A stretch of 32,000 nucleotides of DNA, taken from NCBI GenBank assembly GCA_963662715.1, contig OY759724.1, positions 1,380,001-1,412,000 on the forward strand, in the 5' to 3' direction. Source of the DNA: Candidatus Omnitrophota bacterium (GTDB lineage Bacteria; Omnitrophota; Gorgyraeia; Zapsychrales; JANLHA01). Within the stretch, counting starts at the first letter, position 1, and the number at the start of each line of letters is the position of its first letter. A program made the translations under genes and the position numbers. Below are positions 1 through 32,000 of this stretch, piece after piece. Under the pieces are notes generated by a model. That model made no database searches, was not told where the DNA came from, and was given only the letters and a program-made list of their open reading frames with translations.

Positions 1-1
1 C

Positions 2-904
2 GTTTCCTGGAAGAAACGTTTTTATTCTCTGGGTGTGTTTTTGTTTTTTATGGCCGGCATTGTCGTCTTATTTCATGTGCCTCTTTTTCTTCAGAAAAGC
101 GGACAGTACAGTAATAACTTAACTCGTTTTTTAAGGGTAGGGCTGAAAGATTCCTTTTTAGGGGCAGGGCCATCTTCTTTAATAATAGCGGGACATCATT
201 TGTCTTATACCCTGACTTTCCCCGGCGTTATTATTGCGTGTGCGGGGCTTGTTAAAATATTCCAAAGGAAAAAAGCGATAAGTATCTTCTTGGTGTTATG
301 GATTGCCGTGCCGTTATTGTTTTACGGCAATCATCGGTTCATTATTAACCCTCGTTTTCTGGTTGTTCTTCTGCCCCCTCTTATTATCGGGCAATCGTAT
401 ATCTTGGCTTACTGGGCGAGAAAAAATTCCTTTGTCCGGGGATGTGTTTATGTCTTTTTTTGCGTAATCCTTTTTGCCTGTTTTTCCAGAATATATCCCA
501 ATGTTAAGTTCCGGCATGAAACAGAACTTCTTCCTGATTTTGTTCGCTGGGTGGAGCAAAAGACTGAAGCGGATTCTCGCATTATTGTCGCTGACGAGGC
601 TTTGTTTTTCACATATTACACAAAACAGAAGATCCTTCGCCGTCCCACCCACAACATTAAATTGAGCCCGGAAGAACTAATGCGTTTTAAGAAAACAGTC
701 GACAATTTCATAGAGTCGGGAGTGCCTGTTTATGCGACGTCAGCCTCTATTTTTGCCTATGACAGGGACGAACATTTTTCATCTTTTTTTCTGGAAAATT
801 ATGACGGGGTTTTGATAGGCCAGCATTATTATGAGGACTGGCATTTGGGCTCGTTGAATTCGCAAGTTTATTTTTTTGATCTGTACCGGGTTATCAAGCG
901 TTAG
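2..904 (+). CDS. Polytopic membrane protein, 3' part of a gene running off the left window edge (possibly a GT-C / PMT-ArnT-like glycosyltransferase)
   Basis: The frame of the 35..904 ORF stays open back to nt 2, so the gene is 5'-truncated by the window. It has several hydrophobic helices followed by a soluble C-terminal tail. The layout resembles the C-terminal half of the 595-aa membrane protein at 23960..25747. The function is a guess. Confidence 0.5.
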   Translation, partial: VSWKKRFYSLGVFLFFMAGIVVLFHVPLFLQKSGQYSNNLTRFLRVGLKDSFLGAGPSSLIIAGHHLSYTLTFPGVIIACAGLVKIFQRKKAISIFLVLWIAVPLLFYGNHRFIINPRFLVVLLPPLIIGQSYILAYWARKNSFVRGCVYVFFCVILFACFSRIYPNVKFRHETELLPDFVRWVEQKTEADSRIIVADEALFFTYYTKQKILRRPTHNIKLSPEELMRFKKTVDNFIESGVPVYATSASIFAYDRDEHFSSFFLENYDGVLIGQHYYEDWHLGSLNSQVYFFDLYRVIKR

Positions 905-1211
905 GCGTTGTCCGGACAGCTCCTCTTAAGGAACGGGGGCAAGGAATTCATGAAGAAAGGTTCTTCTTTAGAAGGAAGAGGGGCTTTTGACTCCTGGCCC
1001 ATAAAAAGGTCTAGGTTGTCCTGTCCGTTTGCGGCGTTTTCGGCCATCTTTTTAATATGTTGGTATCGTTTGGGTTAGAAAGATTCCGCTGTCTGTTTAG
1101 AGGTTTTTTACGTGTGCTTTTATCGACAGAAGAAGCCTTTTCCCCCAACTGAACAGAAAGGGGCTTCCTCAGCCCTGTTGGTCCTGTCCCTGTTTGACCG
1201 ACATTGTCACG

Positions 1212-1240
1212 TTGACGGATTTATGGCAGGTTGATAAAAT
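1212..1240 (+). promoter_or_regulatory. Sigma70-like promoter candidate for the 1292..1621 gene
   Basis: TTGACG (1212-1217), a 17-nt spacer, then TAAAAT (1235-1240), about 50 nt upstream of the ATG at 1292. Confidence 0.4.
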
Positions 1241-1291
1241 AACTATTCACGGCTTGAGAAAATATCGCATGTCTGGCTGTGAGGTAAGCAT

Positions 1292-1621
1292 ATGAAGAAC
1301 GGGACGAACATTTTTTGCATTATTTATAACATATTAGGATTTCTCGGGGCGAACGCCTGTGTTTCCAGCGCTTTTTCTGTTTACCGGTCGCGCAGTCTGG
1401 TGATCGGAGAAATGGATATTGTCCAGATCATTACCTATATTATTGCGGTGCTGTTTTTCAGCTCTTCTTTTTTATTGAAGCAAGGAAAAAAAGAAGGGTT
1501 TCTTATCCCTATTCTGCTGCTGGTGTTTTTTATCTGCGGAGGCTTTATTGTTCTGATTCCTTTGCTGGCAGGACATATTCTCTTTTTTACCCGTCCGAAT
1601 ATAAAGATGCATTTTATTTAA
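1292..1621 (+). CDS. Small integral membrane protein (109 aa, about 3 TM helices), unknown function
   Basis: ATG preceded by GAGGT 7 nt upstream. The translation is dominated by hydrophobic helices. I recognise no family. Confidence 0.5.
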   Translation: MKNGTNIFCIIYNILGFLGANACVSSAFSVYRSRSLVIGEMDIVQIITYIIAVLFFSSSFLLKQGKKEGFLIPILLLVFFICGGFIVLIPLLAGHILFFTRPNIKMHFI

Positions 1622-1709
1622 TTTATTGCTGTCTCCATCCTGTCTTTGCTTCCCTGAATTTATAAGGAGTTTCTGTTTTTCGGTATCTTATAGAAGGAGG
1701 GGGGAAAGC

Positions 1710-1886
1710 TTATGAAGGACTGCCCTTTCCCTGAGAACAGGTCCGGGTTTGACACCGGCAGCCATCAGCCTCTTTTTCCGGATCGTTGCAGCAGCCTTTG
1801 TGAAAAGGCTTTTTCGTTAGCAGCACCCCTACCGCCATGCCAACGAGGCACAGGACAAAGATTATTAAAGACAATAAATAGACCAT
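1710..1886 (-). CDS. Candidate small membrane protein with a Cys-rich tail (58 aa, below the ORF-track cutoff)
   Basis: Hand translation of the minus strand gives MVYLLSLIIFVLCLVGMAVGVLLTKKPFHKGCCNDPEKEADGCRCQTRTCSQGKGSPS. That is one clean N-terminal TM helix, a KKP stop-transfer, and 6 Cys in the tail. This layout recalls NqrM/DUF539 or FeoB-associated Cys-rich membrane proteins. Caveats: the SD is weak, and a mirror 58-aa ORF on the + strand (1712..1888) has a strong AAGGAGG, although its protein looks like junk. Confidence 0.35.
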   Translation of the reverse strand: MVYLLSLIIFVLCLVGMAVGVLLTKKPFHKGCCNDPEKEADGCRCQTRTCSQGKGSPS

Positions 1887-1998
1887 AGCTTCAGTATAAG
1901 TATTAAAATTTTTTTTGCAAGCCCTTGTATTTCTCTATGGAGTAACATATGATTATGAAGATGGGTTATTATTCATAATAAAACAGGAGTTCTCTATT

Positions 1999-3237
1999 AT
2001 GCCTAAAAAACAAGTGACGGGGAATACTTCCTCCACCATTTCGCAAAAGGAAGAATTGACGATTCTCAGGCAAATTGTGGATATTACGTCTGCGGAAATG
2101 GATCTTTCCCGCATTTTAAAAGAAGTCGTTCACATCGTAAACCAGGTGATGAAGGCGGATTCGGTCTTTATTTATCTTTTTGACGAGGGCAAAAAGAAAT
2201 TAACTTTAATGGCGTCCAAAATCCCCCATAAAAAGATGCTGGGCCAGATTGTGCTTAAAGTCGGAGAAGGGATTACCGGATGGGTCGCCAAAGAAAATAA
2301 GCCGGTGGCCATCAGTAAAAACGCTTATCAGGATGCGCGTTTTAAAGGTTTCGATGTCCTGAAAGAGGACCAGTATGAAGCCTTTTTGTCCGTTCCGATC
2401 GTGTATAAAGGGAAAGCCATCGGGGTTATCAATGTTCAGCACAAAAAACCGCATCAGTATTCAACGCAGACAGTGAATTTAATACGCACAATCGCCAAAC
2501 AGGTGGGCGGGGTGATTGAGCATGCCATGCTTTATGAGCAGACCAAATTAAAGGCGATGCAGCTGGACAGTTTGGTCAAAGTAAGTCAATCCATTACGTC
2601 GGAGAATTATCTGGATGAAATTTTAAACTTGATTGTTGTTGTAACGGCGGAAATGCTGAATTCCAAAATTTGCTCTATCATGTTGCTGGGTGGCCACAAG
2701 CAGGAGGAACTGGTTATTAAGGCCACGCAGAGCTTAAGCCAGGAGTATAAGCAGAAGCCGAACCTGAAAGTGGACCGGAGCCTTTTGGGTGAAGTTATTA
2801 AACAGAAGCAACCCTTAATGGTCCCGGATGTGCGGGAAGAGCAAAAGTATTTTTACCGCGACTTGGCGGAGAAGGAGAATTTGACATCTATGATCGCCGT
2901 TCCCATGATTGTCAAAGATAAGGCCATCGGCGTCATCAACGTCTACACGAAAAAGCCGCATACCTTTACGGCCGAGGAAACCGGGGTGCTGCAGATGGTG
3001 GCTAACCAGGCGGCTGTGGCCGTGGAGAACACAAACTTGATGCAGGAGGCCTTAAAAGCCAAGGAGGCCCTGGAAACGCGCAAGTTGATCGAGCGAGCTA
3101 AAGGGATCCTGATGCGGTTAAACCATCTTTCTGAACAGGCGGCCTACCGGTTGATTCATAAAAAGAGCATGGATACCTGCCGGTCCATGAAAGAAATTGC
3201 CGAATCGATTATCTTGATGGATGAGCTGCAGGCCTGA
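1999..3237 (+). CDS. GAF-GAF-ANTAR one-component RNA-binding antitermination regulator (412 aa)
   Basis: I moved the start to ATG 1999 (AGGAG 9 nt upstream); the track ORF 1915.. only adds an unlikely extension. There are two GAF-like modules (...GEGITGWVAKENKPVAI...AIGVINVQHKKPH... and ...LLGEVIKQKQPLMVPDV...AIGVINVYTKKPH...). The C-terminus has a classic ANTAR segment: ETRKLIERAKGILMRLNHLSEQAAYRLIHKKSMDTCRSMKEIAESII. Confidence 0.9.
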   Translation: MPKKQVTGNTSSTISQKEELTILRQIVDITSAEMDLSRILKEVVHIVNQVMKADSVFIYLFDEGKKKLTLMASKIPHKKMLGQIVLKVGEGITGWVAKENKPVAISKNAYQDARFKGFDVLKEDQYEAFLSVPIVYKGKAIGVINVQHKKPHQYSTQTVNLIRTIAKQVGGVIEHAMLYEQTKLKAMQLDSLVKVSQSITSENYLDEILNLIVVVTAEMLNSKICSIMLLGGHKQEELVIKATQSLSQEYKQKPNLKVDRSLLGEVIKQKQPLMVPDVREEQKYFYRDLAEKENLTSMIAVPMIVKDKAIGVINVYTKKPHTFTAEETGVLQMVANQAAVAVENTNLMQEALKAKEALETRKLIERAKGILMRLNHLSEQAAYRLIHKKSMDTCRSMKEIAESIILMDELQA

Positions 3238-3341
3238 AGATGAATGTTTGTGTTGATCCCGGTCATTGTCTCTTGAAAAAATTGCCTGGCGTGCATTATC
3301 GACGAGATAAGCCCGCGGATTAAAATCTTTCAATTAATAAC

Positions 3342-3370
3342 TTGACAAAAGGTTTTTCACAGTCTATATT
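3342..3370 (+). promoter_or_regulatory. Sigma70-like promoter of the porin-amt-glnK operon
   Basis: TTGACA (3342-3347), a 17-nt spacer, then TATATT (3365-3370), with AT-rich sequence upstream. It is nearly the same promoter as the one at 6624..6652 (shared AACTTGACAAA...TTTTTCA...TATAyT). Confidence 0.6.
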
Positions 3371-3373
3371 TGA

Positions 3374-3415
3374 AATAGACCATTGACGGTTTATTATAAC
3401 GGGCATCGAAGTCCG
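3374..3415 (+). promoter_or_regulatory. Candidate ANTAR-target dual hexaloop hairpins (leader 1, module 1)
   Basis: P1 is AGACC[AUUGAC]GGUUU at 3377-3392 and is extendable to 8 bp over 3374-3395. P2 is CGGGC[AUCGAA]GUCCG at 3400-3415. Both loops are 6 nt with A at position 1 and G at position 4. The 3' arm of P2 is the start of the terminator stem at 3411. Confidence 0.5.
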
Positions 3416-3442
3416 GATTCTTAGGTGAGTCCGGGCTTTTTT
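3411..3442 (+). terminator. Intrinsic terminator 1 in leader 1
   Basis: A 10-bp stem GUCCGGAUUC / GAGUCCGGGC (two G-U pairs) with loop UUAGGU, followed by UUUUUU (3437-3442). Confidence 0.65.
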
Positions 3443-3453
3443 GTTTATGCTAT

Positions 3454-3467
3454 GGGCGTTGAAGTCC
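3454..3467 (+). promoter_or_regulatory. GGGC-hexaloop-GUCC hairpin (leader 1, module 2)
   Basis: GGGC[GUUGAA]GUCC. Its last loop base and its 3' arm are the first 5 nt of the terminator stem that starts at 3463. Confidence 0.45.
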
Positions 3468-3505
3468 TCTTCAAGGCAGAAATTCTGCGGAAGAGGACTT
3501 TTTTT
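3463..3505 (+). terminator. Intrinsic terminator 2 in leader 1
   Basis: A perfect 10-bp stem AGUCCUCUUC (3463-3472) / GAAGAGGACU (3490-3499) with an inner 5-bp stem GCAGA/UCUGC, followed by UUUUUU (3500-3505). Confidence 0.7.
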
Positions 3506-3522
3506 GTTTTCCCAGGCAAAGT

Positions 3523-3536
3523 GGGCGACGGGGTCC
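3523..3536 (+). promoter_or_regulatory. Fifth GGGC-hexaloop-GUCC hairpin, between terminator 2 and the porin start
   Basis: GGGC[GACGGG]GUCC. Its 3' side can alternatively pair as GGGUCCAG (3531-3538) / UUGGGCCC (3557-3564). No U-tract follows, so this copy is not attached to a terminator. Confidence 0.35.
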
Positions 3537-3615
3537 AGAACGAGCACAGGCCGCTCTTGGGCCCGCAGACAGGGCAGAGTTGAGGCATAAAATTGACTAA
3601 CATGAAGGAGTAAAG

Positions 3616-4383
3616 ATGAATCGTAAAATTTTAACCCTGACATTCGCCTTATGTGTGCTTGTTCTGTCCGGCCTCGCACCGCAAGCGGAAAGCAAAACCC
3701 TTGTCGGAGATGCGTTAACAGAAAATGGCATCGAAATAGAGCTCAGCGGCAGCACGGATTTTTATTCCAAATATATCTGGCGGGGATTCCGTTTAGATGA
3801 TGACTATGTCTGGCAGCCGGGATTCAGCGTAAGCGGTTACGGATTTGAGGTCAATGTCTGGGGAAGCTTTGACACGGACCAAAACGACGGATTAAGTTCG
3901 GATGAAATTGACACAACAGTCAGTTACAGCCGTGATTTTGAAGACCTGTCTTTGTCCATCGGACACATTTACTATGATTTCCCCTCCGCCGGCACTTTCA
4001 GCAAGGAAATTTTTCTCGGTTTTGCTTATGACACCTTGCTTGCACCCTCGCTGACCTGGTATCACGATTACAGCCGGGAAAGTCAGGGGGGCGGACACGG
4101 TGATTATTTTGTCTTGGATCTCGGACACAGCCTGGAGCTTAATGAAGACTATGGCGTGACTTTGGATCTTGCCGGTCATGTCGGATACAACCGCCGCCTT
4201 TTCATTAACGGGGAAGGCGGGGATGTGGCTTTCAGTGTGGGGCTGACGCTGCCTTTGACGGAAAGTTTAACCATGACGCCCAGTTTGAATTACAGCATAC
4301 CTTACGGCGACCTGGAAGATTCTGGAGACGGTAATCAGGAAGACGAGTTTTACTGGGGTATCGGGTTAAGTTATAGTTTCTAA
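3616..4383 (+). CDS. TorF / Gcw_chp (TIGR02001-like) outer-membrane beta-barrel protein, putative porin
   Basis: AAGGAG SD. Signal peptide MNRKILTLTFALCVLVLSGLAPQAES. An N-terminal ...SKYIWRGFRL...QPGFSVS..GFEVNVWGS... pattern matches my memory of the family signature (SdYvfRG...Q.g......Gf..g.W.S). It has alternating beta-strand character and a C-terminal ...GLSYSF aromatic OMP terminus. Confidence 0.7.
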   Translation: MNRKILTLTFALCVLVLSGLAPQAESKTLVGDALTENGIEIELSGSTDFYSKYIWRGFRLDDDYVWQPGFSVSGYGFEVNVWGSFDTDQNDGLSSDEIDTTVSYSRDFEDLSLSIGHIYYDFPSAGTFSKEIFLGFAYDTLLAPSLTWYHDYSRESQGGGHGDYFVLDLGHSLELNEDYGVTLDLAGHVGYNRRLFINGEGGDVAFSVGLTLPLTESLTMTPSLNYSIPYGDLEDSGDGNQEDEFYWGIGLSYSF

Positions 4384-4439
4384 AAGAATAAAGACCTGGG
4401 ATCTGACAGCGGACGGCTTCAGATCGGAAGGAGGATAAG

Positions 4440-5828
4440 ATGTTAATAAAATTGTTAAAGAATATGCCGATGCTTGTTTTTTTGCTGAGCATGGGATTGC
4501 TGCTTTGTGCCAGCCCTGGTTTGGCTGAAGAGCCGACCGTGGCAGGGAATGCGGAAGCCATTGCGGAAAAAGGCGTGGCTTTGGACACGGTGTGGACATT
4601 GTTGGCCGGTATTCTGGTTATGTTCATGCAGGCGGGTTTTGCTATGGTCGAGACGGGTTTTACCCGGGCGAAGAACGCCTGTAATATCATGATGAAAAAC
4701 TTGTTGGATTTTGCTGTCGGTTCGATCGTGTATTGGGCCGTAGGTTTCGGGATTATGTTCGGGGCCGGGAACTTGTTCTTTGGATCAAGCGGCTTTTTCC
4801 TGATGGATTCAGGGGCGACCTTTGCGTCCTTAGACTGGAGTACGGTGCCTCTTTATTGTAAATATTTCTTCCAGATGGTTTTTGCCGCTACGGCAGCGAC
4901 CATTGTTTCCGGGGCGATGGCCGAACGGACAAAATTTCAGGCCTACCTTCTTTTCAGTGTGGTTATCAGCGCTCTTATTTATCCGGTTGTCGGTCACTGG
5001 ATATGGGGCGGCGGCTGGTTAGCGGAAATGGGAATGTGGGATTTTGCCGGTTCAACGGTTGTCCATTCAACCGGAGCCTGGGTGGCCTTGACGGGGGCTA
5101 TTTTGTTAGGGCCCCGGGTCGGAAAATATAATCCGGATGGCTCATCCAATGCGATTCCCGGTCACAGCATCCCCTTAGCTTCTTTAGGTGTTTTTATCCT
5201 TTGGTTTGGCTGGTACGGTTTTAATCCGGGCAGCACCATGGGCGCTGTTCCGGAGATAGCGCATATCGCGACAACGACAACGTTAGCCGCCGCTGCCGGT
5301 GTTATTTCGGCCATGTATATGGCGTGGATCATGTTTTCCAAACCGGATATTTCCATGGCTTTAAACGGCGGTTTGGCAGGTTTGGTCGGCATTACGGCCG
5401 GATGTGCTTTTGTTTCACCGTTGAGCGCCGTGATCATCGGCCTTATTGCCGGCATCCTGGTGGTTCTGGCTGTTGTTATGTTTGATAAAGTTTTTCATAT
5501 TGATGATCCTGTCGGTGCCGTATCTGTCCACGGCGTCTGCGGGGCCTGGGGCACGATTGCTGTCGGTTTGTTTGCCCAGGATGTTTTTGCCCCGGGGACA
5601 ACGGGCAATGGTCTGTTCTTTGGCGGCGGAAGCAAACTGCTTATGTCTCAGATCGCAGGGGTTGCTTCGGTTATGGTCTGGTGTTTTGTGACCGGATTTA
5701 TCCTTTTCTCGGTGATTAAAGCAACGGTCGGATTGCGGGTCAGCAAGGAAGAAGAACTGAGAGGTCTGGATATAGACGAACACGGGATGGAAGCTTACTC
5801 CGGGTTCCAGATTTTCACGACAGAATAA
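4440..5828 (+). CDS. amt: Ammonium transporter (Amt family), copy 1
   Basis: GGAAGGAGG SD and a signal-like N-terminus. Amt hallmarks are present: DTVWTLLAGILVMFMQAGFAMVETG, YPVVGHWIWGGGWL, FAGSTVVH, NPGS, DDPVGAVSVHG. Confidence 0.95.
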   Translation: MLIKLLKNMPMLVFLLSMGLLLCASPGLAEEPTVAGNAEAIAEKGVALDTVWTLLAGILVMFMQAGFAMVETGFTRAKNACNIMMKNLLDFAVGSIVYWAVGFGIMFGAGNLFFGSSGFFLMDSGATFASLDWSTVPLYCKYFFQMVFAATAATIVSGAMAERTKFQAYLLFSVVISALIYPVVGHWIWGGGWLAEMGMWDFAGSTVVHSTGAWVALTGAILLGPRVGKYNPDGSSNAIPGHSIPLASLGVFILWFGWYGFNPGSTMGAVPEIAHIATTTTLAAAAGVISAMYMAWIMFSKPDISMALNGGLAGLVGITAGCAFVSPLSAVIIGLIAGILVVLAVVMFDKVFHIDDPVGAVSVHGVCGAWGTIAVGLFAQDVFAPGTTGNGLFFGGGSKLLMSQIAGVASVMVWCFVTGFILFSVIKATVGLRVSKEEELRGLDIDEHGMEAYSGFQIFTTE

Positions 5829-5873
5829 ACATCGGGATATTTGGGCTGCTGTTTGAATATCAAGGAGGTACAT

Positions 5874-6029
5874 ATGCGACATAAACCAAGGAATAGATTA
5901 TACGTTCGGATGTCACCTCAAGCGTTAAGAGCTAGAAAGGAAAATCAGCACGAGCTGTTTGTTCTTGTCCCAGTGAAAAACAAGCGGCACATATATATAG
6001 GCAAAAAATACTTTTCTCATTTTAACTAG
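5874..6029 (+). CDS. Candidate 51-aa very basic small protein in the amt1-glnK1 spacer
   Basis: ATG 5874 lies 5 nt after a strong AAGGAGG (5862-5868). Translation: MRHKPRNRLYVRMSPQALRARKENQHELFVLVPVKNKRHIYIGKKYFSHFN (7 Arg, 6 Lys, 2 acidic). Caveats: it uses AGA/AGG/ATA codons, has no recognisable family, and could be non-coding. Confidence 0.3.
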   Translation: MRHKPRNRLYVRMSPQALRARKENQHELFVLVPVKNKRHIYIGKKYFSHFN

Positions 6030-6098
6030 GAAATGCCTCTTCGGCAGGATCTTATTAAATTAGGGATCAGATATTTGATATTAAAGGAGGGGATTCTC

Positions 6099-6440
6099 AT
6101 GAAATTGATAATTGCAATGGTACAGCCGCATAAGCTGCCTGATGTCAAGAAGGAGCTTTTTGATGCGGATGTTCATAAAATGACTGTTACGAATGTTGTG
6201 GGGTGTGGGCAACAGAAAGGGTTCAGCGAAACCTATCGGGGCGTTGTCCACGAAGTGAATCTTTTGAAGAAAGTCCGGCTGGAAATTGCCGTGAACGAAG
6301 ATTTTGTCAAGCCTACGATTGCTGCTATTATCCGCGGAGCGAAATCCGGCAAGATCGGAGACGGCAAAATTTTTGTCCTTGATCTTCCGGAATGTATCAG
6401 GATTCGTACCGGCGAGAAAGGCAATGACGCCATCGGCTGA
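6099..6440 (+). CDS. glnK: PII nitrogen regulatory protein (GlnK type, amt-linked), copy 1
   Basis: The start is set at ATG 6099 (AGGAGG upstream); the track ORF 6033.. is an upstream extension. The protein is 113 aa and aligns without gaps to canonical PII (MTVT, GxGxQKG, YRG, KVxxE, GDGKIF, RIRTGE). Confidence 0.95.
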
Positions 6441-6488
6441 CGTCCTTTGGTAAGGAGGGACACCGGCCTAGGTCAAAATGATATTCCC

Positions 6489-6575
6489 TATGGCCCCGTT
6501 GAGAGGCACAGAGCTTCCCCTCCGTGAAACATTCCTGAGATTATATCTTGGGAGAAATCTCTTAACGGGGCCATA
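6489..6575 (+). other. 87-nt extended hairpin / long inverted repeat downstream of glnK1
   Basis: 6489-6506 pairs with 6558-6575 over 18 consecutive bp (16 Watson-Crick plus 2 G-U; the core is ATGGCCCCGTT / AACGGGGCCAT). It encloses 51 nt with further small stems. There is no clean U-tract after it. Confidence 0.45.
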
Positions 6576-6623
6576 TTCTCGTTTAGCGGTGTACGTTATT
6601 GGGTCAGAAGACGTAAAAAAAAC

Positions 6624-6652
6624 TTGACAAACAATTTTTCAGCGAGTATACT
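6624..6652 (+). promoter_or_regulatory. Sigma70-like promoter of the second amt-glnK operon
   Basis: TTGACA (6624-6629), a 17-nt spacer, then TATACT (6647-6652), with an A-run upstream. It is a paralogue of the promoter at 3342..3370. Confidence 0.6.
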
Positions 6653-6660
6653 TTTTTTAA

Positions 6661-6705
6661 CAAGAGCAACGAGGTTCTTGTGTAATTTAGCGGGCAAAGA
6701 TGTCC
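6661..6705 (+). promoter_or_regulatory. Candidate ANTAR-target dual hexaloop hairpins (leader 2, module 1)
   Basis: P1 is CAAGAGC[AACGAG]GUUCUUG at 6661-6680 (7 bp, one G-U). After an 11-nt linker, P2 is GGGC[AAAGAU]GUCC at 6692-6705. Both hexaloops have A at position 1 and G at position 4. The 3' arm of P2 overlaps the terminator stem. Confidence 0.5.
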
Positions 6706-6740
6706 TCAATAGGCTTAAGATAAGCCGTTGAGGATTTTTT
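6702..6740 (+). terminator. Intrinsic terminator 1 in leader 2
   Basis: Stem (G)UCCUCAA 6702-6709 / UUGAGGA(U) 6728-6735 with an inner stem GGCUU/AAGCC, followed by a U-run to 6740. Confidence 0.6.
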
Positions 6741-6751
6741 ATTGATGATAA

Positions 6752-6765
6752 GGGCATAGGCGTCC
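6752..6765 (+). promoter_or_regulatory. GGGC-hexaloop-GUCC hairpin (leader 2, module 2)
   Basis: GGGC[AUAGGC]GUCC. Its loop and 3' arm form the first 8 nt of the terminator stem that starts at 6758. Confidence 0.45.
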
Positions 6766-6803
6766 TTGTTAAGCGAAGAAGCTTTTCAAGGGCGCCTTTT
6801 TTT
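6758..6803 (+). terminator. Intrinsic terminator 2 in leader 2
   Basis: An 11-bp stem AGGCGUCCUUG (6758-6768) / CAAGGGCGCCU (6787-6797) with one G-U, and an inner hairpin AAGC[GAAGAA]GCUU, followed by UUUUUU (6798-6803). Confidence 0.7.
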
Positions 6804-6839
6804 ATTAATACACGGAGTCTTTTCAGGAGGGGAGGCCGT

Positions 6840-8177
6840 ATGAAAAAAGGAAAAAGGGTTAAACAGTGGGGGATTCTTGCATTTGTTCTGTGTTGCCTTT
6901 GTCCCACGCTCGCTTATGCGGAAGAAACAATCACAATCAGTACAGCCGGGTTGGACACGTTATGGGTTATGATCGCTGCATTCATGGTTTTCATTATGCA
7001 GGCAGGGTTCGGTATGCTGGAGGCCGGATTGATCCGGACAAAAAACACCTGTAATGTTCTTATGAATAATTTTTTGGATTTTTGTATGGCTTCTATGGGA
7101 TTTTTTATGTTTGGCTTTGCCCTGATGTTCGGGGCCGGAAACGGTTTTATCGGGACCAAGGGTTTTTTCCTGATTGATGCCGTATCTGACGGGCATTTAC
7201 CTTTATATGCAGAATGGTTTTTTCATGCGGTTTTCTGCGGAGCAGCAGCGACAATCGTTGCTGGCGGGGTTGCTGAGAGAATGAAATTTAAAGCTTACTT
7301 AATGTATTCGTTTATTATTTCTGCCACCGTTTATCCCGTTGTCGGGCACTGGATTTGGGGGGGAGGATGGCTTTCGAACCTGAATTTTGCCGATTTTGCC
7401 GGTTCAACCGTGGTCCATGCTGTCGGAGGCACGGCGGCTTTGGCCGGAACATATGTTTTGGGGCCGAGGATAGGGAAATACAACAAGGACGGGTCGGCGA
7501 ATGCGATTGAAGGGCATTCTATGACACTGGCATCTTTAGGGACATTAATTCTTTGGTTCGCCTGGTTTGGTTTTAATCCCGGCTCAACGTTAAGCGTCGG
7601 GGACGGAAGCGCCATCGCGCACGTTGCGGTTACGACGAATATGTCCGCTGTCGCCGGAGGTTTAACCGGCATGTTCTTTGCCTGGCATAAGTTCGGCAAG
7701 CCTGATTTGACCATGACCATGAACGGAGCTTTGGCCGGTTTAGTGGCGATTACGGCTCCCTGCGCTTTTGTGACCCCTTTAGAGGCGATTGTTATCGGGT
7801 CTATCGGCGGGATTATTGTCGTCATTGGCACGATTTTTCTGGATAAAATTCATATTGATGATCCGGTCGGCGCTGTTCCTGTTCATGCCATGAACGGCTT
7901 ATGGGGGACTTTGGCGGTCGGTATTTTTGGACACAAATCTTTAGGCTTGGCCAGAGACGGATTGCTGCACGGCGGCGGTTTTGCGCAGCTTGGCGTGCAG
8001 GCTTTGGGCGTTGTGACCGTTATGCTCTTTGTCGGCACGGTGATGCTTGTCGTCTTTAAAGCGCTTGATCATTTTGTCGGGTTACGGGTGACTCGGGAGG
8101 AAGAACTGAAAGGGTTGGATATCAGCCTGCACGGCATGGAAGCCTACTCCAGTTTTCAGGTTTTTACAACGCAATAA
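6840..8177 (+). CDS. amt: Ammonium transporter (Amt family), copy 2
   Basis: AGGAGGGGAGG SD and a signal peptide. It carries the same Amt hallmarks as copy 1 (MQAGFGMLEAG, YPVVGHWIWGGGWL, FAGSTVVH, DDPVGAVPVH) and a C-terminal ...GMEAYSSFQVFTTQ parallel to copy 1. Confidence 0.95.
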   Translation: MKKGKRVKQWGILAFVLCCLCPTLAYAEETITISTAGLDTLWVMIAAFMVFIMQAGFGMLEAGLIRTKNTCNVLMNNFLDFCMASMGFFMFGFALMFGAGNGFIGTKGFFLIDAVSDGHLPLYAEWFFHAVFCGAAATIVAGGVAERMKFKAYLMYSFIISATVYPVVGHWIWGGGWLSNLNFADFAGSTVVHAVGGTAALAGTYVLGPRIGKYNKDGSANAIEGHSMTLASLGTLILWFAWFGFNPGSTLSVGDGSAIAHVAVTTNMSAVAGGLTGMFFAWHKFGKPDLTMTMNGALAGLVAITAPCAFVTPLEAIVIGSIGGIIVVIGTIFLDKIHIDDPVGAVPVHAMNGLWGTLAVGIFGHKSLGLARDGLLHGGGFAQLGVQALGVVTVMLFVGTVMLVVFKALDHFVGLRVTREEELKGLDISLHGMEAYSSFQVFTTQ

Positions 8178-8229
8178 AAAATTTATGAAAGATAGGCTTC
8201 AGTGATCTTTATTAAAGGAGGGGAATGAT

Positions 8230-8571
8230 ATGAAGCTGGTTATAGCTATGATACAACCGCATAAACTGCCGGATGTAAAAAAGGCTTTGTTTGATGCTGA
8301 TGTGCATAAAATGACCGTCACCAATGTTCTCGGATGCGGTCAGCAGAAAGGGTTCAGCGAAACCTACCGGGGTGTCGTTCATGAAGTGAATCTGTTGAAA
8401 AAAGTCCGGCTGGAAATTGCCGTGAACGAAAATTTCCTGGACGCCACCATCAAAGCCATTATTAAAGGGGCTAAAACAGGAAAGATCGGGGACGGGAAGA
8501 TTCTGGTCCTTGATTTACAGGACTGTATCAGGATCCGGACCGGAGAAAAAGGGCGGGAGGCCATAGGATAA
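8230..8571 (+). CDS. glnK: PII nitrogen regulatory protein (GlnK type), copy 2
   Basis: AAGGAGGGG SD. The protein is 113 aa. I count 16 differences from copy 1 across 113 positions. Confidence 0.95.
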
Positions 8572-8705
8572 TGTTCGTTGCCGTTTTTATCAGTGTTGGC
8601 ATTGTTGTGGGTGTTTCCCTGGCCATAAAACATTTTTGGCGACGGGTATTTTATACAAGAGAGGATCTCGTTAATGCTTTAAAACGTAATTTTAACGAAT
8701 CGTAG
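8571..8705 (+). CDS. Candidate 44-aa single-TM small protein translationally coupled to glnK2
   Basis: Its ATG overlaps the glnK2 stop (TAATG, 8569-8573), and GGGAGG lies 10 nt upstream. Translation: [44 protein letters not shown] (one TM helix plus a charged tail). It is below the ORF-track size cutoff. Confidence 0.4.
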   Translation: MFVAVFISVGIVVGVSLAIKHFWRRVFYTREDLVNALKRNFNES

Positions 8706-8744
8706 AGGAATGCCGTTGTGCAGAGCAGGGAAAGGAGAAGAGAT

Positions 8745-8843
8745 ATGTCGACGTTGGTTATGCATAAGGGGAACGGAACACCAAAGACCCCGGAAGATGT
8801 TGTAAAGCTTGTCAAAGAAAACAGTCTTTATTTTGATGTCTAA
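8745..8843 (+). CDS. 32-aa ORF resembling the extreme N-terminus of type I glutamine synthetase (a relic or a small/leader peptide)
   Basis: GGAG lies 7 nt upstream of ATG 8745. Translation: MSTLVMHKGNGTPKTPEDVVKLVKENSLYFDV. The ..EDVVKLVKEN..YF.. segment recalls GS-I N-termini such as ..[19 protein letters not shown].. (from memory). No GS-like continuation appears in any frame downstream. Confidence 0.3.
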   Translation: MSTLVMHKGNGTPKTPEDVVKLVKENSLYFDV

Positions 8844-8975
8844 CCATTAACAACAAGACAGGACTTTGAGTCCTAAAAACATTTCCTCTTTGGAGCTTCA
8901 TTGCTTATAATATTCCCTGAAAAAGGGGGACAACAAAGAAGCCTTATTTGAGGAAATGTTAAAACGGAGGGGAAA

Positions 8976-11081
8976 ATGGAAGAAATGTACGAACAAAAAA
9001 CAAACCAAACTGTTGCTGAGATTTACGGTCAGAATGTTTTCAGCCTCAAGGTGATGCGCAATTACCTGTCGGAGAAAGCGTATCAATCCTTGAGCAAAAC
9101 CATCAAAGACGGCGGGCCTCTTGATCCGGGGATTGCTGATGAAGTCGCCGATGCCATGAAAACATGGGCGATTTCAAAAGGGGCGACTCATTTTACGCAC
9201 TGGTTTCAGCCCTTAACGGGAACGACGGCCGAAAAACACGACTCCTTTATTGCTCCGGACGGAGAGGGCGGCGTGATACTGGAATTTTCCGGGAAGGAAT
9301 TGATCCAGGGCGAACCGGATGCCTCGAGTTTTCCTTCCGGGGGATTGCGTCCCACATTTGAAGCCAGAGGGTATACAGGATGGGACCCGACAAGTCCGGC
9401 CTTTATCAAGGAAGGGCCACAATGCGCTACGTTATGTATTCCGACCTATTTCATCGGGTGGAACGGCGAAGCTTTGGATAAGAAATCACCTCTTCTTCGC
9501 TCCATGAAAGCCCTTTCCAAGCAGGTTTGTCGGTTAGCCGAAATTTTCGGCATCTCCACGAGAGGTAAACGGGCTTACGCCACTTTAGGCGGTGAGCAGG
9601 AATATTTTCTGATCGACAAGGAGTTTTATCTGCAGCGCATTGACCTGGTTCAAACAGGCCGTACGCTCTTCGGCAAAGAACCGGCCAAGCATCAACAGAT
9701 GGCCGATCATTATTTCGGCGCCATCAAAGGCCGGGTCATGGGATTCATGGAAGATTTTGACCGGGAGATGTGGAGGCTGGGCGTTCCGACCACCACGCGT
9801 CATAATGAAGTGGCGCCGGGGCAGTATGAAGTGGCGCCGGTTTTTGAAAGTCTGAACCTGGCGGTTGATCACAACATGCTTTGTATGGAAGTGATGAAAC
9901 GCGTCGCAGAGAAACATGGCATGGTCTGTCTTTTGCATGAAAAGCCATTTGCCGGCATCAACGGGTCGGGCAAGCATAATAACTGGGCTATTGTCGGGCC
10001 TGATGGAAAGAACTGGCTGGATCCGGGTGATAACCCTCATGAAAATGCCAAGTTCCTCGTCATGCTCTGCGCCGTCATCAAAGCCGTGGATACTTACGCC
10101 GAAGCTTTACGCGCTTCCGTGGCCTCTGCCGGAAACGATCATCGTCTGGGGTCTCATGAAGCGCCTCCGGCGATTATCTCCATATTTTTAGGCGAACAGT
10201 TAACGGATATCATTGAACAGATTGAGAAAGGGGAAGCCAAGAGCTCGAAATCCGGCGGTGTTTTGGAAATAGGCGTGGATTCTCTGCCGACCCTGCCGAG
10301 GCACGCGACGGACCGCAACCGGACATCCCCGTTTGCCTTTACGGGTTCCAAATTTGAATTTCGTGCCGTGGGTTCCAACATGAGCCTCGCCGGGCCGAAC
10401 ATTATTCTCAATACGATTGTGGCTGACGCTCTGGATGAGATCTGTTCGAAGTTGCAGCGAGACCTGTCGGCGAAGAAGGACCTGAACAGCGCTATTCAGA
10501 AAGTTTTAAAGAGTATTATCAAAGAGCATAAGAGAATTATCTTTAACGGCGATAATTATACGGAAGACTGGCTGAAGGAAGCGACCAAGCGAAAACTTCC
10601 GAATTTGAAAACAACCCCCGAAGCTTTGGCGGCTATGAAGAATCCGGATGTCGTGGCTCTTTTTGAACGTCATGGTGTCTTGAGCAAAAAAGAGCTGATG
10701 TCCCGCAATGAAGTTTATCTGGAAGGGTACAACACAACGATTGATTACGAAGCCAAACTTGCCGCGGACATGGCCAAGACCCTGATTTTCCCGGCTGTCT
10801 TTAATTATCAGGAGGAATTGGCTAACAGCATTAAGTCAGCGGAGGCCGTCAATAAAGTTAAATCCCCTGCCGCCCGGAAGTTGCTTTTGGAAATCACCAA
10901 AGAATTGGAGACAGCTTTGAAGAAAACGGATAAGCTGGAGGGCGCTATCCGCAAGGCTGACAGCTTAAAAACCAAAGCGGCTATGGATGACTTGCGCGTG
11001 ACCGTAGACCGTTTGGAGGGCTTGGTTCCTGCTGATTACTGGCCGTTACCGTCTTACGCCGAAATGCTGTTTATTGTTTAA
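8976..11081 (+). CDS. glnN: Glutamine synthetase type III (GlnN)
   Basis: The 701-aa length is typical of GS-III. It has the N-terminal ..[26 protein letters not shown].. region, the [10 protein letters not shown] and [13 protein letters not shown] motifs, NGSGKHNNW, and a long C-terminal helical extension. Confidence 0.93.
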
Positions 11082-11102
11082 TTGAGTGGTTTTTTAAGAA
11101 AA

Positions 11103-11144
11103 ACCCTGGGGTCATCTGAGCGTGATTTGTCAGATGGCTCCAGG
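11103..11144 (+). other. Stable 16-bp stem-loop in the glnN-amidotransferase intercistronic region
   Basis: CCCUGGGGUCAUCUGA (11103-11118) pairs with UCAGAUGGCUCCAGGG (11129-11144): 16 bp including two G-U pairs, with a 10-nt loop. No U-tract follows. A smaller hairpin, GGUUUU/AAAACC (11088-11104), overlaps its 5' side. Confidence 0.45.
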
Positions 11145-11156
11145 GTGTCACTATGT

Positions 11157-11879
11157 ATGATCTTGTTTATCAAACATATCGATATCGAAGGCCCGGAAAC
11201 CCTGGGAGCCTTTTTCTCTCGGCAGGGGTATCGGACCGGTATCGTTGAAGTCTGGAAAGGAGAGCCTCTGCCTTCTGATGTGAGCCGTTTGCAGGCTGTT
11301 GTGGCTTTAGGCGGCCCGATGAATGTTTATGAAGAGGATGCCTGCCCCTTTTTAAAAGAGGACCATGTTTTTATTCAAAGGATTTTAGAACAGAATATCC
11401 CCTTCCTGGGGATTTGTTTGGGTTCCCAGCTTTTGGCCAAAGCCTGCGGCGCGAAAGTCTATAAAGCCCCGGAGCAGGAAATAGGGTTTTATCCCGTTGA
11501 GTTAACCGGGCCGGGTCAGCAGGACCCTCTTTTTGCCGGGCTGCCGGAGCGACTGGAGGTTTTTCAGTGGCATGGAGATACTTTTGATATTCCGCAGGGA
11601 GGCGTTTTGTTGGCTTCCGGAGGCTCCTGCCGGCATCAGGCTTTTCGCATAGGCCCTGTTGCTTACGGCTTGCAGTTTCATATTGAAATTACGGAGAAAA
11701 GCATTAGGGACTGGTCTGATGCGTATTTCCAGCCGCTTGATGATACGCATAAAAGGAAAAAAACGGAGATGCTGGCTGATTATGCCGGAAAGAAAGAAAA
11801 ATTTTGTAAGACGGCAGATAAGATATATAATAATCTATTAAAAATTATTCAGAAAAATAAAGTCAACACATTATCCTGA
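11157..11879 (+). CDS. Class I (triad) glutamine amidotransferase, stand-alone GuaA-N-like domain protein
   Basis: The start is set at ATG 11157, because the track start TTG 11082 would translate the hairpin region. It has the nucleophile elbow GICLGSQLL and a His/Glu pair in GLQFHIE. The overall layout is COG0518-like. Confidence 0.8.
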   Translation: MILFIKHIDIEGPETLGAFFSRQGYRTGIVEVWKGEPLPSDVSRLQAVVALGGPMNVYEEDACPFLKEDHVFIQRILEQNIPFLGICLGSQLLAKACGAKVYKAPEQEIGFYPVELTGPGQQDPLFAGLPERLEVFQWHGDTFDIPQGGVLLASGGSCRHQAFRIGPVAYGLQFHIEITEKSIRDWSDAYFQPLDDTHKRKKTEMLADYAGKKEKFCKTADKIYNNLLKIIQKNKVNTLS

Positions 11880-12069
11880 GTGTTTGCTTTGACCATCGGG
11901 TATAATCTGACGCCGCCTTGTTTCTCCGGAACACCGTCCTTGTTTAAACCATCTTCGTTTCAGGTGTTTTCTTAGAATGAAAAAGTCAATATCTGACTGA
12001 GGATCTGCGCACGGCCGCTGTCCCGGGAACAACGGCTGCCAGAAAGTTTTATTTAACAGTTGATTAGAA

Positions 12070-13749
12070 ATGATACGAATTGCTTTAGCCCAAATGAATG
12101 CCATTGTCGGTGATCTGGAAGGAAACCGGCAGAAAATTTTGCAGTTTATCCGGCAGGCCAGGGATAATGACGCTGATATGGTGATTTTCCCTGAACTGGC
12201 TGTTTGCGGATATCCGCCGGAGGACCTGCTGTTTAAGGACCATTTTGTCCAAGACAGCCTTAAGGCTTTAAAGGCGTTGAGTAAAGACGTTTCCGATATC
12301 ACCGTTGTTGTCGGTTATGTTGATCAGGATCAGAAGAAAAATATTTATAATGCTGCGGCTGTTATTCAGGATAAAAAAATCTGCGGCCGATATTTTAAAC
12401 AAAAATTACCCAATTACGGCGTGTTTGATGAAAAGCGTTACTTCACGGAAGGGCAGGAGAATTCATCCTTTCAGCTCAACGGAATTGTTTTCGGTCTCAG
12501 TATTTGCGAGGATCTCTGGACGGATGGGCCTTTGTTGAAACAGCAGATCAAACAGAAATTACAGCTTGTCGTGAATCTGGCCGCTTCTCCCTATGACTAC
12601 GGGAAACTCGAACAGCGGGAAAAAATTCTCAAGGACAGAGCCCGCCGGACGAACGCGTATGTCTGTTATTCCAACCTTGTGGGAGGCCAGGATGAGCTTG
12701 TTTTTGACGGAGGAAGCGTTATCGTCAATCAGCAGGGCCGGATCATTGCTCAGGGGAAGCAGTTTGAAGAAGATCTGGTTGTCGTGGACCTGCCTTTGAA
12801 CCCGGTGGCCAAGAAAAGAAGATCCCCGCAGGGGTGCATTGACCTGGGGGTGAAGACCAAGACCTTGAAATGTCCTTTAATACCGCATAAAGAGCGGCGG
12901 TACAGCCGCATGGAACGGGTTTTTCATGCTTTGGTGTTAGGGACGCGTGATTATGTCAGGAAAAACGGTTTCCAAAAAGTCGTTATAGGTTTAAGCGGGG
13001 GGATTGATTCCTCTTTGGTGGCCGCCGTCGCCTCGGAAGCTGTCGGGCATGAAAATGTTATCGGCATCTCCATGCCGTCTCATTTCACGTCTTCCGGCAC
13101 AAAAAAAGACGCTAAGATTCTGGCGGAGAATTTGAAGATAAAGTTTATTGAGATTTCTATTGAGCGAATTTTTAAAGCTTATCTGGATGAATTAGCCGTG
13201 CATTTTTCCGGCCTGCCGTTTAATGTGGCCGAGGAAAATATTCAGGCCCGTATTCGGGGAAATATTTTAATGGGATTTTCCAATAAGTTCGGCTGGCTGG
13301 TTTTGAACACAGGGAATAAAAGTGAAGTGGCTGTGGGGTACTGCACCCTTTATGGCGATCTGGCCGGAGGGTTTGCGGTGATAAAGGATATCCCTAAGAT
13401 GCAAGTTTTTAAATTGGTTAAATTTATAAACAGCAAGCATGCCGTTGTCCCGGAAACGGTCTTGACCAGGGCGCCTTCTGCCGAATTGCGAAACGATCAG
13501 AAAGATCAGGATACCCTGCCTCCCTATGAAGAATTGGACCGCCTGCTGAAGGCCTATGTCGAACAGCATCATTCTTTGATTCAGATGCAGAAAATCAGTA
13601 AGAACAAGGCGAAAATCCAGGATATTATTCGTATGGTGGACCAGAGTGAATATAAACGCCGGCAATCCCCCCCGGGGATAAAAATATCTACCCGGGCTTT
13701 CGGAAAAGACTGGCGGCTGCCCATTACAAACGGATATAGAGAGGATTGA
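12070..13749 (+). CDS. nadE: Glutamine-dependent NAD+ synthetase (CN-hydrolase domain plus NAD synthetase domain)
   Basis: The N-terminal nitrilase-type domain has MIRIALAQMN.., FPELAVCGYPPEDL and ICEDLW. The C-terminal domain has the PP-loop GLSGGIDSS and the conserved ..YKRRQSPPGIK.. tail. Confidence 0.92.
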   Translation: MIRIALAQMNAIVGDLEGNRQKILQFIRQARDNDADMVIFPELAVCGYPPEDLLFKDHFVQDSLKALKALSKDVSDITVVVGYVDQDQKKNIYNAAAVIQDKKICGRYFKQKLPNYGVFDEKRYFTEGQENSSFQLNGIVFGLSICEDLWTDGPLLKQQIKQKLQLVVNLAASPYDYGKLEQREKILKDRARRTNAYVCYSNLVGGQDELVFDGGSVIVNQQGRIIAQGKQFEEDLVVVDLPLNPVAKKRRSPQGCIDLGVKTKTLKCPLIPHKERRYSRMERVFHALVLGTRDYVRKNGFQKVVIGLSGGIDSSLVAAVASEAVGHENVIGISMPSHFTSSGTKKDAKILAENLKIKFIEISIERIFKAYLDELAVHFSGLPFNVAEENIQARIRGNILMGFSNKFGWLVLNTGNKSEVAVGYCTLYGDLAGGFAVIKDIPKMQVFKLVKFINSKHAVVPETVLTRAPSAELRNDQKDQDTLPPYEELDRLLKAYVEQHHSLIQMQKISKNKAKIQDIIRMVDQSEYKRRQSPPGIKISTRAFGKDWRLPITNGYRED

Positions 13750-13908
13750 TTTTTAGGCTTTAAATCTTAGTGATTGGGAAAAAATACTTTACGGTATTTT
13801 AGAATTTGTTTGAGCGATATTTTTGTCTTAACATATTGAAATAAATGGTTTTTTAAAAACAGGTGCCTGAAGTATTCATGAAATCATACGGCAGGGAAAT
13901 GTTTTTTC

Positions 13909-13936
13909 TTGTAATTATAATATTTATTAATATAAT
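13909..13936 (+). promoter_or_regulatory. Possible sigma70-like promoter for gltBD in a very AT-rich spacer
   Basis: TTGTAA (13909-13914), a 16-nt spacer, then TATAAT (13931-13936). The region is so AT-rich that hexamer matches are weak evidence. Confidence 0.25.
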
Positions 13937-13997
13937 ATTTTTAAAATTTTAACCGTTAAAAATAATAAAACCTTAAATCGGCAGGGAATAATTTCAA

Positions 13998-16900
13998 ATG
14001 AACAGTGATTTGACAATGAAAAAGCAAGGCCTTTATGATCCCTTCTTTGAACATGACAGTTGCGGGGTGGGGTTTGTGGTCAATGTGAAAGGGCAGAAAA
14101 CCCATGAAATCGTCAGGAATGGCATTCAGATTCTCGAGAACTTAACTCATAGAGGGGCAACAGGATGTGATCCTAATACAGGAGACGGGGCCGGCCTGCT
14201 TATTCAAATTCCGGATGCTTTTTTCAGGAAAGAATGCGCTGAAATTCAGATTGATCTGCCTCCTTTGGGTGATTATGGTGTCGGGAACGTTTTTCTACCG
14301 ACCAATTTAGAATCCCGCAACATTATGGAGGAATGGACCGAAAAGCTTATTTATGAAGAAGGTCAGCGATTTTTGGGGTGGAGGGAAGTCCCCCGGGATA
14401 ACAAGAAAATAGGCCATGTAGCGCGCTCTGTTGAACCTGCCATTAAGCAGCTTTTTATCGGCCGGGGCCCAAAGACCTCTCCGGAAGCCTTTGAGTTGAA
14501 ATTATACGTTATCCGCAAGCGTCTTTATAATAAAGTCCGAGCCTCTGATCTTGAACAGAAAAAATATTATTATTTTTGCAGTTTGAGCCATAAAACAATT
14601 GTTTACAAAGGCCAGCTCATGGCTGAACAATTGAATGATTATTATCGGGATTTGACAGACCAGGCCATGGTTTCAGCTTTAGCGCTTGTTCACTCCCGCT
14701 ACAGCACCAATACGTTTCCCACCTGGGATTTAGCTCACCCGTTCCGTATTCTTGCTCATAATGGAGAAATCAATACCCTAAGAGGCAATATTAACTGGAT
14801 GAATACCCGGGAGCAGCAGTTTGTTTCCGAGGCTTTTGGCGATGATATCAAGAAAATTCTTTCTATTTGTATGCCTCATGGCAGTGATTCGGCTAACTTT
14901 GACAATGCTCTGGAATTTTTAACTCTTGCCGGAAGATCATTGCCTCATGCCGTTATGATGATGATTCCCGAAGCCTGGAGCGGGCATGAGAGCATGCCGG
15001 AAGAAAAGAAAGCTTTTTATGAATACCATTCGTGTTTGATGGAGCCTTGGGACGGTCCGGCATCGATCGCTTTTACGGACGGCCGGTATATCGGGGCTGT
15101 CCTGGACCGCAACGGGTTGCGTCCGTCACGGTACTGGGTCACGAAAGATGATGTTGTCATTATGGCCTCAGAAACAGGTGTTATGGATGTCCCTCCGGAG
15201 AATGTCAAGATTAAGGGGCGTCTGCAGCCGGGCAAGATGTTTCTTGTTGATACGGAGCAGGGGCGCATTATCGATGATGCTGAGCTGAAACATGAATATG
15301 CCAACCGGAAACCTTATGCTCAATGGCTTAAGGAGCAGGTTGTTGACCTTCAGTCCCTTCCTCAGCCGAAAAAAGTTTTTGGCTTTGATGAGCAGAAATT
15401 GCTGGAACGTCAGCGGGCCTTCGGGTACACTTTGGAAGATTTAAAATTGATCCTGGAGTCTATGGCCATTCACGGTGTCGAGGCTACAGGGGCCATGGGG
15501 GCGGATACGCCGTTAGCTGTTTTAAGCCGGCGGCCGCAGCTGTTATTCCATTATTTTAAACAATTGTTTGCCCAGGTGACGAACCCTCCGGTGGACGCCA
15601 TTCGTGAAGAAGTCGTTATGGCCGAGGATGTCATGCTGGGCCCGGAAGGGAACCTTTTGGAGGAGACGAAAGAGCATTGTCACCGGTTAAGGTTAAAGCG
15701 CCCGATATTAACCAACACGGAATTGGAAAAAATACGCAACGTCAATACCGGAGAGTTAAAATCATGTACGCTTTCGACTTTATTTGAATCCAGGGCCGGA
15801 GCCGAAGGGCTTGAGCCGGCATTAGACAGCCTCTTTGCCCAGGCGGATGACGCTATTCAGCAGGGCTCTTCCATCTTGATTCTTTCTGACCGCTCGATGG
15901 ACCGGGAGCATGTTCCCATGCCGTCTCTTTTAGCTTGTGCCGGACTGCATCATCATCTGATTCGCCGGGGAACGCGCACCAAGGTCAGCCTGGTGCTGGA
16001 AACCGGGGAGGCGCGGGAAATGCATCATTTTGCGGTCTTAATCGGATACGGAGCCAATGCCGTTAATCCTTATCTGGCTTTTGAAACCGTTGAGAACGAG
16101 GTTCGCCAGGGCCGGTTTCCTTCGGATATGACGGTTGATCAGGCGATTAAGAATTATTTGAAATCAACCCGGAAGGGGTTGTTTAAAATTTTGTCCAAGA
16201 TGGGCATTTCTACAATTCAGTCTTATTGCGGCGCACAGATTTTTGAGGCCGTAGGCCTCGGGGAGGAATTGATTCATAAATATTTTACCGCAACGCCTTC
16301 GAGGATCGGCGGGGTTGGACTCCAGGAGATCGCGCAGGAAATGATCGAGCGGCATCAGTACGCTTATCCGCAAGGCAATAGTTATGACGGCATGCTGGAT
16401 GTCGGAGGATTTTATCAATGGCGGGAAGGCGGAGAACATCATCAATGGAATCCGGAAACAGTGGCTTTGCTGCAGTTCGCCGTGCGCAGCGGTGATTATA
16501 ATATCTATAAGAAATATGCGAAACTGATCAACTCCCAGGAAACGAACCTGGCGTCTATCCGGGGTTTGCTGAAATTCAAAAAAGGGAACCCCATACCGGT
16601 TGATGAGGTTGAGCCTGCCTCTGAAATTCTGAAGCGTTTTGCAACAGGGGCGATGAGTTACGGTTCGATTTCCAAAGAGGCCCACGAGACTTTGGCCGTG
16701 GCCATGAACCGTCTGGGAGGATTTTCGAATACCGGTGAAGGCGGGGAAGATCCGGAAAGGTTCAAGCCTCTGCCCAACGGCGATTTAAAGCGCAGCCGTA
16801 TTAAACAGGTTGCCCAGGGACGGTTCGGAGTCACCATCGAGTATTTGGTTAATTCAGACCAGATGCAGATTAAAATGGCGCAGGGGGCTAAACCCGGCGA

Positions 16901-18566
16901 GGGAGGCCAGTTGCCCGGCCATAAAGTCAGCAAAGCGATTGCCAAAACGCGCTACACGACCCCGGGGGTCGGGCTTATCTCTCCGCCTCCGCATCACGAT
17001 ATTTATTCGATTGAAGATCTGGCCCAGCTGATTTATGACTTGAAAAACGCGAATTGTCATGCTGATGTGTCGGTCAAGCTTGTTTCGGAAATCGGTGTCG
17101 GAACCATTGCGGCCGGGGTATCCAAGGGGAAGGCAGATCATCTGCTGATCAGCGGGTTTGAAGGCGGGACAGGGGCTTCTCCTCAGACATCGATCAAAAA
17201 TGCCGGGTTGCCCGTGGAGCTCGGTATCGCCGAAACGCAGCAGGTTCTTGTTATGAATGACCTGCGCGGACGTATCCGCGTGCAGGTCGACGGCCAGATG
17301 AAAACCGGCCGGGATGTCATTATTGCCGGAATGCTCGGGGCGGATGAGTTCGGTTTTTCCACGGCCGCGCTCATAACGATGGGGTGCATCATGCTGCGGA
17401 AATGTCATCTCAATACATGCTCGGTGGGGGTTGCCACCCAGGATCCGGAACTGCGGAAACGTTTTTCCGGAAAACCGGAGCATGTGGTGAACTTTTTTAA
17501 GTTTGTTGCCGAGGAAGTCAGGGAAATCATGGCCGAACTGGGTTTCCGTAAATTTGAGGACCTGATCGGGCAGGTGAATATGCTGCAGACGCAGGACGTT
17601 ATTGACCATTGGAAAGCCAGAGGCATTGACCTGACGCATGTCTTGCATAAACCGGACGTCCCCCGGCACATTGCCGTGCGTCACGCAGGGAAACAACAGC
17701 ATGCTCTGGAAAAGGCTTTGGACAACCGGCTGATCGAGAGCAGCCGGGATGCCATAGAAGACAAGAAGGTTGTAAAATTTGATTCTCAGATCAGGAATAT
17801 TCACCGCACTGTCGGCACTATGCTCAGCGCGGAGATCGCCCGTCGCTACGGTTTGGCGGGGTTGCCGGAAGATACGATTCAGATCACCTTTTTCGGTTCC
17901 GCCGGACAGAGTTTCGGCGCCTGGTTGTCACGGGGCGTGACCTTCAGGCTGGAAGGGGATTCTAACGATTATCTGGGGAAAGGATTGTCAGGAGGAAAGA
18001 TTGTTGTTTATCCTCCCAAGGGATCAAGCTTTGTGCCGGAAGAAAATATTCTGATCGGCAATGTGGTCTTGTACGGCGCGATCTGCGGTGAAGCCTATTT
18101 CCGCGGGGTGGCCGGCGAACGTTTTGCTGTCCGCAACAGCGGAGCGCGGGCTGTTGTGGAAGGCATCGGGGACCACGGATGTGAATATATGACCGGCGGA
18201 CGCATTGTTGTCCTGGGGCCGACGGGACGGAATTTTGCCGCCGGGATGAGCGGCGGTATCGCCTATGTCTGGGACCGTGACGGCGACTTTGACGTCCGGT
18301 GCAATACTGGGATGGTTCAGCTGTTCCCGGTCGAAGAACCAGGGGATATTCAAGAATTGAAAACCCTGATTGAAAATCACGCCCGTTATACGGACAGCGC
18401 CGTGGCCCGTGATGTTCTGGACCGGTGGGAGGAAGCGCTGCCGCAGTTTGTTAAGGTTTATCCTGAAGATTACCGCCGGGTGTTGGAAGAGGCCAGGCAG
18501 GCGGCTCAGTTTCCCGATGAGGATGAAGCCGTGGGGTATGATCCGGCGACCAGGGAAGGAAACTGA
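13998..18566 (+). CDS. gltB: Glutamate synthase large subunit
   Basis: 1522 aa. It has the Ntn amidotransferase start ..[11 protein letters not shown].., the central and FMN-binding domains (..[10 protein letters not shown].., ..[12 protein letters not shown]..), the Cys cluster [13 protein letters not shown], and the C-terminal GXGXG-repeat domain. Confidence 0.97.
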
Positions 18567-18671
18567 ACACGGCATTGATTGTGCCCGCGGGGGGTATGAT
18601 TAGGGGGCTGTCCTGTTTGAGAGAGTCGTGGAATAAAAATGATAAAAGAAAGATTTTTGAGGTAAGGAATC

Positions 18672-20114
18672 ATGGGTGACGTTAGAGGCTTTATGAAATA
18701 CGACCGGCAGGACCTGACCGATGAAGCGGTCGAAACAAGACTGAAACATTGGCAGGAGTTTCATGAACATATTTCCGAGGAGGACCTGCGCCGTCAGGGA
18801 GCCCGTTGCATGGATTGCGGGATTCCTTTCTGTCATTGGGGCTGTCCCATTAGTAATATTGTTCCTGATTGGAATGACTTGGTTTTTAACGGCCGCTGGG
18901 AAGAGGCTTTGGAGCGTCTGCATAAGACCAATAATTTTCCGGAGTTTACCGGTCGCGTTTGTCCTGCGCCTTGCGAATGTTCCTGCACTTTGGGTATTAA
19001 CCGGGATCCGGTGACGATTAAAAATATTGAATTTTCGATCATTGAGAAAGCCTATGAAAGCGGAACCGTTCAGCCGTGTCCTCCGTCGTTCAGAACCGGG
19101 AAAAAGGTTGCGGTGGTCGGGGCAGGGCCGGCCGGTTTGGCCTGTGCCGATCAGTTGAACAAAATGGGGCATCTTGTAACCGTTTATGAAAAAAATGAAC
19201 GTGTCGGTGGCTTGCTGGCCTTCGGCATCCCTGATTTTAAGCTTGAAAAAAGCGTTATTGCCCGGCGCGTCCAGCGTATGAATGACGAGGGGGTCGTTTT
19301 TAAGGCCGGAGTGCATGTCGGAAAAGATGTCGCAGCCAAGGATCTTCTCAGCTCTTTTGATGCTGTGGTGCTTTGCGGAGGCGCTGAGCAGCCGCGGGAC
19401 CTGGCTGTGCCTGGCCGGGAATTGAACGGGATTCATTTTGCTATGGATTTCTTGTCCCAGCAAAACCGCGTGAACCAGGGCGTTAAAATAAAACCTGCAG
19501 AGCGGATATCGGCTCAGAATAAAAAAGTGCTGGTTATCGGAGGAGGAGATACGGGGTCTGACTGTATCGGAACGTCGAACCGGCATGGAGCGACACGGGT
19601 CAGAAATTTTGAGTTGCTGCCCCGGCCTCCGAAAGAAAGAGCGGACGATAATCCCTGGCCTTACTGGGCTTTTATCGAACGGACGTCTTCGTCGCATGAG
19701 GAAGGATGCGACCGGGAATTTGCCGTGATGACCAAAAAATTTTCCGGGAAGAACGGTGTCGTGAATAAAGCGCATGCTGTCCGTCTGGAATTCGGCCCGA
19801 AGGACCCTCAAACGGGCCGCAGGCCCATGAAGGAAATCCCGGGTTCTGATTTTGAAATAGAAGCGGATCTGGTTTTGTTGGCTATGGGCTTCCTGGGGCC
19901 GGTCAAAACAGGGATGCTGGAGGAATTGAATGTTGTGCTTGATGAGCGGGGAAACGTCAAGACAGATTCCAGCCGGATGACAAATGTGCCCGGCGTTTTT
20001 GCCGCCGGAGATATGCGGCGGGGGCAGTCTCTTGTTGTCTGGGCCATTCATGAAGGCCGCTTTACGGCCGAAGGCGTCAACAAGTATCTTCTTTCCTCCC
20101 CGGGTGCCGTATAA
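18672..20114 (+). CDS. gltD: Glutamate synthase small subunit (NAD(P)H-dependent)
   Basis: GAGGTAAGG SD. It has the Fe-S motifs CMDCGIPFCHWGCP and CPAPCECSC, and dinucleotide folds VAVVGAGPAGLA and VLVIGGGDTGSDC. Confidence 0.95.
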   Translation: MGDVRGFMKYDRQDLTDEAVETRLKHWQEFHEHISEEDLRRQGARCMDCGIPFCHWGCPISNIVPDWNDLVFNGRWEEALERLHKTNNFPEFTGRVCPAPCECSCTLGINRDPVTIKNIEFSIIEKAYESGTVQPCPPSFRTGKKVAVVGAGPAGLACADQLNKMGHLVTVYEKNERVGGLLAFGIPDFKLEKSVIARRVQRMNDEGVVFKAGVHVGKDVAAKDLLSSFDAVVLCGGAEQPRDLAVPGRELNGIHFAMDFLSQQNRVNQGVKIKPAERISAQNKKVLVIGGGDTGSDCIGTSNRHGATRVRNFELLPRPPKERADDNPWPYWAFIERTSSSHEEGCDREFAVMTKKFSGKNGVVNKAHAVRLEFGPKDPQTGRRPMKEIPGSDFEIEADLVLLAMGFLGPVKTGMLEELNVVLDERGNVKTDSSRMTNVPGVFAAGDMRRGQSLVVWAIHEGRFTAEGVNKYLLSSPGAV

Positions 20115-20146
20115 TTCCCTCTCGTTATTTCCATTCTCTGAGAGTC

Positions 20147-20175
20147 AATCCCCGCAGCTTGCGGCGGGGATTTCT
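20147..20175 (+). terminator. Weak terminator-like hairpin after gltD
   Basis: A 9-bp stem AAUCCCCGC (20147-20155) / GCGGGGAUU (20164-20172). Only a short U stretch follows. Confidence 0.35.
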
Positions 20176-20247
20176 GGAAGGCTTCCTTTCTTAGCCAGGT
20201 CGGTGATGGTTTAATAAAATATTTGCATTCATATGATATTGCGTCAT

Positions 20248-20285
20248 AATAAGGACAGATTGGCCTCAATCTGTCCTTATTTATT
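20248..20285 (+). terminator. Intrinsic terminator closing the gltBD unit
   Basis: A perfect 14-bp stem AAUAAGGACAGAUU (20248-20261) / AAUCUGUCCUUAUU (20268-20281) with loop GGCCUC and a U-rich tail. Confidence 0.6.
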
Positions 20286-20395
20286 GAATAATCATTTAAA
20301 GAACAGCACCTTATCTCTCGTAAAAGGGTAGAAGGCATGATAGGTTTTATCGTATCGGGTTCTTGTTAATGAGTTGGCCTACGAAGGAGGGGAGT

Positions 20396-20887
20396 ATGAA
20401 GAAGTGTTTTTTTGTGGCCGGAATTTTGCTGTGTTTTCTGGGCTGTGATCAAAAAAAGGAAGTGAAGATAGAAATTCCTCCGGCAGCGGAACCGACACCG
20501 CCGGCTCCGGCCGCAGATAAATACCTGAATAGCGGAGTGCAATATCTGCAGCAGGCCAAGGTGCCGGAAGCTATTAAAAGTTTTGACGAGGCGATTAAAA
20601 GCAATCCTGTTGATCCGCGTCCCTACATGCTCCTCGGGCAGACATATATGCGTATCAATGATTACACCCGCGCTGTTGACACTTTTTCAGCGGCGTTGCG
20701 GGTTTCTCCCAACAAGGGCGAACTTTATTATTTGATAGCCGTGAACCAGGGGTTGGCGGGAGACATGGAATTGGCCGCCAAAAACGCGGAGGCGAGTGCC
20801 GAGATTTTTCGTCAACAGAAGGATGAAAAGAACTTTTTGCGAGCGCTGACGCTTCTGCAGAGTTTATCGCAAGAGCAGAAGGAATAA
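20396..20887 (+). CDS. TPR-repeat lipoprotein
   Basis: The start is set at ATG 20396 (GAAGGAGGGG upstream). Lipoprotein signal MKKCFFVAGILLCFLGC with a lipobox-like LGC. TPR-like repeats follow (..AIKSFDEAIKSNP.., ..AVDTFSAALRVSP..). Confidence 0.7.
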   Translation: MKKCFFVAGILLCFLGCDQKKEVKIEIPPAAEPTPPAPAADKYLNSGVQYLQQAKVPEAIKSFDEAIKSNPVDPRPYMLLGQTYMRINDYTRAVDTFSAALRVSPNKGELYYLIAVNQGLAGDMELAAKNAEASAEIFRQQKDEKNFLRALTLLQSLSQEQKE

Positions 20888-20909
20888 CCTTTTTATTGAG
20901 AGTCTGAGA

Positions 20910-21362
20910 ATGAAGGCCGTTACGTCCATCCTTGTTGTTTTGATTCCGGTAGCGCTGGTCCTTTTCCCTTCCTCCGTTATCCGGGCCGAAGAAGATGTTG
21001 ATTTGCAGGAGGCGTTGTATAATATCCGTTTGAAGCAGGAGGAGATTCGGGAAATTTATTTTGAAGAAAAGAAAAGGCTCGAACAGGAATTACAGACACA
21101 GCTGGAAAAATATCCTGACGATAGAAGAGACGGAGAAAAACGCCGGCAGCTGATTTCGGAATATCAGAAAAAACAGGAAAATTTAAAAACCGCCTATCAG
21201 AAGGTCATGCAGGATTATATCGATAAAATCAATCAACTCAAAGTGGCTTCCGGCGGGTATTCAGATAATGTGAAAACCATTCAAATGCTCCGGCCGCCCC
21301 CGCCGCCTCCCTGCCCCGACACTTTGGCCGAGAGGATTCGGTTGAAAATGCAGTGTAAATGA
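20910..21362 (+). CDS. Secreted coiled-coil protein, unknown function
   Basis: Signal peptide MKAVTSILVVLIPVALVLFPSSVIRA, then a charged E/K/Q-rich helical region, then a PPPPPPCP stretch. Confidence 0.55.
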   Translation: MKAVTSILVVLIPVALVLFPSSVIRAEEDVDLQEALYNIRLKQEEIREIYFEEKKRLEQELQTQLEKYPDDRRDGEKRRQLISEYQKKQENLKTAYQKVMQDYIDKINQLKVASGGYSDNVKTIQMLRPPPPPPCPDTLAERIRLKMQCK

Positions 21363-21381
21363 GCTTTGTTTTCTTTCGCCT

Positions 21382-21711
21382 ATGAAGAATTTCTCAGGAA
21401 ACATTTTTTCACAGCTGCCCCGAAAAAATACGGAAGAGGTTTTTCATGATCTGTTGAAGAGTGACAGCACGCATCTGGAGAGGATCGTTTCTTTTGGGCA
21501 AAAAACACCTCCCGGAGAATGGCTGACTCAAGATCATCATGAATGGGTTATGGTTTTACAGGGGCAGGCCTGCTTGCTGATACAGGGCTGTGACGATGCC
21601 TATCGAATGTCTCCCGGAGATTACCTTCTGATCCCTCGCGGACAGGCTCACCGTGTAGAATGGACAGATCCTCATCAGGAAACCATTTGGCTGGCACTGC
21701 ACTATTTATGA
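21382..21711 (+). CDS. Cupin-domain protein
   Basis: 109 aa with a cupin-like core ..GEWLTQDHHEWVMVLQGQA...PGDYLLIPRGQAHRVEW... Its stop overlaps the lnt start (ATGA). Confidence 0.6.
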   Translation: MKNFSGNIFSQLPRKNTEEVFHDLLKSDSTHLERIVSFGQKTPPGEWLTQDHHEWVMVLQGQACLLIQGCDDAYRMSPGDYLLIPRGQAHRVEWTDPHQETIWLALHYL

Positions 21712-23222
21712 TGCGGATGCTTTTTTTATCTGTTATTCTGGGGCTTTTGTCTTTTCCCAACCCGCTTTCCCTTTCCGGTTTCTGGCCGGCAGCCTGGATT
21801 TTTGCCGTCCCCCTCTTTTTTTCTCTTGAACGCCCGGGAAGTTTTTCGCAAAGAGTTGTGAAAGGCTGTTTTTATGGCTTTGGCTTTTATGCCCTGCTGG
21901 TCAACTGGTTTATTCCTTATAGCCTGAAAGGCTATCTTTTTTTTGTCGTTTTATTGAGCTTACAGCCGGTTTTATTCGCGGCCTTTTTCCCTCCCCCTCT
22001 GAAAAATGATATTTTTAAACTTGTATACTGGCCGGCTCTCTGGGTCGCCAGCGAATATGTGAGGCAGCTTTTTATGCGGGGATTTTCCTGGAATTTGGGA
22101 TATTCGCAGACGTTTAATATCAATATTCTGCAGTGGGCCGGCATGGTGGGGGCATACGGGATATCTTTTTTTCTTATTCTGTGCAATACATGTCTGTATT
22201 TATATGTCCGGAACCGTAAGGCCAGAAAATTCCTCGGGCTGTTTATTTTGCTGACCTGTTTGGCCTGGATCGGCGGGGCAGGGCTGCAGTGTTCCTCGTC
22301 CTTGAAAACAACGGGGAACTCGCGGTCTTCCTTTAAAGTGGCGGCTGTCCAGCCGCTGACCGACCCTCAGAAAAAAATGGACCCCTGGAACATGAAAGAG
22401 ATCATTGCCCGGCAGATTTCCCTGACGGAAGCGCGTCTTGAGAAAGACCAGGTGTCGTTGATCTTGTGGCCGGAAACGGCTATTCCCTTTGATGTCCGTG
22501 AGGATGAATTATTGTTGCAACGCATCACGGATCTTTGCCGAAGGAAAAATGCCGGATTATTAACCGGTATGTCGTGGTATGAAGAAGATGTCCTTTTTAA
22601 CGGTGTTGTCTGGATCCCGCCGGCTGGTCAAGCGAAAATTATTTATCGAAAGAATTACCTGGTTCCCTTCAGCGAATATGCCCCCTGGGCCGGAATGCCC
22701 GGCCGGTTTCTTCAAAGACTGCTGGGGCCCCCGTTATATGCTTTTACGGCCGGAAAGGATCTGGGAATTTTTTCTTTGCAGAAGATCCATCCTTTGGCCG
22801 CCGGGGTTTTAGGGGTCGCGATTTGTTCCGAGGATAGTATAGGCGCGTATTTTCGTGAGTATGGAAAAAGAGGCGCCGGGCTGATCGTTTTGTTTTTGAA
22901 TGATGCCTGGTTCAAAGACCGCAGGGCTTTGGTTCAGCATATGCAGAATTCTATTATGCGGGCCGTTGAAAATCGACGGCCGGTTTTGAGAGTCGCCAAC
23001 AGCGGATGGACAGGCGTCATTGACGCGCAGGGCCATTTTTACGCCGCTTCTTCTTTGGAAATGCAGGAGCGGGACGTGGGGATTTTTGAAATAACCCCTG
23101 TGGGATATAAATCATTGTATTCAATTATTGGAGACTCTTTTTGCATTATGTCGATGGGCTTTGTTATAATAAGCCAATTATTATTTTTTATCCGGAGAAA
23201 AGGTCGGGGGGTGAACAGGTGA
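21708..23222 (+). CDS. lnt: Apolipoprotein N-acyltransferase
   Basis: The start is set at ATG 21708, a 4-nt ATGA overlap with the cupin gene. It has an N-terminal polytopic membrane region and then a CN-hydrolase domain (FKVAAVQP.., LILWPETAIP, YRKNYLVPFSEY, VAICSED). Confidence 0.85.
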   Translation: MMRMLFLSVILGLLSFPNPLSLSGFWPAAWIFAVPLFFSLERPGSFSQRVVKGCFYGFGFYALLVNWFIPYSLKGYLFFVVLLSLQPVLFAAFFPPPLKNDIFKLVYWPALWVASEYVRQLFMRGFSWNLGYSQTFNINILQWAGMVGAYGISFFLILCNTCLYLYVRNRKARKFLGLFILLTCLAWIGGAGLQCSSSLKTTGNSRSSFKVAAVQPLTDPQKKMDPWNMKEIIARQISLTEARLEKDQVSLILWPETAIPFDVREDELLLQRITDLCRRKNAGLLTGMSWYEEDVLFNGVVWIPPAGQAKIIYRKNYLVPFSEYAPWAGMPGRFLQRLLGPPLYAFTAGKDLGIFSLQKIHPLAAGVLGVAICSEDSIGAYFREYGKRGAGLIVLFLNDAWFKDRRALVQHMQNSIMRAVENRRPVLRVANSGWTGVIDAQGHFYAASSLEMQERDVGIFEITPVGYKSLYSIIGDSFCIMSMGFVIISQLLFFIRRKGRGVNR

Positions 23223-23902
23223 AGGTCTGGTGTCTTTTGATGCCCGCAATAATTCTTTTTTTTCAGCCGGCTTTCTGCGAAGCTGGAGGTGTCGCTGCCC
23301 GGCAGCAATCCGGAGTGCAGGTGCGTAGACAAGTTCAGATAGATTCGTCTTCTATTGACCGGCCGGGCGTTTGGCCGACGCCAAAGCCTGAAATTCCGGC
23401 AACAGAAGAGACAGAAAAGGCCCCTGAGCCCACGCCTTCTCCGGTTTCCCGGGTCCCCTCCAGGGTCAGTCAAGTATTGGTCAGTTCTCCCCGGGGAGGG
23501 CAGTCTTCCCTGGTCGGGCAACAGGGGCAGCTTTCAGACTCTTCTGCGATAACCGTCGAGGAAAGCCTTGCCCAGCTTTTAGCGATTCTTGATCAGTCAA
23601 GTGAAATGTGGTTGAAGATAGATGATGTGAATTATAAAATTCTCGTTGTTTCCAAATATATTGATTCTTACCGGCAGCAAAAGATTATTATCCGCAAGCC
23701 GCCGGATTATTATGCCCAGTTTATCACATCCATGGGGCAGGGGAACCCGGCTCTTTTGTCCCGGCCGTTTGCAGACGTTTTGAAATTCGCGGCGATTATG
23801 GAATATGATTTTGAAAACGGCCAGGACAAGGATCATCTTGCGCAAATGGTGCTTGGCCGTGACATGTATTTGGTCAATAGAAAAAGATTGGGCTTGCCTT
23901 GA
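23219..23902 (+). CDS. Secreted protein, paralogue A of an uncharacterised about 110-aa C-terminal domain
   Basis: GTG 23219 overlaps the lnt stop (GTGA); ATG 23240 is an alternative start. It has a signal-like N-terminus ..CLLMPAIILFFQPAFCEA, a Pro/Ser/Thr-rich linker, and a C-terminal domain ending ..EYDFENGQDKD..VLG...NRKRLGLP, which it shares with 25737..26381. Confidence 0.6.
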   Translation: MKVWCLLMPAIILFFQPAFCEAGGVAARQQSGVQVRRQVQIDSSSIDRPGVWPTPKPEIPATEETEKAPEPTPSPVSRVPSRVSQVLVSSPRGGQSSLVGQQGQLSDSSAITVEESLAQLLAILDQSSEMWLKIDDVNYKILVVSKYIDSYRQQKIIIRKPPDYYAQFITSMGQGNPALLSRPFADVLKFAAIMEYDFENGQDKDHLAQMVLGRDMYLVNRKRLGLP

Positions 23903-23959
23903 GTCCATTTCATGCGACTCTCATGCCCTTGGCCTGTGTGTGGGCTAGCAGAGTCTTAA

Positions 23960-25747
23960 ATGAGAAACGAGTTTGTCGGGACAGTGAATTCTGTGTTCAA
24001 AAGGGGACACTTCTTTCGGAACTTTATTAAATTCAACAACATGGAGGGACCCGGTCCTGTGCGATATTCCCTGATTATTCTGTGTATCTCTTTTTGTCTT
24101 TTAGGGTGGTTGGCCGTCCACACATATTACATTAATGCCTGGCCTTCGGATTCCGCCGCGTCGTATATCCCCACGGCCGAACGCCTCTTTGATATGCCGT
24201 TTTTTTCGCACATGCATGATCTGCATTTGCACGGACTCAGCAAATTAAACATGAGAGGGAAGGAAGCTCTTGTGGTCGGCATTGCTTTTTTGCAAAGACT
24301 CTTAAGAGACACTAAAAGCCTGTACCCGAACGTTCTGCTCCTCATCATTTCTTCGGGCCTTTCCGCCTGGCTGTTTTTTCAGATATTCAAGCGGTTTTTC
24401 AATGATGCGGTCGGGTTTATGGCTTTTATCCTTTTTGCCTTCAGCTTTTGGCCGTATATGTATGTCATTTTTGGGGCGCATCAACCCCTGGTGTTGTGTC
24501 ATTTCTTGTTATCTTTCTTTTTTTTGCAATGTTCCGTGAAAAGACGTTTTTGTTTGTTCTTCGCCGGTTTGTTTTTTGGCCTGGTCTTTTTCTCTTCCCC
24601 CACGGCTATTATATACACGCCTTATTATTTTCTGCTTCTTTTATGCGGAAACATTGTCCCGCCGGTATCTGCCTGGAGCCTTAAGGAATTTTTGCGGAGC
24701 GGAGGGCTTTTCATGGCGGGCCTTTTCTGCGTTTTGCTGGCTTTTACTCTGCCGCACCCTGTTCACAGCATGAAGATGTTTATTATTTATGTCTTTTTAA
24801 GCCGGGGGAACAATCATTTTCAATATTACTCCGATTATCTGGTCCGGTTTTTTCCTGTCCCGCCGTTTCTCCGGGGCGGGGGATGGATATGGATATTTAA
24901 ATACTTTATGTTGATCATGCCGGTGATGTTCGCCGGATATGTCCTGAGCCTGATCTTTTTGTTGGTCCGTCCGGGACACACCCGAAAAACGTTTTTATTA
25001 ATCCTTTTAAGCCTGTCCACGCCTTTGCTGGTTGAAATTATTCAGGTCGCTCAATTCGGCCGTAATTATTTTTCCTGGTTTTTTGGCATGGTGTTTTTGA
25101 TCTGCGCGGCGGTCTACCGCTATGTCCAGATTCACGAACCTTTTGACTGGAGAAAACACAAGGTCTTCTGCTGTTTCCTGCTCACGCTTCTGGCGGCGCA
25201 TATCGGGTTCAATGCCCATGTTTTTCTGGGGGATGTCCTGCCCTCAAGAATGGCCACGACTTATGCGTACCAGTGGCTTAAAGACCACGACATAAAGGAG
25301 CTTTTGGTTTACCAGGACCATCACAGCAATACGTTTACGGCGGATGTGCTTAATAACCCCAAATCTGCCGGGAGAATTAAAATGTGGGGGATTCAATCCT
25401 TTCTGCAGGCTAAAGGCGGATACCTTCTTCTGCCCGGGACCAGCGGCACGACCATATGGAACGATTGCTCCAAAGACCGTTTTTCAGGCGATAAACCCCT
25501 GCAGGACATTATCCGGGCAGGGCTGCTGGACGCCTGCGCAGTGGCTTCTTTTAAGACAGTGGCTTCGAGTCCTTACTGGAATCAGGAAGAGGAAGTCTGT
25601 ACATATCGTGATCTTATGCTTCAGCAGATTTCCGGTCAGGACAGGCGGATGAGCCGTATTTATATTTTGGATGTCAGCCGGTTGCGGGACGTTTATTTTT
25701 CTCTTTCGGCTAAACAAACAGCTCAGGGGGTTCGGGATGAAAACTAA
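23960..25747 (+). CDS. Polytopic membrane protein, possibly a GT-C-fold (PMT/ArnT-like) glycosyltransferase
   Basis: 595 aa with more than 10 predicted TM helices and a soluble C-terminal domain. The first loop, AWPSDSAASYIPTAERLFD, loosely recalls the acidic D..Y..E loop of ArnT/PMT enzymes. The start is uncertain (ATG 23960 or 24041). The family call is tentative. Confidence 0.6.
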   Translation: MRNEFVGTVNSVFKRGHFFRNFIKFNNMEGPGPVRYSLIILCISFCLLGWLAVHTYYINAWPSDSAASYIPTAERLFDMPFFSHMHDLHLHGLSKLNMRGKEALVVGIAFLQRLLRDTKSLYPNVLLLIISSGLSAWLFFQIFKRFFNDAVGFMAFILFAFSFWPYMYVIFGAHQPLVLCHFLLSFFFLQCSVKRRFCLFFAGLFFGLVFFSSPTAIIYTPYYFLLLLCGNIVPPVSAWSLKEFLRSGGLFMAGLFCVLLAFTLPHPVHSMKMFIIYVFLSRGNNHFQYYSDYLVRFFPVPPFLRGGGWIWIFKYFMLIMPVMFAGYVLSLIFLLVRPGHTRKTFLLILLSLSTPLLVEIIQVAQFGRNYFSWFFGMVFLICAAVYRYVQIHEPFDWRKHKVFCCFLLTLLAAHIGFNAHVFLGDVLPSRMATTYAYQWLKDHDIKELLVYQDHHSNTFTADVLNNPKSAGRIKMWGIQSFLQAKGGYLLLPGTSGTTIWNDCSKDRFSGDKPLQDIIRAGLLDACAVASFKTVASSPYWNQEEEVCTYRDLMLQQISGQDRRMSRIYILDVSRLRDVYFSLSAKQTAQGVRDEN

Positions 25748-26381
25748 TGGCTCAAAAGGGCGCTGGTATTTGGAAGTGACCAGTGTCTGGTGCATGCTGA
25801 TTATTTTTACGTCTTTTCTGCATGACCGGGCTTTGGCCGGAGGGGCGGCCGTCATGAAGAAACAGCAGGGGCAGCAAATGATGCAACAGCAAAGGATGCA
25901 GCAGGAGATGATGCAGCAAAAAATGCTGCAGGAAAAGATGCAGATGGAGCAGCTGCGCCAGAAACAGAATGACCTGCTGGAAGAACAGCAGCGGACACAC
26001 GCGTTATCCGCCGAGCAGCTGGGCGTTCAGTCCGAAGTGACTTTTGAAGAAATCATCCATGATTTATCCCGGTCCAGCCGCGCCTGGCCGCTGATGATAG
26101 ACGTTGAAGCCAAAGAAGCCGTTGTGCAGTATTTTCTTAATGACTTTCAGAAAAAAGGGATTGCCGTGCAGAAGCCCGCATGGTACTATGTCACTCTTGT
26201 TGATTCCGCGGGAGAGCAGTCCCCGGATATGCTGGAACAGCCTCTTGACCGGGTGCTTCAGGTTTTGGCTGTTTTGGAATACGATTTTGATAACGGGCAA
26301 AATAAAGATCAAATGGCTTACCAGGTTTTAGGAAGCAAGGAAGCCGTCATTCATAACAGACAGCGGCTGGGCCTGCCGTGA
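25737..26381 (+). CDS. Secreted protein, paralogue B of the same uncharacterised C-terminal domain
   Basis: The start is set at ATG 25737, an 11-nt overlap with the preceding gene. It has a signal-like hydrophobic segment, a Gln/Met-rich low-complexity stretch (QQMMQQQRMQQEMMQQKMLQEKMQMEQL), and a C-terminal domain ending ..EYDFDNGQNKD..VLG...NRQRLGLP. Confidence 0.6.
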   Translation: MKTNGSKGRWYLEVTSVWCMLIIFTSFLHDRALAGGAAVMKKQQGQQMMQQQRMQQEMMQQKMLQEKMQMEQLRQKQNDLLEEQQRTHALSAEQLGVQSEVTFEEIIHDLSRSSRAWPLMIDVEAKEAVVQYFLNDFQKKGIAVQKPAWYYVTLVDSAGEQSPDMLEQPLDRVLQVLAVLEYDFDNGQNKDQMAYQVLGSKEAVIHNRQRLGLP

Positions 26382-26420
26382 CGGTGTGCGTGGCCAGGAT
26401 TATGTCGGACGAGGGACTGG

Positions 26421-27302
26421 ATGGAACAAGATATATTACGGACATTATTGAACATTGTGGAACAGGGCGGACGTTTGGCCCAGGACATGATCCAGAACAG
26501 CGAACCTTCTCTGAAGGCCGACCGTTCTGTGCTGACCAAGGCCGACCAGGCGGTCTCTGCTCTGACGAGAACGGCACTGCAGCCTTTTCTGGAAACAGGT
26601 TCTCATGTTTTGATTGACGAGGAAGACGTTAACAGCCAGGACCTGTTTCAGCAGGTCATGTCAGGCTCTTTTGAGTATGTCTGGTCCATTGACCCTATTG
26701 ACGGCACCAGGGCTTATTCCAACCGTATGCCTGTGTACGGCATTTCCCTGGGGGTGATGAAAGCCTCCCGTCCGTGGATGGGTGCTGTCTTTTTCCCTGC
26801 CCTGGAAGAGCTTTTTTACTGTGACGGGAAGGATTCTTTTTTTGTGGCAGGGGCGTTTTCCTCTCCTGCCGGCCCGCAGAAAATTGTGCCTCTGGATCAG
26901 ACGATCACGCCCCAGGCGATTTTTCTGGCTTCGGACCGTTTTATGCGGCGGTACCGCTGGGATCCCCAGGTCTGTCAAATGATGATGCCGACGGTTGCCG
27001 TTGTGGAGTTGTGCTGGCCGGCCATCGGCCGGGGCTGCGGGAGCTATTTTGAAGCCAACCTTTGGGATTATGCCGGGTCATGGCCTGTTTTCCGGTCTGC
27101 CGGGCTGGACCTCCGTTCCTGCCGAACCGGCAAGATTCTCGACCATCTTTGTCCTGATGCCTTTTGGGGAACAGGAGCGAAAACCTGGCGACTCAAAGAG
27201 GATTATATCCTTTCTTCGGCCAGAAATTATCCTATTATTAAAAAAAACATGCCGCCGTTTCCTTCTTGGCTGAAAAGCCTTTCCAAAGTTATGCCTTCCT
27301 GA
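26421..27302 (+). CDS. Inositol monophosphatase / CysQ-family phosphatase
   Basis: Family motifs are present: ..LIDEEDV.., WSIDPIDGT and NLWDYAGS. Confidence 0.8.
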   Translation: MEQDILRTLLNIVEQGGRLAQDMIQNSEPSLKADRSVLTKADQAVSALTRTALQPFLETGSHVLIDEEDVNSQDLFQQVMSGSFEYVWSIDPIDGTRAYSNRMPVYGISLGVMKASRPWMGAVFFPALEELFYCDGKDSFFVAGAFSSPAGPQKIVPLDQTITPQAIFLASDRFMRRYRWDPQVCQMMMPTVAVVELCWPAIGRGCGSYFEANLWDYAGSWPVFRSAGLDLRSCRTGKILDHLCPDAFWGTGAKTWRLKEDYILSSARNYPIIKKNMPPFPSWLKSLSKVMPS

Positions 27303-27443
27303 CTTTTTTATGAGTTGTCCCTGTGTTCCGGGGGCGGTAAAGAGATGGAAATATTTTATAATAATTAGTTTAACCGGGGTTTTTTATCGGCTATAATTCT
27401 GTTTCCCCGTCGATAAAAATTATCAGTTGAACGGGGATAACCC

Positions 27444-27471
27444 TTGACAAAAACCTTTAAAATGATATATT
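27444..27471 (+). promoter_or_regulatory. Sigma70-like promoter candidate for carAB
   Basis: TTGACA (27444-27449), a 16-nt spacer, then TATATT (27466-27471), preceded by TGA (extended -10-like). Confidence 0.45.
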
Positions 27472-27529
27472 GATGCAGGCCCCCGGGAAGGGGGTCTTGC
27501 CAAAGAATTCCCCGAAAACAGATTCGTAC

Positions 27530-28645
27530 ATGAAAGAAGCCATATTATATTTAGAAGATGGTACGAGCTTTATAGGTCGTTCGCTCGGCACCCATGGAGA
27601 AACTGCAGGAGAAGTGGTCTTTAATACCGCGATGACAGGGTATCAGGAGATTTTGACGGATCCTTCCTATGCCGGACAGATTGTCACGATGACCTATCCT
27701 TTGATCGGCAATTACGGTGTCAATGAAGAGGATGTTGAGTCCCGGGACGTTCATGTCAAAGGTTTTGTCGTGAAAGAATTTTGCCGGAGACACTCGAACT
27801 TCCGCGCCACTCAGAGCTTGACCGATTATTTGAACGAGCACCGGATTATTGCCATTGAAGGGATTGATACCCGTAAATTAACCCGGCATTTGCGCCTTTT
27901 CGGTGCCATGAAAGGGATGATATCGACTGAGGATTTTGATCCTCAGAGCCTTGCGGGAAAATTGTCCAAAATTCCCTCCATGACGGGGAGTGACTGGGTG
28001 CGGGAAGTGACAACCAAAGAGAAATATGTCTGGCCTGCGCCTCCGTCAGATACGCAAAGCCCGTCTTTTAAGGTCGCGGCGATAGATTGCGGAATAAAGT
28101 TCAATATCCTGCGTATCCTTTCCCGCCTGGGCTGTGAGGTGCATGTCTTTCCGGCCCATGCTTCTTATGAGGATATTAAAGAGGTTTGCCCGGACGGGCT
28201 TTTTCTGTCCAACGGCCCCGGAGACCCGGCGGCGCTGGACTATGTTATCCAGACCGTGAAGAAATTCCTGGGAGAATTGCCGATTTTTGGGATATGCCTG
28301 GGGCATCAGATTTTGGGCCTGGCTTTAGGCGGGCAGACGTATAAACTGAAATTCGGTCATCACGGGGCCAATCATCCGGTTAAGGATTTGCAGGACGGCC
28401 GGATAGGAATCACCTCGCAAAATCACGGATTTTGTGTTGATGTGAAGAGCCTTTCTCCGGATGACGTGGATATTATTGATATCAATTTGAATGATCAGAC
28501 GGTCGAAGGATTAAAACACAAAAAATATCCTTTGTATTCCATACAGCATCACCCTGAAGCCGCTCCCGGACCGCATGACGCCCAGTATCTGTTTCAGGAT
28601 TTTGTCGCGATGATGAAACAGCACAAGGAAGGACGAAAAGCTTAA
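27530..28645 (+). CDS. carA: Carbamoyl-phosphate synthase small (glutaminase) subunit
   Basis: The start is set at ATG 27530 ([20 protein letters not shown], the usual CarA N-terminus); the track start 27470 is an extension. It has the GATase triad motifs GICLGHQIL and [13 protein letters not shown]. Confidence 0.92.
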
Positions 28646-28650
28646 ATATT

Positions 28651-31600
28651 ATGCCAAAACGCACGGACATCAAAAAGATCCTTCTGCTCGGTTCAGGCCC
28701 TATTGTTATCGGGCAGGCCTGTGAATTTGACTATTCCGGTACGCAGGCTTGTAAAGCCTTGAAGGAAGAAGGTTTTGAGCTCGTCTTGGCGAATTCGAAT
28801 CCGGCAACGATTATGACCGATCCGGAAATCGCAGACCAGACGTATATCGAGCCTTTGACCCCTGAATATATCGAATACATTATCCAGGAAGAACGGCCTG
28901 ATGCTATCCTTCCGACATTGGGGGGGCAGACAGCCTTGAACATTGCGATGAAGCTTTGCGAAAACGGAGTTTTGGAAAAGTATAAAGTCAAGATGCTCGG
29001 GGCTGATTACGGCGTCATTAAAAAAGCCGAGGACAGGGAGGAGTTTAAGAAAGCTGTCTTAAAGATCGGGTTGGAAGTGCCTAGAAGCGCTTTTGCTTAT
29101 AATTTAAAAGAGGCCAAAGAGGCGGCTCAGGAGATCGGGTATCCGCTGATCATCCGTCCTTCTTATACTTTGGGCGGTACGGGCGGCGGGATCGCCCATA
29201 ACGACGAAGACTTTGAGCGCATAGCTTCTTTGGGAATTGAAAGCAGCATGATTCATGAAATCTTGATTGAAGAGTCGATCGAAGGATGGAAGGAATATGA
29301 GCTTGAGGTGATGCGGGACAACAAGGATAATGTTGTTATCATTTGTTCGATTGAAAACCTTGATGCCATGGGCGTGCATACCGGGGACAGCATTACCGTG
29401 GCGCCGGCGCAGACATTAACAGACCAGGAGTATCAGCTTATGCGGAACGCTTCCCTGGCCCTGATAAGGGAAATCGGGGTAGAGACGGGAGGGTCTAACA
29501 TCCAGTTTGCGGTTGATCCTGTTAACGGCCGGATGGTTGTCATAGAAATGAATCCCCGGGTCTCCCGCAGCTCGGCTTTAGCCAGTAAGGCGACAGGTTT
29601 TCCTATTGCCAAATTTGCCGCCAAGCTGGCTGTCGGCTATTCCCTGGATGAAATCCAGAACGACATTACCAGAGAAACGCCGGCTTCCTTTGAGCCGACC
29701 ATCGATTATTGTGTTGTCAAAGCGCCCCGTTTTACGTTTGAAAAATTCCCGGAGGCCCAGGATATCCTCGGTGTACAGATGAAATCCGTCGGGGAAACTA
29801 TGGCGATCGGCCGGACGTTTAAGGAGGCTTTGCAGAAAGCGTTAAGAGGTCTTGAGATCGGGCATGCGGGGCTGGACAATAAATGGAATTATCAGGATAT
29901 CCCCGATGAGAAGATTCAATTGCGCCTCAAAGAGCCGAATGCTTCGAGAATTTTTTATATTAAATATGCCCTGCAGAAAGGGATGAGCGTAGAACGGATT
30001 TCTGAAATCAGCCTGATCGACCCGTGGTTTATTGATCACATAGCGCAGATTTGGGAACTGGAACAGGAATTGATTCGGGTGGCCCGGTCCGGAGAGGCGT
30101 TTTCTGAACAGCTGTTCAGAAAAGCCAAGGAATACGGGTTCAGTGATCCCCAGCTGGCTCAAATTATGGGGATCAGCGAAGAAGCCGTGCGTCAACAGCG
30201 TAAGGACAAGGGCATCGTAGCCACCTTTAAGCAGGTCGATACCTGCGCCGCGGAATTTGAGGCTTATACCCCCTACTATTATTCCACGTATGAACTGGAA
30301 GACGAATCCATTATTGAGAACCGGAAGTTAACGGAAGCGGCTTCTGCCCCAAGAAAGAAAATTGTTATTCTGGGCGGGGGGCCGAACCGTATCGGCCAGG
30401 GGATTGAATTTGACTATTGCTGCTGCCACGCGGCCTTTGCTTTGGAAGACCTCGGTTATGAAACGATTATGGTCAACTCCAACCCGGAAACCGTTTCCAC
30501 GGACTACGACACATCAGACCGGCTGTACTTTGAACCGTTGACATTTGAAGATGTCATGAATATTATCGACGTGGAGCAGCCGGAAGGCGTGATTGTCCAG
30601 TACGGGGGGCAGACCCCTTTGAATCTCGCCGACCGCCTGCAGGAAGCCGGAGTCCCGATTATCGGAACAACGGTCAAATCGATCGACCTTGCGGAAAACC
30701 GGGAACTGTTCGCGAGGTTTATTTCCCATCTTCACATTGCCCAGCCATCCAATGCTTCGGCCACATCCGTAGAGGAGGCTGTCCAGTATGCCCGGCAGAT
30801 CGGCTATCCTGTTCTGGCCCGCCCTTCCTATGTTCTGGGCGGCCGGGCTATGCGTATCGTTTACGATGAGGCCTCTTTATTGTCTTTCATTCGTGAGGCG
30901 GAAGAGGTTTCTCAGGGAAAGCCCATCCTTATCGATAAATTTGTGGAAGATGCCATTGAAGTGGACGTTGACGCTATATCCGACGGGGAGCAAACGTATG
31001 TCGCGGGGATTATGGAGCATATTGAGAACGCGGGTATTCATTCGGGGGATTCCGCATGCGTTCTTCCTCCTCACACGATAGGGGAACATATTATTTCGCA
31101 GATCAGACAGTATACGTGTCAGATCGCCCAGGGATTGAAGGTTGTGGGCCTTTTAAATATTCAGTTTGCCGTTAAGGGGAGCAAGATTTATGTCCTGGAG
31201 GTCAACCCCCGGGCTTCGCGTACGGTTCCTTTTGTCAGCAAGACAACGGGGATTCCTTGCGCCAAAATTGCCGCCCAAATTATGGCCGGGAAAAAGATTA
31301 AAGATTTTTCGCTTCCGCAGGAATTGGAATTGCCGCATTTTTCTGTTAAGGAATCTGTACTGCCGTTTTCCCGCTTCTCCGGCGTAGACATTGTTTTGGG
31401 CCCGGAAATGAAATCGACCGGCGAGGTCATGGGTATCGCCATGAACTTTGGAGAAGCTTTTGCCAAATCCCAATTCTGTGCGAACCAAATATTGCCTAAA
31501 ACCGGAACCGTTTTTGTCAGCGTTAAGGACGAGGATAAACGGGCGATTGTTTTTCTGGCGAAAAAACTGCAGGATTTGAAATTCGGTCTGGTGGCCACGC

Positions 31601-31920
31601 AGGGAACCGCCAAAGTTTTAAGGTCCAATGGTGTGGCGGTTGACGTGGTCGGGAAATATGCGGAAGGCGAAAACACATTGCTTAATATGATAAAAGAGAA
31701 TAAAATTCATTTAGTCATTAATACGCCGAGCGGTCAGACAAGCCAGTCTGATATGAGAAAAATCAGGGCTTCAGCCATTCTTTATAATATTCCGTGCATT
31801 ACAACGCTGCAGGGAGCCTGGGCAGCGGTGAACGGCATGGAAGATATGCTGAAGCGGTCGTTTTCAGTTAAGTCTTTGCAGAATTATTACCGGAATATGC
31901 AGCACTCCTGTTCTGTCTGA
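28651..31920 (+). CDS. carB: Carbamoyl-phosphate synthase large subunit
   Basis: 1089 aa with the [30 protein letters not shown] start, a duplicated ATP-grasp half (..[19 protein letters not shown]..), and a C-terminal MGS-like domain. Confidence 0.97.
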
Positions 31921-31944
31921 TATCGAAAATAAGGAGAGGCCATC

Positions 31945-32000
31945 GTGTGTGGGATCATTGGTATTGCCAACCATGAGCAAGCGGCAAGAGTTGCTTTCCT
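31945..32000 (+). CDS. purF: Amidophosphoribosyltransferase, first 18 codons (runs off the right window edge)
   Basis: GTG 31945 lies 6 nt after AAGGAGAGG. The translation (M)CGIIGIANHEQAARVAF matches the Ntn Cys-start typical of PurF. Only 56 nt are visible, so the call rests on the N-terminal motif. Confidence 0.65.
   Translation, partial: MCGIIGIANHEQAARVAF

What the first reader, a model, noticed from the sequence alone, without database searches (positions are those of the whole stretch)
3374..3536. Leader 1: tandem ANTAR-type antiterminator/terminator modules upstream of porin-amt-glnK
Directly visible in the sequence:
- The transcript predicted from the TTGACA-17-TATATT promoter (3342-3370) starts with hairpin P1, AGACC[AUUGAC]GGUUU (3377-3392).
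- 7 nt later comes P2, CGGGC[AUCGAA]GUCCG (3400-3415).
- Both loops are hexaloops with A at position 1 and G at position 4.
- The 3' arm of P2 (GUCCG) forms the first 5 nt of a 10-bp terminator stem (3411-3436) plus U6, so P2 and the terminator are mutually exclusive.
- 11 nt after that U-tract, a second GGGC[GUUGAA]GUCC hairpin (3454-3467) overlaps the 5' arm of a second, perfect 10-bp terminator (3463-3499) plus U6.
- A third GGGC[GACGGG]GUCC copy sits at 3523-3536, before the porin start codon.

Established knowledge: ANTAR proteins (AmiR, NasR, EutV families) bind two tandem short stems with hexaloops carrying A1/G4, and this prevents formation of an overlapping terminator.

Inference: the adjacent GAF-GAF-ANTAR protein reads these sites, and two terminators in series give a tight, possibly graded off-state.

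Caveats:
- Modules 2 and 3 have no obvious independent P1.
- One loop starts with G rather than A.
- The stems are conserved in sequence (GGGC/GUCC with the same G-U pair), not by covariation.
Basis: partly seen in the sequence, partly recalled or inferred. Interest (0 to 1): 0.75.

Follow-up and report, generated by a model that had tools for sequence, protein, structure and literature searches.

The report
ANTAR attenuators before ammonium-transporter operons
Each of two ammonium-transporter operons is preceded by two stacked "stop unless rescued" RNA switches, almost certainly read by the RNA-binding protein encoded next door; this is a known way of controlling nitrogen genes, seen here in an uncultured phylum with an unstudied sensor protein and an unorthodox RNA layout.

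Summary
A conserved promoter (3342-3370) is followed by P1, then P2 with terminator 1, a second GGGC[N6]GUCC hairpin with terminator 2, and a third copy whose following hairpin has no U-tract. A second leader (6624-6803) before amt2-glnK2 has the same two-module layout.

In 80 related loci I found 97 hairpin-plus-terminator modules on the regulator's strand and none on the other. With no constraint on the loop, G4 is present in 90/90 and R1 in 87/90. The stem covaries (G-U/A-U/G-C; G-C/A-U). The modules precede amt, porin-amt, PII, GSIII, NadE and the regulator gene itself.

The hairpins are weak (-3 to -6 kcal/mol) and the terminators strong (-16 to -25), so termination is the default.

The regulator is GAF-GAF-ANTAR. 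Its ANTAR domain keeps EutV's G4-stacking Tyr, and its first GAF domain resembles the glutamine-binding GAF of PtsP.

ANTAR attenuators before amt/glnK are already known (Geobacter GnfR; Ramesh 2012, including a tandem pair). What is unusual here is that most modules lack the canonical upstream P1, and many carry an ANTAR-type hexaloop at the terminator tip instead. Function is inferred from sequence, not shown.

The parts
1999..3237 (+). Regulator gene, GAF-GAF-ANTAR, 412 aa. The ORF finder extends it to a TTG at 1915.
   Evidence: Pfam: two GAF stretches (E 2e-41) and ANTAR (E 1.3e-20). A 100% identical 412-aa protein, P0001, is in the database. PDB: GAF1 resembles the PtsP GAF 3ci6 (E 2.6e-22); ANTAR resembles EutV 6wsh (E 1.7e-10).
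3342..3370 (+). Sigma-70-type promoter of leader 1 (TTGACA, 17 nt, TATATT).
   Evidence: 11/12 consensus match. Both hexamers are invariant in L086-L088.
3377..3392 (+). P1 hairpin AGACC[AUUGAC]GGUUU, the recruitment hairpin of module 1.
   Evidence: Folds at -3.1 kcal/mol. Conserved in L086-L089. L013 carries the near-identical CAGACC[AUUGAU]GGUUUG.
3400..3415 (+). P2/A1 antiterminator hairpin CGGGC[AUCGAA]GUCCG.
   Evidence: -5.8 kcal/mol. Its 3' arm is the first 5 nt of terminator 1.
3411..3442 (+). Terminator 1: 10-bp stem 3411-3436 plus U6.
   Evidence: -16.5 kcal/mol. It is the minimum-free-energy state of the leader.
3454..3467 (+). A2 antiterminator hairpin GGGC[GUUGAA]GUCC, with no upstream P1.
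   Evidence: -4.2 kcal/mol. Conserved with G1 in L086-L088 and with A1 in L089.
3463..3505 (+). Terminator 2: perfect 10-bp stem 3463-3499 plus U6.
   Evidence: -21.2 kcal/mol. The stem changes but still pairs in L086 and L087.
3523..3536 (+). A3, the third GGGC[GACGGG]GUCC copy.
   Evidence: Conserved in L086-L088, where the loop is GACGGG or AUGGGG. L033 has a similar GGGC[AGCGGG]GCCC that does carry a terminator and U-tract.
3530..3564 (+). Hairpin overlapping the 3' arm of A3, with no U-tract after it. Function unknown; it may be a module that lost its U-tract.
   Evidence: -16.6 kcal/mol. The sequence is conserved in relatives but covariation is weak.
3616..6440 (+). Controlled operon 1: porin-like Gcw_chp gene (3616-4383), amt1 (4440-5828), PII/glnK1 (about 6100-6440).
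   Evidence: Pfam. The same gene order is found in L086-L088.
6624..6652 (+). Promoter of leader 2 (TTGACA, 17 nt, TATACT).
   Evidence: 11/12 consensus match.
6660..6681 (+). Leader 2 P1: ACAAGAGC[AACGAG]GUUCUUGU.
   Evidence: -8.3 kcal/mol. L086 has ACAAGAGC[AAUGAA]GUUCUUGU.
6692..6705 (+). Leader 2 A1: GGGC[AAAGAU]GUCC, 10-nt linker after P1.
6703..6740 (+). Leader 2 terminator 1: stem 6703-6734 plus U6.
   Evidence: -16.8 kcal/mol.
6752..6765 (+). Leader 2 A2: GGGC[AUAGGC]GUCC, with no upstream P1.
6759..6803 (+). Leader 2 terminator 2: stem 6759-6796 plus U7. Its tip, AAGC[GAAGAA]GCUU at 6771-6784, is an ANTAR-type hexaloop.
   Evidence: -24.5 kcal/mol. The tip is identical in L086 while the base of the stem covaries, GGCGUCC/GGGCGCC versus GACGUCC/GGACGUC.
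6840..8571 (+). Controlled operon 2: amt2 (6840-8177) and PII/glnK2 (8230-8571).
   Evidence: Pfam.

Best explanation
These are protein-dependent transcription attenuators of the ANTAR type.

A constitutive sigma-70-type promoter starts each leader. By default the RNA folds into two strong intrinsic terminators in series, so little transcript reaches porin-amt1-glnK1 or amt2-glnK2.

When the adjacent GAF-GAF-ANTAR protein is active, its ANTAR domains bind the hexaloop (A/G at position 1, G at position 4) of the weak GGGC[N6]GUCC hairpin. That hairpin's 3' arm supplies the bottom base pairs of the terminator. Holding the hairpin closed keeps the terminator base from forming next to the U-tract, and RNA polymerase reads through.

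Module 1 of each leader is a canonical dual-hairpin site (P1, a 7-10 nt linker, P2). Module 2 has only the antiterminator hairpin. It presumably depends on protein already tethered to the nascent RNA at module 1. In leader 2 it may also use the ANTAR-type hexaloop at the tip of its own terminator.

Two decisions in series multiply the termination probabilities, giving a low basal level and a steep response.

The signal is probably cellular nitrogen status sensed directly by the GAF domains. GAF1 resembles the glutamine-binding GAF of PtsP/EI-Ntr, which suggests the regulator is active when nitrogen is scarce.

Shown directly by the sequences: the structures, their overlap, their conservation, their strand and gene context, and the domain content of the protein. 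Inferred: binding, read-through, the ligand and the direction of the response.
For: 1. Anatomy and energetics. Each antiterminator hairpin (-3.4 to -5.8 kcal/mol) shares its 3' arm with a terminator of -16.5 to -24.5 kcal/mol followed by U6-U7. The terminator fold is the minimum-free-energy state.
2. Specificity. In 80 loci carrying an ortholog of the regulator (47-86% identity), the hairpin-plus-terminator pattern occurs 97 times on the regulator's strand and never on the opposite strand. 59 of 80 loci have at least one module, and in 41 of 80 the first lies within 700 nt of the regulator's stop codon.
3. Loop signature. With no constraint placed on the loop, GG[GA]C-N6-GUCC followed by a T-run has G at loop position 4 in 90/90 cases and A/G at position 1 in 87/90. 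The opposite strand gives 2 hits, neither with G4.
4. Stem covariation across 71 distinct sequences: pair 1 G-C 65, A-U 4, G-U 2; pair 2 G-C 67, A-U 2, G-U 2; pair 3 G-U 42, A-U 24, G-C 5.
5. Regulon. The modules precede amt, porin-amt, PII, GSIII, NadE and the regulator gene.
6. Close relatives. In L086-L089 (regulators 82-86% identical) both leaders are conserved hairpin for hairpin, while the terminator stems change but stay paired.
7. Tandem arrangement. Two- and three-module arrays recur in the close clade (L024, L030, L032, L033).
8. Protein. The ANTAR domain scores above the Pfam threshold. It aligns to EutV with the Tyr that stacks on G4 and the first RNA-contacting Lys conserved (residue roles from PMC8934654). 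GAF1 is most similar to the PtsP GAF, which binds glutamine (PMC4848567).
9. Precedent. GnfR (an ANTAR protein) antiterminates at glnK/amtB and nif leaders in Geobacter through the conserved site CAGGCAANGGCGCC, a very similar hairpin (PMC2995071). ANTAR covariance-model hits lie before amt/PII/GS genes in many phyla (PMC3369931).
Against: - There is no experimental evidence for this organism or phylum: no binding data, no 3'-end mapping, no genetics.
- Modules 2 and 3 lack the upstream P1 that EutV requires for antitermination in vivo, and lengthening the EutV linker by 20 nt abolishes antitermination (PMC8934654).
- Two loops in the window start with G rather than A (GUUGAA, GACGGG).
- The third copy has no U-tract, so it cannot act as an intrinsic-terminator switch.
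- The stem is largely conserved in sequence, and double-sided changes are few (6 cells). The 100% pairing in that alignment follows from how I selected the sequences.
- No Rfam family covers these RNAs, and the published ANTAR covariance model could not be run.
- All comparison loci were chosen because they encode the regulator, so co-occurrence was not tested against genomes that lack it.
- The ligand and the sign of the response are guesses from domain similarity.
Confidence: 0.8

Rival explanations
1. Only the canonical module 1 (P1 plus P2) of each leader is a working ANTAR switch. The P1-less copies (A2 and A3) are duplicated relics, and their terminators are simply leaky or fixed dampers.
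For: EutV needs P1 in vivo (PMC8934654). A2 and A3 have no P1 within 45 nt. A3 has already lost, or never had, a U-tract.
Against: Terminator 2 is the stronger terminator in both leaders (-21.2 and -24.5 kcal/mol, U6-U7), so an unregulated copy would silence the operon. A2 is conserved in all close relatives. Fifteen promoter-proximal modules in other loci have only 12-22 nt between the -10 box and the hairpin, which leaves no room for a P1, yet they keep the full loop signature.
Confidence: 0.1
2. The hairpins are real antiterminators but are read by a different factor: another ANTAR paralog elsewhere in the genome, or a PII-controlled RNA-binding protein. The neighbouring GAF-GAF-ANTAR gene would then have other targets.
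For: Only 32 kb of a 3.36 Mb genome was seen. ANTAR hexaloops are similar between systems; the Geobacter REC-ANTAR protein GnfR recognises a closely related hairpin.
Against: Regulator and motif are linked over a wide evolutionary range (regulators 47-86% identical). In 41 of 80 loci the first module lies within 700 nt downstream of the regulator's stop codon, and some modules lie upstream of the regulator gene itself. The stem type changes together with the regulator clade, GGGC in the close clade and GGAC in the distant one.
Confidence: 0.06
3. The leaders are protein-independent: a metabolite riboswitch, leader-peptide attenuation, or plain tandem terminators with coincidental hairpins.
For: The window has no Rfam match, so an undescribed RNA class cannot be formally excluded.
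Against: The conserved element is a 14-nt hairpin, too small for a ligand pocket. There is no leader ORF. The terminators lie downstream of a conserved promoter and upstream of the genes they would block. The invariant G4 and R1 hexaloop matches the ANTAR recognition rule. The weak Rfam hits (PyrR 31 bits against a threshold of 54, L20 leader) are far below threshold.
Confidence: 0.03

Closest known systems
GnfK/GnfR antitermination in Geobacter sulfurreducens (Ueki and Lovley 2010, PMC2995071)
   Same: An ANTAR protein relieves premature termination in the leaders of nitrogen genes, including a glnK-amtB operon. The conserved binding site CAGGCAANGGCGCC is a short G/C stem with a hexaloop (A1, G4) that overlaps the terminator, very close to GGRC[AAYGRC]GUCC here.
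   Different: GnfR is a phosphorylated REC-ANTAR response regulator with a separate kinase, and its promoters are RpoN/GnfM-dependent. Here the regulator is a one-component GAF-GAF-ANTAR protein, the promoters look sigma-70-type, and the modules are stacked two or three deep.
EutV/EutW and the eut dual-hexaloop sites of Enterococcus faecalis (Ramesh 2012, PMC3369931; Walshe 2022, PMC8934654)
   Same: P1, linker and P2 with hexaloops carrying A1/G4. The P2 3' arm is shared with an intrinsic terminator. The G4-stacking Tyr is conserved in the ANTAR domain. Module 1 of both window leaders fits, with linkers of 7 and 10 nt against 5-12 nt in eut.
   Different: EutV needs P1. Here most modules in the clade have none (39 of 53 in the close clade). 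The antiterminator stem is nearly fixed in sequence (GGGC/GUCC). The sensor is GAF-GAF rather than REC, and the targets are nitrogen-assimilation genes rather than ethanolamine genes.
Predicted ANTAR regulons for nitrogen genes (Ramesh 2012, Table S2), e.g. Pelotomaculum thermopropionicum and Desulfotomaculum acetoxidans
   Same: Covariance-model hits lie upstream of ammonium transporter/PII, GS and glutamate synthase genes. P. thermopropionicum has two hits 28 nt apart before one ammonia permease-PII operon, which is a tandem arrangement. D. acetoxidans has 13 hits in 6 transcription units.
   Different: Those are Firmicutes, and every hit is a dual hairpin because the model requires it. No Omnitrophota genomes were covered, and GAF-ANTAR proteins were explicitly uncharacterised.
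NasR/nasF and AmiR/amiE
   Same: One-component, ligand-controlled ANTAR antiterminators of nitrogen-related operons. The ANTAR domain of NasR aligns to this protein (E 2.6e-7).
   Different: Their sensor domains are NIT or a pseudo-receiver with the AmiC partner. They have a single attenuator per operon and respond to different signals (nitrate, amides).
Tandem riboswitches and tandem T-boxes (my own knowledge; not checked here)
   Same: Several independent termination decisions in one leader, which sharpens the response and lowers the basal level.
   Different: Those sense a ligand or tRNA through the RNA itself. Here a protein reads each unit.

Membership tests
ANTAR-target RNA (dual-hexaloop antiterminator; Ramesh 2012) | Two adjacent stem-loops, P1 and P2. 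| tested here: inconclusive
   Met for module 1 of both leaders (3377-3415; 6660-6705). Not met for A2 of either leader or for A3: no hexaloop hairpin with A/G at position 1 and G at position 4 within 45 nt upstream. Across the close clade, 14 of 53 modules have a P1 within 16 nt.
ANTAR-target RNA (dual-hexaloop antiterminator; Ramesh 2012) | Six-nucleotide loops with conserved A1 and G4. | tested here: met
   All seven loops in the window have 6 nt and G4. Five start with A and two with G. Family-wide, without selecting on the loop: G4 in 90/90, A/G at position 1 in 87/90, A at position 1 in 71/90.
ANTAR-target RNA (dual-hexaloop antiterminator; Ramesh 2012) | A short linker between P1 and P2 (5-12 nt in eut). 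| tested here: met
   7 nt in leader 1 and 10 nt in leader 2. The distant clade uses 20-30 nt.
ANTAR-target RNA (dual-hexaloop antiterminator; Ramesh 2012) | The 3' arm of P2 is shared with the 5' arm of an intrinsic terminator, so the two folds exclude each other. | tested here: met
   Four of five copies in the window. A3 overlaps a hairpin that has no U-tract.
ANTAR-target RNA (dual-hexaloop antiterminator; Ramesh 2012) | An ANTAR protein is encoded in the genome, usually nearby. | tested here: met
   The adjacent gene 1999-3237 has an ANTAR domain (E 1.3e-20). The adjacency is conserved.
ANTAR-target RNA (dual-hexaloop antiterminator; Ramesh 2012) | A match to the published ANTAR covariance model. 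| not testable with these tools
   The model is not in Rfam 15. The window gives no Rfam hit at gathering thresholds and only sub-threshold chance hits.
ANTAR-target RNA (dual-hexaloop antiterminator; Ramesh 2012) | Protein binding and protein-dependent read-through. | not testable with these tools
   Needs EMSA, in vitro transcription or Term-seq.
ANTAR-domain antiterminator proteins (PF03861) | An ANTAR three-helix domain scoring above the Pfam threshold. | tested here: met
   73.4 bits against a cut-off of 27.3. PDB matches to EutV, Rv1626 and NasR.
ANTAR-domain antiterminator proteins (PF03861) | The RNA-contact residues defined for EutV: the Tyr that stacks on G4, and Lys143/Lys147. | tested here: met
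   In the alignment to 6wsh, the Tyr of ...EEAYQ... aligns with the Tyr of ...QAAYR.... The Lys of RK aligns with Lys, and the second Lys aligns with Arg (residue roles).
ANTAR-domain antiterminator proteins (PF03861) | Dimerisation through a coiled coil that precedes the ANTAR domain. | not tested
   No structure prediction was run.
Intrinsic (Rho-independent) terminators | A G/C-rich stem directly followed by a U-tract. | tested here: met
   Four terminators of -16.5 to -24.5 kcal/mol with U6-U7. Not met for hairpin 3530-3564.
PtsP/EI-Ntr-type glutamine-binding GAF domain | Sequence similarity to the EI-Ntr GAF domain; glutamine binding. | tested here: inconclusive
   Similarity is met: 3ci6 E 2.6e-22 and 3trc E 4e-17 over residues 18-177. 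Ligand binding was not tested. Glutamine binding is reported for EI-Ntr proteins only.

The most novel reading that the evidence does not exclude
This large Omnitrophota family may be a one-component nitrogen sensor: GAF domains that bind glutamine or 2-oxoglutarate, fused directly to an ANTAR domain. It would antiterminate at a single antiterminator hairpin without the upstream recruitment hairpin thought to be obligatory.

The second hexaloop would either be moved to the tip of the terminator itself, giving a permuted dual-hexaloop motif, or be dispensable because the protein is passed along an array of hairpins on the nascent RNA.

Support:
- 15 promoter-proximal modules have only 12-22 nt between the -10 box and the hairpin.
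- 12 of those 15 carry an inner hexaloop hairpin with A/G at position 1 and G at position 4 at the terminator tip.
- Such inner hairpins occur in 22 of 53 close-clade family terminators against 45 of 445 other terminators (p = 5e-8), and in none of 27 distant-clade modules. Most distant-clade modules instead show a hairpin of the same type 20-30 nt upstream (by eye).
- Where the terminator tip is a hexaloop, 15 of 21 family terminators have A/G at position 1 and G at position 4, against 10 of 75 other terminators.
Probability: 0.35. Interest if true: 0.65.

Novelty: new variant of a known kind. Interest (0 to 1): 0.45.

Why it matters
ANTAR antitermination is a widespread way of controlling nitrogen genes, but only REC-, NIT- and AmiC-linked regulators have been studied. 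GAF-ANTAR proteins are among the commonest architectures (PMC12591593), yet none had been characterised when Ramesh et al. wrote in 2012, and my literature searches found none since.

This locus pairs a GAF-GAF-ANTAR protein with a clear, compact and highly specific RNA target. The predicted regulon is amt, glnK, GSIII and NadE, in a phylum that has essentially no genetics. That gives a concrete model of nitrogen control in Omnitrophota and makes several things directly testable:
- whether a PtsP-like GAF domain can couple glutamine or 2-oxoglutarate to RNA binding;
- whether an ANTAR protein can antiterminate without P1;
- whether stacking attenuators sharpens the response.

If only the ordinary reading holds, this is one more ANTAR nitrogen regulon. 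That is useful for annotation but not surprising.

Tried and rejected
- Rfam. The whole window at gathering thresholds gave no hits. Permissive scans of 3300-3650 and 6430-6640 gave only sub-threshold matches (PyrR 31 bits against 54, L20 leader, MicC, a snoRNA), which I treat as chance or terminator-driven. Riboswitch and known-leader readings were dropped.
- More modules in the window. I looked upstream of the regulator (1600-2000), GSIII (8572-8975), NadE (11880-12070) and gltB (13750-13998). None was found, and the terminator-linked scan lists only the four. One-mismatch pattern hits all lie in coding sequence at the chance rate.
- A hidden P1 for module 2. There is no hexaloop hairpin with A/G at position 1 and G at position 4 within 45 nt upstream. 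The hexaloop of terminator 1, UUAGGU (G4 but U1), is not conserved: L086 and L087 have 7-nt loops there. I rejected it as a P1.
- The alternative promoter-like site at 3370-3397 overlaps P1 and is only a consensus match. The 3342-3370 promoter is the one conserved in relatives.
- Covariation in the hairpin after the third copy was inconclusive with four sequences.
- Literature searches for a characterised GAF-ANTAR antiterminator or an Omnitrophota study found nothing relevant; many hits were "Antarctic".
The assignment to Omnitrophota rests on the names of relatives.
- The small ORFs at 8745-8843 and 5874-6002 have no counterpart in any related locus.
- Not attempted: structure prediction of the regulator, and building my own covariance model. 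The regex-plus-terminator scan already gave 97 hits against 0.
Full report
OBSERVATION

- the promoter TTGACA, 17 nt, TATATT at 3342-3370 (11 of 12 consensus positions);
- P1, AGACC[AUUGAC]GGUUU, at 3377-3392;
- a 7-nt linker;
- P2, CGGGC[AUCGAA]GUCCG, at 3400-3415;
- a 10-bp terminator at 3411-3436 followed by U6;
- 11 nt later, GGGC[GUUGAA]GUCC at 3454-3467, overlapping a perfect 10-bp terminator (3463-3499) followed by U6;
- a third GGGC[GACGGG]GUCC at 3523-3536.

GGGCN6GTCC occurs five times in the window, against 1.18 expected; 1 of 100 shuffles reaches five. All five are on the + strand, and all lie in two intergenic leaders.

The other two copies define a second leader that the finding did not cover:
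- promoter at 6624-6652;
- P1, ACAAGAGC[AACGAG]GUUCUUGU, at 6660-6681;
- a 10-nt linker;
- GGGC[AAAGAU]GUCC at 6692-6705, with a terminator and U6 ending at 6740;
- GGGC[AUAGGC]GUCC at 6752-6765, with a terminator and U7 ending at 6803;
- then amt2 at 6840.

Both leaders fold far better than their shuffles (z = -4.0 and -6.3), and the terminator conformations are the minimum-free-energy state.

GENE CONTEXT

The window is a nitrogen-assimilation cluster:
- GAF-GAF-ANTAR regulator (1999-3237);
- porin-like Gcw_chp gene, Amt and PII (3616-6440);
- Amt and PII (6840-8571);
- type III glutamine synthetase, a class-I amidotransferase, glutamine-dependent NAD synthetase;
- GltB and GltD;
- further on, CarA and CarB.

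In this window only the two amt leaders carry the motif.

COMPARATIVE EVIDENCE

The regulator belongs to a very large family. More than 4,900 proteins score E <= 1e-20, and the named ones are almost all from Candidatus Omnitrophota. The window's own copy sits on a 3.36 Mb contig.

I collected 90 related loci, with regulators 47-86% identical to the window's.

A scan that first finds hairpin-plus-T-run terminators, and then asks whether a hexaloop hairpin overlaps the terminator's 5' base, gave 86 such cases on the regulator's strand and 5 on the other, out of 526 terminators. With the family stem pattern added, the count is 97 against 0 in 80 loci. Of those loci, 59 have at least one module, and in 41 the first lies within 700 nt of the regulator's stop codon.

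I then required only the stem GG[GA]C...GUCC and a downstream T-run, with no constraint on the loop. G occupies loop position 4 in 90 of 90 cases, and A or G occupies position 1 in 87 of 90. The opposite strand gives two hits, neither with G4. This is the ANTAR recognition signature: A1 and G4, with G4 flipped out onto a Tyr (PMC3369931 and PMC8934654).

The genes that follow the modules are amt, porin-amt, PII, GSIII, NadE (the usual target in the more distant clade), small ORFs and sometimes the regulator gene itself.

STRUCTURE SUPPORT

Across the family it does covary:
- the third pair is G-U in 42 sequences, A-U in 24 and G-C in 5;
- the outer pair is G-C in 65, A-U in 4 and G-U in 2;
- the second pair is G-C in 67, A-U in 2 and G-U in 2.

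The 100% pairing in that alignment is a consequence of how I selected the sequences. Only the variety of pair types counts as evidence.

In the closest relatives (L086-L089) both leaders are conserved element for element. The terminator stems change and stay paired.

The antiterminator hairpins are weak (-3.4 to -5.8 kcal/mol). The terminators are strong (-16.5 to -24.5). Termination is therefore the default, and a factor is needed to hold the hairpin closed.

THE P1 QUESTION

Module 1 of each window leader is a textbook dual-hairpin site. The second modules and the third copy have no P1.

This is the norm in the clade. Only 14 of 53 close-clade modules have a hexaloop hairpin within 16 nt upstream. 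Fifteen modules sit 12-22 nt after the -10 box of a TTGACA/TATAxT promoter, which leaves no room for a P1.

Twelve of those 15 have a short hairpin at the tip of their own terminator, with a hexaloop carrying A/G at position 1 and G at position 4. Examples are GACC[AGCGAA]GGUU, AUCC[GUUGAA]GGGU and AAAC[AAGGCG]GUUU. Such inner hexaloops occur as follows:
- 22 of 53 close-clade family terminators;
- 45 of 445 other terminators (p = 5e-8);
- 0 of 27 distant-clade modules. Most of those instead show a hairpin of the same GGAC[AAYGRN]GUCY type 20-30 nt upstream (by eye).

Judged on minimum-free-energy tips alone, the figures are 15 of 81 against 10 of 445.

In arrays, that tip hexaloop lies 7-15 nt before the next antiterminator hairpin and could serve as its P1.

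In the window, terminator 2 of leader 2 has such a tip, AAGC[GAAGAA]GCUU at 6771-6784. It is identical in L086, while the base of the stem covaries. Module 2 of leader 1 has nothing comparable.

I regard the single-hairpin or permuted arrangement as a well-supported observation. Its functional meaning is still a hypothesis.

THE THIRD COPY

A3 (3523-3536) is conserved in L086-L088, with loop GACGGG or AUGGGG. It overlaps a conserved 12-bp hairpin (3530-3564) that is not followed by U residues.

L033 has a three-module amt leader. Its third unit, GGGC[AGCGGG]GCCC, does have a terminator and U-tract.

The window's third unit may therefore be a module that lost its U-tract. It might also be an extra binding site, or a switch acting on something other than intrinsic termination. 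This is unresolved.

THE REGULATOR

Pfam finds two GAF domains and an ANTAR domain.

The ANTAR domain aligns to EutV (6wsh, E 1.7e-10), Rv1626 and NasR. EutV's G4-stacking Tyr and first Lys are conserved, and the second Lys is replaced by Arg (using the residue roles).

GAF1 is most similar to the N-terminal GAF of PtsP/EI-Ntr (3ci6, E 2.6e-22). That domain binds glutamine and so controls EI-Ntr (PMC4848567). This is the only clue to the signal, and it is an inference.

MECHANISM

1. A constitutive promoter fires.
2. The nascent RNA forms P1 and then the antiterminator hairpin.
3. If the regulator is active, its ANTAR dimer binds the hexaloop and keeps GUCC paired with GGGC. I expect this under nitrogen limitation, given the regulon.
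4. The bottom 4-5 base pairs of the terminator, next to the U-tract, then cannot form, and polymerase continues.
5. The same decision is repeated at the second terminator.
6. If the regulator is not active, transcription stops at about 3442 or 3505 (6740 or 6803 in leader 2).

The structures and their conservation are shown. Binding, read-through, the ligand and the direction of the response are inferred.

COMPARISON WITH WHAT IS KNOWN

The kind is known.
- GnfR, a REC-ANTAR protein, antiterminates in glnK-amtB and nif leaders of Geobacter through CAGGCAANGGCGCC, a near-identical hairpin (PMC2995071).
- Ramesh et al. 2012 predicted ANTAR sites before amt, PII and GS genes in many phyla. These include two adjacent hits before one ammonia-permease-PII operon in Pelotomaculum thermopropionicum, and 13 hits in six transcription units in Desulfotomaculum acetoxidans.

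What differs here:
- the one-component GAF-GAF sensor, an architecture that was uncharacterised in 2012 and for which my literature searches found no later study;
- the phylum;
- the nearly fixed GGGC/GUCC stem;
- the routine stacking of two or three modules;
- the frequent absence of an upstream P1, which EutV requires.

I therefore file it as a variant of a known kind. It is moderately interesting as an entry point to GAF-ANTAR signalling and to nitrogen control in Omnitrophota. It is not a new class of mechanism.

CAVEATS

- All loci were chosen because they encode the regulator.
- Nearly all the related loci are metagenome contigs or metagenome-assembled genomes.
- My terminator set includes false terminators inside genes. 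This makes it a conservative but imperfect control.
- No experiment exists for any member of this family.

Noticed in passing
window 6496-6582 (between the glnK1 stop at 6440 and the leader 2 promoter): A long imperfect hairpin, GGCCCCGUUGAGAGG...CUCUUAACGGGGCC, with an invariant core GAGCUUCCCCUCCGUGAAA. The counterpart in L086 (about 12270-12365) keeps the structure through 7 double-sided compensatory changes. There is no U-tract and no Rfam match. It could be an unannotated structured RNA or a 3'-end stabiliser. It is absent from L087 and L088, where the glnK-amt gap is only 64-118 nt.
   Followed up: partly
window 8745-8843: A 32-codon ORF (MSTLVMHKGNGTPKTPEDVVKLVKENSLYFDV) about 130 nt upstream of GSIII. 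From memory, the PEDVVKLVKEN...F stretch resembles the N-terminus of type I glutamine synthetases, so it may be a gene remnant. It has no counterpart in any related locus.
   Followed up: partly
window 5829-6099: The spacer between amt1 and glnK1 is 270 nt, against 55-85 nt in L086 and L087. It contains a non-conserved 43-codon reading frame from the ATG at 5874 (still open at 6002, where I stopped translating) and no terminator-like site. It is probably an insertion.
   Followed up: partly
L018 459, L019 5880, L029 94, L038 2914: In several related loci a module sits directly upstream of the regulator gene itself, which implies autoregulation. The window has none upstream of 1999.
   Followed up: yes
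L042-L084 (regulators 47-55% identical): In the distant clade the regulator gene is typically followed by a single module, GGAC[AAYGRC]GUCC plus terminator, in front of glutamine-dependent NAD synthetase (NadE). A P1 of the same sequence type lies 20-30 nt upstream, longer than the 5-12 nt linkers of eut.
   Followed up: partly
L089 9460-9990: The complete leader 1 cassette (promoter, P1, two modules, a degraded third copy) is fused about 300 nt upstream of GSIII. The porin-amt-glnK-amt genes are missing. The attenuator cassette seems to move as a unit.
   Followed up: partly
L002 15909, L004 2587, L012 6956, L013 11967, L015 4305, L016 7654, L017 7654: In the amt leaders of one subclade, the first antiterminator hairpin has a 7- or 8-nt loop (for example GGGC[AAUGACAU]GUCC). 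The loop still has A1 and G4 counted from its 5' end, and the hairpin is preceded by a long P1, GUCCGGAGC[AUAGAA]GUUUCGGAC.
   Followed up: no
L002-L004, L009, L015-L017, between the regulator gene and the amt leader: A small ORF of about 70 aa with a C-terminal ...EDW.(Q/E)AE.IV... motif is preceded by its own P1-less module. I did not run a family search on it, and it is absent from the window.
   Followed up: no

What the first reader, a model, noticed from the sequence alone, without database searches (positions are those of the whole stretch)
6661..6803. Leader 2: the same two-module architecture upstream of the second amt-glnK operon
Directly visible in the sequence:
- About 9 nt after the TTGACA-17-TATACT promoter (6624-6652) lies P1, CAAGAGC[AACGAG]GUUCUUG (6661-6680).
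- After an 11-nt linker comes P2, GGGC[AAAGAU]GUCC (6692-6705).
- The 3' arm of P2 is part of the terminator stem UCCUCAA/UUGAGGA (6703-6734) plus U6.
- 11 nt after that U-tract, GGGC[AUAGGC]GUCC (6752-6765) overlaps the 5' arm of an 11-bp terminator (6758-6797) plus U6.
- All loops here have A1/G4.

Geometry matches leader 1 closely: P1 at the TSS, P2 = GGGC-N6-GUCC, a terminator, an 11-nt gap, a second GGGC-N6-GUCC, and a second terminator.

Scanning every GGGC in the 32-kb window by eye, I found GTCC at the +6 offset only at these five leader positions (3401, 3454, 3523, 6692, 6752). The chance expectation per GGGC is 1/256.
Basis: partly seen in the sequence, partly recalled or inferred. 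Interest (0 to 1): 0.7.

Follow-up and report, generated by a model that had tools for sequence, protein, structure and literature searches.

The report
ANTAR-controlled double terminator before amt-glnK
The leader of the second ammonium-transporter operon carries two transcription terminators in a row, each overlapped by a small hairpin of the kind bound by ANTAR antiterminator proteins. One such protein, with two GAF sensor domains, is encoded 3.4 kb upstream, so this is a known type of nitrogen switch in an unusual tandem layout.

Summary
GGGC-N6-GTCC occurs five times in the window, all on the + strand and all in the two amt leaders.

Leader 2 (6624-6803) consists of:
- a sigma-70-type promoter;
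- P1, 8 bp with loop AACGAG;
- a 10-nt linker;
- P2, loop AAAGAU, overlapping terminator T1;
- P2', which extends to 10 bp, loop AUAGGC, overlapping terminator T2.

These are target hairpins for ANTAR antiterminator proteins (hexaloop with A1/G4, 3' arm shared with a terminator). A GAF-GAF-ANTAR protein that keeps the RNA-contact residues of EutV is encoded at 1915-3237.

In 755 kb around 90 homologues of that protein, mostly Candidatus Omnitrophota, I found 58 distinct hairpin-plus-terminator modules. With no constraint on the loop, G4 is invariant (58/58) and position 1 is always a purine.

Module 1 is a canonical dual-hexaloop site. Module 2 has no upstream partner hairpin. The apex of T2 is itself a G1/G4 hexaloop, and it is conserved in the only direct orthologue. 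Across relatives, apex hexaloops replace P1 when P1 is absent.

ANTAR sites before amt/P-II genes were predicted in 2012, so the kind is known. The tandem layout, the permuted layout and the GAF sensor are the new parts. Binding and the signal are inferred, not shown.

The parts
1915..3237 (+). Gene for the GAF-GAF-ANTAR protein, the proposed antiterminator. The ORF runs from the first possible start at 1915. The identical database protein P0001 has 412 aa, which would put the start at about 1999.
   Evidence: Pfam: two GAF domains plus ANTAR at residues 382-433, E = 1.3e-20. The ANTAR domain aligns to EutV (6WSH, E = 1.8e-10) and keeps R142, K143, E146, K149, E160, Y164 and M172. GAF1 is closest to the PtsP/EI-Ntr GAF domain and GAF2 to the NifA GAF domain. 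P0001 is 100% identical.
3342..3505 (+). Leader 1, the paralogous leader before Gcw-amt1-glnK1. It has a promoter, P1 (3374-3395), P2 (3401-3414) with T1, and P2' (3454-3467) with T2. A third hairpin at 3523-3536 has no U-run.
6624..6652 (+). Sigma-70-type promoter of leader 2: TTGACA, 17 nt, TATACT.
   Evidence: 11 of 12 positions. In the orthologue L086 the -35 and -10 hexamers are kept while the spacer has diverged. The same TTGACA...TATAnT precedes nearly all related leaders.
6660..6681 (+). P1, an 8-bp hairpin with hexaloop AACGAG (6668-6673; A1, G4). It starts at about the predicted transcription start.
   Evidence: -9.4 kcal/mol. Covariation over 16 related P1 hairpins: 94.5% of cells paired, 7 of 8 pairs changed on both sides, 0 of 500 shuffles as good. 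In L086 the stem is identical and the loop is AAUGAA.
6692..6705 (+). P2, GGGC[AAAGAU]GUCC, the antiterminator of T1. Its 3' arm (6702/6703-6705) is the base of the 5' arm of T1.
   Evidence: 3-nt overlap.
6703..6740 (+). Terminator T1: stem 6703-6734 (8 bp, a one-base bulge, then 6 bp) plus U6 at 6735-6740.
   Evidence: (-18.7 kcal/mol, z = -6.6).
6746..6771 (+). P2', the antiterminator of T2. The core is GGGC[AUAGGC]GUCC (6752-6765) and it extends to 10 bp. The 3' half of its loop and its 3' arm lie in the 5' arm of T2.
   Evidence: -11.4 kcal/mol; 7-nt overlap.
6758..6803 (+). Terminator T2: 11-bp basal stem (6758-6768 with 6787-6797), an apical 4-bp hairpin, and U6-7 at 6797-6803.
   Evidence: -26.6 kcal/mol, z = -6.8. 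Between the window and L086 one pair changes on both sides (G-C to A-U) and two pairs change on one side while staying paired.
6771..6784 (+). Apical hairpin of T2, AAGC[GAAGAA]GCUU, with a G1/G4 hexaloop. It is a candidate second ANTAR-binding loop for module 2.
   Evidence: The hairpin is identical in L086. In relatives, apex R1/G4 hexaloops occur in 16 of 26 first modules without P1, 2 of 23 modules with P1, and 28 of 411 control terminators.
6840..8571 (+). The regulated genes: amt2 (6840-8177) and glnK2 (P-II, 8230-8571).
   Evidence: Pfam: Ammonium_transp E = 7.5e-129, P-II E = 3.4e-27.

Best explanation
Leader 2 is a transcription attenuator controlled by an ANTAR-domain antiterminator protein.

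Proposed sequence of events:
1. Transcription starts at about 6659-6660 from the promoter at 6624-6652.
2. Without the protein, the RNA folds into T1 and, for any polymerase that escapes, T2. Little transcript reaches amt2-glnK2.
3. When the protein is active, its ANTAR domains bind the hexaloops. The G at loop position 4 stacks on the conserved tyrosine.
4. Binding holds P2 closed (with P1 as the partner loop) and then holds P2' closed. The 5' arms of T1 and T2 are then unavailable, and the polymerase reads through.

The most likely protein is the GAF-GAF-ANTAR protein encoded at 1915-3237, acting as a dimer.

Two terminators in series multiply the off-state stringency and sharpen the response.

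For module 2, the partner loop is probably the G1/G4 hexaloop at the apex of T2. That hairpin forms in both conformations and sits directly 3' of P2'.

The activating signal is probably nitrogen limitation (high 2-oxoglutarate and/or low glutamine), sensed by the GAF domains.

What is shown and what is inferred:
- Shown: the structures, their mutual exclusivity, their conservation, and their association with the ANTAR gene.
- Inferred: binding, the direction of regulation, and the signal.
For: 1. Anatomy. P1 and P2 have hexaloops with A1/G4 and a 10-nt linker. The 3' arm of P2 is shared with T1, and the loop and 3' arm of P2' are shared with T2. This is the ANTAR substrate defined for EutV, NasR and AmiR, where natural linkers are 5-12 nt (PMC3369931).

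2. Energetics. The terminators are much more stable than the antiterminator hairpins, so a trans-acting stabiliser is needed.

3. The regulator.
- The ANTAR protein gene lies 3.4 kb upstream, directly before leader 1.
- It keeps the EutV residues that contact G4 and the loop.

4. Comparative data from 86 sources (755 kb) around homologues of that protein.
- GGGC-N6-GTCC occurs 88 times on the gene strand and 8 times on the other strand.
- With no constraint on the loop, 58 distinct modules with an overlapping terminator have G4 in 58/58, position 1 as A in 52 and G in 6, and A5 in 51/58.
- Their stems are GGGC/GUCC in 41, GGAC/GUCC in 12 and GGGC/GCCC in 5.
- 65% of hairpin hits pass a terminator-overlap test, against 1.6-1.8% of random positions or generic hairpins.

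5. Covariation in P1.

6. The orthologous leader in L086.
- It keeps all helices.
- Its loops change only at positions other than A1 and G4.
- T2 shows one G-C to A-U double change.

7. Downstream genes in relatives are amt-glnK, GS type III and a small ORF, a coherent nitrogen regulon.

8. Precedents.
- Geobacter GnfR (REC-ANTAR) antiterminates nifH, and the same conserved CAGGCAANGGCGCC element (a GGC[AANGGC]GCC hairpin overlapping a terminator-like signal) precedes its glnK and amtB genes (PMC2995071).
- Covariance-model searches in 2012 found ANTAR hits upstream of 'ammonium transporter; P-II' in several genomes.

9. The GAF domains are closest to the PtsP/EI-Ntr and NifA GAF domains. From my own knowledge, both of those sense glutamine and/or 2-oxoglutarate.
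Against: - There is no experimental data: no transcription start site, no 3' ends, no binding assay.
- Module 2 has no upstream P1. In EutV, deleting P1 abolished induction.
- The idea that the T2 apex is the partner loop rests on one orthologue and on a trend across relatives. That trend is significant for first modules without P1, but not for later tandem modules (4 of 26 against 6.8% in controls, p = 0.11).
- Orthologous leaders are not independent, so the p-values are optimistic.
- Hairpins and terminators were found by pairing or folding, which inflates the paired fractions.
- The genome is about 3.4 Mb and may encode other ANTAR proteins that I could not see.
- Similarity of GAF domains does not fix the ligand.
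- Rfam has no hit, so no curated model supports membership.
Confidence: 0.82

Rival explanations
1. The leader is an ANTAR-type attenuator, but it is served by a different ANTAR protein encoded elsewhere in the genome, for example a REC-ANTAR response regulator such as GnfR or NasT. The neighbouring GAF-GAF-ANTAR protein would then have other targets.
For: In Geobacter, a REC-ANTAR two-component regulator (GnfR) is the inferred antiterminator of the glnK-amtB leader, which carries the conserved GnfR element. I could inspect only 32 kb of a genome of about 3.4 Mb.
Against: The hairpin modules were found by anchoring on homologues of the GAF-GAF-ANTAR gene. In most loci they start immediately downstream of it, on the same strand. 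No other ANTAR protein is encoded in the window.
Confidence: 0.1
2. The leader is a metabolite-sensing riboswitch, for example for glutamine, or some other protein-independent attenuator.
For: It sits in the leader of a nitrogen operon and has alternative terminator and antiterminator structures.
Against: No Rfam family matches at gathering score. Weak hits (PyrR 19 bits against a cut-off of 54, L10 leader and others) reflect only the generic shape of a hairpin followed by a terminator. The conserved parts are 14-nt hairpins whose only invariant loop bases are R1 and G4, which is too little for a ligand pocket. The antiterminator hairpins are 13-15 kcal/mol weaker than the terminators. The elements co-occur with an ANTAR gene.
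Confidence: 0.03
3. T1 and T2 are constitutive tandem terminators that insulate the second operon from the first, or a repeated element. The small hairpins would be incidental.
For: Two strong terminators lie 300-360 nt downstream of glnK1. Leader 2 is absent in the relatives at 84% identity, where amt2 follows glnK1 by 65 nt.
Against: The terminators lie downstream of a conserved promoter and 36 nt upstream of the amt2 start, so they would silence amt2 unless overridden. G4 is invariant, position 1 is always a purine, and the strand bias is strong. Neither is expected of incidental hairpins.
Confidence: 0.03
4. GGGC-N6-GTCC is a DNA operator for a transcription factor acting at or near the promoter.
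For: It is a repeated short motif with partial dyad symmetry near promoters.
Against: The stem needs a G-U pair, which exists only in RNA. The motif is not a true DNA palindrome. Its occurrence is strongly strand-specific (88 against 8). Sites lie downstream of the start point and overlap terminator stems. The stem variants GGAC/GUCC and GGGC/GCCC keep the pairing rather than the sequence.
Confidence: 0.02

Closest known systems
EutV-eutP leader of Enterococcus faecalis, the ANTAR dual-hexaloop antiterminator (Ramesh et al. 2012, PMC3369931; Walshaw et al. 2022, PMC8934654)
   Same: Both have two hairpins with hexaloops carrying A1 and G4. The linker falls in the 5-12 nt range. The 3' arm of P2 is shared with an intrinsic terminator. 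The closing C-G pair is conserved. The ANTAR domain keeps the residues that contact G4.
   Different: The regulator here has two GAF domains instead of a phospho-receiver domain, so there is no partner kinase. Two terminators sit in tandem within one leader. The second module has no upstream P1. The target genes are amt-glnK rather than eut.
GnfK/GnfR system of Geobacter sulfurreducens (Ueki and Lovley 2010, PMC2995071)
   Same: Both involve ANTAR-mediated antitermination of nitrogen genes. In Geobacter the leaders carrying the element include an operon with glnK and amtB, though antitermination itself was demonstrated for nifH. The conserved element CAGGCAANGGCGCC is a GGC[AANGGC]GCC hairpin with A1/G4 that overlaps the terminator, much like GGGC[ANNGAN]GUCC here.
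   Different: GnfR is a response regulator in a cascade that depends on RpoN. Here the promoters are sigma-70-like and the regulator is a one-component GAF protein. No tandem arrangement was described for GnfR in the passages I read.
[quoted passage not shown]
   Same: The target genes are of the same kind and the RNA motif is the same. The motif was predicted by a covariance model and required an overlapping terminator.
   Different: Those hits come from other phyla. Each is listed as a single dual-hairpin site. The regulators are mostly REC-ANTAR proteins.
NasR-nasF leader (Klebsiella) and AmiR-amiE leader (Pseudomonas)
   Same: Both are one-component ANTAR antiterminators for nitrogen-related operons, and both recognise a hexaloop with A1/G4.
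   Different: Their sensor domains are NIT, or the AmiC partner protein, rather than GAF-GAF. Each leader has a single terminator.
Tandem riboswitches and tandem attenuators (general principle; from my own knowledge)
   Same: Two regulated terminators in series in one leader give multiplicative, sharper control.
   Different: Here the sensor is a protein and the two modules appear to respond to the same factor.

Membership tests
ANTAR target RNA (dual-hexaloop antiterminator) | Two adjacent stem-loops, P1 and P2 | tested here: met
   Module 1 has P1 at 6660-6681 and P2 at 6692-6705. Module 2 has no upstream P1. Its only candidate partner is the T2 apex hairpin at 6771-6784, on the 3' side.
ANTAR target RNA (dual-hexaloop antiterminator) | Six-nucleotide loops with A at position 1 and G at position 4 | tested here: met
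   The loops are AACGAG, AAAGAU and AUAGGC. Across 58 related modules G4 is 58/58 and position 1 is A in 52 and G in 6, with no loop constraint in the search.
ANTAR target RNA (dual-hexaloop antiterminator) | Short linker between the two hairpins (5-12 nt in natural eut sites; 3 nt and 14 nt both impair induction) | tested here: met
   The linker is 10 nt (6682-6691), or 11 nt counted from the 7-bp form of P1. The published range is from PMC3369931.
ANTAR target RNA (dual-hexaloop antiterminator) | The 3' side of the second hairpin overlaps the 5' arm of an intrinsic terminator | tested here: met
   P2 and T1 overlap by 3-4 nt. P2' and T2 overlap by 7 nt. Both terminators are followed by U6-7.
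ANTAR target RNA (dual-hexaloop antiterminator) | An ANTAR-domain protein is encoded in the genome | tested here: met
   The GAF-GAF-ANTAR gene at 1915-3237 has ANTAR at E = 1.3e-20. The EutV RNA-contact residues are conserved.
ANTAR target RNA (dual-hexaloop antiterminator) | The ANTAR protein binds the RNA, and read-through depends on the protein | not testable with these tools
   This needs EMSA or SPR and in vitro transcription or reporter assays.
Geobacter GnfR-type element | Conserved CAGGCAANGGCGCC overlapping the terminator, with a REC-ANTAR regulator | tested here: not met
   The hairpin shape and A1/G4 are shared, but the sequence differs (GGGC[ANNGAN]GUCC) and the neighbouring regulator has GAF domains, not a REC domain. 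It works alike but is not the same subfamily.
Curated Rfam cis-regulatory families (glutamine riboswitch, PyrR site, ribosomal-protein leaders and others) | A score at or above the family's gathering threshold | tested here: not met
   The window has no match at gathering score. The best sub-threshold hits are PyrR at 19.1 bits against 54 and L10_leader at 15.4 against 44.

The most novel reading that the evidence does not exclude
In this clade the 'dual hexaloop' rule for ANTAR binding is kept but permuted. When no P1 lies upstream, the partner hexaloop is the apex of the terminator itself. The protein dimer would then clamp the antiterminator hairpin to a hairpin that exists in both conformations.

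In leader 2 this would make T2 a self-contained unit of this kind (P2' plus the apex GAAGAA), placed directly behind a canonical P1-P2-T1 unit.

If so, these would be natural single- and permuted-hexaloop antiterminators acting during transcription. That would bear directly on the successive-binding model proposed for EutV. It would also define a phylum-wide nitrogen regulon in Omnitrophota driven by a one-component GAF sensor.
Probability: 0.4. Interest if true: 0.55.

Novelty: new variant of a known kind. Interest (0 to 1): 0.42.

Why it matters
ANTAR antitermination is a widespread way of controlling nitrogen genes, but it has been studied in only a few systems, all with a single dual-hairpin site per terminator.

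This locus and about 60 related modules offer three things:
- A natural series of layouts: canonical, tandem double and triple, and sites with no P1 where the terminator apex supplies the second loop. These can test whether one or two hexaloops are needed during transcription, a question the 2022 structural paper left open.
- A first concrete target set for the uncharacterised GAF-ANTAR class of regulators. GAF-ANTAR proteins were noted as uncharacterised in 2012, and I found no later study.
- A readable nitrogen regulon (amt-glnK, GS type III, a small ORF) in Candidatus Omnitrophota, a phylum with no cultured members.

For this single leader the practical value is a clear, testable prediction of how amt2-glnK2 is switched.

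Tried and rejected
- **Rfam.** I searched at gathering threshold over the whole window and at E up to 10 over both leaders. Nothing useful came back. The weak PyrR, L20 and L10 hits only mirror terminator shapes.
- **Whole-leader alignment.** A MAFFT alignment of 16 leaders with RNAalifold recovered P1, P2' and the upper stem of T2. It misaligned the window's own leaders and the variable terminators. I therefore analysed the helices one at a time, in fixed register.
- **Terminator-arm pair counts.** I prepared the terminator-arm alignment A4 but did not count pairs on it. The arms came from minimum-energy folds, so pairing would be circular.
- **T1 apex as a P1 for module 2.** I considered that the apex of T1 might serve as the partner loop for module 2. 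In the window the T1 apex is a tri- or pentaloop (AGA / AAGAU), so I rejected the idea for this leader. It does fit some relatives (L009, L014, L036, L065).
- **More modules in the window.** I looked before the ANTAR gene, the NAD synthase gene, GOGAT and GS III. There are none, only a degenerate hairpin before GS III.
- **The built-in terminator scan.** It missed T1 and T2 of leader 2 because of their bulges and internal loops. Folding shows both clearly.
- **Not built.** I did not build a covariance model. The regex counts and their controls already gave decisive numbers.
Full report
**1. The observation**

- The promoter is TTGACA-17-TATACT at 6624-6652, matching 11 of 12 consensus positions.
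- P1 is CAAGAGC[AACGAG]GUUCUUG at 6661-6680. One more A-U pair makes it 6660-6681.
- The linker is 10-11 nt.
- P2 is GGGC[AAAGAU]GUCC at 6692-6705.
- T1 pairs UCCUCAA with UUGAGGA (6703-6734), has an inner GGCUUA/UAAGCC stem, and is followed by U6.
- After an 11-nt gap comes GGGC[AUAGGC]GUCC at 6752-6765.
- T2 is an 11-bp terminator (6758-6797) followed by U6.

The regex GGGC-N6-GTCC has exactly five matches in the 32 kb, on both strands taken together. All are on the + strand and all lie in the two amt leaders. Shuffles give a mean of 1.18, and 1 of 100 reaches five.

Folding shows that termination is the default state.
- The minimum-energy structure of the leader is P1 + T1 + T2, at -58.6 kcal/mol with z = -6.5.
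- T1 is -18.7 and T2 is -26.6 kcal/mol.
- P2 is -5.6 and the second small hairpin is -11.4 kcal/mol.

Two details were missed.
- The second GGGC/GUCC hairpin extends to 10 bp (6746-6771).
- The apex of T2 is itself a hexaloop hairpin, AAGC[GAAGAA]GCUU (6771-6784).

**2. What it is**

The gene context is a nitrogen-assimilation island:

| Coordinates | Gene product |
|---|---|
| 1915-3237 | GAF-GAF-ANTAR protein |
| (3342-3505) | leader 1 |
| 3616-4383 | Gcw_chp protein |
| 4440-5828 | Amt |
| 6033-6440 | P-II |
| (6624-6803) | leader 2 |
| 6840-8177 | Amt |
| 8230-8571 | P-II |
| 8976-11081 | glutamine synthetase type III |
| 11082-11879 | class-I glutamine amidotransferase (GATase) |
| 12070-13749 | NAD synthase |
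| 13998-20114 | GOGAT large and small subunits |
| 27470-31920 | carbamoyl-phosphate synthase (farther downstream) |

The ANTAR substrate was defined for EutV, NasR and AmiR (PMC3369931).
- It has two small hairpins with six-base loops carrying A at position 1 and G at position 4.
- A short linker separates them.
- The 3' arm of the second hairpin is shared with an intrinsic terminator.

Module 1 of leader 2 meets each of these criteria.

The neighbouring protein has a clear ANTAR domain. It aligns to EutV with R142, K143, E146, K149, E160, Y164 and M172 conserved. Those are the residues shown to contact G4 and position the loop (PMC8934654).

**3. Comparative evidence**

I fetched homologues of the GAF-GAF-ANTAR protein with flanking DNA.
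- 5 genome loci came from Candidatus Omnitrophota MAGs or MAGs labelled Planctomycetales.
- 80 came from metagenomes.
- 7 came from the closest database relatives.

The strand, loop and control counts below were made on the first 86 sources (755 kb); the later module lists also include the seven loci.

Strand bias and loop conservation:
- GGGC-N6-GTCC occurs 88 times on the gene strand and 8 on the other.
- I then searched GG[GA]C-N6-G[TC]CC with no constraint on the loop and required an overlapping terminator. This gave 58 distinct modules.
- In these, loop position 4 is G in 58/58. Position 1 is A in 52 and G in 6. Position 5 is A in 51.
- The stem is GGGC/GUCC in 41, GGAC/GUCC in 12 and GGGC/GCCC in 5. 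The third pair therefore varies G-U, A-U or G-C while staying paired.

Controls and covariation:
- The terminator-overlap criterion is met by 65% of hairpin hits. It is met by 1.6-1.8% of random positions or generic 4-bp hexaloop hairpins.
- P1 hairpins from 16 leaders covary: 94.5% of cells are paired, 7 of 8 pairs change on both sides, and 0 of 500 shuffles do as well.
- One caveat applies. The hairpins were located by their pairing, so the paired fraction is biased upward.

Downstream genes are amt-glnK, GS III and a small ORF.

**4. The direct orthologue of leader 2**

Only L086, whose ANTAR protein is 86% identical, has a leader between glnK1 and amt2. In the relatives at 84% identity (L087-L090), amt2 follows glnK1 by 65 nt with no leader.

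In the window-L086 alignment:
- The -35 and -10 hexamers are conserved while the spacer has diverged.
- All helices are retained.
- The loops change only outside A1 and G4 (AACGAG to AAUGAA, AAAGAU to AAUGGU, AUAGGC to AAAGAC).
- T2 has one G-C to A-U double change and two single changes that keep pairing.
- The T2 apex hairpin AAGC[GAAGAA]GCUU is identical.

**5. Architecture across relatives**

One search sorted 40 distinct leaders by layout.

| Layout | Number of leaders |
|---|---|
| Single hairpin + terminator, no P1 (in most the hairpin starts 13-21 nt, typically 16, after the -10 hexamer) | 18 |
| P1 + two modules (two of these carry a third hairpin, as leader 1 does) | 16 |
| Two or three modules, no P1 | 4 |
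| Canonical P1 + one module | 2 |

The tandem layout of leader 2 is therefore a conserved design. The canonical form is the minority.

Spacing between successive hairpins is 51-69 nt, with one outlier of 98 nt. That is close to the tightest packing a terminator allows.

**6. An unplanned finding**

Terminators attached to these hairpins often carry a second R1/G4 hexaloop at their apex.

| Class of terminator | With a central R1/G4 apex hexaloop |
|---|---|
| First modules with no P1 | 16 of 26 |
| Modules preceded by a P1 | 2 of 23 |
| Later tandem modules | 4 of 26 |
| Other terminators in the same loci | 28 of 411 (6.8%) |

- Fisher tests give p = 2.4e-4 for no-P1 against with-P1, and p = 1.8e-11 for no-P1 against controls.
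- In the orthologous small-ORF leaders the apex loops read AAUGUG, AAGGUG, AAGGCG, AGGGUA, AGUGAU and AGGGUU. A1 and G4 stay fixed while the other positions drift.
- This suggests that a partner hexaloop is still needed, and that it can sit either upstream (P1) or in the terminator apex.
- For leader 2 the nascent RNA 6741-6786 folds into two abutting hexaloop hairpins, P2' and the apex. The same holds in L086.
- The evidence for this particular module is weaker. Later modules as a class are not significantly enriched (p = 0.11). Related leaders are also not independent observations. By my own inspection of the sequences listed, not by a formal clustering, there are about eight independent sequence families.

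**7. Mechanism**

- Shown: the alternative structures, their mutual exclusivity, the conservation of exactly the bases ANTAR domains recognise, and the linkage to an ANTAR gene.
- Inferred: the protein binds P1 and then P2, blocking T1, and then binds P2' (perhaps together with the T2 apex), blocking T2.
- Inferred: two terminators in series multiply the stringency.
- Inferred: the signal is nitrogen limitation. GAF1 is closest to the PtsP/EI-Ntr GAF domain (3CI6, E = 2.8e-22). GAF2 is closest to the NifA GAF domain. From my own knowledge, both respond to glutamine and/or 2-oxoglutarate. amt-glnK operons are typically induced when nitrogen is scarce.
- Background: the 2022 EutV structure redefined the minimal motif as a single hexaloop. 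It proposed successive binding from P1 to P2, and left the role of single hexaloops open.

**8. Comparison with known systems, and novelty**

- ANTAR control of nitrogen genes, including amt and P-II, is established or predicted.
- The closest experimentally studied case is Geobacter GnfR. Its conserved element CAGGCAANGGCGCC is the same kind of hairpin.
- I found no description of three features: two or three ANTAR-controlled terminators stacked in one leader, modules without P1 whose partner loop lies in the terminator apex, and a GAF-GAF sensor in place of a receiver domain.
- GAF-ANTAR proteins were noted as uncharacterised in 2012. My literature searches found no later characterisation and nothing on Omnitrophota.
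- I therefore rate this a new variant of a known kind. It is of moderate interest to specialists and ordinary in its general logic.

**9. Rivals**

- A different ANTAR protein encoded elsewhere in the genome could be the regulator. I cannot exclude this from 32 kb.
- A riboswitch is unlikely: there is no Rfam hit, the conserved core is tiny, and the antiterminators are weak.
- Constitutive insulating terminators would silence amt2 and would not explain the invariant G4.
- A DNA operator is excluded by the G-U pair, the strand bias and the stem variants that preserve pairing.

Noticed in passing
window 3523-3536 (and on to about 3590); L006 3344, L007 7547, L086 about 9497, L087 about 9571: Leader 1 has a third hairpin, GGGC[GACGGG]GUCC, after T2 with no U-run behind it. 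It is conserved in the closest relatives (loops AUGGGG or GACGGG) and is followed by a conserved stretch ACGAGCAAAGAC...GGGCA upstream of the Gcw_chp gene. Its role is unknown; it could be a further ANTAR site acting on something other than an intrinsic terminator.
   Followed up: partly
window 6489-6575; L086 12276-12362: A long, stable hairpin lies between glnK1 and the leader-2 promoter. Its basal stem is about 18 bp and differs in sequence between the two genomes, but pairs in both. An internal stretch, GAGCUUCCCCUCCGUGAAA, is conserved. It may be the terminator or 3' element of the first operon, or a small RNA.
   Followed up: partly
window 8859-8875 (intergenic between glnK2 and GS III, 8572-8975): Many relatives carry a promoter plus one GGGC[ANNGAN]GUCC + terminator module before GS III (for example L003 13727, L050 9817, L069 9743). 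The window has only AGGAC[UUUGA]GUCCU, with a 5-nt loop and no terminator. This looks like a decayed site, so GS III here may have left the regulon.
   Followed up: partly
L087-L090 (for example L087 12298-12363), compared with window 6441-6839: In the relatives at 84% identity, amt2 follows glnK1 by only 65 nt with no leader 2, and no glnK2 follows amt2. Leader 2 (with glnK2 in the window only) is present only in the window and L086. The attenuator was therefore gained or lost recently.
   Followed up: yes
L002 15909, L003 11736, L004 2587, L026 7670 and others: In one large group of relatives, P2 has an 8-nt loop (AAUGAUAU, AUUGAUAA, AAUGGUAU). A1 and G4 are kept. It may close to a hexaloop through an A-U pair.
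   Followed up: no
L036 7303-7460; L016 4961-5190; L030 7315-7500: Some relatives stack three hairpin-plus-terminator modules in one amt leader.
   Followed up: partly
L002 15533-15750, L003 11422-11640, L004 2277-2490: In most relatives a small conserved ORF lies between the ANTAR gene and the amt leader. Its C-terminus reads ...EDW..AE.IV. It is often preceded by its own single module, whose terminator apex is an A1/G4 hexaloop. The window has no such ORF.
   Followed up: partly
window 6033-6440: The mechanical ORF for glnK1 is 135 aa, and the P-II domain starts at residue 23. Relatives call a 113-aa protein, so the true start is probably about 22 codons downstream. Likewise the ANTAR gene probably starts near 1999 (database protein of 412 aa), not at 1915.
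   Followed up: partly
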